DNA of 64,000 bases from a virus. Under the pieces are notes generated by a model. The model saw only the letters and a list, made by a program, of their open reading frames with translations. It was not told the DNA's origin and ran no database searches. The stretch is taken from IMG/VR virus record IMGVR_UViG_3300009104_000002, positions 64,001 through 128,000 of that record; one strand, written 5' to 3'. Below, piece by piece: positions 1 through 64,000 of this stretch. Position 1 is the first letter of the stretch, and every line of letters starts with the position of its first letter. A program made the position numbers and the translations under genes.

Positions 1-788
1 GCATCTGGGTGGGGATAATGTGAGTCTGATGTTGAAATAAGCTCAATACCAAACTCCTCGTGCATTTTGATGATGTACTTATTAAGCTCATGCTGCTCGG
101 GAATATTGTTCCATTGAAGCTCTCCGTACCAGCGATCGCCGAAGATGTCAACCATCTGTTTCGTAGTCTCACGCATAGCGTTGAGGACCGCTGATTCACC
201 CTCCTCGCGGTTTTCCCAGTAATTACCGGCGTAGACCCCACCGAGACAAGCGGAAGCGCCTATGACGCCCTTAGAATACTTTTTTAGTGTTTTATAATCA
301 ACGCGTGGATAGCGATAATAGTTGTTCGGACCAAAGGATTCAGAGATCATCGCGAAGAGATTGTTCAATCCCTCTTGGTCTTGCGCCAGCAAAATGAGGT
401 GGCGTCGGCGATTTAAGATATTGCGAACCTGCTTCTTGGACGCGTCTTCGTCTTCAACGGTGGTTGCAGTCACATCTTTACTTAATGTCTTGCGCTTCTT
501 CTTATCTTCTTTGGCTGCCTCGTAGTCATTGCGCCAGTCATCGAGGGAGGGGAGGAAGTATGCCTCAATACCGAAGATGGGCTTGAAATTCTTCCCCTCC
601 TCCCTCATTTTCTTGGCGTGCATAACCTGATGAGGCAAGCCATTCATATTTCCGTGGTCGGTCAGGGCAAGGGCGTCCATACCATTCTCAAAGGCAAAGT
701 CCATATGTTCTTGTGGGTATCCAAGAGCATCGAAAATGCTTCCAGCAACCGAGTGAGCGTGTAATCCGACGAACGGAATTTTATTCAT
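1..788 (-). CDS. dnaE: DNA polymerase III alpha subunit (family C), N-terminal PHP domain; partial, runs off the left edge
   Basis: Manual translation from ATG at 788: MNKIPFVGLHAHSVAGSIFDALGYPQ...LALTDHGNMNG...PIFGIEAY...HLILLAQDQEGLNNL...YRYPRVD...SACLGG...STSDSHY, the DnaE PHP motifs. Not in the ORF track because it has no stop inside the window. Confidence 0.93.
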   Translation of the reverse strand, partial: MNKIPFVGLHAHSVAGSIFDALGYPQEHMDFAFENGMDALALTDHGNMNGLPHQVMHAKKMREEGKNFKPIFGIEAYFLPSLDDWRNDYEAAKEDKKKRKTLSKDVTATTVEDEDASKKQVRNILNRRRHLILLAQDQEGLNNLFAMISESFGPNNYYRYPRVDYKTLKKYSKGVIGASACLGGVYAGNYWENREEGESAVLNAMRETTKQMVDIFGDRWYGELQWNNIPEQHELNKYIIKMHEEFGIELISTSDSHYPHPD

Positions 789-1512
789 GTGTGTTCTCCA
801 ACCTTTCTTTACTTATTATAACATATTCTGGGTCTTTGTCAATACCAATATAGTTTCTTTTTAATCTTTTCGCGGCCACTGCGGTTGTGCCGCTCCCAAT
901 ACAACTATCAAGCACCAATTCTCCAGGATTTGTGTATGTTTCAATCATATATTCAAAAAGAGCCAAAGGCTTCTGTGTGGAGTGGCGCGTTTTACCTTCG
1001 CTCTCAGCAGTCTTGAAATATTGAACTGATCTAGGATAGCGCTGTCCGTCACTTTTTACTAACACAGATTTTTGTTTTCCATAAACCTCGGTAGGTCTGT
1101 GAGCCTTTCCCTTATTGTATGGGGTGCTCTCCCAGAACTGAGGATTATAAGTAGGTGGCTTCTTATAAAAGATGCAAACTTCTTCGTGTGCTTTCAGGGG
1201 CATCCGCTTGGCATTCAGGTATCCTGTGGCCTTAGACTTCTCCCACACCCAATTATACCGGTAGTGTTTCAAATTTGAGCAAATGAGGACACTCGTAAAT
1301 GGCTGCGAAGCTGTTAGGACAATGGCTGCGCTGGGCTTTGTTACTCTCAAATATTGTTCCCACAACTCGTCGAGTGGGAGCGGGGTGTCCCACCTACAAT
1401 TAGTTGTCCCATAGGGAAGATCACATAGGATCATATCCACCGAAGCATCTGGAATCTTTTTCATTTCTTCTATGGCATCGCCACAAATAATATTATTTAT
1501 TAAGCTCTTCAT
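781..1512 (-). CDS. DNA N6-adenine/N4-cytosine methyltransferase, beta class (orphan)
   Basis: Motif IV DLPY near the N-terminus, HSTQKPLALFEYMI, motif I LVLDSCIGSGTT near the C-terminus. Confidence 0.92.
   Translation of the reverse strand: MKSLINNIICGDAIEEMKKIPDASVDMILCDLPYGTTNCRWDTPLPLDELWEQYLRVTKPSAAIVLTASQPFTSVLICSNLKHYRYNWVWEKSKATGYLNAKRMPLKAHEEVCIFYKKPPTYNPQFWESTPYNKGKAHRPTEVYGKQKSVLVKSDGQRYPRSVQYFKTAESEGKTRHSTQKPLALFEYMIETYTNPGELVLDSCIGSGTTAVAAKRLKRNYIGIDKDPEYVIISKERLENTHE
815..842 (-). promoter_or_regulatory. sigma70-type promoter for dnaE
   Basis: Minus strand TTGACA-16 nt (ending TGT)-TATAAT, about 25 nt upstream of the dnaE ATG. Confidence 0.7.
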
Positions 1513-1717
1513 TTGCTCTACTCGTTACCTCAAAGGAATAAAAGGCGTCATCATAGGTTCTATTTTGTCCATTAACAGAGATTATGTACATCCTTCTGCC
1601 AAAGGTATTGGGGATATCGTAATCTTCCAAAATAATGCCGCTGCCACATATTCTAACTCCGGGGTTGGTCCGGTCGCAGTCGGTGTCATATATCAAAACG
1701 TAATCGCCCCTTGTCAT
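1493..1717 (-). CDS. hypothetical protein (74 aa)
   Basis: ORF tiles with its neighbours through short overlaps. Confidence 0.6.
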   Translation of the reverse strand: MTRGDYVLIYDTDCDRTNPGVRICGSGIILEDYDIPNTFGRRMYIISVNGQNRTYDDAFYSFEVTSRANEELNK

Positions 1718-2013
1718 TATATTTTGTCCATGAATAGATCCACCTCTTTTATGATCCTTGCTCTATCTTCTGGATTAAGCTTCATCTTAAAAATATTGCT
1801 CCGGAGGATTCCGGCGCATACTCGGATTGTTGATAGCTTATTTTCTGCCGAACCCTCGTTGTATTTGGCAAGAACATCTTGCATCTCTTTATTTGTTTTT
1901 TGCGTTTCAAGGTGGTCGTTCTCAATCAACAATTGCATATTTTCAATATGAAGCAAAAGATTCTTCTTTGTCATTTTATTCAATTGTGATTTAGTCTTAT
2001 TTTTCATCATCAA
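1717..2013 (-). CDS. hypothetical protein (98 aa, coiled-coil-like)
   Basis: ORF tiles with its neighbours. Confidence 0.65.
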   Translation of the reverse strand: MMMKNKTKSQLNKMTKKNLLLHIENMQLLIENDHLETQKTNKEMQDVLAKYNEGSAENKLSTIRVCAGILRSNIFKMKLNPEDRARIIKEVDLFMDKI

Positions 2014-2878
2014 CTCCTATTTCATTCCATTCGTGATATTTCATAAATATTGGGTGAGGTCTCTGAACCAACTTCCTCTCCTCTGACCCTAAATAATTGC
2101 AATAGCCATCCCATGAATCTATGTTGTGATACCAAGGGACTTCAACTTTATTCTCTTTATATATTATAACAGGTTCAAAGATTTTGTCAAGTAAAAAATG
2201 TCGTGCAGAGTATCTTTTTTCTTTTGGTAGTTTCTCTCTGGGGAATATTCCGTCTTCTAAGACCTCGGAATTGTATTGCCCGGTGCCCTCGCGGATCTTT
2301 CTGCGGCAAGCGACGAAATCATCACGGTCGAAGGTGAAGGAGAGGTATTCATTATCTTTAACTGTCTTTCCTTTGTGGCTCAGCATAAAAGGTCTTTCGC
2401 TTGAAATATCTTTTCTGTGTGGTCGCAGGATCTCTGGATCATAAACGCCGTAGGGGAAGGCAACATAATATTTTCTTGGGACGACCCACTTACTTAACTT
2501 AACTGAAACTCTGAAAGCGGTGGTTGCTCCCCAAATTACGCTCCAAGACAGACAGTCGCGCTTGCCAACGTCCTTAGCGTGAACTGGAACATAGTAAATT
2601 GGTATTTGCTTTCTTGTCTGCGACGGATAGGGGTCGTGTCTTCTTCCGATCCAGACTGGATCCTGGACCCACTCGCCCAATCTGTGTCGAATGAGTGGAG
2701 TCATATCGTCGTTACAAACAATCCAGATTGTTTCGCAGCCAGCCCAAGCACACTCAAAGACTGCTCGCTCAACTGCGAGATAGTCTGGCGCGATTGGCAT
2801 AAGCGAATCGTGCCAGTCCATTTTAAAATCAAGTGGCTGTCCCGCTACGGGAACTATACCTGCAAGGTGATAACTCAA
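1997..2878 (-). CDS. degenerate sugar-phosphate nucleotidyltransferase-like (GalU/RmlA-fold) protein
   Basis: N-terminus LAGIVPVAG...LMPIAPDYLAVERAVFECAWAGCETIWIVC resembles the NTP_transferase N-terminus but lacks GxGTR. Confidence 0.5.
   Translation of the reverse strand: MSYHLAGIVPVAGQPLDFKMDWHDSLMPIAPDYLAVERAVFECAWAGCETIWIVCNDDMTPLIRHRLGEWVQDPVWIGRRHDPYPSQTRKQIPIYYVPVHAKDVGKRDCLSWSVIWGATTAFRVSVKLSKWVVPRKYYVAFPYGVYDPEILRPHRKDISSERPFMLSHKGKTVKDNEYLSFTFDRDDFVACRRKIREGTGQYNSEVLEDGIFPREKLPKEKRYSARHFLLDKIFEPVIIYKENKVEVPWYHNIDSWDGYCNYLGSEERKLVQRPHPIFMKYHEWNEIGVDDEK
2163..2190 (-). promoter_or_regulatory. sigma70-type promoter (internal)
   Basis: Minus strand TTGACA-16 nt (ending TGT)-TATAAT. 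Confidence 0.55.
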
Positions 2879-3874
2879 CTATCTCTCTTTTGCTGTACCC
2901 ATGAAGGCTTTTATTGCTGAAACATCTTGGAGAGGGTCGTCTTCGTATTTTTCAATTCCCAGCGAATCCGCGAATCGGGCATGCCACTTTTTAAGGTGTT
3001 TAATCGCTCCGAGCAACAAGACGTCCCGCAGATGCGGCAGAGCCTTGTCGGGATCCCTGAACCAACTATTCAGGTTCCTGCCCATTCCGACACCGCGATA
3101 TGGCGCCTTTCTCATTTCCTTTGGCCACACAAAGTTTCCGCTGGCCAATTCAGACTCGATATTATCAATATCCATAACGTGGCCTTGAAGTACCGGAATG
3201 AGATCTTCTATTTCTTTCATTCGGCGCAGTCTCGCTCTCTTTGTTTTGAGGTGCTTCAAGCCTGTTTTGCCGTTGCCGCCGAGCCTCAAATCACGAGATA
3301 ACCTATAATCTGCATACATTCTCTGGATTTTTTCCACAGAAACATCTGCGTCTTCCCTTCTTTTATAGAAAAGATCTATGAAGCCTTCATTGATTTCTTT
3401 TCCTATGCGATGTCTCCAACGGCCTTTGCCGTCTTCGTCTTCTGTTTCAACTCTTTTTTTGTTTGGAAATCTTTCCCAAGTTTTTGCCCCATCTGTAGTC
3501 TGCGCTTTATCGCTATACAGGACACCGTATCTATCTATCAGCCATTGGTAAAGTTGGCTTGCATAAGGCTTTTTAACACTTTTTCTTACATTACCAACAG
3601 CGTAGCCCTCTCTGAATGGAGCGGTGGCGACATAGGCAACTGGGATCCCTTCTTTATTGACAACAAAATGAAACTCATCGCCCTTGGAGAGTCCGTAAGT
3701 AATAATAGTGTGGCCTTCCCAGCTTTCTTCACCCTTCTTTTCGCCTCTATCAAACTTTGGACTGGCATAAAACCAGTCAATGCTTTGTTGGATTTGTTCT
3801 GGTGTGGTGGCAATATCGTCAAAGGCTTCTACCTCTTTGATATATTCTCGCCAGTTTTCCATCAGGAGTTTCAT
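2879..3874 (-). CDS. putative head-internal protein with GNAT-like N-terminal half
   Basis: Likely start at 3874 (ATGA overlap with the upstream stop): MKLLMENWREYIKE. Also YASQLYQWLIDRYGVLYSDKAQTTDGAKTWE, a GNAT-like segment. Confidence 0.6.
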   Translation of the reverse strand: MKLLMENWREYIKEVEAFDDIATTPEQIQQSIDWFYASPKFDRGEKKGEESWEGHTIITYGLSKGDEFHFVVNKEGIPVAYVATAPFREGYAVGNVRKSVKKPYASQLYQWLIDRYGVLYSDKAQTTDGAKTWERFPNKKRVETEDEDGKGRWRHRIGKEINEGFIDLFYKRREDADVSVEKIQRMYADYRLSRDLRLGGNGKTGLKHLKTKRARLRRMKEIEDLIPVLQGHVMDIDNIESELASGNFVWPKEMRKAPYRGVGMGRNLNSWFRDPDKALPHLRDVLLLGAIKHLKKWHARFADSLGIEKYEDDPLQDVSAIKAFMGTAKER

Positions 3875-6045
3875 TTGCCTGCCCACCTTTTCCACCCTTC
3901 GCAAAGTTTACTATAAGAGGCATTTTCAGAAACCTGCCCTTCTGAGTCTTGTGCTCCAAATCCCAACTTTCGACCTGCCTCAAATTTGCCGGGGTTGGCG
4001 CGCCCTTGGTGAACGCGGGTTTTGTGGGCCGTTTTTAAGATAAACTCCGCAACTGCGTCGTAGAAGGTGTCTAAATTTTCATCAAGCCAGTCGGTATATG
4101 CCAGGCCCCGCTCATCGTCCATGGGTACCCTAGAAAATATAACTGCGGCGCCGAGTTCTCCGCCATTCTCTAGGTCAACAAGATATTCTGTGAATTCCAG
4201 CTGGACTTGATCTTTATAATCACCGTATAAATGAATCTCCGTCAACGAGAATTCAGATTGTTTTTGCATTTCCTTGGATCGGTCGTAAGCTAGTGGCCAA
4301 GTTTTATCAAAGGCATATTTGAGTGCTTGGCCCTTAACGCTGAGCGTGTTGAGATATCCAACGGTGTCTTTGAAATATTGGTCCCTCTCTGGAGAAGGGG
4401 TGTGAATTTGGCCGCCGGACCTGGGTTCAACTCGCCTGAGTTCTGGGCCACCGAGGGTTCTGAAGAGTGGCATTTGCACCACATATTCTTCTTTCTGGTA
4501 AAACTTTAATTTTCCTTTCTCGAATATCACGCCAAAATTCTCAAACTTGTTGAGATACTTCTTTCTGAATTGCTCCACCTTCCTGTCGTGTTCTTCGGAT
4601 GTTGTTATGCCTGCTTCGCGCATCGCTTCCAGAGCCTCTTTCAAAATAGTATCATATGCATCTTCAACCGTCTGCATGCTTTCCAAGAAGGATTCAAACC
4701 CCTCTAGAGAGGTGTTTTCACCAGGGTCCGGACGAAATACAAATCGAATACTCTCCTCACTCGAAATGGCTTCGGACTCATCTGGATATATATAATTATC
4801 ATCGGCAACTGATATGAAAATTTCTAGGATGTCATCCTTCCAATGGCCGAAACCCTGTTCGCCGCCCAGCTCGTCCACGGCGTATTTAAATTCTGGGAGT
4901 TCCCAATGTGCTCCGCCATCCCACCACATACCCTCTCCGTAATCCTCAAGAGTTACATAAACATTTGAAAAGTCCTGCGCGTTCAGCAGATCCTCATAGG
5001 CCTGCGGGTCTGGGCCGGCTGGATTTTCCTTGTTGTGTTCAGCTGATAATTGAAAAATGTCGGTGGCCTGATCCTGAAATATTTCAGCGAGTTCTTGCGC
5101 GACGTCGTCGGGGGGCTCGGTGTCGCGGCCCAAGTTGGATGCGAGCTTTTTGAGATTATCTGTTAAATTTTCTTTTTCCGGGTCGGAGTAGAATGTTTCC
5201 CACTCCATATAAACCTTCTCATAATCAGAAAACCATGCGGCGATAATATTTTTTGTAACGTACCTGAGAAATGAATCTTCTCTGACTTCATTATTTGGTC
5301 TATTCCAAATCTCCTCTGGAGCGTCATAATCCCAGTCCCTCTCATATACCAGAGCAACCTTTTTGCCATCAGTATCTTCATCAAGATTTTTCATATTGAC
5401 TATATAAAAAGTTTTCCCGTCATCGGTGTATGATCGAAAATAATTCTGCCCCTTTGTTTTTGCAATGCACCACGGACCATACTTGGGTGTTCCAGTCCCC
5501 TGGCCATAGTAACAGGCCGCCTCCGTCGTATCGGGCCTCATCACCAAAAAATTATCATCCTCTCCTATTTTCGTTGATCCCTCCTGGGCACGCTCTCTCC
5601 TTTTTTGTCTTTTTCGCCTATCGCTCATCCCAAGATCCCTAATCGCCGCCGCAATATCATCGGCGGTTTTGTAGGTGTTGATATCTTTACTCTTCAATCT
5701 TTGAGAATTTGCATGGAATTTCCCTATAGCATCGGCTATGGCCCTGTATGCCTCGTATGACGCTTGGGCGACGACGACTTCGTCGTCTGGATGTAGGTGC
5801 CCACCACGGGCATCGCTTTGGGCTTGGGCTTTCTCGCGATATGGTTCTGTTATTTTCGCAAATTGCTTAATGGCCCACATTAAGTATTTATTATTTCCGG
5901 AAGGATCTCGTTCGGACATACGATCAATCCAATTAGGATCAATATGTTTGAACCTCTTTTTAACGTCCTCAAGGCGCCCCTCTGCAAGCAGCCGCCCTTC
6001 ATTTAGGGTGGTCCAGCGGCGCAAGCCTTCAAAAAATTGCTTCAT
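3871..6045 (-). CDS. large hypothetical protein (724 aa), putative head-internal protein with PcfJ-like segment
   Basis: N-terminus MKQFFEGLRRWTTLNEGRLLAEGRLE; internal RPDTTEAACYYGQGT...WCIAKTKGQNYFRSY. Confidence 0.6.
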   Translation of the reverse strand: MKQFFEGLRRWTTLNEGRLLAEGRLEDVKKRFKHIDPNWIDRMSERDPSGNNKYLMWAIKQFAKITEPYREKAQAQSDARGGHLHPDDEVVVAQASYEAYRAIADAIGKFHANSQRLKSKDINTYKTADDIAAAIRDLGMSDRRKRQKRRERAQEGSTKIGEDDNFLVMRPDTTEAACYYGQGTGTPKYGPWCIAKTKGQNYFRSYTDDGKTFYIVNMKNLDEDTDGKKVALVYERDWDYDAPEEIWNRPNNEVREDSFLRYVTKNIIAAWFSDYEKVYMEWETFYSDPEKENLTDNLKKLASNLGRDTEPPDDVAQELAEIFQDQATDIFQLSAEHNKENPAGPDPQAYEDLLNAQDFSNVYVTLEDYGEGMWWDGGAHWELPEFKYAVDELGGEQGFGHWKDDILEIFISVADDNYIYPDESEAISSEESIRFVFRPDPGENTSLEGFESFLESMQTVEDAYDTILKEALEAMREAGITTSEEHDRKVEQFRKKYLNKFENFGVIFEKGKLKFYQKEEYVVQMPLFRTLGGPELRRVEPRSGGQIHTPSPERDQYFKDTVGYLNTLSVKGQALKYAFDKTWPLAYDRSKEMQKQSEFSLTEIHLYGDYKDQVQLEFTEYLVDLENGGELGAAVIFSRVPMDDERGLAYTDWLDENLDTFYDAVAEFILKTAHKTRVHQGRANPGKFEAGRKLGFGAQDSEGQVSENASYSKLCEGWKRWAGK

Positions 6046-6239
6046 TTTCTATTCTCCGGCAGCTTTGATTCTAAAAATTTAATCAGGGACCTCACATCGG
6101 ATCCGAGAGGCGGACGGATGGCCGGGAACACAGAGTGCAAGAACTGACCGAAGGAAGCCAAGAATAAGACAGACCCCATCTCAAAGGCATGGCGGAAATG
6201 CTCAAAATATCCCTCGTTAACGTCTCTTAGGTGACCCAT
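6042..6239 (-). CDS. small hypothetical protein, DUF6356-like
   Basis: Likely start MGHLRDVNEGYFEHFRHAFEMG...HSVFP. The longer ORF in the track overlaps the upstream gene. Confidence 0.6.
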   Translation of the reverse strand: MGHLRDVNEGYFEHFRHAFEMGSVLFLASFGQFLHSVFPAIRPPLGSDVRSLIKFLESKLPENRK

Positions 6240-6249
6240 CGTTATATAA

Positions 6250-7131
6250 TTAGTTATTTTTATACAATAACTCCGTAATTTTTGAACAATAAGATTGAGG
6301 ATCGCAAGAAAATAATTTAATAATTTCTTCAGGCGATTCGTGCCTGAATTCGAATCTTTTATCTTTTTTATAAAAGTTCTTGACATCTTTAAATATTTGT
6401 CTTTCTGCTGCCTCTATCTTGGGAGAATAATATCTGTAAATATTGGGATTATAAGTATCTCTGCCGTTGCGAGCACCCCTTATTCCAGCGTCTTTCATCA
6501 TCTGCGTAATCTTAAACTTGGCCATCGTGTCCGAATAATCAAAATCATCTAATTGATCCTGTTCTAAACAAGATATCGCCACGAGATCCTTTCTAATTCT
6601 TTCTGACGTTTGATTTCCAAATCTATCTGACGGGTAGAAAATAACTTTCTGAATGAAGTCGTCTTCGGTCTCCAGCGAATTATGATTATGCTCCATACCG
6701 GATCGAACATGAAACCAATCAATAACTCTGCATTTTCCAACTTCCTGGCCCCTTGTGGGTGGCAAGCCTCGAATGTCCCTGTCGTCGAAAACAACCAACT
6801 TGTCAAATTCAAACCGACCCAGCCTAGAATTGCCGGTAACTGCCTTAAGCTTGTTGTCTTGTATACTAATAGACTCTGTTTTATCCGACATCGGCAACTG
6901 ACCACCCAGAGAGAGGGAGGTTATAAGCCTTTGCCAGATGACTAGTCTATTCGGCTCCTCAACTCCGAGGAACGAGAAGTCGTACCCCCCATCAAATACA
7001 TCAAACCCAAAGGGAACGCTGGACTTAGAAAAAATACAAGGCAAATTGTTATAATAAGAGTATAAAAGAGCACTCAGTCCTCCGCCGATGACAATAATTT
7101 CCTTTTTATAAATATGCTTATTGAGTTTCAT
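6250..7131 (-). CDS. hypothetical protein with N-terminal Rossmann dinucleotide-binding motif
   Basis: IIVIGGGLSALLY (beta-alpha GxGxxA). Confidence 0.55.
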   Translation of the reverse strand: MKLNKHIYKKEIIVIGGGLSALLYSYYNNLPCIFSKSSVPFGFDVFDGGYDFSFLGVEEPNRLVIWQRLITSLSLGGQLPMSDKTESISIQDNKLKAVTGNSRLGRFEFDKLVVFDDRDIRGLPPTRGQEVGKCRVIDWFHVRSGMEHNHNSLETEDDFIQKVIFYPSDRFGNQTSERIRKDLVAISCLEQDQLDDFDYSDTMAKFKITQMMKDAGIRGARNGRDTYNPNIYRYYSPKIEAAERQIFKDVKNFYKKDKRFEFRHESPEEIIKLFSCDPQSYCSKITELLYKNN

Positions 7132-7309
7132 CTTCCTGATTCAAGAGTCGGATGTGGCGATCAATAAAAAATCTTGCCTTTCTCAAATCATCAATTGGTT
7201 TTTCACTACCTTCCTTATATTTCACAATATATTTCAAAGCGTGGCCCAAATTATATCCAAGATCCCAAGATTTTATTATTTTATTAACTTCATAAGCATC
7301 ATCGCTCAT
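7118..7309 (-). CDS. DUF3310/SaV-like protein (T7 gp1.7-related family)
   Basis: YNLGHALKYIVKYK...DDLRKARFFIDR matches the GNAxKY...EDLxKAxWY pattern. Confidence 0.7.
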   Translation of the reverse strand: MSDDAYEVNKIIKSWDLGYNLGHALKYIVKYKEGSEKPIDDLRKARFFIDRHIRLLNQEDETQ

Positions 7310-7454
7310 CTATCTTTTTTCCCAACATCTTATTGAGTTTTCTTTCCAGAATAATTTGTCTGTTTTTATTAACCGGTGACTCCAGAAGTTCTTCCCTCTC
7401 GATAAGTTCTTCACTGATCAATTCCTTAATTAAATTTAAAAAGTTTCTATTCAT
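7299..7454 (-). CDS. small hypothetical protein (51 aa), below the ORF-track cutoff
   Basis: Manual translation MNRNFLNLIKELISEELIEREELLESPVNKNRQIILERKLNKMLGKKIDER, preceded by SD AGGAG; fills the gap between genes. Confidence 0.6.
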   Translation of the reverse strand: MNRNFLNLIKELISEELIEREELLESPVNKNRQIILERKLNKMLGKKIDER

Positions 7455-7466
7455 ATTAAAGTTCTC

Positions 7467-7733
7467 CTAATCTAAAATCGCAAGAATATGATTTTCTAAT
7501 ACTAAATAGACTACTTCATTGTCAAATTCCACTTCTTCGATCATATGTGTTAAAACGATTGCCGAATTCCCAACCGAAATAGGAGGGCGGACGTCTGGTG
7601 CCGCAGCAAAAATTTCTACTTTTGAATATTTACTTTCGGGCCTGAAGGACCCCTCCGGCAGCGCGATTAAACTTTCGCTTTTATCCGCTTTCGGCTTTGA
7701 AATTAAAACATATCTGTTACATGGTCTCATCAT
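7467..7733 (-). CDS. groES: GroES/Cpn10-like co-chaperonin
   Basis: MRPCNRYVLI...KVEIFAAAPDV...VGNSAIV...EVEFDNEVVYLVLENHILAIL. Confidence 0.75.
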   Translation of the reverse strand: MMRPCNRYVLISKPKADKSESLIALPEGSFRPESKYSKVEIFAAAPDVRPPISVGNSAIVLTHMIEEVEFDNEVVYLVLENHILAILD

Positions 7734-7737
7734 ATTA

Positions 7738-9987
7738 TTATTCCTTTATGTCGATTTGTTGTTCTTTATTTTCCCTTAGGGCATTTAAATATTCAATGGG
7801 GATTTCACATGTACCACCAGCACATGCAGAATCTTGTGCAAAGTCAATATTATCTTCTTCTTCACACATTGATGTCCAATCAATATCTTTATATTCCTGA
7901 GAAAGTTTTTCCCAAAGTTTTAAATTATATATGTCCTTTAGACAATATGTCATTATCCTGACATTTCCGTTAAAATGGCTATCGGCGAATTTGATGGCAG
8001 AAGTTGCCCAACTGCGCTTGATTGGAGTAACTTTATCAAGTGGCTCTCCTATTCCAAGCAAGCAATCGCTGGCCGCCCACAAATCACCAGAAAATGCAAA
8101 AAGCGCGGACTCTATTATTCCAGAAGCGAAAAAGGAACCGGCGCCATACTCCCTCAAGATGTCCGCAGGATATGGAACGGCACAAAACGGAGCTTGGGGA
8201 TAGTCTTTATCTCCAGAATTTGGAATTAAAGAAATTCCTGCAAAGTATTTCCTATTCTTATAAATGTAATCGGCTATCTCAGCCCACTCATTTTCTCGGA
8301 CGTGAATAGTATTAGAAACATTATGACTTAACCACGGCTGAGCACACAAATCTTTATTTGTTCCATAGCGAACCCAATTCTGCTGTGTTAATTTCACGCT
8401 TTCCAACAATCTTGATGCATCAATTTGATTCTTGGTCTTAGCGCCGACTGGCACCTCACAGAGAAAAGTAATAACTTCTGTTACTCCATTCGGATCCCAG
8501 ACGGACTTCTCAACTGCGCGCGGATTAAATTTTTTAAAGTGCTGAACTGGGTTTTCCTGTACGTTTGCCTGCACTCGGCGAAAGTATCTCTTAGCGTGGT
8601 GCGGGTGAATTCCCGAAGCGGTTCCAAGAATACAACTAGTTGAGCCGGCGGGTTTTACGCACGTCGTTCGCGCTGCCTGATTAATTCCAATCATAGAAGC
8701 AATTTCTTTATTAATATCCTTGACAATCTTTGCGCCAGCTCTTTGAACTTGCGGATTAAACAAGACTTCTGGGTTATCCATCATACCAGTGATTGAAACC
8801 CCAAGGAGTGATTCCCGTCTTGTAATCTTTTCGGTTGTTTCCCCCAGGTAGGGGAAATCCGTATATGCTGATTGAAGCGTGCCAATAATTGCTGCAGCGC
8901 GGCAAGCGCTGTGGAAACTTTCTGGAGTTTTTGCTTTCTTGCCATTGATTTCTGTCAAATTGCAAAATTGCCAACCGGACTTGCCAGTCTCAATATCTAC
9001 GGGATATAGACCAATCTCAACACAAGGATTAAAGCCCATCTCTGTACTGTCGGCCCATACAAATCCTGGCTCTCCGAACTCACGCACCCAGCCCATTAGT
9101 CGGTTGAATGTCTCTTTCGAGGTTTTGTCGCGAATGAGGAGAGCACTATTGTTTGAGCGGCCGCGCTGGGGGTTTTCCACGAACCAATTGCCAGTCTTGG
9201 CGGTAGCCATTTCTTTATCGTCCGGGGAAAAGAGGGCTATTGTTGCGGAGCGGCGGACTCCGCCGGAGATTACTGCATCGGCAGCGTGCATAATAATATC
9301 ATAAACATCAACAGGCTCAAGGCGTGTGCGGCTTGAGACTCCGAGCCTCTTTTCAAAAACTTCTCTAATTTTTTCAATGGACCTCTCTAGGCCCGCAGGG
9401 CCTGGAGCTTTTGATCCGGAACTGAGGGGGGATCCCGCAGGTCGAATTTTTGAATAATCAAAAACCACCCTAAAGCCGATATAATCATCAAAATCGGCAT
9501 TGCCTCCAAGATAACTCGTAACTAGCACACCAATTGCATCAGCCCACCCCTCAATCGTGTCGGGAACCACAAAAATCTTACTGATTTCCTCTTCTGGGCG
9601 TGCAGCAAGAGGAATGGATGCCACATGATGTTTCTGAACTGAAAAGCCCACCCCACAGCCGCACAGAAGAAGATACATAAGCTCTTGAAATGATCTCGTT
9701 CGATTAATATGGCCAAAGGCACAATTATAAACGCGTGCGTTATGCTTAAAAATTGGGCGGCCGCCAAACTGCAAAATTCTTTGCGATCCAAGGACCTCTT
9801 TCTTTTGTACCGCTAATTCTGCCTCTTCAATAAAAGATAAAATTTCCTCATTATCCTTAAATTTTTCCCTATGCATGTTGAATACACGAGTAACCTGTTC
9901 TTTCCAGGTTTCGCGCCTCTTGTTCTCTGGCAAATATTTAGCATATTTTGCTATCCTAGTATAATCTTGAAGTGCACTTAACGACAT
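7738..9987 (-). CDS. nrdJ: class II (adenosylcobalamin-dependent) ribonucleotide reductase, monomeric RTPR type
   Basis: VYNCAF, GGVRRSA, FNPCVEI, FCNLTEIN, TTCVKPAGSTS, C-terminal CAGGTC; no NrdB gene in the window. Confidence 0.88.
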   Translation of the reverse strand: MSLSALQDYTRIAKYAKYLPENKRRETWKEQVTRVFNMHREKFKDNEEILSFIEEAELAVQKKEVLGSQRILQFGGRPIFKHNARVYNCAFGHINRTRSFQELMYLLLCGCGVGFSVQKHHVASIPLAARPEEEISKIFVVPDTIEGWADAIGVLVTSYLGGNADFDDYIGFRVVFDYSKIRPAGSPLSSGSKAPGPAGLERSIEKIREVFEKRLGVSSRTRLEPVDVYDIIMHAADAVISGGVRRSATIALFSPDDKEMATAKTGNWFVENPQRGRSNNSALLIRDKTSKETFNRLMGWVREFGEPGFVWADSTEMGFNPCVEIGLYPVDIETGKSGWQFCNLTEINGKKAKTPESFHSACRAAAIIGTLQSAYTDFPYLGETTEKITRRESLLGVSITGMMDNPEVLFNPQVQRAGAKIVKDINKEIASMIGINQAARTTCVKPAGSTSCILGTASGIHPHHAKRYFRRVQANVQENPVQHFKKFNPRAVEKSVWDPNGVTEVITFLCEVPVGAKTKNQIDASRLLESVKLTQQNWVRYGTNKDLCAQPWLSHNVSNTIHVRENEWAEIADYIYKNRKYFAGISLIPNSGDKDYPQAPFCAVPYPADILREYGAGSFFASGIIESALFAFSGDLWAASDCLLGIGEPLDKVTPIKRSWATSAIKFADSHFNGNVRIMTYCLKDIYNLKLWEKLSQEYKDIDWTSMCEEEDNIDFAQDSACAGGTCEIPIEYLNALRENKEQQIDIKE

Positions 9988-11348
9988 TATTTTCTCCCCC
10001 CATCCTTTACTTTCTTATATAACGTTACTAATTTTTTCTCTTGTCTCTTCTTGGCTTCTTTTTTTACATCGCCGATGGTCTCCCCGGTAGATGTTTGAAC
10101 ATTAATTGTTACATTTCTGGTATCCATATAAATTGGATAAATTATACCATCAACACCATTCCTATTCTTAGCAACAAAAATACGTCCCGTGTTTGCCAAT
10201 TTATCTTCCGCCGTTCTGGATATTGAAAAAATAAAATCTGCAACAAAACATTTATTAAAAGCCTCCGATATTGATTCCATTGTAATAACTTCAGCATTTA
10301 ATCCAGAACGGTTCGTTTGAGATGCTGTCCAGACACAACAACCATGCGTCTGAGCAATTGCTCGAAGCTGTTCATAAATAGTCTCCAGCTCGTGTCTTTT
10401 CTCCCTTAATGTTGAAATTGGTCGTAATAAATCTCCGTAATCCACCAGAATCATATCGGGCTTGAATCCTCGGTTCACCAATTTTTCTAGATGATTCTTT
10501 AAGGTTTGGCAGCTAGCAGACTTGGTGGGATACTCTTTCACTATCAAGTTGCCCTCTATCATTTGAACTTTTTCATATATTTCTTCTTTAAATGCAGATA
10601 AATCATTGAGCGGAACATTTGTTATACAACTGTCAAAGCGTGACCCAACTACCGTTTCAGATAATTCTAGTGTATAATATACAACATTTTTTCCTGCCTT
10701 CATAGCTTGGGCGCCTATGTGAACGAGGGCCATACTTTTACCGGCGCCCGTTGGGGCAATGACCACCCCAAGTTCTCCCTGTCCCAAGCCCTGATGAGTT
10801 ATCGCATCTATTTCCGCCCAGCCGGTGGCGATTGGATTTCTAGCTTTAAAAATAAATCTCTGTTCAAAATCTTTTACATAATCGTGTCCGAAATTTGAAT
10901 CGGAACCAAGCTTGAGCGCCTCGTTTATAACCTGAGAAATCTCGTCAAAAGACGAGTTCTTTAATAGTTTTACAGATTTAAGCATTGCCTCTTTTAGCTT
11001 TTGTTTCCTACAAAAGTCTAAAGATGTTTCTATAATATATTCAGAATCTTCTATTGTAGTTTTAGATATTCTAGCAAAAAAATGCCTAATTTGTTGTTGG
11101 ACAGACTCATTTTCGTTGGTCAATTCCGTTCTCAATATAGAAGTCATAATTTTTTCTGTCGGATGGACAGAATATTTTTCTCTATATTCCTTAACTAGCT
11201 GGACAAAAACTTGAAGATATTTAAGCTCCAGAAAATTAATATTCAAAACCTCAAACATCTGATCTGCAAAGGGCCTATTGACCAAGATCAGATGACACAA
11301 GGTTTCCTGAAAGTCTTTGCCATATTGGCTAAAGTCTTCCTTAGGCAT
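9987..11348 (-). CDS. DnaB/gp41-like replicative helicase
   Basis: Walker A APTGAGKS, YYTLEL, Walker B ILVDYGD, WTASQTNR, KNRNG. Confidence 0.93.
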   Translation of the reverse strand: MPKEDFSQYGKDFQETLCHLILVNRPFADQMFEVLNINFLELKYLQVFVQLVKEYREKYSVHPTEKIMTSILRTELTNENESVQQQIRHFFARISKTTIEDSEYIIETSLDFCRKQKLKEAMLKSVKLLKNSSFDEISQVINEALKLGSDSNFGHDYVKDFEQRFIFKARNPIATGWAEIDAITHQGLGQGELGVVIAPTGAGKSMALVHIGAQAMKAGKNVVYYTLELSETVVGSRFDSCITNVPLNDLSAFKEEIYEKVQMIEGNLIVKEYPTKSASCQTLKNHLEKLVNRGFKPDMILVDYGDLLRPISTLREKRHELETIYEQLRAIAQTHGCCVWTASQTNRSGLNAEVITMESISEAFNKCFVADFIFSISRTAEDKLANTGRIFVAKNRNGVDGIIYPIYMDTRNVTINVQTSTGETIGDVKKEAKKRQEKKLVTLYKKVKDGGRK

Positions 11349-11368
11349 TTTTCCCCCTATCTATTCTT

Positions 11369-11397
11369 AATATAACATACGATGCCCGCGATGTCAA
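11369..11397 (-). promoter_or_regulatory. sigma70-type promoter for the helicase gene
   Basis: Minus strand TTGACA-17 nt (ending TGT)-TATATT, followed by SD GGGGGA and ATG. Confidence 0.65.
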
Positions 11398-12359
11398 GAC
11401 TTATTTGAAATTCTTTTGAATGTAGTAAACAAGTCTGACGTATCCCAATTTCCGAAACCGTCTTCCGCCATGCGCTTAATTACTTCCGTCTTGTTAAACT
11501 GTGGCTCAAAATTATCAAGAATGTATTTTATTCTGCTTTTATCATCGATTGACATTGTCGGCGAGTAAAGCTGCATAATTTTATAATTTTCCTTAATAAT
11601 ATCTTCTGCTTCACATATCGAAGAGAAGGCCTTTAGACCCGTATTATCATTTTCACAAAACTCAATAAGTTCTGGGATTGTTACTGATTCTTCGCCGGCA
11701 AAGAATGGTAATCTTTTTGAAATGGTACCCAGGCCGACGCCCCTGACCCCAGGGAGGTTGTCGGACTTATCTCCCGCCATAGCACGAGCTAAAGCAAAAT
11801 TCGTTGGGTGAATTTTAAACTCCTCCAGGATCCTCGGCTTGTTGATAAACTTCTTTTGTATGGGGCGATAAAGTACTGTTTCATCATCGCAAAGTTGAAA
11901 GAAGTCCTTGTCGCTCGAAACAATAATCTTTTCCCAGCCTGAATACTGCGGGGATTGAGCAACAAATGAGATGATGTCATCAGCCTCGACCCGATCAGCC
12001 ATCAATTGGATGACGGGCATGAAGTTAAGCATCTCCATTAAGCGATATTGTTGCCAAACCTTATTCTGCATCTCCTCATCTTTTGTCAACACTCGGACAT
12101 CGCGGTTGAGGCGAATAGGTTTTCGACCCTCCTTGTAGTTGGAGTTGACCTCTTTTCTGCGTAATGATCCGCCGGCGCCGTCCCAAGCGATGATAATCTC
12201 AGCCGGCTTCATTTCTCGACAAAGCTTTTGCAGGATTCCAAGAAATCCTTTATAGCCCCCGATTGGCTGGCCGTTCTTTGATAGACTCGGATTAACAATA
12301 TATGCTCGGAAATATGCGTTTAGAGCATCAACTATCAATAACCTCCTTGATTTAGTCAT
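11394..12359 (-). CDS. 5'-3' exonuclease/flap endonuclease (T4 RNase H / Pol I N-terminal domain-like)
   Basis: LLIVDALN, AWDG, YKEGR, EADDII, SSDKDFFQL, GDKSDNLPGVRGVG. Confidence 0.93.
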   Translation of the reverse strand: MTKSRRLLIVDALNAYFRAYIVNPSLSKNGQPIGGYKGFLGILQKLCREMKPAEIIIAWDGAGGSLRRKEVNSNYKEGRKPIRLNRDVRVLTKDEEMQNKVWQQYRLMEMLNFMPVIQLMADRVEADDIISFVAQSPQYSGWEKIIVSSDKDFFQLCDDETVLYRPIQKKFINKPRILEEFKIHPTNFALARAMAGDKSDNLPGVRGVGLGTISKRLPFFAGEESVTIPELIEFCENDNTGLKAFSSICEAEDIIKENYKIMQLYSPTMSIDDKSRIKYILDNFEPQFNKTEVIKRMAEDGFGNWDTSDLFTTFKRISNKS

Positions 12360-12987
12360 CGTCTGTGCTTTTTTCAGCGGCCCTGAACACCATTAAATTA
12401 TTATATTCTTCCATTATCTGCCCTTTTCTCTCATTTTCTGCTGTCATGTGCCAACTCCAAGCATATGTTTTTGTGATATCTTTTATTCTATGTTTTATTT
12501 TTTCAGCTTCTTTTTCAAATATTTGAATTTGATTTTCTGTCGGAGAACTTAATTCAAAGCCTAGATCCAACGCAATCTGTTGCAGTGCAAACAAATTGTC
12601 TTCCTGTGCTGCCTCCGACGCTTTTAAAAAGACCGATTTCCTATGCCTCTTTTCCTGCTTAGATAGATTAATTGACTTATCTGGATGAGTTACTGAAACC
12701 ACCTTTTTATATAATTCAGCCACTTCCTTGCTTATTTTCTTTTTATCTATTTTGAAAATTTCCTCGTTGTCTACTTGAGGTGCCTCCCCTTTCGTGGGGG
12801 GAGGCACCTCGGCGTCAGGAAACATAATTTTAAGAGTCTTATTCTCTTCTGAATATTTCAAAAACTCTTCTTGGAATTTTTGTGTTGCGTGATTTTGCAT
12901 GGTTTGGTGGTATTCCAAATCGGCATACAAAAATTTAAGCTCGAAAAGGAGCTTGTGATGCTTCATTTTTAAAATATCATCAGACAT
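12352..12987 (-). CDS. J-domain-containing (type III DnaJ-like) protein
   Basis: LYKKVVSVTHPDK...FLKASEA: HPD motif in a helical J-domain context. Confidence 0.7.
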   Translation of the reverse strand: MSDDILKMKHHKLLFELKFLYADLEYHQTMQNHATQKFQEEFLKYSEENKTLKIMFPDAEVPPPTKGEAPQVDNEEIFKIDKKKISKEVAELYKKVVSVTHPDKSINLSKQEKRHRKSVFLKASEAAQEDNLFALQQIALDLGFELSSPTENQIQIFEKEAEKIKHRIKDITKTYAWSWHMTAENERKGQIMEEYNNLMVFRAAEKSTDDD

Positions 12988-13007
12988 AATATAATATAGT
13001 TATGAAT

Positions 13008-14114
13008 CTACTCTTCGGATTCATAAAAATCTTCTGCTTTTCCCTCGCGTCTCTCGAATTTATAAATAATTTCCTCATCTATAATCTGATAAACACGTTG
13101 GCGAAATTTATCATCTTGCATTTTCTCGACCCACTTCGCTGACTGGAATTTCTCTGTTGAGCCATCCTCGAAAACCATAGTATACCAGGCCCCTGACTGG
13201 ATAATATTATCGGAGCCACTCACAGCATCGAAGAGTGACTCGTCGTCTTGGATAGCGACATCATTCCCGCCCCAAAGGATGCGGAAATTACATTGTCGCC
13301 CAGAGGTTCCGAAGCGAGACTTCTCTAATTTTACTTTGACCTCGGATCCAATTCGGAATCCATTATCGTCAAGTACGAAACTCTTCTTCGCTTTGCGGCC
13401 TGTGAGCCAGATTCGAAGAGAGTAGGCGTAACTCATAGCTTTCCCTCCTGGGGTCACATATGGGGTAGTCATCGCCTCAGAAGCAATTCTCGTAATATTT
13501 GTCTTCAACTGATTTAGGACCAACAGGGTCGCATCCGCATTTGCAATCTGAATTGTTAATTTTGACATTGCTCGTGCTAAAATTCGAGCCTTCATGGCCA
13601 TTTGGGACATTGGGTCAAAGCTTCCCTGCACCTCACTCTCGCAGGGAGTCAGCGCTAACGAATCCCAGATAAACAGCATTTTATTGCCGGAGTCCAAAAG
13701 CTCTTCGATGGTTTCCAAAACAAACTCAACAGAAGTGGCCTGGATATATAGAAGCCTATCTAAATCACAGCCGGCATTTGCCAAAAAGGATGGGTCGATT
13801 GCAGACTCCGAATCAAAATAAACCACCTCAATGCCCTTCTTTTGAGCATTTGCTGCAATTTGTGCAGCCATATAGGACTTTCCTGTGGCCTCAAGGCCCG
13901 CGATTTCGACAACTTTACTTACTGGAATTCCTGCATATTTTCCTCGACAGATAATTGAATCAAGCCAACGAGAGCCGGTGGGAATCCATTCCTTCACCTC
14001 AGTTGGATTTTCTTCCTTGAGGTCGAAGGCGACATTCATACCGGCCTTTTTGTTGACAAGTTTTCTCATTTCTTGCATCGTAAGTTTGCCCGATGATTTT
14101 GTTTTTCTTGCCAT
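13008..14114 (-). CDS. RecA/UvsX-like recombinase
   Basis: IPTGSRWLD, GLEATGKS, FDSESA, WDSLA, LNQL, TPGGKA. Confidence 0.95.
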   Translation of the reverse strand: MARKTKSSGKLTMQEMRKLVNKKAGMNVAFDLKEENPTEVKEWIPTGSRWLDSIICRGKYAGIPVSKVVEIAGLEATGKSYMAAQIAANAQKKGIEVVYFDSESAIDPSFLANAGCDLDRLLYIQATSVEFVLETIEELLDSGNKMLFIWDSLALTPCESEVQGSFDPMSQMAMKARILARAMSKLTIQIANADATLLVLNQLKTNITRIASEAMTTPYVTPGGKAMSYAYSLRIWLTGRKAKKSFVLDDNGFRIGSEVKVKLEKSRFGTSGRQCNFRILWGGNDVAIQDDESLFDAVSGSDNIIQSGAWYTMVFEDGSTEKFQSAKWVEKMQDDKFRQRVYQIIDEEIIYKFERREGKAEDFYESEE

Positions 14115-14118
14115 TTAT

Positions 14119-14301
14119 TTACCCCCGCATCCCATTTTCGAGGAGTTTGCGGCGCTCGGCCTGTTCCTTACGGCGCCGAACGTTTTCTTCATGCTTCTTC
14201 TGTTGCTTTGCAATCCTCATAGCCGTCGCTTTTAGTTTTCTCTTGGCACTTTTTCTGGCAAGTCGTGCGGCGCGTCGTTGTAAATATTCTTTTGTCATCA
14301 C
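14119..14301 (-). CDS. small highly basic protein (60 aa)
   Basis: Arg/Lys-rich helical sequence; SD AAGGAAG upstream; fills the gap between genes. Confidence 0.55.
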   Translation of the reverse strand: MMTKEYLQRRAARLARKSAKRKLKATAMRIAKQQKKHEENVRRRKEQAERRKLLENGMRG

Positions 14302-14312
14302 ACTTCCTTATT

Positions 14313-14359
14313 AAAAAGTGAGGCACCTGTACCCCGTGCCTCCCTGCGGGCAGGGGGTA
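14313..14359 (-). terminator. intrinsic terminator, copy 1 of a repeated element
   Basis: Minus strand CCGCAGG-GAGGCAC-ggggtacag-GTGCCTC-ACTTTTT. Confidence 0.65.
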
Positions 14360-14361
14360 TC

Positions 14362-14829
14362 CTATGTGGTGGTGTCTTCTTCTGGCGTGGTTGTTGTAGT
14401 GCCCACACCCACTAATTCAACTTCGAACTGCAGGGCTTTTCCCGCCAGTGGGTGATTTAAATCTACGGTCACCGTTTCGGTACCAACTTCGCTCACTCTT
14501 CCGAGCAAGTGCCTCCCGTCAGAAGTGGCCAGTGGCACTGGCATACCCTCTGTCAACTCCACTTCCGCCGGGAATGAGGTACGCGGGATTGAGGTCGAGG
14601 CCTCTGGATTAACCTCCCCATATGCCTCAGAAGAAGTGAGGTTAATTGTCTTTTTATCTCCCACTGCCATCCCTACGATAGCGTCAGAGAAGCCAGAAAT
14701 CATTTGGCCACTTCCAATTTCAAATTCAATCGGGGTACCGCGAGAATACGAGTTATCGAATTCGGTACCATCTGTTAATGTGCCGCGATAATGAACAGAA
14801 ACATTATCGCCAGTTGTAGCTGTAGTCAT
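14362..14829 (-). CDS. FKBP-type peptidyl-prolyl cis-trans isomerase (SlyD/SlpA-like, with insert-in-flap domain)
   Basis: GDNVSVHYRGTLTDGTEFDNS...PIEFEIGSGQMISGF...AYG...VDLNHPLAGKALQFEVEL. Confidence 0.93.
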   Translation of the reverse strand: MTTATTGDNVSVHYRGTLTDGTEFDNSYSRGTPIEFEIGSGQMISGFSDAIVGMAVGDKKTINLTSSEAYGEVNPEASTSIPRTSFPAEVELTEGMPVPLATSDGRHLLGRVSEVGTETVTVDLNHPLAGKALQFEVELVGVGTTTTTPEEDTTT

Positions 14830-14843
14830 GGTTTTTCCTTTTT

Positions 14844-14892
14844 AAAAATAAGTGAGACACCTATAAACCCGTGCCTCCCTGCGGTGGGGGGT
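14844..14892 (-). terminator. intrinsic terminator, copy 2 of a repeated element
   Basis: Minus strand CCGCAGG-GAGGCAC-gggtttatag-GTGTCTC-ACTTATTTTT. Confidence 0.65.
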
Positions 14893-14893
14893 G

Positions 14894-15667
14894 TTAGTTT
14901 CCTGTCAACTCATTAAACGCAGCCACTACATCAGATGTAGTAGACGGCACTGAAACGTCTGCCTGATCAATAGTATCCTCCGATCCAGATAAAGACTGAA
15001 TAAATCCGTCCAAAGCGGCTTGAACTTCCTCCTGTGTCTTCTTAGGAAAAAGGCTATCAATATTTGGGATGTTGTCCATCAGACGGGAACATTCCTCTTC
15101 TCCCCCTACGGCCTCGTCACAAAGTGGCGATGTGCGACGGCGGGGTGTCAAAGTAGTCTTTGGAAACTGGGCACCGGGTGGCTTACCATAAGTGAGAGTC
15201 AGATCGGTTCCGTCATCGATATCTGTAATATCTCCATACTCGGGGTTCAAAACCAAATTAAGGAGTGAGGTATATGCCTCTTTCCCATAGCCCCAGATAC
15301 GGATTCCTTCTGATTCCTCACCACGGACCATAACTGGCGAAAAGAAGCGTTGACGAGGGCTCAAGTCTTTTGCGAGCTTCATCGTATCAGGATCCTGATT
15401 GCTGTTAAATTCTTTCCAGAGCTGGTCCTTAAAATTACAGATTGGACAATCCTCTCCGTGATTTTTGTTTGGACAAAGCAAGCCGCCCCTCTGATCTGGG
15501 CCCAAATTATAATGAAACCAATAATCCTTGAAGGGGTCGCCATCTTCCGTTGGTACAATACGAATTGTTTGAGTACCATCCTTGGGGCGCCAAAACGACC
15601 CCCCAGCTTTTCCGTTGTTTTTTACGCTATCGAGCCGTGCTCGAATTTTTGCGATATCTAATGCCAT
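14894..15667 (-). CDS. gp32-like single-stranded DNA-binding protein
   Basis: FWRPKDG...IRIVP...WFHY...CPNKNHGEDCPIC...YGDITDIDDGTDL; acidic C-terminus. Confidence 0.8.
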   Translation of the reverse strand: MALDIAKIRARLDSVKNNGKAGGSFWRPKDGTQTIRIVPTEDGDPFKDYWFHYNLGPDQRGGLLCPNKNHGEDCPICNFKDQLWKEFNSNQDPDTMKLAKDLSPRQRFFSPVMVRGEESEGIRIWGYGKEAYTSLLNLVLNPEYGDITDIDDGTDLTLTYGKPPGAQFPKTTLTPRRRTSPLCDEAVGGEEECSRLMDNIPNIDSLFPKKTQEEVQAALDGFIQSLSGSEDTIDQADVSVPSTTSDVVAAFNELTGN

Positions 15668-15746
15668 GTTAATTTTCTCCTTTTATTATTGAAATTGTGC
15701 CATTGGCTAAAGTAAAGACGACAAATCTCTCGCCTTTCTATTATAT

Positions 15747-15780
15747 AATATAACATTTTTTTGAATGCTTGTCAAGCATT
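15747..15780 (-). promoter_or_regulatory. sigma70-type promoter for SSB, with a 17-bp palindrome over the -35 box
   Basis: TTGACA-17 nt (ending TGT)-TATATT; AATGCTTG-T-CAAGCATT at 15764-15780. Confidence 0.65.
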
Positions 15781-15790
15781 ATTTTCATTT

Positions 15791-16060
15791 TTATTCAAAA
15801 TCCTTGATAAGCTCAAAATGATTTAAGCCCTCAATGTCGAATGTCTTAATCTCTCCAACAATTGTTTTTCTATTAAAGACACGAAATCCTTGCTTATCTA
15901 AATCCCAAACAAGGTTGCTTCCTTCGGTAAGATTTGTTTTCTTACCGGTGCCCTTGGTCTGGGAAATAAAAAATCCTTCTGGGAGGTCTACCAACTCAAC
16001 GAATCTCATTGTCCTCAGGCTCCCGTCTTTCTTCTTAAAAATTCCTAAATTTGCTTTCAC
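15791..16060 (-). CDS. small SH3/Sm-like beta-barrel protein (WYL_2/DUF2693-like)
   Basis: FKKKDGSLRTM...VWDLDKQGFRVFN. Confidence 0.55.
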   Translation of the reverse strand: MKANLGIFKKKDGSLRTMRFVELVDLPEGFFISQTKGTGKKTNLTEGSNLVWDLDKQGFRVFNRKTIVGEIKTFDIEGLNHFELIKDFE

Positions 16061-16896
16061 TCTACTTCCTGTAATTGTATGTGTGGTGTTCTTTCTATAA
16101 TATATCCAAAATCTTGTTCATAATCTGACGAGTATACTGCATATGTTATATTGACATTTTCTTTTGATTTTAATTTTATTTGATTTTTCAATCTCCTAAA
16201 TAGTTCTTTATCTGTTTTCAGCTTCTCCTCGCTTATACTATAAATATAGCATTTTTCACGAGAGTTGTCAAGGGAAAAAAACATTTTTTCTTCATTTTTT
16301 TCCACGTCGAAAAGCCCGATCGTGACAACGCGGTGGGTTTCTTTTGGTTTTTCAATTTTGCCAATGGCTGCATCTGTATTATAAAATACATTTATCATAT
16401 GGAAAACGGAAACAAGCGCTTCGTTTAGCTTATCATAATAACCGATAATTGGTGCGCCTCCCACTACCGAGTCAAGCACTGTATTGGAAACTAGGCAAAT
16501 TTTCTCAAAAACACCAGAGCGAGCATACTCTTGAAGCACGCCGAAAACTAATCTTTCTTGCATTTTTTGTGTCTGATTTAGCATTTCCAAATCTGGCTTG
16601 ATATAGAGGATAGAAATGGGCAAATGTTTGATGTTTTGAAGAATTTTTAAAGAAGCACAAGAGGCTTTGCCACCGCCGGCAACAACGAATGTAGTCTCCC
16701 CAACAATTCCCTTGAAAAAAGTTTTCATCTTTGGAAATTTATATGCTTCAAATTCTTCGGGCGCTTCAAAGCTTGGTATATTATAACATCCATCTCCAGA
16801 AATGCCGACATCTATTTTAAAAATTTTATATTGAGGATGCTGTGAGAGTTCATCTGCCACCTTGCACCCTGCAGATCCCAATCCTATAATATTCAT
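16057..16896 (-). CDS. divergent tubulin/FtsZ-family protein
   Basis: N-terminus NIIGLGSAGCKVADEL...IDVG (T1/T2 loops); VVAGGGKASCAS replaces GGGTGSG; LVSN; YYDKLNEAL. Confidence 0.7.
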   Translation of the reverse strand: MNIIGLGSAGCKVADELSQHPQYKIFKIDVGISGDGCYNIPSFEAPEEFEAYKFPKMKTFFKGIVGETTFVVAGGGKASCASLKILQNIKHLPISILYIKPDLEMLNQTQKMQERLVFGVLQEYARSGVFEKICLVSNTVLDSVVGGAPIIGYYDKLNEALVSVFHMINVFYNTDAAIGKIEKPKETHRVVTIGLFDVEKNEEKMFFSLDNSREKCYIYSISEEKLKTDKELFRRLKNQIKLKSKENVNITYAVYSSDYEQDFGYIIERTPHIQLQEVE

Positions 16897-16897
16897 T

Positions 16898-18079
16898 TCA
16901 CACCTCCAGCTTTCTTAGTCTTCCAAAATTATTGCCAACACCTATATTCACTTTAAATTTACCAAGAGCAGTGTTGGAGAAAATATCTATGATTTCTGGC
17001 AATTTTTCTTTGTCTTCACTAGAAAGGTCAAGTACAATAGAATCATGGATCGGGAAAGCAACATATGATTTACATCCTTTTAAATAATTAGACACCTTTA
17101 TCATTTGTCTCAGGACATTTTCTGCACAAGTGCTCTGAATAATATAGTTCAATGCAGTTCTTTCTGTCGAAGGAATCACCTTGTCCCAAAAGGTCGTCAC
17201 TTGGCCCTGAGTGAAGTATTTTTGTACCACCAACTCTCTATTGTACGCGCGTTCGCACATATGGTCGTCGCTTTCGGGGTTGTAGAGCCAAGCAAAAATT
17301 CTTTTTTTAGCCTCGTCCCTCGTTAGTGAGTCTTGAAATATGTTTTTAATATTCCACTCATGGATATCCCCCTCCGGCTGTTGCCTTCCCTGCAAAGAAA
17401 GCAGGGTTCTCAATTCCGCCGCATTAAAGTCCAATTCGACAAAATAATCATTATGTGGTTCGATTGTGCACCTAAGTTCCTTTTTAAGAGTCAAGATTGG
17501 AAAACTTCTAGGCTCTGTCGTCAATCTTCCCGTCTTTGTTCCAAAGATATTAAACTTGCACGAATGTTCAATCTTATTTAAGTTTTGTGCAAACTTTCTA
17601 TGTTCTGATTTAAACAAAGATAAATTCTTTGGGTTTATGTTTAATTTTCTGTATTTCATGTCTTCTAATATTTTAGACAGAGATACAAGATAATCATAAT
17701 TTATTGGACGACTATAGTAGTCAAAGACGTGTTCACATATTTTATTTTTAACCTGACAAAACTCTATGAGGAATTTTTTAGGAACCAAATCAAAAAAACA
17801 GTTCTCATCAAGCGATACACGAGCCGTATTAAATGATTTGATGAAAGCCTTGAGTTTGTTGCTTGCGTCTTCCCAGCGCTCCCTCAGGGCCTCTGGGCAT
17901 ACGATATCCAAGGACTTTCCTCCACAATAAAGCTTGGCATACTCAATCTCCCTTTCCTTGAGAAATCCCGAATATGACCAAGTGTGAGTCAGGTCGTGGG
18001 GAAGGTTTTCTCCAAAAATTAGATCACCATAGAAAATTCCAACACAATCCTTTTTGTCATCAAGCGTCTGAAAGAGCAA
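16898..18079 (-). CDS. family A DNA polymerase, polymerase domain only
   Basis: TKTGRLTT, motif A DFNAAELR, motif B RDEAKKRIFAWLY, LNYIIQSTCAE, motif C IHDSIV. Confidence 0.85.
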   Translation of the reverse strand: MLFQTLDDKKDCVGIFYGDLIFGENLPHDLTHTWSYSGFLKEREIEYAKLYCGGKSLDIVCPEALRERWEDASNKLKAFIKSFNTARVSLDENCFFDLVPKKFLIEFCQVKNKICEHVFDYYSRPINYDYLVSLSKILEDMKYRKLNINPKNLSLFKSEHRKFAQNLNKIEHSCKFNIFGTKTGRLTTEPRSFPILTLKKELRCTIEPHNDYFVELDFNAAELRTLLSLQGRQQPEGDIHEWNIKNIFQDSLTRDEAKKRIFAWLYNPESDDHMCERAYNRELVVQKYFTQGQVTTFWDKVIPSTERTALNYIIQSTCAENVLRQMIKVSNYLKGCKSYVAFPIHDSIVLDLSSEDKEKLPEIIDIFSNTALGKFKVNIGVGNNFGRLRKLEV

Positions 18080-18086
18080 TATTACC

Positions 18087-19346
18087 TCAGTATAATTCGT
18101 TAATGGATCTCTTTAATAATATTATAACATGTTCAGAGAAATTGTCAATACTTAAATTATTATTTTGCAAAAAATAATCCTCCAAAGTCGTTCTGGATGT
18201 GGATCCCTTCTGCAAAAACGGGAATCTAAATTTTTTGTCAATGTAATCATCTCGACCACGAGGAAGGTCTATTGCATTGAAAATTATTTTTTTAATTTCA
18301 GAATCGGTATATTGAAAGTCTGCTTCCTTATTCTTTACCTTGATATATTGCTTTATCCAATAGTTTTCTGTCAATACATCTCTTGAGACTTCAAGCTTGT
18401 CTGCTGATTTTCTATCGAATTTACATCTATTTTCCGTATAATATCCTTTTTTGTCGACCAAGTCATTATATCCCAAGATCACTGTCGATAACAAATATTC
18501 TATATCTCTTGTTCTTGCTCTCAAAAATCTGCTATTTAAGTATCTTTGTACAACATCGCCGGAACCTTTTAATTTTGATGAGTTAGCGGGAGATGATATA
18601 TCGAAATTAAGTCTCCAGGGAATATTTTTATCTATTAAGAAGCCCGCTTCACGAGCAGCATCTTTATAGAAATCAAAATTTATGCTATTTAAAATTATTT
18701 GCTTATCGGCATTTCTGGAAGGATCAAGGTCTGCGATCTCTATTGATAGGCCGGAATTCATAGCGGAAACATTCGAAGATAAAATATGTGATGTCTTTGT
18801 TAAGTATTTTATATCTTTCTCGCTCATGATATATAAAAAGAATTCCTTTGAATAATCTTTTATGTTTTTTATTTTATTTTCTGAACGATCTTGAAATAGT
18901 TTTTTATTAAAATTTTCAATAATATCTATTAAATATTTATTATATTCTATCATCGGATCCGAATAGGCTCTATAAATTTTTATATTTTCAAGATAATTGT
19001 CAGAAGAAAGTCGACCTGCCTTAGCTGCCGACTTGAAGAATCCTAAAAATTCCTGATATGAATCGGCCACTTCCGGCAACATATAAAAAAGGTCATCACC
19101 CTGCGAGATGTAACTCATATATTCCTGGATCGGCTCAATTACAGCCATGGTCTTGTCGACCTTTCCATAAAGAATATTTTCTTTTTTCCAATAATCTTTT
19201 ATTCCTGGAAATGTTTTTATATCTATATTTTTTGGGTCTATGTCTTGGGTTGTTGATAAGAAAAACAATTCATACAAGATCCTCTCATAAAATATATTTC
19301 GAGCATCTGTTGAATTAGTTGAAGTTAAGGTTATTGGTTTTGTCAT
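18087..19346 (-). CDS. hypothetical protein (419 aa), probably baseplate-associated
   Basis: Long ORF at the end of the baseplate block; no recognisable motif. Confidence 0.55.
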   Translation of the reverse strand: MTKPITLTSTNSTDARNIFYERILYELFFLSTTQDIDPKNIDIKTFPGIKDYWKKENILYGKVDKTMAVIEPIQEYMSYISQGDDLFYMLPEVADSYQEFLGFFKSAAKAGRLSSDNYLENIKIYRAYSDPMIEYNKYLIDIIENFNKKLFQDRSENKIKNIKDYSKEFFLYIMSEKDIKYLTKTSHILSSNVSAMNSGLSIEIADLDPSRNADKQIILNSINFDFYKDAAREAGFLIDKNIPWRLNFDISSPANSSKLKGSGDVVQRYLNSRFLRARTRDIEYLLSTVILGYNDLVDKKGYYTENRCKFDRKSADKLEVSRDVLTENYWIKQYIKVKNKEADFQYTDSEIKKIIFNAIDLPRGRDDYIDKKFRFPFLQKGSTSRTTLEDYFLQNNNLSIDNFSEHVIILLKRSINELY

Positions 19347-22153
19347 TAGCTATCTTCCGTTCCTGCGCCTGCCTTATCTGTTTCTGTAAACTTTGCTTTT
19401 CCATCGCCTGCGCTATTCCAAATTGCCTCGACCGAAGTTTCAAAAGTACCATCAGAAATAGAGTGATCAACTTTTGTTACAAAATGATAGCCTCCAAGTC
19501 CCATAATATTTGAAATGGATCCTTTTTTCCAGGGGCGCCCTATATCTCCCATAGAGGTTGGATTGACAAATATTAAAGATCCGGGCTCAACAACGATGTT
19601 TCCAAAGAGTTTTATGGTAACATTGAAGATGTTGGATAATATATTGAATGGACTAGAGGCATTTTCTACAAGTCTGTGTTCTCTGGCATATTCCCAGCTT
19701 AATTTTTCAAATGATATATTTTTCACAATTGATGTGGCCTCTCCCAGTTGAAAATGTGGAATTCCGCTTGCCTCATCTCTTTTTTTAGAATCGGCATATG
19801 TTCCAGTTATTTTTAAATCCAAGGCGCTGGGATTTGAATAGACAATCATTGCTGGAATATCCACTCCGGGTGCGAATTGTGCAAAGGGAGGATTCAGAAA
19901 GGAAGGATTCAGGCTCACCCTATTTGACTTGAGTGGGCCGAAATTGGCTCCGGTTAAAAAAGAACTTTTATTTTTATCAAACTCCAAATATGAAGTTCTA
20001 AAACTGCGGCTATCATCATTCTGACTATTCCAAAATTTTTCCAATTTATTTGAAACAATATATGCCATCAATTCTTTAATAAACATTCCCAAAGATTTTG
20101 TTTGGGTATCTTCGGAAATAATTTTATCATACATGAAGCTGGCGAATAATGACAAATGTATTGGAATATCTGCAATATTATAAGTTTTATTACCCACCTT
20201 AAAATCACACAAAATTGCCCTATAATTAGACAGGGGACCAATGGGGGTGCCACTCATTTTGGCAACCTCCTCGTTGGTACCTATTCTTATGGCTGCCTCA
20301 ATAATGTCTCCAAGGAATGTAAAATAAATACGATGCCTCCCATCATCCGCTTTTTCTGCATTTTCGAAAAGAACATTGGAAGACCCAGCATCGACCGCCT
20401 GTTGCAAATAATGGATGGAATCTGTGGCGCTGCCAGGTATCGGGATGGCGGGTATTAGCGGCTGCTCAGATTTTATTATATCGACTAGAGATAAATCCGA
20501 AAAATATATTGAATTTTCTTCTGTCAACTCATTTAGCATCCTTTGGTATGCCTCTTTTTTGGAATCAGATATTAGTTTTGTCCTTTCGTCCTTAAGCTCA
20601 TTCCTTTCATCCTTGTCTCCTGCTTCGTCAATTTTATCCTGCAAATTGTTTATTTTTCTAACCGTGGGGACTTCCGGAGCTACAACATTTATTAATTTAT
20701 CTCTTGCTAGCGACTCGCTTCTTGCTCGATAATCTATTTGAAGCTCGACGGTTCCGGACCCTCCCTCATCGAATGATATAGAATAATCTTCCATTGTCAA
20801 CAACAAAGAGACAGAGTTATCTTCTATTATTCTCTTTTCCCCCGGAGTCGCAGAATTCGGAATCTCCCACCCTGCTTCAACCAAAATATCTTGCTGATAT
20901 TTTCCTTTATTTGGCTTTGCTTTCGAATTTTCGTCTGTCGCCAAAAGAAGATCAAGATATTTATATTTTCCGGCTCCAGAGTCCCTCTCGACAGTTAATT
21001 GTGCGAAGTCCTGAAAATACAAGACAAGGGATGCCGTTATGTCTCGATTGGCCGAATATGTGTCGGTTCCAATATAGCTCCATGAAAAGGATTTTATACC
21101 AAAGCCAGCCCTAGTTTTATAGAATGTTCCCGTCGTAGTTGTCGCACTATAATTGAAAATATCTTTGATATCTGGCTGATATTGGCCTCCCTTGCCGACT
21201 CCAGTACTAAAAGGAAACGGTATGGGAATAATTGTTGTTTTTTTGTCTTTGTAGGATACTTTAGAGAGTTTTATCCTTGGCACCAAAGAAGATAGAGTTT
21301 TTGTACTCAATGTTGCTATTTTTGCTGCTTCGCTCCTTTGTGAGAGCTTTCCAATTGGATTTTCACTGCTGTCTTCAAGGGGAACTGTTTTTGTATACTG
21401 GATGGCCTGGGCGATGAGCGGGGGGTGTCCGGGGTTTCGGCGCGCAGAATAAGGCGATAAAATTGGCATTTGCTGAAGCAGATATCGCTGTGGTCCAAAT
21501 TTTAAAGCTGATGCCAACTCCAGCTCAAGTGCCTCTGTTGCTGCTGTATCCTCTTCTTCATCGGATGGGCCTGGTATTGGATTTCCGTCTGAATCTGTTT
21601 TCGGCTCGTCAGGTGGCACAATTCCTTTTTCTTTCAGTACTTTCTCAAGTAATTTTTTTTCTTCCTCATCTGCTAAAAATTTCTTAACAGCTTCGTCTTC
21701 AACCGCAGCATTGTCAACATTATCAACTATCTCGGTTGCTCTTTCTTTTGCCTCCACTCTTGCCTTTGTTGTTTGATATGTTCCTATCAAATCTAACAAT
21801 TCATCGTCATTTAATTTCGAAGGGAGGGCGTTATTGACATCAAGAATTTTTATAATCGCTTCCGCATCTTCGCCATAAATGCCCCTTGCAACGGAAGCTG
21901 CGATTTTGGGATTGGAAGACAAGCTCTTCATTGTCGCAAGATTTGCCTTATCAATCGAGGCTTTGGTTGGGTCGAGGGTGGCCAAGGCACTGTGAAGGGC
22001 AGACGACCCTTGTGTGACACCTTCTTGCTTGGCTGGATTGCCGTCACTCCAATAACTAGGCGAAGTTGCTTCTGAATCAATTTTTTGCAAATCACCTTCA
22101 AATCCAGGAATTTGTGATAAAAATATTAATTTGTCTTTTGGAGTGAGTGCCAT
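19346..22153 (-). CDS. baseplate hub-like protein (gp27/gpD-like C-terminus)
   Basis: C-terminus NVTIKLFGNIVVEPGSLIFV...GGYHFVTKVDHSISDGTFETSVEA; synteny after the LysM-like wedge gene. Confidence 0.55.
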   Translation of the reverse strand: MALTPKDKLIFLSQIPGFEGDLQKIDSEATSPSYWSDGNPAKQEGVTQGSSALHSALATLDPTKASIDKANLATMKSLSSNPKIAASVARGIYGEDAEAIIKILDVNNALPSKLNDDELLDLIGTYQTTKARVEAKERATEIVDNVDNAAVEDEAVKKFLADEEEKKLLEKVLKEKGIVPPDEPKTDSDGNPIPGPSDEEEDTAATEALELELASALKFGPQRYLLQQMPILSPYSARRNPGHPPLIAQAIQYTKTVPLEDSSENPIGKLSQRSEAAKIATLSTKTLSSLVPRIKLSKVSYKDKKTTIIPIPFPFSTGVGKGGQYQPDIKDIFNYSATTTTGTFYKTRAGFGIKSFSWSYIGTDTYSANRDITASLVLYFQDFAQLTVERDSGAGKYKYLDLLLATDENSKAKPNKGKYQQDILVEAGWEIPNSATPGEKRIIEDNSVSLLLTMEDYSISFDEGGSGTVELQIDYRARSESLARDKLINVVAPEVPTVRKINNLQDKIDEAGDKDERNELKDERTKLISDSKKEAYQRMLNELTEENSIYFSDLSLVDIIKSEQPLIPAIPIPGSATDSIHYLQQAVDAGSSNVLFENAEKADDGRHRIYFTFLGDIIEAAIRIGTNEEVAKMSGTPIGPLSNYRAILCDFKVGNKTYNIADIPIHLSLFASFMYDKIISEDTQTKSLGMFIKELMAYIVSNKLEKFWNSQNDDSRSFRTSYLEFDKNKSSFLTGANFGPLKSNRVSLNPSFLNPPFAQFAPGVDIPAMIVYSNPSALDLKITGTYADSKKRDEASGIPHFQLGEATSIVKNISFEKLSWEYAREHRLVENASSPFNILSNIFNVTIKLFGNIVVEPGSLIFVNPTSMGDIGRPWKKGSISNIMGLGGYHFVTKVDHSISDGTFETSVEAIWNSAGDGKAKFTETDKAGAGTEDS

Positions 22154-22162
22154 TTGGTATCC

Positions 22163-22504
22163 CTATATATTAAAATAATCTAAAATTTGCTCAACAGAAA
22201 GGGGGACATAATAAATATCACCTACTTTAAAGTGAGAATCAGTTGGCTTTTGATTAAATTGAGCTATCACCCACCAATACTTTGAATCACCATATGCCTC
22301 ATATGCCAATTTATATAATTTATCTCCCACTTTCCACCTGCGAGTTTCAAATGTTATTCTTTCCATATCTTCGGTAGATGGATAGAAAACAGTCCTTGTC
22401 TTAAACTGACGAATATTTCTGACACCTCTTTCTTTGAAAACGTCATCATACATTTCGTTATCATTTATAATTATATCTGATTTTGAGTATCTTGAAAGTG
22501 GCAT
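22163..22504 (-). CDS. baseplate protein with LysM-like fold (gp53/tail protein X-like)
   Basis: WKVGDKLYKLAYEAYGDSKYWWVIAQFN...GDIYYVP. Confidence 0.75.
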   Translation of the reverse strand: MPLSRYSKSDIIINDNEMYDDVFKERGVRNIRQFKTRTVFYPSTEDMERITFETRRWKVGDKLYKLAYEAYGDSKYWWVIAQFNQKPTDSHFKVGDIYYVPLSVEQILDYFNI

Positions 22505-22515
22505 GTTTTTAGTCC

Positions 22516-23148
22516 TTATGTAGTTTTAGCTAAAATTCCATCTTGGAGTGCGGCGAGGACCGGCCGGTTCTCCCGGTCGCCGAACCCACCGACGCCGGCT
22601 GAGTTGTCGTTGTCGACGGGTGGCGGGTCGGTGTCGGTGTCGGGGATGGGGGGCTCGCCAACAACATTTGCAGACAATGTTACAAGAATTTTTTGCGGGA
22701 CGAGTCCGGAGTCACCAATGACACCAAACGAGCCGTCAATGTCTCGGATTACCTGCTCTTCCTTCCTTGCCCGGTCTCCAAAATCAAAAGAAATATTGGT
22801 TGGGGCACAATAAACATCAATCCAGGGAATCTCGGCGCCGAAAGGAAACGTAACCCTCCAGAGCGGCGCTTCCTTGATGACGCCGCCATCATAGAATGCG
22901 CGGGAAATCATTCTTCGCATATATGTTAAATTGTCAAACAGAACTTTATCGGGACTATTCACCGGCCACGCAAGCGAAAAACTATCATCGGAAGATTTAT
23001 ATGTTTGTATAGGATCCCTTCTTCCATAAACGCTCTGTGAGTCCCACTGCATATTAGTGGTGACATTCAGAGAATCAATTCCAGTATCGAAATCATAATA
23101 AACATCCGGACTAGGCAGATATTGTAGTCGTAATATATTTTTTGCCAT
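22516..23148 (-). CDS. tail tube initiator/baseplate tube-like protein
   Basis: WDSQSVYGRRDPIQTY...FSLAW; lies immediately after the tape measure gene. Confidence 0.55.
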   Translation of the reverse strand: MAKNILRLQYLPSPDVYYDFDTGIDSLNVTTNMQWDSQSVYGRRDPIQTYKSSDDSFSLAWPVNSPDKVLFDNLTYMRRMISRAFYDGGVIKEAPLWRVTFPFGAEIPWIDVYCAPTNISFDFGDRARKEEQVIRDIDGSFGVIGDSGLVPQKILVTLSANVVGEPPIPDTDTDPPPVDNDNSAGVGGFGDRENRPVLAALQDGILAKTT

Positions 23149-25941
23149 TTATTTTACTCCCTTCGCGGGCGTGTGGCCCAGCATTTTTGCAACGTTAATG
23201 GGCTTCCCTGCCTGTTGAAGATCGAAGCCCCTTGATACAAAATTAAATAGTGCTGTTGGGCTAAAAATTGTATCTATTGCTATTTTTCCTTCAAGCGGCG
23301 GGGCACCCTTCCAGGCTTCCACGATTTGCTTGCTCACCTCTTTTCCAATTGCTTCTGCAAGAAGTTGTCTTTCTTCTTCTTTTGATATATTGTCTGTTTT
23401 TGAACCCTTGACTATTGCTTCTCCGGTCACTGATCCACTTACTTCTGCGCCGAAAGCCGCTCCAGTAAGAGAGGATATCATACCAAAGGCTTTTCCAAAA
23501 ATACTATTTTTAAATACATATTCTGCAAACTCTCTCATTTTATCAAGCAACATGGCCAGCGGACGGAGGGGGGCTGCGATCGCTTCTCCCAATATTCCAA
23601 AGCGCGCTGCCGTCATATCAAGCAACTCCAAAAGGCCCGGACTGGCAAGTTTATCAGCAAGGCCGACGCCCAACGCTTGGATTGATGAAAATACCCAGTT
23701 TATCGCAGCAGCGACTCTTTCGGCGGCTTCGGTGAATTTGTCAAACGCCTCGGCCGTGAAAATAAATTGATCGGCAAAATCTCTCCACTTCTGGAGGAGC
23801 CAAGTAACTATCTTCAAGAGCACCGTCGCTATGGACACGAAGACGATAAGGGGCGATAAAAGAATCAAGGCGGCGGTGGCAAGCGCGCCAAGAATCACTT
23901 TCCAGGCTCCCGATTTCATAATGAGGATATCTAAACTTTCTATCACAGGCATAAGTATCTCGTACAGCGTCAGAACGTTATCTATGACGGCATATACCAC
24001 ATGTTCCAATGCCCACAAAACAATATTACCAAAAGTCTCGAATGCGGTTCCGGCACCCTGTGTCGAATCTCCAAGCTCCCCGAATCTCTTTTGCAATTCT
24101 TTTATTCTTGGCTGGAGAGGTTTTATTATTTTCATAAACCCGTCCACAATTTCCTGCCAATATATAAATACTTGGATCCAAGCATATGTCATAGCGGCTG
24201 CGATTCCCATCGTCCAACCAAGTGGACCGGACAGGAGGGCGAAAACGGCCAATAAGCCAATGATGGCAATCTTCAAGCCACTTGCAGCAAGATTTGTGGA
24301 ATCAAAAATAACTCCCAGATTTCCCAAGTAAGAATACACGAGTCCAGCCGTGGCAGCGATGCCGGCGGCTAAAACAGCAAGAGCCGCAACCACCAATTGG
24401 ATGATTGTGACGATGCCAACGCTGGCAACACCAGCCCAAAACATTATTGCGATAATGCCAGCTATAACTATCAGAGAAAATGCCGTGAATGCCGCTGCCA
24501 TTCCTGCCAGGACCAACTTAAAGGATGGCGCATAATTTATAATTCTGATTAGGCCCATTGTGAAATTTTTAATGCCGTTTATTACTGGCCCAAGTTGAAT
24601 TACAATTTGCCTTATTAATATTTCCATTGTTTCCACAATGGTATTATAATCAGCAGTTTGTTTTGCGAGATTGACAATCTCGGATGATGTTTTCTTGATG
24701 GCGCCAGGGAGCAAATCAAATTCCCCTCGCATAACCAAGGCAAGCTCATTAACATCGCTTAGTCCCATACTGGTTGCTATCATTTTTCTTTCATAATATT
24801 CCATATTATCAAAAGATCTTCCAGCTGAGTTTATTGCGTCTGCCATCTTTTTCATTCTTTCTGTGGGGTCCGTTGTGGTAACCATTTCTAGGGTACTCAA
24901 GTATGGTCCGCCGAGGGCTGCGTTCAATCTTCCAACAGCTTCTGCTGCTGTATCAAACTTATCAAATTTCTCTGTAATATTTAACATCTGTTCGACGGAC
25001 ATGCCAGACGCCCTTGCATTTACTGCCAATTTTTGAAAAACATCTGTTGCGCTGGAACCGAATGCTGCCAGTCTCGGCATTGCGGCAGTAAAATCTTGGG
25101 CCATCTGCTGCGGTGGCATACCAATTGCCCGCGCAAGAACAAAGAGATCTCTGTTTGTCCTATTCGCTTGTCGTGCAGATTTTCCCAATACCTTTGTCAT
25201 AAATTGAAAATTTTCTGTTGTTATGTCGGATTCGACGCCCAACTCATTTAATATAGCAGTTGTTTCGCCAAGCTCTTTTCTGGATGCTTTTGACATCTTA
25301 TTCAGGTCCGTAACATTTGTTGTCATAGACGTATAACTTTTTGCGACATCGCCTATGAGGACATTGTATTTCATCATATCTTTTTCAAGATTTGTTATTT
25401 CCCTTCCATATAAATCAAAGGCGCCGGTCTGTCTGTTGAAAGCAACCAAGGCGTCGTCGGTTGCAACCGCAAGTTCAGCAGTGCCAATGATCAGCGTGGA
25501 TAATGCTCTCGTAGACAGATTAAAAGCTGCAGCTGCCGCTATGGAGGCGGCGCCACCCTCCTTTAAACCTTTGATAAGATTCTTTCGGGCTTTTGCGCTC
25601 TTTAACGTTAGTGCTATGTCTTGCGAGATGCTATTAAGGAAGTTACTTTGGATTCCCAGGGCCTTCTGTACTCGATCTCCATATTCCCCCATTGCCTTCT
25701 CAGCTTTTGCAACGGAGTCAGCTGCGCTGTCTGCAAGGGCACTAAACGACCCAAGAGAGCCGCCAAGTTCTGATATAACTTTTTCAAGGGCTTCACCACC
25801 CTCTGATCCATCTGCGAGGGCTGCCGTCATCGTCACCAATGCTTTAACCAAAGGAGGCATAGTCGCATCTAATTTTTCCAACGCTTCTGTAAGGCGAATG
25901 ACTACTGCTGGATCTAACTGTAGGTTATTACCGTTTGCCAT
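23149..25941 (-). CDS. tail tape measure protein
   Basis: 930 aa, Ala/Leu-rich helical protein with hydrophobic TM-like stretches; follows the tail assembly chaperone. Confidence 0.85.
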   Translation of the reverse strand: MANGNNLQLDPAVVIRLTEALEKLDATMPPLVKALVTMTAALADGSEGGEALEKVISELGGSLGSFSALADSAADSVAKAEKAMGEYGDRVQKALGIQSNFLNSISQDIALTLKSAKARKNLIKGLKEGGAASIAAAAAFNLSTRALSTLIIGTAELAVATDDALVAFNRQTGAFDLYGREITNLEKDMMKYNVLIGDVAKSYTSMTTNVTDLNKMSKASRKELGETTAILNELGVESDITTENFQFMTKVLGKSARQANRTNRDLFVLARAIGMPPQQMAQDFTAAMPRLAAFGSSATDVFQKLAVNARASGMSVEQMLNITEKFDKFDTAAEAVGRLNAALGGPYLSTLEMVTTTDPTERMKKMADAINSAGRSFDNMEYYERKMIATSMGLSDVNELALVMRGEFDLLPGAIKKTSSEIVNLAKQTADYNTIVETMEILIRQIVIQLGPVINGIKNFTMGLIRIINYAPSFKLVLAGMAAAFTAFSLIVIAGIIAIMFWAGVASVGIVTIIQLVVAALAVLAAGIAATAGLVYSYLGNLGVIFDSTNLAASGLKIAIIGLLAVFALLSGPLGWTMGIAAAMTYAWIQVFIYWQEIVDGFMKIIKPLQPRIKELQKRFGELGDSTQGAGTAFETFGNIVLWALEHVVYAVIDNVLTLYEILMPVIESLDILIMKSGAWKVILGALATAALILLSPLIVFVSIATVLLKIVTWLLQKWRDFADQFIFTAEAFDKFTEAAERVAAAINWVFSSIQALGVGLADKLASPGLLELLDMTAARFGILGEAIAAPLRPLAMLLDKMREFAEYVFKNSIFGKAFGMISSLTGAAFGAEVSGSVTGEAIVKGSKTDNISKEEERQLLAEAIGKEVSKQIVEAWKGAPPLEGKIAIDTIFSPTALFNFVSRGFDLQQAGKPINVAKMLGHTPAKGVK

Positions 25942-25953
25942 AGATTATTACCC

Positions 25954-26280
25954 TCATTTAAACGGCCACTTGATTCCTGTCGTCTTTTCAAATGCCTTTG
26001 TTGCTTTTTGTAAAACAGATTTCTGCCTATATGTTTTTGGATTGTTTAATCCGTGGCGCGTGACAGCTTCTATATATTTCTTTTCTCCACCAATTGCACG
26101 AGCGAATGCCTTGATGTCTGCTGGCTTGCCCTTTATTTTGCTCCCAGAGCTAAAAATTGGAGCGCCAAACATTTGCTTAAGGACAAGCTGAATAATACTT
26201 CCATACATTCTCAAGAAACTCTCGTTGAGCATGTCTTCGTTTTTCTTCATTTCTTCTAAATCTATTTCTATTTCTTGCAT
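25954..26280 (-). CDS. hypothetical tail-region protein (108 aa)
   Basis: ORF with SD between the tube paralogue and the tape measure gene. Confidence 0.6.
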   Translation of the reverse strand: MQEIEIDLEEMKKNEDMLNESFLRMYGSIIQLVLKQMFGAPIFSSGSKIKGKPADIKAFARAIGGEKKYIEAVTRHGLNNPKTYRQKSVLQKATKAFEKTTGIKWPFK

Positions 26281-26295
26281 TTACTTTGTTCCTTA

Positions 26296-26973
26296 CTATT
26301 CTCGGCGACCCAAGGGTCGATAGGGTTGATTCTCATTTTTTTTATCAGGTGATCTCACTTTGTCTTGGACGGTGGGGGAGGGATTTATGGGGCCCGTGGC
26401 GCCCTCCTCGATGGCTGGCGCCTTGTCGTGGGTGGAGTTAAAATGAAATTTAATATTCCCCTCGACAACATCCGAGGAGCCATATTCAAGGTCTCCCAAA
26501 TCATAAGAAACTGGAATAACCTGATAAAATCCCAAAGTTTTAACTATTTCGCCTTCTGGGTTAAGGACCTTGACCAGTATGTTTGATTCATTCTGAAGTT
26601 CTACTTGAGGTTTGGCCGCCAAATTCATTTTGTTTTTCAAGTCGGAGTTATAATATGTCATCATCATATTTCTTATTTTTCTCATAAGATAAGGTGTCAT
26701 ATATAGAACTATTTCCAGATCTGTACTAACTGGGTCGCGACCTTCCATTATTTGGCTGCCACCAATATTGGCCGCGTCGTTGTCAATTGTGAGCGATAAT
26801 TCTGGCAAATTTACAGACTTTATTAAGTGTTTGGGAATATAAAATCTCTCTATATTTGTAATCTTAAAATCTTCACCTTCATAACTTGGCGTGCCGGCAT
26901 AAAGATTCACCTGAACCACAAAACGATATTTTTGAAGTGGGATTGCTTCTTTGTCTGTCCAAAAATCAGTCAC
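26296..26973 (-). CDS. tail tube paralogue (gp19/gp54-like)
   Basis: GTG start; QKYRFVVQV...LGDLEYGSSDVVEGNIKFHF parallels the tube protein RKYRFTVQL...GELDYTSEDLSEITMTFRY. Confidence 0.7.
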   Translation of the reverse strand: MTDFWTDKEAIPLQKYRFVVQVNLYAGTPSYEGEDFKITNIERFYIPKHLIKSVNLPELSLTIDNDAANIGGSQIMEGRDPVSTDLEIVLYMTPYLMRKIRNMMMTYYNSDLKNKMNLAAKPQVELQNESNILVKVLNPEGEIVKTLGFYQVIPVSYDLGDLEYGSSDVVEGNIKFHFNSTHDKAPAIEEGATGPINPSPTVQDKVRSPDKKNENQPYRPLGRRE

Positions 26974-26991
26974 GGTATACCTTCTCCTGAA

Positions 26992-27000
26992 ATAAATAGT
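26992..27000 (-). promoter_or_regulatory. putative late promoter motif ACTATTTAT
   Basis: Recurrent motif upstream of the tube paralogue. Confidence 0.5.
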
Positions 27001-27020
27001 AAAAAACCAAGAAATATTCC

Positions 27021-27209
27021 CTATCTCTTGGTTTTGTGTGATTTTTTTATTGCATTACTTTCTTTTTCAATTTGATCAGATAACCTTTGCAGAAACCATC
27101 TCCTAATTTTTATAGGTAAATTATATGCTTCAATAAAGCTCCAACCACCGTGATATTTCATCAAGAAGAATTCTTCATAAACCGACTTGATGTATTCATC
27201 ACTTAGGCC
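27021..27209 (-). CDS. gp51-like C-terminal extension of the tail assembly chaperone, probably reached by frameshift
   Basis: GLSDEYIKSVYEEFFLMKYHGGWSFIEAYNLPIKIRRWFL; no credible start codon of its own; +1 frame relative to the upstream gene. Confidence 0.6.
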   Translation of the reverse strand, partial: GLSDEYIKSVYEEFFLMKYHGGWSFIEAYNLPIKIRRWFLQRLSDQIEKESNAIKKSHKTKR

Positions 27210-28056
27210 AAAAAAAGTCCGTAGTGAACGGCACCTCCAGGGCCGTTCGATAATTACAATTAGGACACTCAAATTCTTGTGTCATATCAACATTCGGGAT
27301 ATTTTCCTCATATGTTGTTCTCAAGTGGCGTGAATCCCTCGCAGGCATCACTTCAATGAATTCGTTTATTAAATTCCTCTCTTCTCTTCCATTAACTGAT
27401 ACAACAATTGTTTTTAGCAAATCAGTCAATGTTGTTTCTGCCAACTTTTTCTTTCTTTTCGACTCCTGCGTTCTCGCAAGATACATCTCATCTTTTCCCG
27501 TCAATGGGCGTGTCTCTACTTCCACACCAGTAATCGGGGTAGTTGCCAGCAAATTTCCAGAATCTGTCCAAGTGGCATCTTCTGGATTTTCATTAAATTC
27601 CTTAATTTCTACTTCAGAAAGATCAAATTCACAATCTGAAGAAGTAAAGCATGATGGACATGTCACCTTCGTTGAATATTCCGAACCATAGCCGTTGATT
27701 CTGGCTGCCACCAAGATAGCATTTCTATCACCAGTTACCAAACTATCAGTTCTTATTGATTTATCGATAATGATACTTTTGAGAAATCTCTCAATTGCAA
27801 CACCTTGCTTAATCAAGGTTTTTGAAGAAAGAATATCTTCTTCTTTTGCTGTCATATATTTTATCTCAACGCTCTCAACACCACAAAGCGGGTGATCTGC
27901 TGCATAGCAAAGCCCCCTTGAAGGAAGTTCTACGAACTCTGTTGGTGTTGCGAAACTCAATCCATCTGCTTGCGTTGTTGCAGCAACGGGATCGTCTTGA
28001 GGAACTTCTGTATCGCCTAGTTCTTTTCCTAGGCGGCTCCTATTATTTCTAGCCAA
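27199..28056 (-). CDS. gp26-like baseplate hub assembly/tail assembly chaperone
   Basis: VELPSRG..Y...IKYMTAKEEDIL...GDRNAILVAARINGYG, two CPxC motifs, ends FFWPK. Confidence 0.8.
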   Translation of the reverse strand: MARNNRSRLGKELGDTEVPQDDPVAATTQADGLSFATPTEFVELPSRGLCYAADHPLCGVESVEIKYMTAKEEDILSSKTLIKQGVAIERFLKSIIIDKSIRTDSLVTGDRNAILVAARINGYGSEYSTKVTCPSCFTSSDCEFDLSEVEIKEFNENPEDATWTDSGNLLATTPITGVEVETRPLTGKDEMYLARTQESKRKKKLAETTLTDLLKTIVVSVNGREERNLINEFIEVMPARDSRHLRTTYEENIPNVDMTQEFECPNCNYRTALEVPFTTDFFWPK

Positions 28057-28087
28057 TTTTCACCTCTTGTTATAAATTTATTTTACC

Positions 28088-28645
28088 TTACTTACCAGCG
28101 AAGATGGGGCCGCCTTCCTCTACGGTAGTAATTTCGGCCCAATCGTATCTAAATGTCATCGTAATTTCCGACAAATCCTCGGAAGTATAATCCAGTTCGC
28201 CATATCCAAGCTTGATTAAAAATGCATTTTTTAATGTCCATTGTTCTTGCGTTATCCCGTTGGCATCAACTTGCTTAATTATGACTTCAAAAGCTGATGA
28301 TTTTCTTATAGAAAACTTATTTTGAACGGCTCCTTCTGGGCCTAAATATCCCATCCTTGACAAGAGGGATGCTGTCGCACCTGCTGCATCCGGGCTGATT
28401 GGATCTGTCAAGACGAGAGAAACCTCATTCCACTCAACGGTACCGGGAAAGTAAAATTTGTGTTGCATGAAATTAACGTCTGCTGTATTGACGGTAATCT
28501 CTGGTTTATCAACTGTTTTTGCAAACCAAAGTGGAGCAATCGCTCCCAGCGGGGTATCCCCGACTTCGCCGCCAGCAAGTTGAACCGTAAATCTATATTT
28601 TCTTTTTGGGTCTACGCCCGCTGTTGTCCAAAAATCATTCGCCAT
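28088..28645 (-). CDS. tail tube protein (gp19-like)
   Basis: DPKRKYRF...AKTVDKP...FPGTVEWNEVSLVLTDP...QWTLKNAF...ITMTFRYDWA; directly follows the sheath gene. Confidence 0.88.
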   Translation of the reverse strand: MANDFWTTAGVDPKRKYRFTVQLAGGEVGDTPLGAIAPLWFAKTVDKPEITVNTADVNFMQHKFYFPGTVEWNEVSLVLTDPISPDAAGATASLLSRMGYLGPEGAVQNKFSIRKSSAFEVIIKQVDANGITQEQWTLKNAFLIKLGYGELDYTSEDLSEITMTFRYDWAEITTVEEGGPIFAGK

Positions 28646-28702
28646 TTCTTAAAGTCTCCCCTCTTTCTTATATGTAGTCAATAAGTCAAATAAAATCATT
28701 TT

Positions 28703-31555
28703 TTAATCCTCAAATCCAGCGCCCTGATTTGTAATCACAAAGTCAAGTGCGATGTATTCAATTGCCTTCGCCGGCTTCAAATAAATTCTAGCATATACGA
28801 TATTCTGATCGACCAAATCCGGCGTGGTCGTTGTATTGTCCAGAACCAACTTATAATCACTCAATCCAAGTCTCGTCTTAACGCTTGAAAGGAACGGATT
28901 GGCGAGAGCCTTAAATCTCTCCCAAGTAACTTCGACGTTTTGATCAAAGAGAATTGTATTTGCAAAAATCGAAATCTGCTTTTTAACAAGAATTAGCATT
29001 CTCCTGACATTGATTCTATCCAAAGCACTTGGAGTAATCTGGAGAGTTTTTTGTCCGAAGATAACGATTCCCTCATTTGGAAATGAGGCGATTGGATTGA
29101 TGCTAGCATCGTAAAGCTTATCTCTCTCTTTCGATGTTAGTTTTTGACTAACATTCAAAACAGGAATTCCTGCGGAACCCTGCGATAGCCCACCCCTATT
29201 AAATCCTGCGGGAGCGAACCAAACTTCCGATTGTGCCTCGGATGAGGCGAGCGTTCCAAGAACCGCGACTGATGGGGGTACCCATAGGCGATTGTTGGAA
29301 GATACTGTATCTTGGATCTGAACCCAAGGATAATATGCACACGCATAAGAAGTATTAATTTGTCTGTTTTGAAGGTTAGAAACGACCGAAGAGACGCTCC
29401 CCAATCTAACAGCCGGGTCTGCATACACTGATGAATTTTCAGTAAATGGCAAATAAACATTCGGCAAGTCAACGACTGCCAAAGCATCTGCCCTCGTTTC
29501 ACAAGTCTGAATCATGTGATTTGTAATGGTATCGTTTGTTATTCCAGGAACTGCGATTAGATTACACGCCACTGCTTCTGGGTCCGAAACAATATCTATT
29601 GCCTCTTTTACCGTGTTCAGAGCATAACTCGTCTCTAGTGTTTTTCCTGACATTCCGGAATTTCTGAATGGCTCCACATCAAGGATATCAAGGCCGTCGA
29701 AGCCACCAGCCAGCGCTGTAGTGAATCTTACCCAATCATTATCAACAACGTCTCTCCAGCTTCCAGAGGCAGAGAGCGAGTCGCCATCTACGCGGGAACC
29801 AGAAAGATAATAAGAGTAGTTCTTGCCCAAAGGCTGTACAACCTCATCCAAACTAAACGCCCATTGAGGCGTAGTATTCGATGTTGCAACGCCGCCGAGA
29901 GGATAAACATAGTCCGCGTATCCCGCATCTGCCTTATCGCTACTATAAAAAGAACTATTTTCTAGGTAGGCCGAGACATTTAGGCCAAAATATGCATCAG
30001 TTTGGTCTGTCAAGCCGCCGGCAGAAGATGAAATCCTCAGTGTAGTCTCTGGAAATTTGAGTTTGACCTCATATAGATCCAAAGAACCTGTATTAATTTG
30101 ACTTCCTGCTTGTGGATTATCGTCTGGGCCGGCAGAACCCTGTTCTAAAACGGCCGCCGGGGTCATGGTTGTCTTATCGATGGTTACATCAGTGATTTTA
30201 GACGGGCCATAGACTCCAAATGGCAAGTATACGGGATTCGCGATGCCGTTCCGAACTGTATCGTCGACCTCTACTCTGATATACTTTGACGCATTTTCGT
30301 ATTCACCGTATTCTCGCATGACCACGGCTTCCTGATCCCACACTCGGTATTTATCTCCAATTTTCTTGGAAACATAATTTTCGGAGAGAGGATTTAAATC
30401 ACAGTTTGAAAATCTCTCAACACTCTCAACTGACGCATCGGTATCGCTCGCTTTCCTGACAACTACCGAAAATGTACCATATGGGTGAGTTCCGGTTGTA
30501 TCTCTGGAATATGTTAAATCCTGAATTGAGATTTTAAGACTGTCTTGAATCCACTTTCCTGGCTCAAGGGCGTGAATCTTAAAAAGTTTTTGCATACTAT
30601 CTGCGGAATATGATCCGGTCTCTGTACCAACGTCCTGAGAAAAATACCATCCAGTGGTCGCCTTTTTCGCGTCTTCACGATAAAAAGCTTTTGTATTATT
30701 ATCAAACGGAAGAATAAGTCCATAAGATGCTGTACTCAATTCTCCTGTTTCAAGTTTCTTCTGGATGAAGGATTCATAACTTTCCCCCAGCCAATAATAT
30801 TGTTCACCTCTTTTGAAATTTGTGGATGGCACTACTCCGCCCCTAATGGCCTGCGGATTCGTATTAAACACCTTTCTAATGAAGGTTCTAGAAGAAGGAT
30901 CAAAGTTAAATGTTGTCTGATATTTTACATCTCCGGAATCATCCTTGATGTATGCCAAATAATCTGGACCCGTTGAGGATCCGACATCCGAAGAGGTTCC
31001 GAGGAGGACTCCAATGCCGCTTTCGATAGATGAGTCGCCCGCGAGTGTACCGCTGAGACCGACTGCACCACCTGAATGGAAATACCAAATTGCACTAAGA
31101 TAACCAGTTTGAGGGGCTACCGATGCCGAAGGGTTACACAAAAATAGCCCGTAAGCGCCTCCATTGGATGCTGCCGATGTATCTAGGTCCACCGTTCCCC
31201 ACCCTGCTGCGCCGGCAGTTGTGGCATCTTCATTTTCCAATCCCGCAAGGCGAATCACCGTTACGGCGTCCACACTGTTTCTCAAGTATGCTTGTGCAGC
31301 ATAAGATGCATATGTTGGGCCTTGGCGATTACCATGGCGCCAAACATCTCCGGTAGCTTTACCGGGGACTGGGTTTCCAAATACCTGAACAAAATCAGAG
31401 AATGAATTAATCTTTACAGGCTCCATCGCGGGACCTTGGGGAAGGCGGCCAATGATTACTGGGCCTGCATCCCTATCAGCTTCTGGGAGCTGCGAGTTGT
31501 CAACTTCCCGCGTAAAAACGCCGGGAGACACAAATTTAAATTTTTTAACTGACAT
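28703..31555 (-). CDS. contractile tail sheath protein (gp18-like)
   Basis: FVSPGVFTREVD; C-terminus WFAPAGFNRG...INPIASFP...GQKTLQ...DRINVRR. Confidence 0.93.
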   Translation of the reverse strand: MSVKKFKFVSPGVFTREVDNSQLPEADRDAGPVIIGRLPQGPAMEPVKINSFSDFVQVFGNPVPGKATGDVWRHGNRQGPTYASYAAQAYLRNSVDAVTVIRLAGLENEDATTAGAAGWGTVDLDTSAASNGGAYGLFLCNPSASVAPQTGYLSAIWYFHSGGAVGLSGTLAGDSSIESGIGVLLGTSSDVGSSTGPDYLAYIKDDSGDVKYQTTFNFDPSSRTFIRKVFNTNPQAIRGGVVPSTNFKRGEQYYWLGESYESFIQKKLETGELSTASYGLILPFDNNTKAFYREDAKKATTGWYFSQDVGTETGSYSADSMQKLFKIHALEPGKWIQDSLKISIQDLTYSRDTTGTHPYGTFSVVVRKASDTDASVESVERFSNCDLNPLSENYVSKKIGDKYRVWDQEAVVMREYGEYENASKYIRVEVDDTVRNGIANPVYLPFGVYGPSKITDVTIDKTTMTPAAVLEQGSAGPDDNPQAGSQINTGSLDLYEVKLKFPETTLRISSSAGGLTDQTDAYFGLNVSAYLENSSFYSSDKADAGYADYVYPLGGVATSNTTPQWAFSLDEVVQPLGKNYSYYLSGSRVDGDSLSASGSWRDVVDNDWVRFTTALAGGFDGLDILDVEPFRNSGMSGKTLETSYALNTVKEAIDIVSDPEAVACNLIAVPGITNDTITNHMIQTCETRADALAVVDLPNVYLPFTENSSVYADPAVRLGSVSSVVSNLQNRQINTSYACAYYPWVQIQDTVSSNNRLWVPPSVAVLGTLASSEAQSEVWFAPAGFNRGGLSQGSAGIPVLNVSQKLTSKERDKLYDASINPIASFPNEGIVIFGQKTLQITPSALDRINVRRMLILVKKQISIFANTILFDQNVEVTWERFKALANPFLSSVKTRLGLSDYKLVLDNTTTTPDLVDQNIVYARIYLKPAKAIEYIALDFVITNQGAGFED

Positions 31556-31599
31556 CTAAAAGATTCTCCTTCTAAAAATCTATATTACTTTATCACATA

Positions 31600-31608
31600 A
31601 TAAATAGT
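31600..31608 (-). promoter_or_regulatory. putative late promoter motif ACTATTTAT
   Basis: Upstream of the sheath gene. Confidence 0.55.
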
Positions 31609-31668
31609 TCTTCATTCTGCGAAAGTCTTAATAAATATTTTTAATGAATATCTATTTATAAACTTTAA

Positions 31669-32049
31669 TTACTCTTGTTTTTTAACTTTTAAAAATTTAC
31701 CGCTCTTACCAGTGGCTTCTGGTAAAATAAATTCATATTCTACGCCTTCAAGCTCAGGAGGGATTCCCCTCTCTTCTCTAAGCTTTGCTATTTTTTCTTG
31801 AATATTATCTTCCAGCATCTCCAGCGTGGCAAATATTTCTTTTTCTCTTTTTTTTGTCTGGAAAAGGAAAGAGGCGAATTCCGATTCCGTTTTTGCAACA
31901 AGGCGAATGTTATTTAAAATATTTGCTGCCTCATCCCATGGTATTTCAATTTCGTCTGGTAACTCAGCCCCATCCTCAATGTGGGACTCTTTCACCTTTT
32001 CGGATTTTTTCTTAAATAACCCGGCTAGCCACTTCATATTTGAGTTCCT
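31669..32049 (-). CDS. hypothetical protein (about 122-126 aa)
   Basis: Probable start near MKWLAGLF, with SD GCGGAGG upstream; the track ORF extends into the upstream terminator; exact start uncertain. Confidence 0.55.
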   Translation of the reverse strand, partial: RNSNMKWLAGLFKKKSEKVKESHIEDGAELPDEIEIPWDEAANILNNIRLVAKTESEFASFLFQTKKREKEIFATLEMLEDNIQEKIAKLREERGIPPELEGVEYEFILPEATGKSGKFLKVKKQE

Positions 32050-32076
32050 CCGCTGTTTTATTCTAAATAGTAAGAA

Positions 32077-32102
32077 GCCCCCCCTTGTTGCCAAGGGAGG
32101 GC
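32077..32102 (-). terminator. intrinsic terminator
   Basis: GCCCUCCCUUG-GCAA-CAAGGGGGGGC, then UUCUU (GNRA tetraloop). Confidence 0.65.
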
Positions 32103-32138
32103 GAAAAATCTAAAAATAAATCAGATTTTTAATTTAGA

Positions 32139-34664
32139 CTATGCAGAAGTTTTCTTGACGTACTTAATAACAACGTAATCACCAAGTTCAGAAGCTTGCT
32201 TGAGTTCAATTTTATCATCAGTTACACCGAATTCCCAATCGAAAGTAGCTCCCATACGCTGCAGCATACCGTTAACGAATACCATTACGGACTCTTGGTG
32301 TGCCTGTGCAGAGATAGTGAATAATGTTTGAGCAGCAGTTGCATCAAACTCTTCGACAACGTGATCACCCTTTCTTACGAAAGCGGCGTTACCTGCCTTG
32401 AGGTCAATAACAGCTGTCTCGATAGCATCAATAGCCGAATCAAGCTCAACCATCGCGTCCTTCATGTTGACATCTGCGACATATCTCTCGGTACCAGCCC
32501 AAGTGATAAGTCCGGAAGCTCCAATACCCATGTTGTCCATAGACAACTTGAGAGCAGCATCCAGCTTGGAATCCGCGTCGTCAAGCGAAGTGGCGGCGCC
32601 AATGTAATTACGGGCACCAACAGCAACGTAAGCACCTGCAGCAGACAAGCCTGCTCCAGCCTGGGTTGCATCCAATTCGGACTGAATGCCAGCATCAGCA
32701 GCGATCCTAGCAAGTTCTTCAACTTTGAGGGCAGCGGAGAGCTTTTCATCAGCGTCATCTAGATCAGTAGCAGCACCGATATAGTGCCTACCACCTACTG
32801 CGAGGTAAGAGCCATTAGCCTGAAGACCTGCGCCGACCTGGGTTGCATCCAATTCAGCATGGTTTTCATTGATAGCCTCGATAAGTGTTGCAGCAGCAGT
32901 ATCCAATGCTGACGCTGGGCTCGCTTCAATGCGGGCTGCGACTTCATTAAGAGTATCTAAAGATGCATCAACACCTGCTCGGATATCTTCCTTGGCATTC
33001 AAAATCATATTTGAAATGCTCGCCTCAAGACTACTTTGACTTCCCTCATTGAGAGCCGCCAAAGAGCTAGAAAGCTCGCTCAAGGTGGCTGCCATTTCTG
33101 TGCCTCCACCAATCGCCAAAGTAAGGGCTTGATCGATTTTGTATTCAACAGATCCGGCAACATTATCATCCGAACTAATAAGGTCAATTTGGTCGATAAT
33201 GGATTCGAAAGCAGCCTGAGCAGTGCCACCAGCAATTGCATAGTGTGCTCTACTATCAGTGCTTGCCGCTGCGGTTCCGGTATATGCCTTAAAACCAACC
33301 ATACCAGCACCAGTTGCTTGAGCAGCTAATGCAGCGATATGATCATCGGTAGCTTTCTTTTCAGCATCAAGTCCGCCTACGACAGAATCCAAAGAAGCCT
33401 CGATAGTTCCAGCAGCAACAGAAAATAGGCCATTTGTGCTAGTGTGTCCAGCGTAGCCCACCATTCCGCCACCAGTATTTGGATTAGCGAGAGCAGCGAT
33501 GTGATCGTCGGTAGCTTTCTTTTCAGCGTCCAAGCCAGTCACCAAGGAATCAAGAGCTACATCAACCTGAGAAGCAGCAAGAGAGAAAAGAAGGTTTGCA
33601 CCCGCTTGACCATCATAACCAACCTTTGCAGCGCCCTTGGCAGCAGCTTGGGAAAGTATATCCGCTTCATACACGTCGAACTCCTCTCTGTCAGCGTCAA
33701 TAGCATCGACAACTGAATCGAGAGCAGCATCTACTTGAGAGGCAGCAAGGGAGAAATCTCCATTGGCACCCGATTTTCCATCATAACCGATTTTGGCAGC
33801 ACCCTTGGTAGCAGCCTGACTTTCCAAATCGAAGCGATCAAGATCAATCGCATCGACAATGGCGTCCAAAGATGCCTCAACGGTACCAGCAACAACACTA
33901 AATTTATTGTTACCTGCACTATTATCCTCTCCAGAATAACCGACTTTGGCAGAACCTTTGCCAGCGACCTGTGAAAGAACGTCTGATTCAAATACGTCGA
34001 ATTCTTCACGATCGGCGTCAATAGCAACGACGATATCGTCGATTGCTTGATCTAGACGCTTTGCGGAAATAGAGAAATCTCCATTTGCACCAGCTTGCCC
34101 AGAATAACCAACCAAGTAAGAACCTGATAGAGAACCAGATGAAGCCATTGCGGCCTCATGCGCGGCCATCTCGCTTGTGCGAGCGTCCACTTCTGCCTTT
34201 AAAGCAGCATCTAGCAAATGATCTGCGTTATCAAGTGAAGTAGCAGCGCCGATATAATTTCTAGCGCCAACTGCAACATACGCACCGAGAGCAGACAAGC
34301 CTGCACCGGCTTGAGTCTCATCAACTTCATCTTGAAGAGATGTCGTTCCAAGACCCTGATCATCCAACTCATTTGCAAGAGTTGTGAGAGCCGCTTTGAA
34401 AGAAGAAGCTCCTTGAATGAGTGGTGCCTCGGCAGCACTCCACGAAATTGTCGCGGAAAGGCTATCCGAAACGCCCAAAAGAGCAGCCAAACGAGTTGCA
34501 ACGAAACCACTGTGTGCGATTGCTTTACGATCAGAGATAGCATATTCGCTATCCATCTTAACAGAACCATCTGCCAAGATCAAGTGACCATCACTACCGG
34601 CAACGTCAGTGGCGTTGTTGAGCTGAGTTTGTGCTCTAATTTTTGTTTTTTTGACTACAGCCAT
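32139..34664 (-). CDS. repeat-rich structural protein (fibre/whisker-like, 841 aa)
   Basis: Three GARxYIGAATxLDxAD..L.AALK repeats and six VGY.G...F...LD..V.AID repeats; C-terminal VMVFVNGMLQR..DW domain. Confidence 0.6.
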   Translation of the reverse strand: MAVVKKTKIRAQTQLNNATDVAGSDGHLILADGSVKMDSEYAISDRKAIAHSGFVATRLAALLGVSDSLSATISWSAAEAPLIQGASSFKAALTTLANELDDQGLGTTSLQDEVDETQAGAGLSALGAYVAVGARNYIGAATSLDNADHLLDAALKAEVDARTSEMAAHEAAMASSGSLSGSYLVGYSGQAGANGDFSISAKRLDQAIDDIVVAIDADREEFDVFESDVLSQVAGKGSAKVGYSGEDNSAGNNKFSVVAGTVEASLDAIVDAIDLDRFDLESQAATKGAAKIGYDGKSGANGDFSLAASQVDAALDSVVDAIDADREEFDVYEADILSQAAAKGAAKVGYDGQAGANLLFSLAASQVDVALDSLVTGLDAEKKATDDHIAALANPNTGGGMVGYAGHTSTNGLFSVAAGTIEASLDSVVGGLDAEKKATDDHIAALAAQATGAGMVGFKAYTGTAAASTDSRAHYAIAGGTAQAAFESIIDQIDLISSDDNVAGSVEYKIDQALTLAIGGGTEMAATLSELSSSLAALNEGSQSSLEASISNMILNAKEDIRAGVDASLDTLNEVAARIEASPASALDTAAATLIEAINENHAELDATQVGAGLQANGSYLAVGGRHYIGAATDLDDADEKLSAALKVEELARIAADAGIQSELDATQAGAGLSAAGAYVAVGARNYIGAATSLDDADSKLDAALKLSMDNMGIGASGLITWAGTERYVADVNMKDAMVELDSAIDAIETAVIDLKAGNAAFVRKGDHVVEEFDATAAQTLFTISAQAHQESVMVFVNGMLQRMGATFDWEFGVTDDKIELKQASELGDYVVIKYVKKTSA

Positions 34665-34815
34665 ATTTTTTCCTCCTATTATGAAAATATGGTGGTTTTT
34701 AGAAAACCTAAATTTTCAAAAAACCGTGAACGCATACACAATGTGTATTTGTTCGCCCATAGATATAACCATTTTACGTTAAAAGAAGAAAAATATCACC
34801 ATTACCACAAAAAAT

Positions 34816-34848
34816 AAAAATCCCGTAATATATATTACAGGATTTTTT
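34816..34848 (-). terminator. intrinsic terminator downstream of prkA
   Basis: AAAAATCC-T-GTAAT-atat-ATTAC-G-GGATTTTT on the minus strand. Confidence 0.6.
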
Positions 34849-34881
34849 TTAAAAAAAGGTTTTTATTTTTTTTTTATACTA

Positions 34882-36822
34882 TTAACTATCTCTCCAGAGG
34901 TTGTTCGAGGCATATTTTATAATTTCATTTGCAGATTTCTCATTATAACCATAGTCCTCTATTAGTGTCTTTACCATTTCATTATATTTAGTTTGCTGCT
35001 TCTTATCTCTGGATTTAGATTTAGTAACAATTCTGGATATATCCCTAACAGATGTTAGCAGCTTATTTTCAATGGCCTCCTTCAATGGGCCATAGGAATT
35101 CCAATCAATTTTCTCCCCTTTTCGAAGTTTTGCGAACATATAGGCGGTGATATCTGCTCTAAAATTCTCCCTTGCCGAACCAACGATACCAATTTGTTCT
35201 TCAATTGATTTTAGGAATTCCTCGTCGGCTTCCATTTCTTCCTTGGTTACGCTATCTTTCACCTTTGAGCCATTAACATAGGCCTCGGCGTGATCGAGAT
35301 AATTATCAAACAGAGATTCTGCCTGTTCTTGATATGCTGAAACAAATGCTTTTGTAATTTCTTTCTCAAGAATTTTCAAATATTCGTCATGAAGTTCCTT
35401 CTGAAGAAAAGATAAATATTTTTCCCGAAGATCATCAACAACAATTTGCTCCTTTACCTGCTTTATGAGAGCATCTCTAATAGAAATCGGAGTAACCATA
35501 TTATCATCAGAATCTGCCAGAGCGGCGTCAATAGCCTTCATAATAAACCTCGTTGAAATTCCAGTCATCCCCTCATCTCTCACTTCATCGCGCAAGTCTT
35601 CAATATCAATCTTCTTAATATAGCCCTTTTCCACCACCTCGTCTCCGTTATAAATTTTCATCTTAGTCATCGGGTCGACTTTGTTTGATAATTTAATTCT
35701 AGATAAAACTGCGAACATTGCAGCAACTTCCAGGGTGTGAGGGGCAATGTGAGAATCAAAATCAGATTCATCTAGCATCTTTTTATAAATTTTTTGCTCT
35801 TCGCCAACTTCCAAACAATATGGAACATTTACACGAACAATCCTATCTAAAATGGCCTCGTTCGTATTTTCCGATTTAAATTTAACCCACTCTGCCTCGT
35901 TACAGTGGGCCAAAATGACACCATCAAAATAGATCATTGCACCCTTACCTGGGCTTGGGATGGCTTTTTCCTGAGTTGCAGTAATCATTGTATGCAAAAA
36001 TTCAATTTCATTTTTGAATACCTCGACAAACTCTACTATTCCGCGATTTCCTACGTTAAAAGCCCCGTTAAGGCTTAAAGCACGAGGGTCGTCCTCTGGA
36101 TATAGGTCTAATTTTGAAATGTCTTCTGACCCTATTAGGATGCTTGTATCCTGCGTGTTTGCATCCATAGGGGGGACAACTCCAATTCCTCGCCTGCCCC
36201 TTATGGAGAAGGATGTTTCAATTACTGGGAAATTCATATAATCCCCCTGATATTCCTCCAGGAGACGATGCCTACAGACTGGACACAAATCTCCCTCTAT
36301 TTTTATTTCATATATTTCCCTAAATTTAGACCTCAGGCTTCTAGGTATTAAATGAATTGGATCTTCCTGTATCGGGCAGCCCCTTAGAGTATATAAGGGT
36401 CCGGATTTTTCAAGAGCGCGCTTTATGTGCTCCACCAAGGCAGATTTGCCTGCGCCGACTGGGCCCAGCAACAAGAGGACTTGTCGACTTTCTTCTCCCT
36501 TCATAGAGGCAGAATGAAGATATCTCATTATTTTTGCCAATGATCTCTCCATTCCAAAAAAATTACTTTGAAAATAATCATAAGTTTTTACTCTTTCCCC
36601 ATTAAATAAATTGTTGCATCTATTATTATCTTCCGACATCTTTGTAATGCCTTGGGAAACTATTGTCTGATAGAGCCTCTTATGGGCCAAAATAGCCAAC
36701 CCCTTATTTTCCTCAAGAATCTCCAAATATTGTGCAAAAGTTCCTGAAAACTTCTTTCTCTTACTATCTTTTTTGTGTTTTTCGGCAATTTCTAAAAAAC
36801 TGCTAGTTTTTGAGTCTGTCAT
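34882..36822 (-). CDS. prkA: PrkA/YeaG family AAA+ ATPase / serine protein kinase
   Basis: FFGMERSL...LLLLGPVGAGKS (Walker A)...GCPIQEDP...NRGIVEFVEVFK...HCNEAEW...EAILDRI...GMTGISTRF...YGYNEKSA..Y. Confidence 0.95.
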   Translation of the reverse strand: MTDSKTSSFLEIAEKHKKDSKRKKFSGTFAQYLEILEENKGLAILAHKRLYQTIVSQGITKMSEDNNRCNNLFNGERVKTYDYFQSNFFGMERSLAKIMRYLHSASMKGEESRQVLLLLGPVGAGKSALVEHIKRALEKSGPLYTLRGCPIQEDPIHLIPRSLRSKFREIYEIKIEGDLCPVCRHRLLEEYQGDYMNFPVIETSFSIRGRRGIGVVPPMDANTQDTSILIGSEDISKLDLYPEDDPRALSLNGAFNVGNRGIVEFVEVFKNEIEFLHTMITATQEKAIPSPGKGAMIYFDGVILAHCNEAEWVKFKSENTNEAILDRIVRVNVPYCLEVGEEQKIYKKMLDESDFDSHIAPHTLEVAAMFAVLSRIKLSNKVDPMTKMKIYNGDEVVEKGYIKKIDIEDLRDEVRDEGMTGISTRFIMKAIDAALADSDDNMVTPISIRDALIKQVKEQIVVDDLREKYLSFLQKELHDEYLKILEKEITKAFVSAYQEQAESLFDNYLDHAEAYVNGSKVKDSVTKEEMEADEEFLKSIEEQIGIVGSARENFRADITAYMFAKLRKGEKIDWNSYGPLKEAIENKLLTSVRDISRIVTKSKSRDKKQQTKYNEMVKTLIEDYGYNEKSANEIIKYASNNLWRDS

Positions 36823-36823
36823 C

Positions 36824-38101
36824 TTAAAATTCCCATGGTTCTCCCTCTATAACAGAGGTAAATGTAACTTGATCGTGCCACAAATAACAAATATAGTTGT
36901 AAACTTTGTCGGCATAGGAAAGATCTAAATCTCTACCATCGTGCTCGTGTTTAATATAAATAGTATTACTTCTCCTATCATAATCAGAGACATAAACAAC
37001 TGGTATGCTATTTAATCCTACTCCTCTAATTAGGGCGTTTTGAACGCTTTTCCACCCTTCTTTATCAGATATTTCATTAATAACATAATTTCCTCTTGAT
37101 TGTCCGTAAGAATAACTAAAAAGATTTAATTCCCTGCATAAATCCTCATCTAAGTATTTTCTGATAAAAGATTCGTCATTATGTATTTCCCTGGCAAACT
37201 TACATTCTTCAAATCCATGCTCTTTTTCTATTTTTTTAAATATTGTATATCCAAGATGATACGGATTTATTCTTCCGACAATAGGCCTCACAACTTGATT
37301 GTGTGTCTTTAAAAATGCTAAATGATATTTGTCTGGAAGGTTTAGATCTTTCATTATCTTTTCATGAATTGTAACTGCCCAGCCTTCATTCATAATCTTT
37401 GTTTGAGCTTGGGGAATAAAATATAGAGATCTCTTTTCCACCATTTCTATTATGTCTTGCTCCCAATCTTTTAGATCTCTTGCGTTTTCTTTTATAAAAT
37501 TTAATAAATTATAATCTCTCATCTCTTCCATCATAAGGTCGTCATTTTCAAGATCTTTTTCTTTTTTCTTTTTTCTAGAAATTCCCGGTGTTCGCGGGAT
37601 TTGATATTTTATTGCATGACAGGCATCCAAGACTTTCTCCACCCTCTCAATACCAATGTTTGGATCCTCGATATAGGCTTGAACTCTTTTCGCCGCACTT
37701 TTAAATCGTGATATAATATTATCCGGATCCGTTTTTTCGAACATCCTATTGTTTTTAAAAAAATCAGAATGGCCCACGCAGTGAGACATTGTCAAAAGAT
37801 GCGTACTTATTGGATTTTCAAGCATCAAGTAGGCAATTGAGGGATTTGAATTGATAATCATCTCATATGGCAAGCCCTCCATTCCCAGATTATATCTTGT
37901 AATTGTCCTCTCAAATGATTTACCAAAAGACCAATGCCGATAATGAGTTGGCAAGCCAGTATATGCCATTGCGCCAATCATTTCATGATAATTGAGAATT
38001 TCGTATTCAATAGGGAACCAATCGAGTCCATATTTTTCTTTAGCGATTTTACAAATCTCTTTGTCCCACTTTTGTAATTCTTTTATTGACCAATCCTTCA
38101 T
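36824..38101 (-). CDS. spoVR: SpoVR/YcgB family protein
   Basis: GLPTHYRHWSFGK...YEMIINSNP..AYLM...HCVGHSDFFKNN...QTKIMNEGWA...NPYHLG. Confidence 0.95.
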   Translation of the reverse strand: MKDWSIKELQKWDKEICKIAKEKYGLDWFPIEYEILNYHEMIGAMAYTGLPTHYRHWSFGKSFERTITRYNLGMEGLPYEMIINSNPSIAYLMLENPISTHLLTMSHCVGHSDFFKNNRMFEKTDPDNIISRFKSAAKRVQAYIEDPNIGIERVEKVLDACHAIKYQIPRTPGISRKKKKEKDLENDDLMMEEMRDYNLLNFIKENARDLKDWEQDIIEMVEKRSLYFIPQAQTKIMNEGWAVTIHEKIMKDLNLPDKYHLAFLKTHNQVVRPIVGRINPYHLGYTIFKKIEKEHGFEECKFAREIHNDESFIRKYLDEDLCRELNLFSYSYGQSRGNYVINEISDKEGWKSVQNALIRGVGLNSIPVVYVSDYDRRSNTIYIKHEHDGRDLDLSYADKVYNYICYLWHDQVTFTSVIEGEPWEF

Positions 38102-39303
38102 GGCTTTCCACCAAATAGCTTTCTAAACGATGGCCAAATATGGGTTGGCTTGGAGATTTTTACTTTTTTAAATTTTGAATCTATGATTGGATCAAGTTTT
38201 AACCATAGATTGGATGCCTCGCTAGCATTATAGCTAAATGCTTTACTGAGTATTCCCAATTCAGATTCTGGATCCGAGTTAGGATCAATTTCTGCATAAC
38301 ATATCATTTGATTTATCTCTTTCAATTCACTGAAAAGGTTTATAGCCTTTGTATTATCAAAGGACCAATTCTCCCCGTCTCCAGAATAAAAAGTATAGAT
38401 GTTCCAATTAGATGGGTGATATCTTTTTGAAATAATATCCTTTTCGAGTTGTAATGCCGTCGACATAACTGTTCCTCCCGATGTTGCTTTTTTGAAAAAG
38501 TCGTCCTCCGTTACTTCTTTGGCTTCCGTAGAGTGCGAAATGAAAATAACATCAACATTTGAATATTTATAATTTAAAAATTGATAGAGTAAAAAATAAA
38601 AACTTCTTGCCATGTATTTCTTCTCCTTATCCATAGATCCAGAAACATCCATTAGAAAAAACACAACTGCAGAATTATTCTCTTGTGGCTTGTTTTTCAT
38701 ATGTTTATATTTAATATCATCTTCGTGAAAAGGAAACCTCTCGTCGGAATTTTCGTCATATGAGCCGACTGAAATGGCCATCTTTTTTCTTCTTATTTTT
38801 CTTTTTATTGTTTCTTTTTTGGAAAGTCTTGATCTCATCCCCTTCTTGCGAAAGCCAGACCTTTTCAATTTATGAGTTTTAATAAAACGAAATTTCTTCT
38901 TTTCTAAATCTGGAAGTTCTAAGTCTTGAAACAGATATTCGGCCAACTCATCAAGAGTTACCTCAACTTCATAATATTCTTCTCCCTTTTCATCTGAGCC
39001 CTTTGATCCCTGTGACTTTTGCTTTTTTCCGCCTTTTCGAAGAATTTGTCCTCTTTTTATTTTTTTGTCTCCTGCTGAGCCAGCTTTTTTATTTTCTTTA
39101 TTTTCTCCATATACAAACTGATATTCTTTTATTCCCTTGACTGGGATCTTTACTTTCTTTTTTCCGTCTTGTCCGATTATTGACTCATCGGCAACGACGT
39201 CTTTTATTCCCTCTCTCAAGGCTTTATCAATTTTTTGCTTATGCCTTTTTCTATCTGCGGCAGATCTATCAGCTATTGATTTATGTTCTCTAAAGATACT
39301 CAT
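38098..39303 (-). CDS. yhbH: YeaH/YhbH (DUF444) family protein with vWA domain
   Basis: Start MSIFREH (ATG 39303); RHKQKI...ESII...VKIPVKGIKEYQFVYG; FLMDVSGSM; FISHSTEA; SGGTVMS; YSGDGEN (MIDAS). Confidence 0.93.
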   Translation of the reverse strand: MSIFREHKSIADRSAADRKRHKQKIDKALREGIKDVVADESIIGQDGKKKVKIPVKGIKEYQFVYGENKENKKAGSAGDKKIKRGQILRKGGKKQKSQGSKGSDEKGEEYYEVEVTLDELAEYLFQDLELPDLEKKKFRFIKTHKLKRSGFRKKGMRSRLSKKETIKRKIRRKKMAISVGSYDENSDERFPFHEDDIKYKHMKNKPQENNSAVVFFLMDVSGSMDKEKKYMARSFYFLLYQFLNYKYSNVDVIFISHSTEAKEVTEDDFFKKATSGGTVMSTALQLEKDIISKRYHPSNWNIYTFYSGDGENWSFDNTKAINLFSELKEINQMICYAEIDPNSDPESELGILSKAFSYNASEASNLWLKLDPIIDSKFKKVKISKPTHIWPSFRKLFGGKP

Positions 39304-39310
39304 TATATAT

Positions 39311-39318
39311 ATAATTAG
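39311..39318 (-). promoter_or_regulatory. putative late promoter motif CTAATTAT
   Basis: Between the terminator and the yhbH ATG. Confidence 0.5.
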
Positions 39319-39322
39319 AAGT

Positions 39323-39351
39323 AAAAAAGGGTTTCCGACTGGAAACCCTTT
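39323..39351 (-). terminator. intrinsic terminator after the LamG gene
   Basis: AAAGGGTTTCC-agtc-GGAAACCCTTTTTT. Confidence 0.75.
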
Positions 39352-39375
39352 GTTATTTTTCAATATTAATTTCTA

Positions 39376-42300
39376 CTAAATTAGAGTTGATAAATCATTC
39401 CCGCTATTTCCAGCATTATAGATGGCCAGAACTTCGGTGGCTGTTAGCTCGCGGGTCCAGGTAGCAATATCGTCCATTTCTCCGTTAAATCTTAAACTTT
39501 GGCCGGCTGGCATGGGAGGGCTGTGGGCATATTGTCCGAAACGGACGGGATTAGTCGGTGCTGTCATGCCCGGATATGGTCCAAGGTTGTCATCGGCGTT
39601 GTCTACCTGCACCCCATTTATGTAGATCTTAATGCTATTCGATGAGGTTCCACCACCATAGGTAAAGCACGCGTGATACCACACACCATCGGATGGGGCC
39701 GGTGCTGTCCTCGCGATGCGGCGGGCGCCGTTAAGGTTATAACAAGCAGATCCGATGACGCCTGACTGTATGTAACTCTTCCATTCGCGGGTGTTATCAA
39801 CGCCGTCTTTTGATATAAGCTCCTGAACACCATACGGCGCCGAAGATGCCCAACCTGGCGTATTTTTAAACCATCCCGAGATAGTAAAGCCGGCAGTGAA
39901 AGAGACAGAGGACATGCCCACATCTATATAGTTGCCGGCCGTTGCAGAAGACATACCGGCTGAATTACCAAACTTGCCACCCTGATAAGTTACTGTACCA
40001 TATTCGGTGCCGTTGTAGGTCCCCAAGGAATCATTGGCGTTGCCATTGAGGGGCCAATATCCCGCGAGGCCAGTAGCCAGAGGAAATGTTGTTAAATAAA
40101 GATCTGCAACCTCACTGTCATTAAGTACTCTTGACCAAATTCTGACATCATCCATTTGTCCGTCAAAATTCTCGGTACCGTGGTATTGGGCTCCAATTCT
40201 GACTGTTTGGCCAGAGTTGATTGCACCTGTATTTCCGTGCGATACAGTCGATACAAGTTGTCCGTTTTTATAAAATTTAGTAGTAGTTCCAGAATTGGAT
40301 ACTGTCCACAGCGCCCATTCACCTACAGTCGGCCTGTAAGTGGCTGATGATGCAATTGTGGTGCTGCCACCCATACCTAAATCAACTCTATTAGCTGACG
40401 AGTTATATCCAAAGAAGAATCTACCTCCAGAACTACCCCAACTCATATACCTTCGAGATCCAGAAAGTGAATCATGCTTAACCCACATAGACATTGTAAA
40501 GGTAGCATTGGAAGCGGTGAAAGGATCATTCGACAGTGTGATTTTAGAATTAGATCCACTGAAGTCTGCGTAAGTTCTTCCACCTGCGGTGGCAAAGGTG
40601 ACGTTTGAAGCAGTTCCGTTATCTGATCCCGCAGAGTCGTTTGCATTGCCAGAATCAAAGTTCCAAGCTCCAATCAAATCGTCCGTAAGAGAAATTCCAT
40701 CCTCTCTCCCTGCGGAGTGAAGTGATGATGCTTCCGAGGCTGAAAGTCCTCGATTCCATTGTCTCACATCGTCCATGGCGCCATTATAAAAGGTGCTTGA
40801 AAGGCCATTTCTATATCCCAAAAATATATCATTTGATGTACTTGATACATTTTGAGATCCTGGGTCTCCGTACGTTGATGAATTATCAACACCATCAATA
40901 TAGAGCCTCACATCGCTGCCGTTTCTGGTAAGAACAAGGTGCTGCCATTGACCCACCACAATCGGTGTATTTCCGTTGCAATTATGACCGGCGCCTCCGA
41001 AATAAGAACTTACTTGGCCCTGATAAATAAACAATTCCAAGTTAGTGTAGTGCTTACTCCAAAGCATGCCAGAATAATTTACTCCCGGTGACACTACATC
41101 TGGATTTATCCACATAGAAATTGCAAAATCCCCTGTTCCAAATGAGTTGCTAGCATCGTGGGGAATTTGAATATAATCATTTGATCCGTCAAAATTGACT
41201 TCTTTCTTGGTTCCGGCTAGAGAGAACGTTGCTCCCGAAATTGTTCCATCATTCGACCCAACAGAGTCTTTTGCATCAAAGTCAAGAGCGTATTTTGCGA
41301 CCAGTCCGTCTGTTATTGACTGGGCGTCTTCAGCGCCAGCAGAATAAAGGGTTGAAATTTCTGAAGCAGAGAGTACCCTGTTCCAGATGCGAACATCATC
41401 AATCCCGCCATCATGATTAAAATTAGGGTCGCCTCCGCCGTAGCCGAGATATATATCTTGTGCAGAAGAAAACGTTCCCGTAAACCCCCCGTTATAAGAA
41501 GCGTTCCAGGTATCGGCGACACCGTTCAAATAAACTTTCTTTTCATTGGTGTCTGGGTCGAGGGTAATAATAAAGTGATTCCATCCTGCGGGGACTGCTG
41601 TGTTACCCCTGTTGTCTATCCATCCACCGCCCGTATTGTGCTGCGTTCTTATCTTCCCATCTAAAACAAAGAGGTTAAAGTATGAGCCAGGGGAAGTACC
41701 CCATTGAAACATATATGCATAGGTGTGCCCAGAATAAGTATAAGTGGTATCTATCTTCGCCCAAAATGAGACGGATGATTTTCCGGTTAAATCAACTGTG
41801 GCTGATGACTGTAGATATCCTATTTTTGTGAAATCCGCGTACTTATCAGAGCCATTAGTTGCATGACCGACTGTTCCGTTGGTGGTAAGATTATTCGACC
41901 CAACAGAGTCAGCTGCATCAAAGTCAAGGGCGTATTTTGCGACCAGTCCGTCTGTTATTAGCTGTGTGGTTGAGTGAAGAGTGCTTACTTCTGATGCGCT
42001 GAGGGCGCGAGACCAAACTCTAACGTCGTCAACATAATCAGCAAAGGCCTGATTATGAGTCGTGGCATTTGAAGCGCCGATAGCGGCCAAAGTTTGTGAT
42101 GATTTCCATGGAATCGATCCAACGCTGGCGCCGTCAACATAATAAGTTGTAGTTGCGCCGGATCCGACTGCCGTTATCATATGCCAGCCAGTATAGTCAG
42201 CCGGATTCATATCAAATCCACAATCATGGAAGCCCGGACCGGACTGATAGCCGCCAAGATTATTGGAGTTCCATTCGATAATTACCGGATGATCATTGGG

Positions 42301-44529
42301 GGCTTTCATAGCAGTTCTCCAATATGACCCTCCCGGCTTTAATCCCTTAAACCACATCGAGAATGTCCAATCTCCAGCTAAACTAGGATTGCTTGACGGC
42401 ACAAGTGCAATAGAACTAACGCTCGGATACGACCAGGCTGTTCGCGAGTCTACTGTTGCAAGAGATGCGCCAGTAAGCGTTACATTCGCCGATCCGACAT
42501 CTGCGGTTGTATCTTCGCAATTATGTTGCAGAATTAAGCCAACAGTAAGTCCGACACCATATGTCGTAGAGCCTTTTACAACAATATTTCCAGATCCATC
42601 GATGAGGCCATAATATAGTGTGTAAACACCATCAGCAACGCCAGTCATTTGCGCTGTTGTTCCAGATGGAACTGCAGTTCCTCCGTGTGCAGCACCTACC
42701 GCACCGAGGGGTGATGTCGAATAAGCCCAGCCGCCCGCTGCATTACTTCCGGGATCTCCGATTGTAGCGGTAATATCAACGGTATCTCCAGTAACGACAA
42801 CTGATGCATCGATAGTAGAATCCGCAGTTATAATGTGGCGGCCAGTGCCAGAATTCCACATCCATTCAATTTCTGCTTGACTCAGGGATTTTGTCCAATA
42901 TGCGACCTCATCCATTTTAACCCCGACAGCTTCATTGAACCAACCTCCATATGAGCCGTGATTGGATTGTACTCCTCCCAGGCGCATGTTGTTGACAGTG
43001 AAATTAACTGCATTTACAGCATTTGTTATTTCTGTTGCCTTTACTCCGTCTACCCAAGTTTGCATTGTTGATCCATTTTGAACGGCAACAATATGATGCC
43101 ACGCTCCGGTTGATAGTCCAGGAATCGCACATTGATATGGCGTTACATTAGAGTTATTGTATCTATAATAAAATCCAGTTGCATTTGTGGTACTTCCGAA
43201 ATTAACGGCGATCCCGCCTGGGCCCCAGGTCTGGTAATAAATTCCGTTATCCATCAAGCCGCATGTCAACTCTGAGTCACTATATACCCACAAAGAAATT
43301 GAATATGTTCTCGTACTGGTAATCATTGGGTGACCAAGATCGACTAGTCTATTGTCGGCGCCGACGAAAGCCTTTTGGTTCCACTTGTCGACATCATATG
43401 TGGCGGTGCCAACTGCCATTGTGGCACTGTTTCCATTGCCAGAAGCGTCAAGAAGGTCTCCGTTGAAGTGATAATATCTATTTAGATCAGACAAAATTAT
43501 GGCCGAAATATCCCGGAGGTCAGACTGAATTGTAGCAGAAGGGCCCACAACATCTCCATTTGCGTCGACGGGTGCAACATAAATTGTATGTAAAGCAGAG
43601 GAGAGCCCAGTGATTATAACACTCGTTCCTGTCTGAAATGTTCCTCCGTGTGGCTGACCAGTGGCGCCAAGAGGGGTGCCGACGCGATAGGCCCAACCTG
43701 CGGCTGAACTTCCCGGATCTGTTAAAGTGACGCCCAATGTAGTGTCTGTTCCGTCATTTGATTCTGTTAATGCAACGGTAGCTACTTGTTCGTAAGAGTT
43801 CATAACTGTTTGTACCTCTGACTGAGCCAGGGCCTTATTATGAAGATGGAAATCGGAGATTTTTCCCTTGAAAGAAACGGTGCCGGAATAAGCAGGGTTG
43901 TGTCCCACGGCAAACGCAACACCATTCGCCATAACAGCAGAGATAGATGATGGTGTAGCTCCATTTTCAAAGTTACTTGCTGCAAGATTTCCGTCGATAT
44001 AAATTTCAATATCGGTACCGGTATATACCATAGAGATGTGGTGCCACGCGCCATAACCAGGATTTGGAGAGCCAGTGCCTAATGGGATACCACCTGCCGA
44101 CAAGGTAAATCCGTTAGATGCCGTATACAAAGCATATAGGCCAGGATTTAGGCGATATTGGGCGCCCCAATGCTGACGAGTATCCAAAATAAGCATGTTT
44201 GTGTTTCTATAGGGAGACTTTCCCCACAAGCACTGAAATTCATTGAGACTTAAATTTTGTCCTGTATCTGCCTTGAACCAAAAGCTTACAGTCATTTTAC
44301 CCGTTGATGCAATTTGTGCACCGAGTGTGGACTCGAAATTATCGATTGTCAAATATTTGCCACCAGTACAGTCAAGGACGCGGCGGCCGGAAGAGGTCTC
44401 GACCTCCGGAGAGGCGCCACCAACATAGGTGATGCCCGTATCTTCGCTAGAATCAAACTTTATTCTCTTTAATAATTCGCCCTCATCGGTGGCGGTGGCG
44501 GCAAAAAAGCCCATTGGTGCTACAAACAT
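39376..44529 (-). CDS. large adhesin/fibre with seven LamG (concanavalin A-like) domains and two Ig-like domains
   Basis: Repeated ...T(F/I)S.W...W.H...T......YVDG...IGA....F.G.MDDVRIW.R.LS..E pattern occurs seven times. Confidence 0.88.
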   Translation of the reverse strand: MFVAPMGFFAATATDEGELLKRIKFDSSEDTGITYVGGASPEVETSSGRRVLDCTGGKYLTIDNFESTLGAQIASTGKMTVSFWFKADTGQNLSLNEFQCLWGKSPYRNTNMLILDTRQHWGAQYRLNPGLYALYTASNGFTLSAGGIPLGTGSPNPGYGAWHHISMVYTGTDIEIYIDGNLAASNFENGATPSSISAVMANGVAFAVGHNPAYSGTVSFKGKISDFHLHNKALAQSEVQTVMNSYEQVATVALTESNDGTDTTLGVTLTDPGSSAAGWAYRVGTPLGATGQPHGGTFQTGTSVIITGLSSALHTIYVAPVDANGDVVGPSATIQSDLRDISAIILSDLNRYYHFNGDLLDASGNGNSATMAVGTATYDVDKWNQKAFVGADNRLVDLGHPMITSTRTYSISLWVYSDSELTCGLMDNGIYYQTWGPGGIAVNFGSTTNATGFYYRYNNSNVTPYQCAIPGLSTGAWHHIVAVQNGSTMQTWVDGVKATEITNAVNAVNFTVNNMRLGGVQSNHGSYGGWFNEAVGVKMDEVAYWTKSLSQAEIEWMWNSGTGRHIITADSTIDASVVVTGDTVDITATIGDPGSNAAGGWAYSTSPLGAVGAAHGGTAVPSGTTAQMTGVADGVYTLYYGLIDGSGNIVVKGSTTYGVGLTVGLILQHNCEDTTADVGSANVTLTGASLATVDSRTAWSYPSVSSIALVPSSNPSLAGDWTFSMWFKGLKPGGSYWRTAMKAPNDHPVIIEWNSNNLGGYQSGPGFHDCGFDMNPADYTGWHMITAVGSGATTTYYVDGASVGSIPWKSSQTLAAIGASNATTHNQAFADYVDDVRVWSRALSASEVSTLHSTTQLITDGLVAKYALDFDAADSVGSNNLTTNGTVGHATNGSDKYADFTKIGYLQSSATVDLTGKSSVSFWAKIDTTYTYSGHTYAYMFQWGTSPGSYFNLFVLDGKIRTQHNTGGGWIDNRGNTAVPAGWNHFIITLDPDTNEKKVYLNGVADTWNASYNGGFTGTFSSAQDIYLGYGGGDPNFNHDGGIDDVRIWNRVLSASEISTLYSAGAEDAQSITDGLVAKYALDFDAKDSVGSNDGTISGATFSLAGTKKEVNFDGSNDYIQIPHDASNSFGTGDFAISMWINPDVVSPGVNYSGMLWSKHYTNLELFIYQGQVSSYFGGAGHNCNGNTPIVVGQWQHLVLTRNGSDVRLYIDGVDNSSTYGDPGSQNVSSTSNDIFLGYRNGLSSTFYNGAMDDVRQWNRGLSASEASSLHSAGREDGISLTDDLIGAWNFDSGNANDSAGSDNGTASNVTFATAGGRTYADFSGSNSKITLSNDPFTASNATFTMSMWVKHDSLSGSRRYMSWGSSGGRFFFGYNSSANRVDLGMGGSTTIASSATYRPTVGEWALWTVSNSGTTTKFYKNGQLVSTVSHGNTGAINSGQTVRIGAQYHGTENFDGQMDDVRIWSRVLNDSEVADLYLTTFPLATGLAGYWPLNGNANDSLGTYNGTEYGTVTYQGGKFGNSAGMSSATAGNYIDVGMSSVSFTAGFTISGWFKNTPGWASSAPYGVQELISKDGVDNTREWKSYIQSGVIGSACYNLNGARRIARTAPAPSDGVWYHACFTYGGGTSSNSIKIYINGVQVDNADDNLGPYPGMTAPTNPVRFGQYAHSPPMPAGQSLRFNGEMDDIATWTRELTATEVLAIYNAGNSGNDLSTLI
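41251..41959. repeat. 67-bp near-identical direct repeat (41251-41317 and 41893-41959)
   Basis: 63 of 67 bases identical; encodes ITDGLVAKYALDFDA(A/K)DSVGSN at the starts of LamG domains 4 and 5. Confidence 0.9.
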
Positions 44530-44571
44530 TAATCTATGTCTCCTTTTGTTTATGATTTGAAATCTGTTTTT

Positions 44572-45426
44572 TTAGCTGAAATTCAAACTAGCAGCGATAT
44601 AATATTTTACTCCGTCATAAAAAATGGATAACATATCTTCTGCGGTGGCGGCTGTAGACAGAGTAATGGCTGTCCCTCCGGCTTTTTTGAAATCTGCCCC
44701 CAAGGTGAGTGTTCTTCCGCCGGTTGAGTCCTGCTTAATTTTAAGCATATATGTTCCCGGTGCAACATTAGTAACAGAGTTGAGTGTTAAATTTCCCGTT
44801 GCAACGAGTGAGGCGCAGTTGCCCAATTGTGCATCCCACGAAATGGCCCCGGAGACATTTCCCAAACTTTGGTGTTTTGTCATACCCAGAACATTGTCCG
44901 ACAAAGAAACCTCAATAGAATTACCAGAACCAGCTTGGGCAATAGCCATCTCACCCCCAGACTTAGCTGAAATTCTTTTAAAAGTCATCGCTCCGGATGC
45001 AACGGATCCCAGTACGGATTCACCTTCTGACGTGCCTCCCAGGCTAGTAATATTAGTAATTGCCTCTGAAGTGTCACCTGTCACAATTCCCGATGAAGAT
45101 TGAGCTTTTACCAAGGTAGAGGATGCTGCCGTAGAAGTCAGGGATACCCTATCATATGTCGTGACATTTAATGTGCCCTTGATTTTTAATTCGGTACCGC
45201 CTACGACGGTATCCAAATCTGATTGCGGGCCAACATATCCAATAACCTCCCAGAGACCATCGGAAATTTTTCTTCCGTAAACTTTCACCATGACACGGCT
45301 CAAGATAGCCAATTCGCTCTCTCCAGACGCATCAATGTTCGCAGCATAATTTTCGAGCGTGTGATCCACACTGCCGTCAACCTGCGCTATTAAACTGTTG
45401 GGTCCTAACCCTAAAACTTGTGCCAT
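44572..45426 (-). CDS. fibre-associated adaptor protein
   Basis: C-terminus GTYMLKIKQDSTGGRTLTL...ITLSTAATAEDMLSIFYDG, a domain that commonly precedes lectin genes in phages. Confidence 0.55.
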   Translation of the reverse strand: MAQVLGLGPNSLIAQVDGSVDHTLENYAANIDASGESELAILSRVMVKVYGRKISDGLWEVIGYVGPQSDLDTVVGGTELKIKGTLNVTTYDRVSLTSTAASSTLVKAQSSSGIVTGDTSEAITNITSLGGTSEGESVLGSVASGAMTFKRISAKSGGEMAIAQAGSGNSIEVSLSDNVLGMTKHQSLGNVSGAISWDAQLGNCASLVATGNLTLNSVTNVAPGTYMLKIKQDSTGGRTLTLGADFKKAGGTAITLSTAATAEDMLSIFYDGVKYYIAASLNFS

Positions 45427-45467
45427 TCTCTTACCTCCTGGTGCTTTTTTATTTGCACATTTTCATT

Positions 45468-45475
45468 ATAAATAG
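45468..45475 (-). promoter_or_regulatory. putative late promoter motif CTATTTAT
   Basis: Upstream of the fibre adaptor/LamG genes. Confidence 0.5.
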
Positions 45476-45509
45476 GCTCCACTGGAGCCAAACGATGTAA
45501 AAGTTTTAT

Positions 45510-46355
45510 TTAAACTAGCGTTAAAATCTCCAAGATTAATCGCGTGTCGGCGGGGATTTCAAAGTTTGTAAATATGTCGCCACAATGAATATAAAATTCG
45601 CCAGTAAGACTACTATCTGTCAATAATTGTCTCAAGCCATCATCATAGATTGCTGTCTTTTCCAAAATTATAGTCTCTGTGACTCCAAGCAACGACTTTA
45701 CAGATGAGCCGGCAGGTATTGTTGCATAAGTTTCCGGAGTGGTATAAACAACCCTAACAACATTTCCCGATATGGGGGATGATGGTGAAGATGGCGAAGA
45801 TGGCGACGATGTTGTGGTGGTGTCAGATGTTGTGGCCACCAAGGAGGCCTGGACATCCTCCGGTAAAACACTCAGATTAATTAAACCTCTCCTTGTCCTT
45901 ATACACTTTGCCTCAATTTGAAATAGGTGATTAACTTGTCCGAAAAGCTGCCTGTCTTCCAAAAGCGAGACGATTTCGAAAAAAGATGAGCCATATTGTA
46001 TATAATCTCCCTCCCTAACATATAAATTTTGATCCTCAAAGAGTCTACGTTCATGAAATCTAACAATTATAGAGTATGTTTTATCTAATCCAAAATTATC
46101 TGTTGTTGTGTTGATCCCCTCAAATTCAACCAAAGCATATACTCTAACTGGTGGTAAGAAGCATTTCTCTATTGCCTCGCCATAAAGTGGGTGGAAATTT
46201 GTCCTTTCCATTGATATTGGCAAGTAAGTAATCGCCTGACCCTCCACTCTCTCCAACAATTCATCATTGACCTGCTTTACTAAGTCTCGCTCTTTTTGTC
46301 CGAAAAATAACGGAGGTGGTGGGTTCGATGGTTTTGTCCATTTATTATCTGCCAT
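45510..46355 (-). CDS. neck protein gp14-like, copy B with C-terminal extension
   Basis: PPPLF...ERDLVKQVNDEL.E...HPLYGEA...VREGDYIQYG..FFEIV; Ser/Pro linker followed by an extra domain. Confidence 0.75.
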   Translation of the reverse strand: MADNKWTKPSNPPPPLFFGQKERDLVKQVNDELLERVEGQAITYLPISMERTNFHPLYGEAIEKCFLPPVRVYALVEFEGINTTTDNFGLDKTYSIIVRFHERRLFEDQNLYVREGDYIQYGSSFFEIVSLLEDRQLFGQVNHLFQIEAKCIRTRRGLINLSVLPEDVQASLVATTSDTTTTSSPSSPSSPSSPISGNVVRVVYTTPETYATIPAGSSVKSLLGVTETIILEKTAIYDDGLRQLLTDSSLTGEFYIHCGDIFTNFEIPADTRLILEILTLV

Positions 46356-46368
46356 TAATATTTTTTCC

Positions 46369-46872
46369 CTATTTAGAATCCAAGACTTTCAAGTCTATTA
46401 ATCCCTTTCTAGCGTGTATACATTTTGCGATTATTTGAAATTTATGTTCAATTTGTCCGAATAATTGTCTATTATCTTCTAAGCTTACGATCTCAAATAG
46501 AGTATCTCCATATAAAACAAAGTCCCCCTCTCTCACATATGTATCTTGATCTTCTTGCAGTCGTCTTTGGTGAAAATTAATTGTTATAGTGTGTTCCTTA
46601 TCTAAACCATAATTTTCAGTTTTTGTTTTTATTCCCCCGAACTCAACTAACGCATATACCCTTATTGGCGGTAAAAAGCTTTTTTGTACAGCCTCGCCAT
46701 AAAGTGGGTGAAAGTTTGTTCTCTCGACAGATACTGGTATATAGAGAATACTCTGACCAATGACCCTTTCCAGCAATTCATCATTGACTTGCTTTACTAA
46801 GTCTCGCTCTTTTTCGCCAAGAAATAGGGGGGGAGGCGGATTTGATGGTTTTGTCCATTTATTATCTGCCAT
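46369..46872 (-). CDS. neck protein gp14-like, copy A
   Basis: Same N-terminus MADNKWTKPSNPPPPLF as its neighbour. Confidence 0.78.
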   Translation of the reverse strand: MADNKWTKPSNPPPPLFLGEKERDLVKQVNDELLERVIGQSILYIPVSVERTNFHPLYGEAVQKSFLPPIRVYALVEFGGIKTKTENYGLDKEHTITINFHQRRLQEDQDTYVREGDFVLYGDTLFEIVSLEDNRQLFGQIEHKFQIIAKCIHARKGLIDLKVLDSK

Positions 46873-46875
46873 GGC

Positions 46876-47742
46876 TTAATATTCCTTTTTATCTCCGAAA
46901 ATCACTCTCTCGCGGGTGAATCTCAATTCTGCTGCCGACTCGCGAATTGTAATTTTTGGCTGTGGATCATTTTTATCTGAACCTATTATATATCCGAGGA
47001 CTTTTAAATTTATTGTTGTTATAAATTTCCTCTCTTCTTCTTGTAAATTTGATATATTATTATCTAAGGAAAATTGTCCCTCAATAAATCCCTCAAATCT
47101 ATGCCCGTCCCTATTTATAAAAAAATTATTTATTTGGCCAGTAGATGCTACAAATGGTGCAAATATTTCATTCATCTGCTGTTGATATTCCGTATTGATG
47201 GTAACTTTGTAATTTGCAACAACGTAGGTTGGGATTGGTATTGTCATTATTTCATAAACAATTTTTTTATTTTCAAATGGGTAGGTTTGTTGATTAAATC
47301 TGCGTCGGGAGTCTGCGTTCGCAAAATTGGATGTTTTCTCCTGCTGTATGCGCCTAGCAATTGTTATTGTACCCCCCTTAGCATCATTTTGGCGCGGAAT
47401 GTGTGACCAAGCAACCCCCCTCATATTGGGGTCTTTTATTAAAGATTCTCGCTCGATACTCATCACGGGCAGAGTAAAAATATTATCTTTATTTCTCAGT
47501 TCCTTATTATCTTTAATTTGATATGATCTTTCAGCCATTGACCAAATTATTGGAACTTTTCTCCAGCCCTCGTTTGTTGAACAAAAGATATTTAATTTTT
47601 CATTCACCCAGTCATAAAGAGCATAGTCTATTGTCTCAATGGTGGAGGGCATAAAGGAAATCTCTTTCAGGGCTGGGGACGCCTCACCCTTCGTTGGATA
47701 ATATGGCCTATAATCATCATATTTTTCTTTTTTGCTACTCAT
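46876..47742 (-). CDS. tail terminator/sheath stabiliser gp15-like
   Basis: TIETIDYALYDW...VPIIW...LPVMSIER...PTYVVANYKVTINTEYQQQMNEI; synteny. Confidence 0.65.
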   Translation of the reverse strand: MSSKKEKYDDYRPYYPTKGEASPALKEISFMPSTIETIDYALYDWVNEKLNIFCSTNEGWRKVPIIWSMAERSYQIKDNKELRNKDNIFTLPVMSIERESLIKDPNMRGVAWSHIPRQNDAKGGTITIARRIQQEKTSNFANADSRRRFNQQTYPFENKKIVYEIMTIPIPTYVVANYKVTINTEYQQQMNEIFAPFVASTGQINNFFINRDGHRFEGFIEGQFSLDNNISNLQEEERKFITTINLKVLGYIIGSDKNDPQPKITIRESAAELRFTRERVIFGDKKEY

Positions 47743-47748
47743 AATATT

Positions 47749-49017
47749 TTATCCCTGAAAAATTAACATCGGTACTAATTTTTGTATGTTCTCGACAGCC
47801 TGCGCCTTTTCGGCGTCTGATTTGGCGATTTCTGAATATGTCAACTGATCAAGTATTTCTTTCAATTCTGTTCTCAATGCCTCTTGTTCTGTTTGGGCCT
47901 GACTCAACAATTCCGATGCATTTAGGGTTACTGATTCTCCAGGAATCGGTATTGTCTGGAATTTTCCCCTAATTTGACCAAGAGTCTCTTTTGATAATGC
48001 TAATGCAAATCTTCGAATCCACTGTTTTCCTATTGAATTAATATTATTATATGGAATATTGTCAAATGGAATTGTATTCATATTATTAATTCCATCGGTT
48101 CCATTATCAAAATCCTCATTATTCTCCCACGGTGCTGGAATTACAGAGAACTCCACCCACATAAAGCGGTAAGAACTCAATAACTGTGGTTCTGGGAAAA
48201 TCCTTAATTTATTATTTTTTAATTCGTATGAATAATGAGACAACCTTGTCCATAAATGGTCTTCGTAAGCTTTTGCTTGCAATTTATTTTGCCAGACAGG
48301 AATCACCTCAAAAGATGAATCATCTGTATATTGGCCATAATACAACAAGTTTCCAACAACATTGAGACCACCATAATAACCAAAAAATCTCCACATTGCG
48401 GAGGGAGTTTTATAAAAAACCTTCTTTACCAAGACCCTCTTATCTCCAATAATCCCAGCAAATGCTGCGGGATCTCCATTTGGTTGTGTTCCGGTTGCCG
48501 AAGATCCTGAAATAATTGCTTGCAAATCGTAATCTTGCTGCCCCTCTTTTAACTCGAATGAAGCAGAATAAATTGGAATTGTTCCACCAATATTTGCCTC
48601 GAAAGAGAAGCCGTCCGAAACCCTTCTTGCGTATTCGAACATGACGCGAGGAAATTTTAAATTGACGTTTTCGGGGCCCGTTTTTCTTTCCCCTTCATGA
48701 TCGAATGTTCCCGTGGTTTGCCCCAGAACGTCCGATAAGATATTTTTTGATTGATGAAGGTTTACTAAATAACTATATTCTAATACTGCCTCTTGATAAT
48801 TCGCGTAAACATTTTCTGCTTTTAATTCTATATCTAAAACATCGCCGCCCAGCTTTCTATATGTGTACGAAACCTGCTCTGCCGCTCCCGATAAAAAATC
48901 CGTTGAATCACTATAAACACTCAGCGGCAGGCTATCTGCGACCTCTAATATACTGCCAGTTGATGGCAAAATTGATTTGCTTGACTGACTAGCTGGGGTT
49001 AGGGTGGGTAGTGCCAT
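47749..49017 (-). CDS. neck protein gp13-like
   Basis: YRKLGGDVLDIEL...WIRRFALALSKETLGQIRGKF..IP.PG...LN...L. Confidence 0.8.
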   Translation of the reverse strand: MALPTLTPASQSSKSILPSTGSILEVADSLPLSVYSDSTDFLSGAAEQVSYTYRKLGGDVLDIELKAENVYANYQEAVLEYSYLVNLHQSKNILSDVLGQTTGTFDHEGERKTGPENVNLKFPRVMFEYARRVSDGFSFEANIGGTIPIYSASFELKEGQQDYDLQAIISGSSATGTQPNGDPAAFAGIIGDKRVLVKKVFYKTPSAMWRFFGYYGGLNVVGNLLYYGQYTDDSSFEVIPVWQNKLQAKAYEDHLWTRLSHYSYELKNNKLRIFPEPQLLSSYRFMWVEFSVIPAPWENNEDFDNGTDGINNMNTIPFDNIPYNNINSIGKQWIRRFALALSKETLGQIRGKFQTIPIPGESVTLNASELLSQAQTEQEALRTELKEILDQLTYSEIAKSDAEKAQAVENIQKLVPMLIFQG

Positions 49018-49056
49018 AATATAAGTTCTCCTGCTTTAAGTAGTTTTCACAAACAC

Positions 49057-49084
49057 AAAACCCCTCCACAAATTTGTGGAGGGG
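49057..49084 (-). terminator. intrinsic terminator after the major capsid gene
   Basis: CCCCTCCAC-aaattt-GTGGAGGGG followed by TTTTG. Confidence 0.8.
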
Positions 49085-49114
49085 CATCATTTAACTTTAA
49101 TAGGAGGTTAAATT

Positions 49115-50842
49115 TTAGATAAGATCCTGGACAATAACCAATCCGTACATATCTGGTCGTACCATCTTCTTGGCATAACGAGTCATGACGCCTTTACGCG
49201 GCACGAAATCCTCTGTACCAAAAATGGTAGGAGTCATCTGGAGAGGCACATACGGTGCGTATACATATCCGCTTTCGAGGAAAGAAGAACCTTTACGTCC
49301 TGCGAGAACAACGTTCCGAGGGAAGTAAGGATCGACGTAAACGTCAAACTTCTTACTCAAAGAGCCGACTTTAACAGCACCAACCTGACCACGATCATCA
49401 TCGTGAGTCACAGCTCCACGGAATCCAGCGGTGAACTCAAGAAGATTTGCAACTTCTGGTGAACACACCAAAAAGTTTGCGCCTCCACGGAGAGTCTTGC
49501 GGTGAATTTGAGCCGAGACATCATTAATGGTCTCAATCAAGGTTTCATACCATTCGCTGACATTGCCGGTGAAGTCTGGGAATCCAGCTGTAGGATCCAA
49601 TGGAACTCCAGTTCCACGGTTCACAAACTTACCAGGAAGTCTAGACCAGAACAAGGTTTCAGCGGTTGCACCCTTTACGAGATCTTCCAAGATTTCTTGG
49701 TCGATTTCAAGAGCGATGTGCTCTGAAAGAACGCTTGTCAACTCAACTTCGGCATCCAAGTTATGGTATGCATTCAAATCTTGAGCCAATTCTGGCGTCC
49801 ACTTAGCCTTGAGCTTCTTGGTTTTAGCCGTAACAGAAACCGAGTCAACCTTGATATCGATTTCAGGAATCTGACTTTCATTCTCAAGTCCCCAGGTATC
49901 TAGGCCGACGACAGAGCCGAGAGCGCCGCCCTGGTTCATGTTATCATCGATGACGAAAGTTGCGTCATCATCAGCAACAAGCGTGCCAGAAAGAGCAATG
50001 GTATCGGTACCATCCGCAACAACAAGCAAGATATTTCCTGCAGTATTTGGATCGTCTCGGGTCAGGCGACGAACTTGAGTTGTATCAACAACTCCGCCGT
50101 CCTCAAGGGTAATAGTGACATAATCCTTGATATTGAACTGATCTGCAGTAAGAGTGCTCAGCGGAACAGAAACAACTGCTGCGGCTGTTCCAGAAGCAAT
50201 ATCCGGATCAAAACGCACCAAACGATCTCCAAGGGCCGCGAGAGCTGCACCAGCAGGTCCTGTACCAGACCAAGCGCTAGCATCTGATGGTCCGCCAACA
50301 GTGCCGGAAGCCATAGATAGGCCGGTAAGGGTAAGTCCACCAGTTACGGAACCAGTAGGGCTTGAGTAGCCGTTATTCAAGGAATAATAGCTTTGCTCTG
50401 CAAGGTCGCCAGCGAGCGATACGCCGCCGGTGATTTGCTGACCAACAACGCCACCACCATGAATAGAATCTCCACGTCGATAATCAAGGCGTCCAGCCAG
50501 TGGGCCGCCATAAGTAAAGTCGAGGAAGAAAATGAGTCCCGCTGGGAGGCTCATAGGTTGGACCGAAACGAGATCGTTTGCGATCAGTCCGCCAAAAACT
50601 CGGCGAACAATTGGAAATGCGACAGATGCGAAACCTTCCACATCACCGCCTGCCATTGAAGATGCTTCGCGAAGAAGCTCTTTGGCTTGATTTTCTAAAA
50701 GGCTTGCCATACCGTGCTTTCTGCGTTCATCAGAAAGCCCCTCTAAAAGACCAGTTTGTTCCCACTTGTCAACAAGTGCTGCACCTTCCTTAGAGAGATC
50801 ACGACGGACAATACCTTCGGTTAATTTATTTAAAATAGACAT
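49115..50842 (-). CDS. major capsid protein (T4 gp23-like)
   Basis: LENQA...VQPMSLPAGLIFFLDF...VTAKTKKLKAKWTPELAQDL...DAEVEL...YAPYVPL...GVMTRY. Confidence 0.95.
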   Translation of the reverse strand: MSILNKLTEGIVRRDLSKEGAALVDKWEQTGLLEGLSDERRKHGMASLLENQAKELLREASSMAGGDVEGFASVAFPIVRRVFGGLIANDLVSVQPMSLPAGLIFFLDFTYGGPLAGRLDYRRGDSIHGGGVVGQQITGGVSLAGDLAEQSYYSLNNGYSSPTGSVTGGLTLTGLSMASGTVGGPSDASAWSGTGPAGAALAALGDRLVRFDPDIASGTAAAVVSVPLSTLTADQFNIKDYVTITLEDGGVVDTTQVRRLTRDDPNTAGNILLVVADGTDTIALSGTLVADDDATFVIDDNMNQGGALGSVVGLDTWGLENESQIPEIDIKVDSVSVTAKTKKLKAKWTPELAQDLNAYHNLDAEVELTSVLSEHIALEIDQEILEDLVKGATAETLFWSRLPGKFVNRGTGVPLDPTAGFPDFTGNVSEWYETLIETINDVSAQIHRKTLRGGANFLVCSPEVANLLEFTAGFRGAVTHDDDRGQVGAVKVGSLSKKFDVYVDPYFPRNVVLAGRKGSSFLESGYVYAPYVPLQMTPTIFGTEDFVPRKGVMTRYAKKMVRPDMYGLVIVQDLI

Positions 50843-50858
50843 ATTTTCAAAATCTCCT

Positions 50859-51872
50859 TTATGGTTGTCTGTTTTTCTTTATTCCAGCTAAAATCTGCAT
50901 CCGATCCACCGCAGGTGTATCTTTGCTTCTTTTTGCTTTTCTAGGTAAAGTGGCAGAGGGTTTTTCGATGGTCTCGCGTAGTGATTGTGGTTGTGCTTTA
51001 CCTGTTACACTTCCCACTGCGCCCTTAAGAGTTTCAAATATTACCTTTGCTTCTTCGATTGAATCAGATTTTGACAGAGTATCGACAATTTTAGATTTTT
51101 GTCGCTCATTCAAGGAGGTGTCTGTTAAAATCCTATTCGTATAAATTAATCTCGCGTTAGAGAGATTAACCTTTTCAATGTTTTCTTTAAATGTTTTCAA
51201 CGCCATTATCATTTTGGCGTTTTTTTCTTTGAGAGTTTTATTTTCTTCCGAAAGTCTTTCGCCAGCATCAATCAACGCTTTTACTTGCTCTTTTGCTTGC
51301 GTTGCCGATCTTCTAGCTAGCTCCATCTCTTCTTTATAGTTCATAATATCTTCTGGAGTTCCTGCCCACCCTTCTTTTTCCGGATGGATATCTACGACTA
51401 GTTCTTCCAAAATTTCATCTAAATCTGCCATATCTAAATCAATTTCTTCCTCTAGTGTCGCGTCGACGGAAACAGAAGAAATTTCATCTTCCTCGGAACG
51501 AGACGGCATATCAGTCGAGACATTGTCAACAACATCCTCATGGGAAGATGCATCACCGACAAGCTCTTCATCCATTTCAGCTAGGGCCTCTGACATTTCT
51601 TTTAGCTCTTCCATACTTAGGACAATTTCACTGTCCGATGCAGTTTCGTCTGCAGAGCCGGCAAGAGGAATATTGTCCTCAAGAGAAGAAGAAATAGATG
51701 CAGATGTATCTTCTCCAGAAATATCAAATTCCTCCTCTTGTTCCAAGAGGTTTTCCACAGCTTCTTTAATGTCCGTAGAATACTTGCTTAAAATTGCAGA
51801 TTCTGCGTTCTTTATGGCAGCCTCTTTTAAGGCCGAGGCATCAACTATTGCTTGTTCCAATAATGAAGACAT
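50859..51872 (-). CDS. prohead core scaffolding protein (gp22-like)
   Basis: Acidic coiled coil directly upstream of the MCP gene; LLEQAIVDA..LKEAA; NLSNARLIY.N. Confidence 0.75.
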   Translation of the reverse strand: MSSLLEQAIVDASALKEAAIKNAESAILSKYSTDIKEAVENLLEQEEEFDISGEDTSASISSSLEDNIPLAGSADETASDSEIVLSMEELKEMSEALAEMDEELVGDASSHEDVVDNVSTDMPSRSEEDEISSVSVDATLEEEIDLDMADLDEILEELVVDIHPEKEGWAGTPEDIMNYKEEMELARRSATQAKEQVKALIDAGERLSEENKTLKEKNAKMIMALKTFKENIEKVNLSNARLIYTNRILTDTSLNERQKSKIVDTLSKSDSIEEAKVIFETLKGAVGSVTGKAQPQSLRETIEKPSATLPRKAKRSKDTPAVDRMQILAGIKKNRQP

Positions 51873-51902
51873 TTATATTCTCCCTTTATAAAAATACTCA
51901 AA

Positions 51903-51911
51903 ATAAATAGT
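51903..51911 (-). promoter_or_regulatory. putative late promoter motif ACTATTTAT
   Basis: Upstream of the scaffold/MCP genes. Confidence 0.55.
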
Positions 51912-51973
51912 TATTCAATTTATAAAAAGACATATTTTTATAAAGAGCAAAAATGTATTTAAAAATTTATTAT

Positions 51974-52381
51974 TTAATCTGTTAATCCTGCGCCAGTTAG
52001 GGCAAACATTTCCGTTGATCGTATGCCCGTTAAATCCGCTACCAACTCGAATGAACCGTCCGTTCCAGCGGTGTCCAAAGAAATATAAATCTCCTTACAT
52101 TTACTGTTTAGGGTGATATTATCTCCCTTATTTGACAGGGTAAAATAGTGATGACCACTAATAACACTAGCGGTCGCTGATGAATTAAAGTGTACTCGGA
52201 TTGCTATACTTCCAGAGGTGTTTGAAATAAGAATGTTTTTTGTCACATTTGGAAATTCTACTTTAATTTCCCCGTTGTTTGGTCCTGCGCCATCCAAAAC
52301 CGATCCTGTCAAGTATGGAGTTCCACCAACTTGATAGGAACCGACATTTTGTAGCCCAGCCTTATATTGATAAATTGACAT
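51974..52381 (-). CDS. hypothetical virion-associated protein (135 aa)
   Basis: beta-rich ORF in the head module with a late-type motif upstream. Confidence 0.6.
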   Translation of the reverse strand: MSIYQYKAGLQNVGSYQVGGTPYLTGSVLDGAGPNNGEIKVEFPNVTKNILISNTSGSIAIRVHFNSSATASVISGHHYFTLSNKGDNITLNSKCKEIYISLDTAGTDGSFELVADLTGIRSTEMFALTGAGLTD

Positions 52382-52402
52382 TTATTGAACTCCTTGCATC
52401 TT

Positions 52403-52411
52403 ATAATTAGT
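52403..52411 (-). promoter_or_regulatory. putative late promoter motif ACTAATTAT
   Basis: Upstream of the 135-aa gene. Confidence 0.5.
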
Positions 52412-52432
52412 TTAAAGTTTTACAAACCTTAC

Positions 52433-52714
52433 TTATCTTTTATTTCTTTTTTTATTTTTCTTTTTGGCTTCTGCCAAAGTGGGGCCGGCCTCCCTCTTCT
52501 TTTCTTCTTCTAAAAGTTTTTGTAAAACCCTAACTCTCTTCTTTGCGGCCTTTCTTTTTTTTGTGGATGGCTTCTCATAATATATATTTTCACGAACTTT
52601 TTCCATGATTTTATTTTTTTTACATTTTCTTATAAATCTTTTAATCATTCTTTGCTGTGTATCGTTCCTGCCGCGCGGCCTTACTGACACATTTACTGGG
52701 TGTTTTTTTGACAT
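52433..52714 (-). CDS. rpsU: ribosomal protein bS21 homologue
   Basis: VSVRPRGRNDTQQRMIKRFIRKCKKNKIMEKVRENIYYEKPSTKKRK matches the bS21 pattern (ALxRFKRK...E.R....YEKPS..R.R). Confidence 0.85.
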   Translation of the reverse strand: MSKKHPVNVSVRPRGRNDTQQRMIKRFIRKCKKNKIMEKVRENIYYEKPSTKKRKAAKKRVRVLQKLLEEEKKREAGPTLAEAKKKNKKRNKR

Positions 52715-52724
52715 TTTATCTCCG

Positions 52725-53315
52725 TTACAAATCTAAATAGGGTTGAGCAGCATTTTTTGCCGATGTTTCATCATTTGCGGCTAAAACAGCACTAATATAG
52801 GCTTGTGCTAATGCCCTTTCTGTGAAAACTGCTGCTGAAACCGTTCCCATAATAGCCGATAAGTCGGCACTATCAACAATGGCATAAGTCCCTCGCTCAT
52901 CGTTTGTTGTCACCTCAAATGGATAAGTAACCAAACCTCTCGAATCAAGGCTTGATAATTTTGACCAGTTGTCTTGACTCTTGGTTGAGCAAGAAAAATA
53001 ATTTCCACTTGATGGCGGGTATTCCGCAAGAACATCATTTTCAAGCCTATCGTTATCTCGTTTGTTCTTTATTTGATCAACCAGATTATCTTGATATGCT
53101 GGCAAACCAGAGTGGGCTGCGACGACAGCATCACACTGAGACTGTTCGGCTACGCTTGGGGTGGCTACAAAAAGAAGAGCAAAGTTGTCTCCACTTGTAT
53201 TCACGCCCTCAAAATCTGTAGTTATAAGTGGGTCGGCAACAATCTGTTGGCCCAAGGATACCGGATCTAGGGTCCCATCGGATGTATCCGCTGTTGTGTA
53301 ATTAGGAAATGACAT
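52725..53315 (-). CDS. DUF4376-like fibre-associated protein
   Basis: QIKNKRD..RLE.....FSCSTKSQDNW...WxTxD-like segment (VTTNDERG). Confidence 0.5.
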   Translation of the reverse strand: MSFPNYTTADTSDGTLDPVSLGQQIVADPLITTDFEGVNTSGDNFALLFVATPSVAEQSQCDAVVAAHSGLPAYQDNLVDQIKNKRDNDRLENDVLAEYPPSSGNYFSCSTKSQDNWSKLSSLDSRGLVTYPFEVTTNDERGTYAIVDSADLSAIMGTVSAAVFTERALAQAYISAVLAANDETSAKNAAQPYLDL

Positions 53316-54352
53316 TAACTAACCCTCCAAATCTCAATTCTTGCATCTTGAATTCCTGCTGTATTTCCACCTTGCTGTCTCCACTGAATCTCAAAAGACT
53401 TGGCGGCTCCAGAAAATACAACTTCGGCGAATCCGCCGACCGCTATCCTATTGGACGAATCTTTAGGCTCTTGAACTTGAAGGACTCCGACAACGGCAGC
53501 ATCGGTTGTATTATATAATTGAACCCAGCACTTATCCTGAGCATTGCTTTGGTCAACGACGGCGTGCCACCCAACTCGGTATGTTCCAGTCAACGACGGT
53601 GTCGTTAAGGTGACTTTTGTTTGAAATGTGGTTGAGGTAGTGGTATCTCTTGCGACAGAGATTGCTGTTTGGTAATCTTGTCCAAAAGTTCCGCCAGCAG
53701 ACCCATTAGAGGCCGCAGTCAATCTACCTTGGGCATCAACAGTAATATCAGCCGAAGTATACGATCCTGCGGAGACAGCCGTGGTAGATAAGCTGGGGTT
53801 TGGATATGTTCCCGTAAGATCGCCACCTGCGCTTCCGTTTGGTGGGCGACTGGCCGAAGAATCGTCTAAAGTTGCATCGGAGATTGCCGTATTTAGCTCG
53901 GCCAAAGTTCCGGCGCCAAGGTTTCCAACGTCTGTTGCGTGAGGATTTGCTGTGTCTGATGGATGCGAGCCAATAGTTGCTGCTACTGTTCCACCAACGG
54001 TCGCGACACTTGGATTCGGGTATGTTCCAGAAAGATCTCCGGCGGCGGCAGAGCCAGAAATTATAACATCTGGAAGTTCCGCGCTCTCTTCTGGAGTTGG
54101 CATGTTTGCCCATGAATAATCTGTGTCTACAATCTTGACAAATCCGGTTTGAGGGGAAGTCAAAGTAATTGTTAGGGAGTTTCTCGGATCTCCCGAGTCT
54201 AACTGAATAGAGGAAATGAGTTCCGAACTGTCTGCTGATCCGTCAATAGTGACTATAACACCCATCTGATATCTATCAAGAGAGTGATTAACCGTGATTG
54301 TATCAGTTGCTGCGAATTCTTGAGAAAATAGTAATTTGAAATTTCCAGCCAT
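53315..54352 (-). CDS. fibre-like structural protein
   Basis: N-terminal TITVNHSL domain; two GDL(S/T)GTYPNPS repeats; YTSADITVDAQGRLTAASNG; beta-sandwich C-terminus. Confidence 0.6.
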   Translation of the reverse strand: MAGNFKLLFSQEFAATDTITVNHSLDRYQMGVIVTIDGSADSSELISSIQLDSGDPRNSLTITLTSPQTGFVKIVDTDYSWANMPTPEESAELPDVIISGSAAAGDLSGTYPNPSVATVGGTVAATIGSHPSDTANPHATDVGNLGAGTLAELNTAISDATLDDSSASRPPNGSAGGDLTGTYPNPSLSTTAVSAGSYTSADITVDAQGRLTAASNGSAGGTFGQDYQTAISVARDTTTSTTFQTKVTLTTPSLTGTYRVGWHAVVDQSNAQDKCWVQLYNTTDAAVVGVLQVQEPKDSSNRIAVGGFAEVVFSGAAKSFEIQWRQQGGNTAGIQDARIEIWRVS

Positions 54353-57300
54353 TAAATTGCCTTTCCTTCTGTAAATTTATGTCCTTCGACGATAATTGCC
54401 CAAATGGCAACATTATAGTTTGGAGTTCCGTCGTCGTCTAATTCGAAACGGATTGCAATTATATCGTCCTCATAATATTCCTCAATGGATAATGATTCAT
54501 ATTCTATAGAAAAGATTCTATTACTGAGATCATCAGTGGCGGCGGCGCCATCGGGCTGCATAGATAAAGATAGTGCGAGAGGGGCGGCCTTCGAGGTTAA
54601 AGTCTCTGTGTTGTCAAATTGGCGAGCAGTGGGAACCTTGCCTCCAGCGGGGTCCGCAACTTCTACCCCCGTGACCCCAAGTGGCATAGCAGATAAAATT
54701 CCGGTTGGGAAAGTAGTTACTCCAGTTGCGTTGTCCAGAGAATATAAGACCTTAAAAGTCAAAGGGAATGATGTGTTGATTCCAGACGGGAGTGCAAATT
54801 GAGTATAAATTGCATCACCATTCTGGTTTAAGAGGGAGTTCGGCATGTTGTGGGTCCAAGCATTTGGGGACACACCCGAACCAACTGAAATATCTGCTGT
54901 GACCACTCCACCCGTTTCTCCGAATATATTGCCGGCGCCTACAAGAGTCTGTTTCCACGCTGCTGAACCATGCGATTGTCTAACCCCTTCCGCGCTAACC
55001 ATGAAGTGGGAAGGCGTAAGCCACCAGCGCTCGAAAGTTGGAAGGCTGGCAGATGTTGTTATTCTGCATCTTGACCAATAAGCGTCTATGCCGTCAACCG
55101 AGGAAGTTGCCCAAGTTGTGCTTGGTGTTGTGCCAAGTCTTGTAAATTCTTTACTTGAAGATCTCATGAACGGATTGTTTGCGTATCTATATCCCTCCCC
55201 CAAGGACGTACACATGTAATCAATATCTGTCCAAGCTGTGCCATTCCAAATTTCGAAAGCATACGCGCCGGTGAGGGAGCCGACCGTGGTGTCAACGAGG
55301 GTTCCGAAATTCTTCACCAGCTCACCGTCAGAGGTCTTCCGGAGTGATCCATAATAAATACAATGATCTACTGCTCCACCCTCAAAAGTGAATGTTGAAT
55401 CAGCCAACGAAGAAGCCGTGGTTGATACATCGGTGACATTACCAACAGTTGTGGAAGTGTCTGTTCCGTCGCTCGTATAAACCTTGGTATTTATTCCATA
55501 CGAGGCGCCCTTGCCAGCCATCAGGCCAGCACCCTTTTCTGGGAAGCCGGCGATAAAATCGACACCAAGGAGTCTGGCTGCACCCAAATAGTTATCCCCT
55601 TTCTTTTGGGAATAGAATGCCTCGAATTGAGTGTCTAGGCCAGAGGGTGGGAAAAAATATGTTGGAACTATATTGGCGTTTATTAGATCAATGCTAGTTG
55701 CGCTTGTCCAAGTTGTGCCAAGATCCATCTTGACTGTATATGTTGATGGTTCAATTTTTCCACCATTTATTTCTACCGAAACACCGTCTTGCAGGAGGTT
55801 CATGCCATTTTGGACATTGAACCAATTGACGTTTAAACAAACCGCAGTTGCCGAACCAGAAACTGTTAGTGTGTTTACAACATTCGGGTTTCCGGCGTTA
55901 AAATTGATAAGTTGGGCCCGCCCAGAACCCTCTGCTATTGCCACATTTTCTATGACACCTGTGGCTCCGGGAACGTGTATTGACTCGAAAGCCATGACTC
56001 CCTGATCCACTCTTATAACAGAATTTAATCCACCCACAGCTAGTCTAACTTCCGCGCCGATGACCTTTCCCGTGCCCGTCTTTACAAAGCCGTCCCCAAG
56101 ACCAGAGGCGCCATCGCCGGCATAAGCCAAAGAATAGGCCTGCATTGTGCCACCCGTGCCAGTGAACCTAATTCCGGCGTTGCCAGATCCGGTTGGAACA
56201 TGGATGGTGAATCCCTCAACCCAAGTATCATCAACTGTCGCAATGATGTCGGTTGCCGACGATGTTATGCCCAAAGAGGTTTGAGTGTATCCGGCAGGAG
56301 CCAACAGGGCACGGCCGGTGGGGAGAGACAGACCGGATTCTGGATAGTCTCCAGGACCAACATAGATGACATCTCCGGATAAAGAGTCGGTAATCGCCGC
56401 GCCGACTGTCAAATAGGGAAGCGATTCATTTCCTCTTGTTGCGGTTCCATCATTTCCATTGACGCTATCGACAAAGAGAGAGTTGCCAACCAAAAGAGAT
56501 GCATTTACGTTTGTTAAATTTGAACCGTCACCGTAGAAAAATGATCCTGAGATGTTTCCTGAGCCAGAGATGTCTCCCGTGACCGTTAGTGTGTCTGTTG
56601 TCTTATTCCATGTAAATTCCGCATCTCCATTAAAAACACCGCCATCATTAAATTGGATTTGCGTGTCTAAACCACCCGGAGATCCTGCTGGAAGATTTGT
56701 TAAATTTGATCCGTCGCCATATAAGAAACTGGCAGATACAAGGGAGCTTGCTGTTACGTTTGTCACGCTAATCGTAGCTGGCAATCTTGCGTTGTCGAGA
56801 GTTCCCGCTGAAATGTTTGACGCATTTAGATCTGTTAAATTTGCGCCTCCACCATAAAAGTCAGAGCCCGAGATGTTTCCAGAGCCGCTTACTCCGCCGA
56901 GAGTTAGAATGTTGTTTAGTTTGTCCCAAGTAAATTCTGTGTCTGATGCAAATTTACCCGCTTCCTTATATTGAACCTGTGTGTCTGATCCTGCTGCAAT
57001 TCCGGTTAAATTCGATCCATCTCCGTAAAAAGAACTTGCGGAGACGAGAGTGCTCGCAGTTACGTTGGTGACACTAATTGTTGCTGGTAGTCTAACATTG
57101 TCTAAGGTTCCTGCCGAAATGTTGGATGCGTTTAGATCTGTTAAATTTGTCCCATTGCCGTAAAAAGCGCTACCTGATATATTAACCGAGGCGCTTATGT
57201 CACCCGTAATGGATAACTGATTTGCTGTTTTATCCCACACAAAATCTGAGTCTGCACCAAAGGCGCCACCGTCGTTAAATTGAATTTCTGTGTTTAGACC

Positions 57301-58281
57301 AGCAGGGTCGGTGGCCACATTTGTTAAGTTTGAGCCGTCACCGTAAAACAAGCTGGCAGAAACCAAATTGCTGGCTGTTATATTTGTTACGCTGATCGTT
57401 GCTGGAAGGTGTGAATTATCGAGAGTTCCTGCGGATATATTGGAGGCGTTTAAATCGGTCAGATTTGAGCCTCCGCCATAGAAATCTGATCCAGAGACAT
57501 TTCCGGAGCCAGATATATCTCCAGTTACAGCCAAAGTTGTGCCATCGAATGTTAAGCTCGCCTCACCCTGGACCGTTGTCGCATCTACAGAGGTGACAAT
57601 TCTGTCATCTCCCGGAGTATCATAGGTTGTAATGGCCGCAGAAGGTAAATTCGTCAACCCAGAGCCATCACCATAGAAGAAGGCGCCCGAAATGTTGGAA
57701 GAAGCTGTGATATTTCCTGTGACTGTGAGGGAATTACTTCCTGTTAGCCAAACAAGGTCTGCGTCTGCTGCGGTCACTCCGTCAGCATTAAACTGAATTT
57801 CTGTATTTGAGCCGGCGGGTGCTGCTGTTGCTGTGACTCCCGTTAGACCAGAACCATCACCATAAAAGAAGGCGCCTGAAACATTTGCAGACGCGGTAAT
57901 GTCGCCTGTTATGGTCAGTGCGCTTGTTGTGTCATTCCAAGTAAAATTAGCATCACCAGCGAAAGCACCTCCGTCATTATATTGAACAGATGTTAAAGGT
58001 GCGCCGGGTGTTGTGGCGCCCCCACCAACGATTGAGCTTGCTGAAAGCGGGCCGTCAATAAAAACTGATCCAGTAAATTGGTGAGTATCGTCAGGAGTAT
58101 CACCGAATTTCGTATTACCGTCCGCATCAATGTGAGTTACGTTTGTATTAATAACGTTGACGTTATATTCATTGGCAGTAATGGTACCGGAAACAACGAG
58201 ATCCCCCTCTATATCGACAGGACCTCCTGTTACAACAAATTCACCACTAACATAATTTCTACTGGGTCTAAATCTTGACAT
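54352..58281 (-). CDS. long tail fibre-like protein with modular repeats (1309 aa)
   Basis: GNTKFGDTPDDTHQFTGS; nine SxxxFYGxGxxLT repeats; five TEIQFNDGG.F..D..F.W repeats. Confidence 0.7.
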   Translation of the reverse strand: MSRFRPSRNYVSGEFVVTGGPVDIEGDLVVSGTITANEYNVNVINTNVTHIDADGNTKFGDTPDDTHQFTGSVFIDGPLSASSIVGGGATTPGAPLTSVQYNDGGAFAGDANFTWNDTTSALTITGDITASANVSGAFFYGDGSGLTGVTATAAPAGSNTEIQFNADGVTAADADLVWLTGSNSLTVTGNITASSNISGAFFYGDGSGLTNLPSAAITTYDTPGDDRIVTSVDATTVQGEASLTFDGTTLAVTGDISGSGNVSGSDFYGGGSNLTDLNASNISAGTLDNSHLPATISVTNITASNLVSASLFYGDGSNLTNVATDPAGLNTEIQFNDGGAFGADSDFVWDKTANQLSITGDISASVNISGSAFYGNGTNLTDLNASNISAGTLDNVRLPATISVTNVTASTLVSASSFYGDGSNLTGIAAGSDTQVQYKEAGKFASDTEFTWDKLNNILTLGGVSGSGNISGSDFYGGGANLTDLNASNISAGTLDNARLPATISVTNVTASSLVSASFLYGDGSNLTNLPAGSPGGLDTQIQFNDGGVFNGDAEFTWNKTTDTLTVTGDISGSGNISGSFFYGDGSNLTNVNASLLVGNSLFVDSVNGNDGTATRGNESLPYLTVGAAITDSLSGDVIYVGPGDYPESGLSLPTGRALLAPAGYTQTSLGITSSATDIIATVDDTWVEGFTIHVPTGSGNAGIRFTGTGGTMQAYSLAYAGDGASGLGDGFVKTGTGKVIGAEVRLAVGGLNSVIRVDQGVMAFESIHVPGATGVIENVAIAEGSGRAQLINFNAGNPNVVNTLTVSGSATAVCLNVNWFNVQNGMNLLQDGVSVEINGGKIEPSTYTVKMDLGTTWTSATSIDLINANIVPTYFFPPSGLDTQFEAFYSQKKGDNYLGAARLLGVDFIAGFPEKGAGLMAGKGASYGINTKVYTSDGTDTSTTVGNVTDVSTTASSLADSTFTFEGGAVDHCIYYGSLRKTSDGELVKNFGTLVDTTVGSLTGAYAFEIWNGTAWTDIDYMCTSLGEGYRYANNPFMRSSSKEFTRLGTTPSTTWATSSVDGIDAYWSRCRITTSASLPTFERWWLTPSHFMVSAEGVRQSHGSAAWKQTLVGAGNIFGETGGVVTADISVGSGVSPNAWTHNMPNSLLNQNGDAIYTQFALPSGINTSFPLTFKVLYSLDNATGVTTFPTGILSAMPLGVTGVEVADPAGGKVPTARQFDNTETLTSKAAPLALSLSMQPDGAAATDDLSNRIFSIEYESLSIEEYYEDDIIAIRFELDDDGTPNYNVAIWAIIVEGHKFTEGKAI

Positions 58282-59786
58282 TATGGAATAGCTCCTCCGA
58301 GAAGGCCCTCGACGGCGGCCGCCAATCTATCAATTGCATCTTGCGAATCATCTGGGGCAGTTGCTGCCCAATCTCCCGGAGTTCCCGGAGAATAGCGAAT
58401 TTCGTATTCTTTAAATGGTGGATTTGCGCCGCTAATAAAAGTTAAATCTGGCATCGTACTTATATTTGAGGTTCCGCCGTCAGCGGAGACCACATTGATA
58501 CCAAGAGAGCTTGACAGGGAAGAGTTGGGATTATAGAAAACTCTCGCTCCATTTGCTGCCTCGACAGCATAATCTCCCGTAATTGCTCCGTACATTTCTG
58601 GCAAATCAACGACCCCATCGTAATAATCGGATGCTATCGTATTTACCCCAACGGCGCGGGGGCATGTTGTGGAGCCAGTAAACTCAAGAAATCTAAAAAG
58701 TGCCGCATTTGAATCATAAGTCGTTGTGCCATTCACCTGAATGCCATCTGATTCTCTAAACACAACTTCCCCTTGAACAATTAATGATCCTGCACTAAGT
58801 GCCTTAATCAATTGGTTTGATCCGTCCATAACTGTCGATTTAATATAAAGGGCGCCCTGCGTTCCTCCGTTTAGGGCAGTTGTCATTTGAGAATAACATG
58901 TTGTTATATTAACTCTTCCAAAGTTGGCAGATAGTGCCTTCAATATTGAGCCTGGTGCACCAAACTTGCAGCCATTATAAACGATCTTTTGAACACACTT
59001 ATTATAAAGAGTGGTTCCGGCGCCAGCTGCGGGATCTGCATCGAACTCGATATCCCAAAATGTCAACTCTGAAGAAAAGTGAACACTAGGATCTGATGTG
59101 CTTCCGTTTACAGCATCGGGTGGGATGACGAATTTTGTACCAAGGCCCTTAATTGAAAGAGTGTTTGTTCCTGGGAGGCTTGTGGGACCCTGAGAGTGGG
59201 CGATATAAAGTCTGGTGGCAGGGCCAGATGTAGCCTCGTTTGCGTAAATCCAAGCTTTTCGGAAAGGTAAAAATCCATTGTCCCCAATCTCAATCGGGCT
59301 GCCTCGCAAATCGTCTTCTGCGTAAGTGCTCCCAAGAATTGCATCGATAATCGAGCCATCTGCTTTCGAGGAAGAAACTGTCGTCCAGGTGCCAGCGTCA
59401 AGACTTGATGTTGTACCATAGAAGATGGCATTATGGGCTTGAAAATTTAAAGGAAGGGTATAGTCGCCCTGTGCGCAGTAGACAGAAACAGCCTGATAAG
59501 TGCCCCCCGAATCGTAAAGCTCAATTCCAGTTGGTATTCTTTCCAATACCTTCTTTAGTGTTTTCAGGGCACTACCAGAGGTTAGGCCATCATTTTTATC
59601 ACTTCCAGATGAAGAATCGACATATAAGTTGAGTGTTTCTCCAACTTCTCCGCCGTAGCCCAGACCATCGCCTCCGTCGTCAAGCAAATAGCGGCGGACG
59701 CCTTCAATATTTTTTGAGACATCCAAATCTCCATCTATCGTGGAGTCCCCAGATATTCTACTCCTACTTGGCCTATATCTTGACAT
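58281..59786 (-). CDS. putative tail spike/beta-helix-like structural protein
   Basis: LYVDSSSGSDKNDGLTSGSALKTL...V.CAQGDY motif typical of pectin-lyase-fold proteins. Confidence 0.5.
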   Translation of the reverse strand: MSRYRPSRSRISGDSTIDGDLDVSKNIEGVRRYLLDDGGDGLGYGGEVGETLNLYVDSSSGSDKNDGLTSGSALKTLKKVLERIPTGIELYDSGGTYQAVSVYCAQGDYTLPLNFQAHNAIFYGTTSSLDAGTWTTVSSSKADGSIIDAILGSTYAEDDLRGSPIEIGDNGFLPFRKAWIYANEATSGPATRLYIAHSQGPTSLPGTNTLSIKGLGTKFVIPPDAVNGSTSDPSVHFSSELTFWDIEFDADPAAGAGTTLYNKCVQKIVYNGCKFGAPGSILKALSANFGRVNITTCYSQMTTALNGGTQGALYIKSTVMDGSNQLIKALSAGSLIVQGEVVFRESDGIQVNGTTTYDSNAALFRFLEFTGSTTCPRAVGVNTIASDYYDGVVDLPEMYGAITGDYAVEAANGARVFYNPNSSLSSSLGINVVSADGGTSNISTMPDLTFISGANPPFKEYEIRYSPGTPGDWAATAPDDSQDAIDRLAAAVEGLLGGAIP

Positions 59787-59801
59787 ATTTCTTCCCTCTC
59801 A

Positions 59802-59810
59802 ATAAATAGT
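59802..59810 (-). promoter_or_regulatory. putative late promoter motif ACTATTTAT
   Basis: Upstream of the spike/fibre genes. Confidence 0.55.
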
Positions 59811-59822
59811 CAAAAAAATAAA

Positions 59823-60245
59823 CTAAATCATGTTTTTCCAATTGTTTCCGCCGGCAATTGCCATAATTCCACTTATATCAACGCCGGGATCATCTGGAGA
59901 ATAATTTGATAGTGGGCCATTGCTTGTTTTTTGGCCTGGGGATCCGGGCCTCTTGATGGGTTCAACGTTTTCGAATATTCCCGCAAAACCACCACCGAGT
60001 GATTCTTCTAATTTTCTTTTTTTCGCACTCATGGATTGCCGAGCCTCTTCTTGAAGCTCGACTCGCTGTCTTGAGAAGTCGCGTTCTGGCTCTGGCGTCT
60101 TGGCTTCAACAATCGTTTGCTGGGAGCCAATACCAACTGCCACCTCTTTGATTAAATTTGACAAAACTCCCTCTTCAAAAATGACTTCTTTGATGCATTG
60201 CTTAATGAGGGGTTTTAAAATTTTTTGTAGTTCTTGTTTTTTCAT
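59823..60245 (-). CDS. hypothetical head-module protein
   Basis: MKKQELQKILKPLIKQCIKEVIFEEG; follows the protease gene. Confidence 0.6.
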   Translation of the reverse strand: MKKQELQKILKPLIKQCIKEVIFEEGVLSNLIKEVAVGIGSQQTIVEAKTPEPERDFSRQRVELQEEARQSMSAKKRKLEESLGGGFAGIFENVEPIKRPGSPGQKTSNGPLSNYSPDDPGVDISGIMAIAGGNNWKNMI

Positions 60246-60856
60246 TTATTATCCAAAATATTGTTCAAGGCACGATTAATCCTATCGGCTTTAGTAAAAA
60301 TGTTTGGCTCTTTATATTGCTTGCCTTCCTGCAAATTCATAAATGCATTTGGCGTGCTTGGCTCTGAGACAAAATCAAAGCAAATAAGCTGAAAATCATC
60401 TTCGACCATTGTTCCCTGTTGTCCTTCTGTGACCGAACCAAGTCCTCGCGAAGAAATACCCAATTGAACTCCCGATTCAACGAGGGATCTCAAAATCCCT
60501 CCGGATGGAGTATCGAGAATTTTAACTGTTCCCATAACTTTTGGGCCATCTGCCCAGATATTTGTAACCATGTGGCTTGCATTTTTTAGATTAATAACGG
60601 AATCGTCTGGATGATCCAGCTCGCCCAGGGCACGCCGCTCTTTGACAAGTTTTTGATATGTTTTTATCTCTCTCATAAGAGTTTGCATAGGATAAATTCT
60701 CCCATTACCATTCGGAGTCTCAGCTAGCTGCATTAACCCAGTAAGATACATGGAATTATTTTCTGTGATATCTCTCTTTTCTGCCTCTGTCAGAAGATCT
60801 TGGCAGATGCCCCCTTCGCAGAGAGCGTAGTATTCTCTTAGTAAAATTTTACTCAT
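60242..60856 (-). CDS. prohead core protein protease (gp21-like)
   Basis: NGNGRIY, ALGELDHP, SHMVT, LGISSRGLGS, DFVSEPSTPNA. Confidence 0.95.
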   Translation of the reverse strand: MSKILLREYYALCEGGICQDLLTEAEKRDITENNSMYLTGLMQLAETPNGNGRIYPMQTLMREIKTYQKLVKERRALGELDHPDDSVINLKNASHMVTNIWADGPKVMGTVKILDTPSGGILRSLVESGVQLGISSRGLGSVTEGQQGTMVEDDFQLICFDFVSEPSTPNAFMNLQEGKQYKEPNIFTKADRINRALNNILDNK

Positions 60857-60932
60857 TTTCTCCCCTCCCTAAAAGTAGTCAACAACCGTTTTTGCAGCGG
60901 CGGACGTTTTGAAGCATATATCTTTTAAGCAT

Positions 60933-61226
60933 TTAATCACCTCCCTTGTTTTGGATTTTGATGCCACAGTCGTCAAAGACCATGTTTAGTATATATGATG
61001 TCCCTGAACTTAGCCAGCCGCAAATTAAAAAATTCACGGGCGTTAATTCATAAGTAAATAGTTCGGTAAAAGGATTAACGCCGCATAAAAAGACACCAAC
61101 CCAAAATCCCACACACATAGGGCAAGTCCAAAAATAACCACTTGGCCTTATCTTGGCAAAAACTTTTCCGTAACAAAGAAGTTGAGTCAAGCCGTAGGCT
61201 GTTAGGATAAAATAAAAAAGACTCAC
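60933..61226 (-). CDS. small membrane protein, DUF1360-like
   Basis: Probable GTG start overlapping the upstream TAG; hydrophobic helices; CPMCVGFWVG. Confidence 0.55.
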   Translation of the reverse strand: MSLFYFILTAYGLTQLLCYGKVFAKIRPSGYFWTCPMCVGFWVGVFLCGVNPFTELFTYELTPVNFLICGWLSSGTSYILNMVFDDCGIKIQNKGGD

Positions 61227-61777
61227 TAGTCCTTCTTTTGTTCTTCGAGCATATAGCTCATCCAATATGGCTGATAAGTGTATCCCGGCTTGATTGACCC
61301 CTTTTCTGCAGCCTGCGGAACTTCTCCAAGCTCTGTTGAGTCTTTATCTGTGGGGTGTGTATAATAATCATCGAGCATCTTTTCATAATCTTCAATATAA
61401 TCATAATATGGTTGCTCTTCTTTTAAAAATTTATAAATTCCATAAATTGTGTAATCTACAGCGTTGATGTCCTCATCTTTCGGAGTCGGAATTAGACCCT
61501 CAAGAGACCCATAAACACTACCTCCCCTTACGGACTCGTAATCAACCACTCCGCGCCTCTTTAGAAATTCAAAAAGACGACTTTGCGCCTCATAAACTGT
61601 TTCCGAAAAGTCATTTTTAGCGAAAGTTACGACTTTGCTCTTTTGCGGCATTATTACAATATCCATTTCTTCGTGATCAAAAATTAGAATATTCCCATCC
61701 AGAGATTTTCTAGCTTTTAATTCTAGAGTAACTGTTTTTTCTAGATGTGCGCCTCCGACCTGAATTGTAATTGGCAT
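61226..61777 (-). CDS. hypothetical head-module protein
   Basis: ORF tiles with its neighbours. Confidence 0.6.
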   Translation of the reverse strand: MPITIQVGGAHLEKTVTLELKARKSLDGNILIFDHEEMDIVIMPQKSKVVTFAKNDFSETVYEAQSRLFEFLKRRGVVDYESVRGGSVYGSLEGLIPTPKDEDINAVDYTIYGIYKFLKEEQPYYDYIEDYEKMLDDYYTHPTDKDSTELGEVPQAAEKGSIKPGYTYQPYWMSYMLEEQKKD

Positions 61778-61778
61778 T

Positions 61779-62597
61779 TTATTGTAATTCCTTAACTAAA
61801 TTCTGAATTTTTAGAATTTCGTGAATAAATTTATTATCAAGAGTTCGCTTTGATGTTGATTCCAATATTTCTAAAACTTTTTTTGTTTTTTCGAACATCT
61901 CTACGTCTGATTTTATCTCTCTCGAATTTAAAGATTCAGTTACCGCCCTTCTTAATCTTGGTATTTCTTCATTTAAAAAAATTTTCATTTCAACACCATT
62001 ATCCGAAAATGACCCAATATATCTGCTTAAAAGAAGTTTTTGCTCTTCTAAAAGTTGTCCTGAGTATTTTTCATTGAATTTTTTAACGAATGTCTTATAT
62101 GTTAAATTATCAATTGGCTTTAATAAATCCCTATCCTTCTCTTCTTGACTAATCATACCGCTAACCATTTGATTTTCCAGCAATACTCTTTGTCTTGTTT
62201 TAACCCTAGGATTGAAAATTTGGAAAACTGTTGCCAAATCTTTATAGTTTGGAATAAAATTTGAAAAAACCTCCGAGGATACATTCTTATTTATCTTATT
62301 GATAATCGCACTCTGCTCTTCGAAGAGCTGTTTATGATTTATTCCCTTTTTCTGCATTCTTGATTCAAAAATAATTCTTTGGGCAGTATTTTTATCTACA
62401 TTCTTAGTATAAAGGATGGATTTATAAATTTCCAAATCTTTAGCCAAAGTAGTGTTGCCCTTAAAGTGCTCTCTTATCAGCGTCATTATCGTGCGCTTTT
62501 TATGATCATCTTTATCAATAACTGACTTTGTCAATTCTCTTATTAGCGCCTCAAAAATAAAGGCTGTATTACGCTTTTTGTTGTGTTTCATCTTCAT
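61779..62597 (-). CDS. hypothetical head-module protein (KHNKKRNT N-terminus)
   Basis: Long helical ORF directly after the portal gene. Confidence 0.65.
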   Translation of the reverse strand: MKMKHNKKRNTAFIFEALIRELTKSVIDKDDHKKRTIMTLIREHFKGNTTLAKDLEIYKSILYTKNVDKNTAQRIIFESRMQKKGINHKQLFEEQSAIINKINKNVSSEVFSNFIPNYKDLATVFQIFNPRVKTRQRVLLENQMVSGMISQEEKDRDLLKPIDNLTYKTFVKKFNEKYSGQLLEEQKLLLSRYIGSFSDNGVEMKIFLNEEIPRLRRAVTESLNSREIKSDVEMFEKTKKVLEILESTSKRTLDNKFIHEILKIQNLVKELQ

Positions 62598-64000
62598 TTA
62601 TCTGAATCTCCGAATTTTCTAATTCTACAATTAAATCACGAATTTCTGATTTAGCCTCGAATAGCAATGTTTCCTCGCTATTATAAGTAGGCTCTCCAAC
62701 TTCGTAAATACCCCTAGAAAGACCCATTAAATCGGACATTCCTGGGGTAATATCTTTTTGTTTTGGTATGGCCATGGCTGAATAATTGTGTTGACGGCCG
62801 GTGCGGCTGTCTCCGCCTCTAAATTTTTTAGAAACGTATTTCTTTCCCTTAGCTTTCTTGGAGAGAGATCTTTTTGTGTGTTTTCTTGAGCGATCATCTC
62901 TTTTTGCCGGAGCTGCCAAGAGGGCACCTTCGTCATCGTCGCCGGGACCCTCTCCTCCGAGATCCTCTCCACCGAGATCCTCTCCACCGAGATCAAAATC
63001 ATCTCCACCCATATCATCACCCAAATCTCCCATTTCATCAGAACCGAGTCCGAGGTCCCCACCCAAACTGGCGGCGGCCTGTTCGCCGGCGGATTCGGCG
63101 GCTGCATTCAATTCTGCCTCATACGTTCTGTCGTGAAACATTTCTCTTTGATTTCTGACAAATTCCTCTTCCGATAAATTAAAAATATTTTGAGCAATCC
63201 AGCGACGGCTAAAGAAATTCTCCGTTGCACCCCCCGCAATATCAAATTTAATTTTCCAGTGCTCTAATTCCTGCATTTCTGCTATCTTGGAGGGATTATT
63301 TAGCTTCAACCTGAAACCAACAAGATCGTCACCCCTGAAACCAAGCGTATAGAGGTGGACAATTCCTATTTTTTCAAGTTCTGCGATAACGGCGCGCTGC
63401 AACCTCTGGATTGTCCGTGCAAATCTTACGTCTTTTTGTGCTAAAGTTGTTTTATCCTCGTTAGCTCCCCCCTCCGAATCACTTGAGAGGTATGCGGACG
63501 GAATTTTCAGTGCAGCAAAGAGTTTATCTCTAAGATATTTAACATCATCAATGTCTCCAGTGAACTGTCCACCCTGCAATGTTTCGATTTTTGATGATTC
63601 ACCGCCGCGAACTGGAATGAAATAGTCCTCTTCTACCGAAAGCGGATTATAACGTAAGTCGACGCGGCCCGTATTGGCATCAACTACTTGATTTCTCTTC
63701 ATGGAAGTAATTGTTTTCTGGACAAAGGTTTCGACATCTTGCGGAGCGATGTTACCCACATCAATATAAAAAACGCGGCGCTCAGCAGAGCGAACGATGC
63801 GATAAGCCATCATTGCGTCTTCCATTAGTGTCAATTGTCTCCAAATTCTCCTTCCAGACTCAAGAACCGAAGTACCATACGGGGAGTATTTGTCATTTCC
63901 CAACACTCTAAAGTGAGCAATTTGCCAATTTTCAAAAGTCATACCGGCAGAATTCCACTGGTACTGGACATAATTGGGATTTGTTGGATCTTCTCCCTCC
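62569..64000 (-). CDS. portal protein (gp20-like); partial, starts beyond the right edge
   Basis: HFR...YGTSVLE..RRIWRQL.LMEDAMMAYRIVR..ERRVFYIDVGN...EDYFIPVRGG...LKIP; frame stays open to the window edge (EGEDPTNPNYVQYQWNSAG). Confidence 0.93.
   Translation of the reverse strand, partial: EGEDPTNPNYVQYQWNSAGMTFENWQIAHFRVLGNDKYSPYGTSVLESGRRIWRQLTLMEDAMMAYRIVRSAERRVFYIDVGNIAPQDVETFVQKTITSMKRNQVVDANTGRVDLRYNPLSVEEDYFIPVRGGESSKIETLQGGQFTGDIDDVKYLRDKLFAALKIPSAYLSSDSEGGANEDKTTLAQKDVRFARTIQRLQRAVIAELEKIGIVHLYTLGFRGDDLVGFRLKLNNPSKIAEMQELEHWKIKFDIAGGATENFFSRRWIAQNIFNLSEEEFVRNQREMFHDRTYEAELNAAAESAGEQAAASLGGDLGLGSDEMGDLGDDMGGDDFDLGGEDLGGEDLGGEGPGDDDEGALLAAPAKRDDRSRKHTKRSLSKKAKGKKYVSKKFRGGDSRTGRQHNYSAMAIPKQKDITPGMSDLMGLSRGIYEVGEPTYNSEETLLFEAKSEIRDLIVELENSEIQINEDETQQKA

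Follow-up and report, generated by a model that had tools for sequence, protein, structure and literature searches.

We report here that an uncultured marine T4-like phage (IMG/VR record of 190,479 bp, complete by CheckV estimate) carries a cassette of cellular origin, long kept in a clade of large marine T4-like phages, that encodes a complete PrkA-YeaH-SpoVR module, and we propose, with a probability of about one half, that the role of this module is the late, ATP-driven turnover of host proteins. Few of the bacterial modules on whose mechanism there is still no agreement are as widespread as the PrkA/YeaH/SpoVR trio, and YeaG was tied to bulk starvation proteolysis only in October 2026. A first-pass annotation of this DNA had regarded the trio as the best candidate in it for an undescribed system; however, it has been annotated in Thermus phage phiYS40 (2006), in the Lalka phages and in Ralstonia phage RsoM2USA (whose annotation tables list PrkA and SpoVR; PMC8504454), and spoVR has been noted in marine viromes, where it is reported as an abundant viral "sporulation AMG" (PMC8940887). 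A text search on DUF444 in phages returned only DUF4445 and other unrelated matches. The discovery is a modest one, since phages were already known to carry the trio; what is new is its phage-specific gene order in IMG/VR relatives, its phage-only clade, its strong constraint and its accessory status.

In the window (viz. the whole stretch of 64,000 nucleotides that was analysed), the three genes are encoded on the minus strand, with the capsid/neck genes on one side and the tail sheath on the other; the neighbouring structural genes are those for the major capsid protein (49115-50842), the tail sheath (28703-31555) and the tail tube (28088-28645). The gene yeaH/yhbH (DUF444; 38098..39303) encodes a protein of 401 aa in which a vWA domain, its MIDAS intact, comes after a basic, low-complexity N-terminal region, spoVR/ycgB (36824..38101) a protein of 425 aa, and prkA/yeaG (34882..36822) a protein of 646 aa that consists of an N-terminal AAA+ ATPase and the PrkA C-terminal domain. 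The genes are adjacent and co-oriented, a feature common to the cellular operon; the yeaH stop and the spoVR start share an ATGA overlap (38098-38101) and a 1-bp gap (36823) separates the spoVR stop from the prkA start. Both junctions, read directly, are as the first-pass annotation had placed them, and its description of three complete, motif-intact genes agrees with the open reading frames, Pfam domains and motifs found. A TTG at 39363, given as the yeaH start in a mechanical ORF list, was rejected in favour of the ATG at 39303 because a terminator falls within that extension.

The identities of the three products are clear from their domains. PrkA matches AAA_PrkA (PF08298; 3e-145, model positions 2-358 of 358) and PrkA_C (PF06798; 6.2e-81, model positions 1-255 of 255) in Pfam, its residues 23-640 match PDB entry 9xip at 1e-97 (a literature search found no paper for this entry), and its Walker A motif GPVGAGKS (residues 120-127, catalytic Lys K126) is invariant in the PrkA alignment. 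YeaH matches PF04285 (DUF444) at 3.3e-107 in Pfam and TIGR02877 (spore_yhbH) at 1e-113, and the MIDAS residues DVSGS...GGT...GDG read in its sequence fit the pattern DxSxS...T...D. For SpoVR the Pfam match is PF04293 (5.6e-117), with the C-terminal domain PF24755 at 22.4 bits, under its cut-off of 27.6; the family blocks HxxxH..DFF and NEGWA are present, and H107, H111, F114, F115 and N238-A242 are invariant in a 34-sequence alignment. The phage proteins score below the NCBIfam equivalog cut-offs of the cellular families, YeaH reaching 380 bits against 468 for TIGR02877 and PrkA 411.7 bits against 576 for NF011999 (YeaG type), a model built on the proteobacterial type; the phage PrkA is of a Bacillota-like subtype (59-64% identity). 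PADLOC made no defence-system assignment, its matches being marginal P-loop ones (e.g., DolB, 6e-05 over 90 residues) with none for SpoVR.

Intrinsic-terminator-like hairpins were found on either side of the operon, as had been claimed. The hairpin at 39326..39351 (minus strand; 11-bp stem, 4-nt loop, T run) ends the upstream 1717-aa Laminin_G_3 gene and sets the trio apart, and that at 34816..34847 (minus strand; 14 pairs, AT-rich, T run) is located 35 nt past the prkA stop. The sequence CTAATTAT (39311..39318, minus strand), one variant form of the promoter-like box (A)CTA[AT]TTAT that recurs across the genome, lies 7 nt 5' of the yeaH ATG, where a Shine-Dalgarno sequence is absent, and the yeaH transcript may therefore be leaderless or have a very short leader. 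Of the earlier observation that a recurrent motif precedes the operon, one part has to be given up and one is retained: CTAATTAT alone is not over-represented in the window (5 matches vs. 3.6 expected, with 32 of 100 shuffles reaching 5), but a genome-wide positional analysis, used in place of this non-significant count, reveals that the CTA[AT]TTAT family is positionally enriched, 35 of its 42 copies being on the coding strand and 22 of the 42 lying no more than 60 nt upstream of starts (a 31- to 38-fold enrichment in upstream regions). The box is common to the trio, the sheath and other genes.

In the mechanism that we propose, PrkA would be a clade-III (FtsH/YME1-like) AAA+ ring ATPase, YeaH would act as its vWA/MIDAS adaptor, by analogy with other AAA+/vWA pairs, and SpoVR, judging from its modelled fold, would be a zincin-like partner that may provide or regulate the peptidase step. 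Transcription of the cassette probably takes place together with that of the virion genes or just after it; late use, also put forward in the first-pass annotation, is plausible, as yeaH directly adjoins the neck genes in close relatives. The three proteins would then carry out an ATP-driven, broadly non-specific turnover of host cytoplasmic proteins, a presumed phage counterpart of the YeaG(SpdA)-dependent protein degradation induced by starvation, and the released amino acids and energy would feed virion synthesis in nutrient-poor hosts. The genes yeaG, yeaH and ycgB show mutual cofitness in six bacteria (bioRxiv 10.1101/072470). YeaG is needed for bulk starvation proteolysis in E. coli (PMC13684143), B. 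subtilis PrkA shows a very slow ATP-dependent degradation of casein (PMC9512850), and B. anthracis PrkA is a YME1-like, clade-III AAA+ protein without peptidase residues (PMC13001217), for which negligible protease and kinase activity is described in vitro. PrkA's own activity, negligible in the one Bacillus and very slow in the other, is disputed and counts against the turnover reading, as do the dispensability of the trio for related phages and the pace of starvation-induced degradation in E. coli, which takes hours and may be slow relative to a lytic cycle.

The zincin-like character of SpoVR comes from an AF2 model (pLDDT 81.7), in which residues 1 to about 327 appear to take a zincin-like fold. 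In a fold search (VIA-align) the model gave Z values of 8-11.3 over about 160-200 residues, values which can arise by chance for mostly helical models, and zincin peptidases (viz. DUF885, M1, M3, M4, M30, M32, M61, ACE, and DPP III) made up most of the top 50 rows. Neither a Foldseek comparison of the model with the PDB (all E-values >=0.08) nor a profile search against PDB sequences gave anything significant, and with E. coli PepN the hhalign probability was under 1%, the alignment, which spanned the GAMEN region, being given no weight. An HExxH motif with its catalytic Glu is absent from SpoVR, where the corresponding residues are H107-C-V-G-H111 with the His spacing kept, and therefore SpoVR could be a pseudopeptidase. 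The match of the model to zincin metallopeptidase folds suggests a split FtsH-like machine of unfoldase plus peptidase. In its most specific form, which we consider tentative and put at well under even odds, SpoVR would be the missing peptidase or metal-dependent partner of the PrkA unfoldase, the three proteins would constitute a split, FtsH-like, three-part protease, and the whole ocean jumbo phage clade would bring a version of its own with which to break the infected cell's proteome down to amino acids and ATP for making virions; if true, this would be the protein-level counterpart of phage-driven degradation of host DNA.

An unlikely alternative to turnover, though the likeliest of those considered, is that the trio is a signalling or takeover module, in which YeaH and SpoVR would be the co-factors of PrkA, itself a Ser/Thr kinase or a regulatory ATPase, and which would reprogram or block the starvation or dormancy response of the host so that the nutrient-limited cell stays productive without bulk proteolysis. 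Autophosphorylation of YeaG and its phosphorylation of AceA have been reported (summarised in PMC9512850), and Price et al. put forward a signalling pathway made up of the three proteins and tied to amino-acid and nitrogen use (bioRxiv 10.1101/072470). The idea, raised already in the first-pass annotation, also suits an oligotrophic marine setting, and close homologues are found in TARA assemblies. However, the literature is divided on the kinase activity that it invokes (PMC9512850, PMC13001217): the P-loop expected of a kinase is degenerate, and such activity was not detected in the PrkA of B. subtilis or B. anthracis, to whose Bacillota-like subtype the phage PrkA belongs. Further, the 2026 data from E. 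coli link YeaG directly to protein loss, and adjacency to late genes would be odd for a takeover function.

Close relatives were found on at least 137 IMG/VR contigs. The order yeaH-spoVR-prkA is present in all 78 of the kept IMG/VR loci with at least two of the trio genes, whereas all 91 cellular loci examined have the order prkA-yeaH-spoVR and none of them (0/91) the phage order, which bears out the earlier claim of a permuted order. Four contigs from "bacterial" MAGs show the phage gene order; one of these was rejected as bacterial, its flanks being the same as those of a 293-kb jumbo phage, and is taken as mis-binned phage, while another "bacterial" MAG contig with the phage order (L094) is ambiguous. 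Among 50,697 phage records, megablast found nothing that matches the 4.6-kb region; no cultured near relative is thus present in that set, from which near-identical records may be missing.

In the subclade of the window the trio is tightly packed between the neck genes and the sheath, and the same junctions and synteny recur in independent IMG/VR contigs from different samples. The first-pass annotation offered a role on virion proteins as one of its readings, and the AAA+/vWA pair with the zincin-like protein might indeed remodel or mature components of the capsid, neck or tail, whether as a chaperone or as a protease, since AAA+/vWA pairs are known remodellers and the trio of Thermus phage Lalka8 is likewise located between portal/minor head genes and TerL. 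We consider such a role in virion assembly or maturation quite improbable, and the position within the structural module no pointer to it, as 41 of the 43 relatives sharing the capsid-to-sheath block carry no trio at this site, a complete 185-kb relative has no prkA anywhere, and in the sister lineages L029 and L033 (the two checked for position) some 85-110 kb separate the trio from the capsid gene. Its neighbours are HNH, amidase and thioesterase genes in L029, whereas L068 and L085 have it among helicase, HD, NUDIX, RNaseH-like, tubulin and PhoH genes, and the same three proteins cooperate in non-infected bacteria (bioRxiv 10.1101/072470). The trio is dispensable for related phages and is an accessory (auxiliary) cassette, as it resides in a bona fide phage genome, has cellular ancestry and is not universal in related phages.

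Trees of all three genes, proposed earlier as a check on long residence in phages, yield one monophyletic phage-only clade (support of 96 for PrkA, or 100 with a second phylum added, 99 for SpoVR and 96 for YeaH), within which the PrkA, SpoVR and YeaH trees all recover the subclades A, B, C, D, and A+B+C. The first bacterial sample was biased, because the two exact peptide patterns by which it was drawn retrieved mostly Bacillota; this was partly mended by adding just two further groups, 200 Pseudomonadota and the phylum of a Bdellovibrionota-labelled MAG. The phage clade is distinct from Bacillota, with cellular sister groups present in the tree; Clostridia and Negativicutes are among the sources of the cellular PrkA sequences nearest to it, and none of the cellular PrkA found exceeds 64% identity to the phage protein. 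A search of 50%-identity representatives gave only three full-length sequences at >=51% identity and then <=41%, and is therefore too sparse for resolution of the donor. The names of the genes, the phenotypes in Bacillus and the Clostridia and Negativicutes among the nearest PrkA sequences could point to a phage that drives a spore-forming host into or out of sporulation, which is the usual "sporulation AMG" reading of spoVR (PMC8940887); this is very unlikely, as the phage clade stands apart from Bacillota, the module is widespread in non-sporulating bacteria (113 of the 124 genomes of the Bdellovibrionota-labelled phylum, and also E. coli), and the relatives come from marine water-column metagenomes, and the sporulation framing does not suit these pelagic phages.

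The composition of the trio had been cited as AT-rich, which it is (GC 33.7-38.4%), yet this is the ordinary range of the genome's own genes (12th-48th percentile), and both GC and GC3 are within the phage's own range. Pairwise dN is 0.09-0.12 for PrkA, 0.14-0.18 for SpoVR and 0.12-0.22 for YeaH, compared with 0.10-0.20 for the capsid and 0.22-0.50 for the sheath, and that of PrkA is lower than that of the capsid in every compared pair; only dN is compared because synonymous sites are saturated (pS about 0.8), which rules out pairwise dN/dS. The amino-acid sequences of the trio are under strong constraint, and together with the phage-only clade in all three trees and the phage-like composition this upholds the claim of long residence. 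Host DNA mis-assembled into the phage contig, or a recent host passenger under no selection, is scarcely credible given the same junctions in independent contigs, the phage-range GC and GC3, the phage-only clade at <=64% identity to cellular PrkA and the low dN beside saturated synonymous sites, and nothing in its favour was found for this locus, although one unrelated record, Enterobacter phage LAU1 (30 kb, with YeaG at the very end), may be of such a kind.

The maintenance of a complete, separately evolving trio under strong constraint in large marine phages suggests that the module works autonomously and benefits the infection of nutrient-limited cells. If the proteolysis reading is true, ocean phages would manage protein recycling as a resource alongside those served by their nucleotide, photosynthesis and phosphate genes, and the self-contained phage trio would offer a compact system for reconstituting the mechanism.

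Among known systems, the cellular prkA(yeaG/spdA)-yhbH(yeaH)-spoVR(ycgB) module of Bacillota type (viz. Clostridia, Negativicutes, and the phylum of the Bdellovibrionota-labelled MAG) consists of the same three full-length Pfam families with the Walker A, MIDAS and SpoVR invariants intact, and is 53-62% (PrkA), 38-51% (YeaH) and 37-46% (SpoVR) identical to the phage proteins. It differs in that the phage order is cyclically permuted and the phage sequences form their separate clade, and in being under sigma-S, NtrC or sigma-E, whereas the cassette, borne by a lytic-type phage, is preceded by a phage promoter-like box. The Thermus phages (phiYS40, TMA, phiLo, and Lalka8, 27a, 27b and MN1) likewise carry the trio, in the order vWA(DUF444)-SpoVR-(X)-PrkA, with an additional 616-aa gene between spoVR and prkA in phiYS40 and with head and packaging genes adjoining in Lalka8; these trios are only about 23-35% identical to that of the window, their very long branches fall well beyond the marine clade, and they therefore probably represent a separate acquisition. 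Ralstonia jumbo phage RsoM2USA and the megaphages LR756502 and LR756511 are large phages with PrkA, YeaH and, where the locus is reached, SpoVR, but they have the cellular order prkA-yeaH-spoVR and proteobacterial-type sequences about 30-33% identical to those of the window; the PrkA tree places RsoM2USA and LR756502 with E. coli YeaG, and LR756511 on a long branch with the Thermus phages. Lastly, FtsH/YME1, in which an AAA+ domain is fused to an M41 zincin peptidase, resembles the trio in that PrkA is reported as a similar clade-III AAA+ protein (PMC13001217) and the SpoVR model appears to resemble zincin catalytic domains. The trio differs from it in having no M41 sequence homology, in the HCVGH of SpoVR in place of HExxH, and in being made of separate polypeptides plus a vWA adaptor, and it would be a split form of the same logic.

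Our analyses of the window, which spans positions 64,001-128,000 of a single IMG/VR virus record (190,479 bp, rated complete by CheckV) with 195 of the 200 genes of a rough whole-genome gene call on the minus strand, have identified on that strand a trio of genes, viz. yeaH/yhbH (DUF444; 39303..38098, 401 aa), spoVR (38101..36824, 425 aa), and prkA (36822..34882, 646 aa). Their Pfam matches have E-values of 1e-107 to 1e-145 and cover the models end to end. The Walker A motif GPVGAGKS of PrkA, the MIDAS residues of YeaH and the invariant blocks of SpoVR were read directly, as were an ATGA overlap at the yeaH/spoVR junction, a 1-bp gap at the spoVR/prkA junction and hairpin terminators on both sides of the trio. 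The first-pass annotation, which had described three full-length, motif-intact genes with this overlap, gap and pair of terminators, was thus accurate on these points; the identity of the trio, taken alone, is close to certain. The start of yeaH is placed at ATG 39303 because the protein beginning there is matched by the family model from its second residue onward. A TTG at 39363, taken as the start in a mechanical ORF list, was rejected, as the extension encloses the upstream terminator.

The reading that we favor for the trio is a role in protein turnover, in which PrkA would form an AAA+ ring, YeaH would act as a vWA adaptor and SpoVR would be a zincin-like subunit, and in which the trio would be expressed along with the phage late genes and turn over host proteins. 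For the trio identity and this role taken together, we estimate a probability of about 0.5. Amino-acid use is the shared thread of yeaG, yeaH, and ycgB (bioRxiv 10.1101/072470), and E. coli YeaG (renamed SpdA) is needed for the starvation-induced breakdown of cytoplasmic proteins, a largely non-specific process that yields amino acids and ATP (PMC13684143). The PrkA of B. subtilis degrades casein slowly, in an ATP- and Walker-A-dependent manner, and has no kinase activity (PMC9512850), while that of B. anthracis is a YME1-like clade-III AAA+ protein without peptidase residues, which alone has negligible protease or kinase activity (PMC13001217). PrkA may thus reasonably be read as an unfoldase that lacks a peptidase. 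For the trio, a role in signalling or as a kinase is unlikely, since the P-loop is degenerate for a kinase and kinase assays are negative in Bacillota-type PrkA, the type closest to the phage protein. Defence-system models gave no match to the trio.

A possible partner for such an unfoldase is suggested by a model of the phage SpoVR (34-sequence alignment; pLDDT 81.7, pTM 0.82). With an exhaustive structural aligner, catalytic domains of zincin metallopeptidases (viz. DUF885, M1, M3, M4, M30, M32, M61, ACE, and DPP III) made up most of the top 50 rows, the alignments having Z of 8–11.3 over 160–200 residues in the region from residue 1 to ~327 of the model. The invariant H107-x3-H111 of SpoVR has the His spacing of HExxH, with the Glu absent, and its invariant NEGWA block appears to resemble the M1-family motif carrying the third zinc ligand. 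A Foldseek search with the model gave no significant match and sequence-profile checks of the zincin relationship were negative; hence, a zincin-like SpoVR, possibly a peptidase or pseudopeptidase, is kept as a lead and not as a result. Our literature search found no published proposal of this kind.

The position of the trio is described by its neighbors and their distribution. The major capsid protein gene (49115-50842, minus strand; PHROG major head protein, 1.5e-71) is followed in transcription order by a 422-aa neck/adaptor-like gene, three small genes, a 284-aa gene, and the gene for a 1717-aa protein containing seven Laminin_G_3 repeats (39376-44529), which adjoins the trio; two genes with no family match (841 and 141 aa) then precede the tail sheath (28703-31555) and tail tube (28088-28645). 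Adjacent 281-aa and 167-aa genes (45510-46355 and 46369-46872, minus strand), nearly identical in their first 30 residues (MADNKWTKPSNPPPPLF...), are apparently tandem duplicates of one neck-region gene that is single-copy in relatives. In a pattern scan of IMG/VR, close PrkA relatives were confirmed on at least 137 viral contigs, of which the best 80 (61–100% identity) were kept. The order yeaH-spoVR-prkA is present in all 78 kept loci holding more than one trio gene, whereas 76/76 Bacillota loci and 15/15 loci of a second phylum (that of a Bdellovibrionota-labelled MAG) have prkA-yeaH-spoVR, which confirms the permuted order claimed earlier. The closest group (PrkA identity 82–100%) has the capsid-neck-trio-sheath synteny of the window; in most members, there is gapless contact between yeaH and the preceding neck-region gene, and the Laminin_G gene is 3' of prkA rather than 5' of yeaH. 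In the more distant groups (61–77%) the flanks are unrelated to those of the window: a 194-kb contig has HNH, amidase, thioesterase, and DUF2201 genes there, and a 293-kb contig, which bears terminal repeats, has helicase, HD, RNaseH-like, tubulin, and PhoH genes. The capsid protein of these distant groups is still 56–76% identical to that of the window, and the capsid-to-trio distance is ~85–110 kb in both distant genomes checked for position. In the 293-kb jumbo-phage lineage, tubulin/FtsZ-family (PhuZ-like) and PIN-PhoH genes lie a few genes from the trio (locus L068, 14783-15955; locus L085, 11869-13080), and one 293-kb record has two tandem capsid-gene paralogues at 176–180 kb.

In a reverse test, the capsid protein was used to fetch relatives and matched at least 598 contigs; of 43 loci extending 5 kb or more past the capsid gene on its downstream side, 41 had capsid-neck-sheath-tube without the trio, and no prkA was found anywhere in a complete 185-kb relative. 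Therefore, the trio is an accessory cassette, which in the window's subclade fills a variable slot between neck and sheath. The earlier placement in the virion-structural module is correct as a position within this subclade, but not in making the trio a component of that module. A role in virion assembly is accordingly quite improbable, given this accessory distribution and the non-structural contexts of the trio in sister lineages. Compared with loci L005-L027 and L190-L269, the slot corresponds to window positions 31669-34664 and 39376-45426; most relatives have the sheath directly after the neck genes, while the window's subclade has the trio with differing cargo (here the Laminin_G_3 protein and the 841-aa and 141-aa genes), the Laminin_G gene varying in its side of the trio among genomes.

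In maximum-likelihood trees (quick IQ-TREE searches, SH-aLRT support), rooted on very long outgroup branches and sampling two cellular phyla of the PrkA subtype, the phage sequences form a clade with support of 96 for PrkA (100 after adding the second phylum), 99 for SpoVR, and 96 for YeaH; in the PrkA tree, monophyly is also recovered for Bacillota (99) and for the second phylum (93). The phage-only, congruent clade that trees of the three genes had been proposed to seek is thus recovered: subclades A, B, C, and D, and A+B+C, are present in each of the trees, and hence the genes have travelled together. Among 185,579 species genomes, the nearest cellular PrkA is from Bacillota (Clostridia, Negativicutes; 59–62% identity); a 53–60% homologue is present in 113/124 genomes of the second phylum, and the subtype was found in 0/200 evenly drawn Pseudomonadota. 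Control of sporulation is very improbable, as it fits neither this phylogeny nor the marine pelagic sources.

Four MAG contigs have the phage gene order and are placed inside the phage clade; one is a mis-binned phage, because its flanks match the 293-kb jumbo phage. The Bdellovibrionota-labelled MAG carries two trios, L184 in native cellular order and L094 in phage order; L094 nests in the phage clade and is flanked by Fpg glycosylase, UvdE, PAS histidine kinase, and D12 methylase genes, and its contig may represent either a mis-binned jumbo phage or an integrated element. The trio of the window is phage DNA, since independent IMG/VR contigs repeat its neighborhood, junctions included, and since its GC (33.7–38.4%; whole genome 39.7%) and GC3 lie at the 12th–48th percentile of the genome's own genes; the earlier claim of phage residence, not host contamination, is upheld, and an assembly artefact is excluded in practice. 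Between the window and six relatives, dN is 0.09–0.12 for PrkA, 0.14–0.18 for SpoVR, 0.12–0.22 for YeaH, 0.10–0.20 for the capsid, and 0.22–0.50 for the sheath, with synonymous sites saturated (pS ~0.8); PrkA has the lower dN than the capsid in each pair compared.

The first-pass annotation had also described CTAATTAT as a motif preceding capsid and tail genes. Alone, it is not over-represented within the window. When k-mers were scanned in 98 upstream regions from across the genome, ACTATTTA/CTATTTAT and CTAATTAT were enriched 31- to 38-fold. Of the 42 genome-wide copies of the family CTA[AT]TTAT, 35 are coding-strand copies and 22 precede a gene start by no more than 60 nt; the family is hence plausibly a phage promoter box, not restricted to structural genes. 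Genes with the box upstream include the sheath, the 284-aa gene, two capsid neighbors, a 501-aa gene, and yeaH; window examples of (A)CTA[AT]TTAT(A) are at 31600, 39311, 45468, 51903, 52403, and 59802. The box ends 7 nt 5' of the yeaH ATG and no Shine-Dalgarno sequence was found at 39303-39325, which suggests, from sequence, a leaderless or near-leaderless yeaH message in this genome. The arrangement in relatives differs, yeaH being in direct contact with the gene before it.

The trio, earlier put forward as the best candidate for an undescribed system, is not one: it is in phage records since phiYS40, the RsoM2USA paper lists its genes, PHROG has families for them (labelled "unknown function"), and, for an oxygen-minimum-zone virome, spoVR was reported to be the "sporulation AMG" of highest abundance (PMC8940887). 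What is new here is the phage-specific gene order set against 91 cellular loci, the congruence of three gene trees, the recognition of the structural-module position as an insertion in one subclade, and the tentative SpoVR fold lead. The trios of Thermus phages are likewise permuted in order, but are only ~23–35% identical to that of the window and lie far outside its clade; in the Thermus myophages, an extra 616-aa hypothetical gene (phiYS40 gene 058, 4001-5851 of its locus) lies between spoVR and prkA, which the smaller Lalka phages do not have. The cellular gene order is found in RsoM2USA and two megaphages, which also fall far outside the phage clade, RsoM2USA and LR756502 grouping with E. 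coli YeaG. Hence, the module has been acquired by phages several times.
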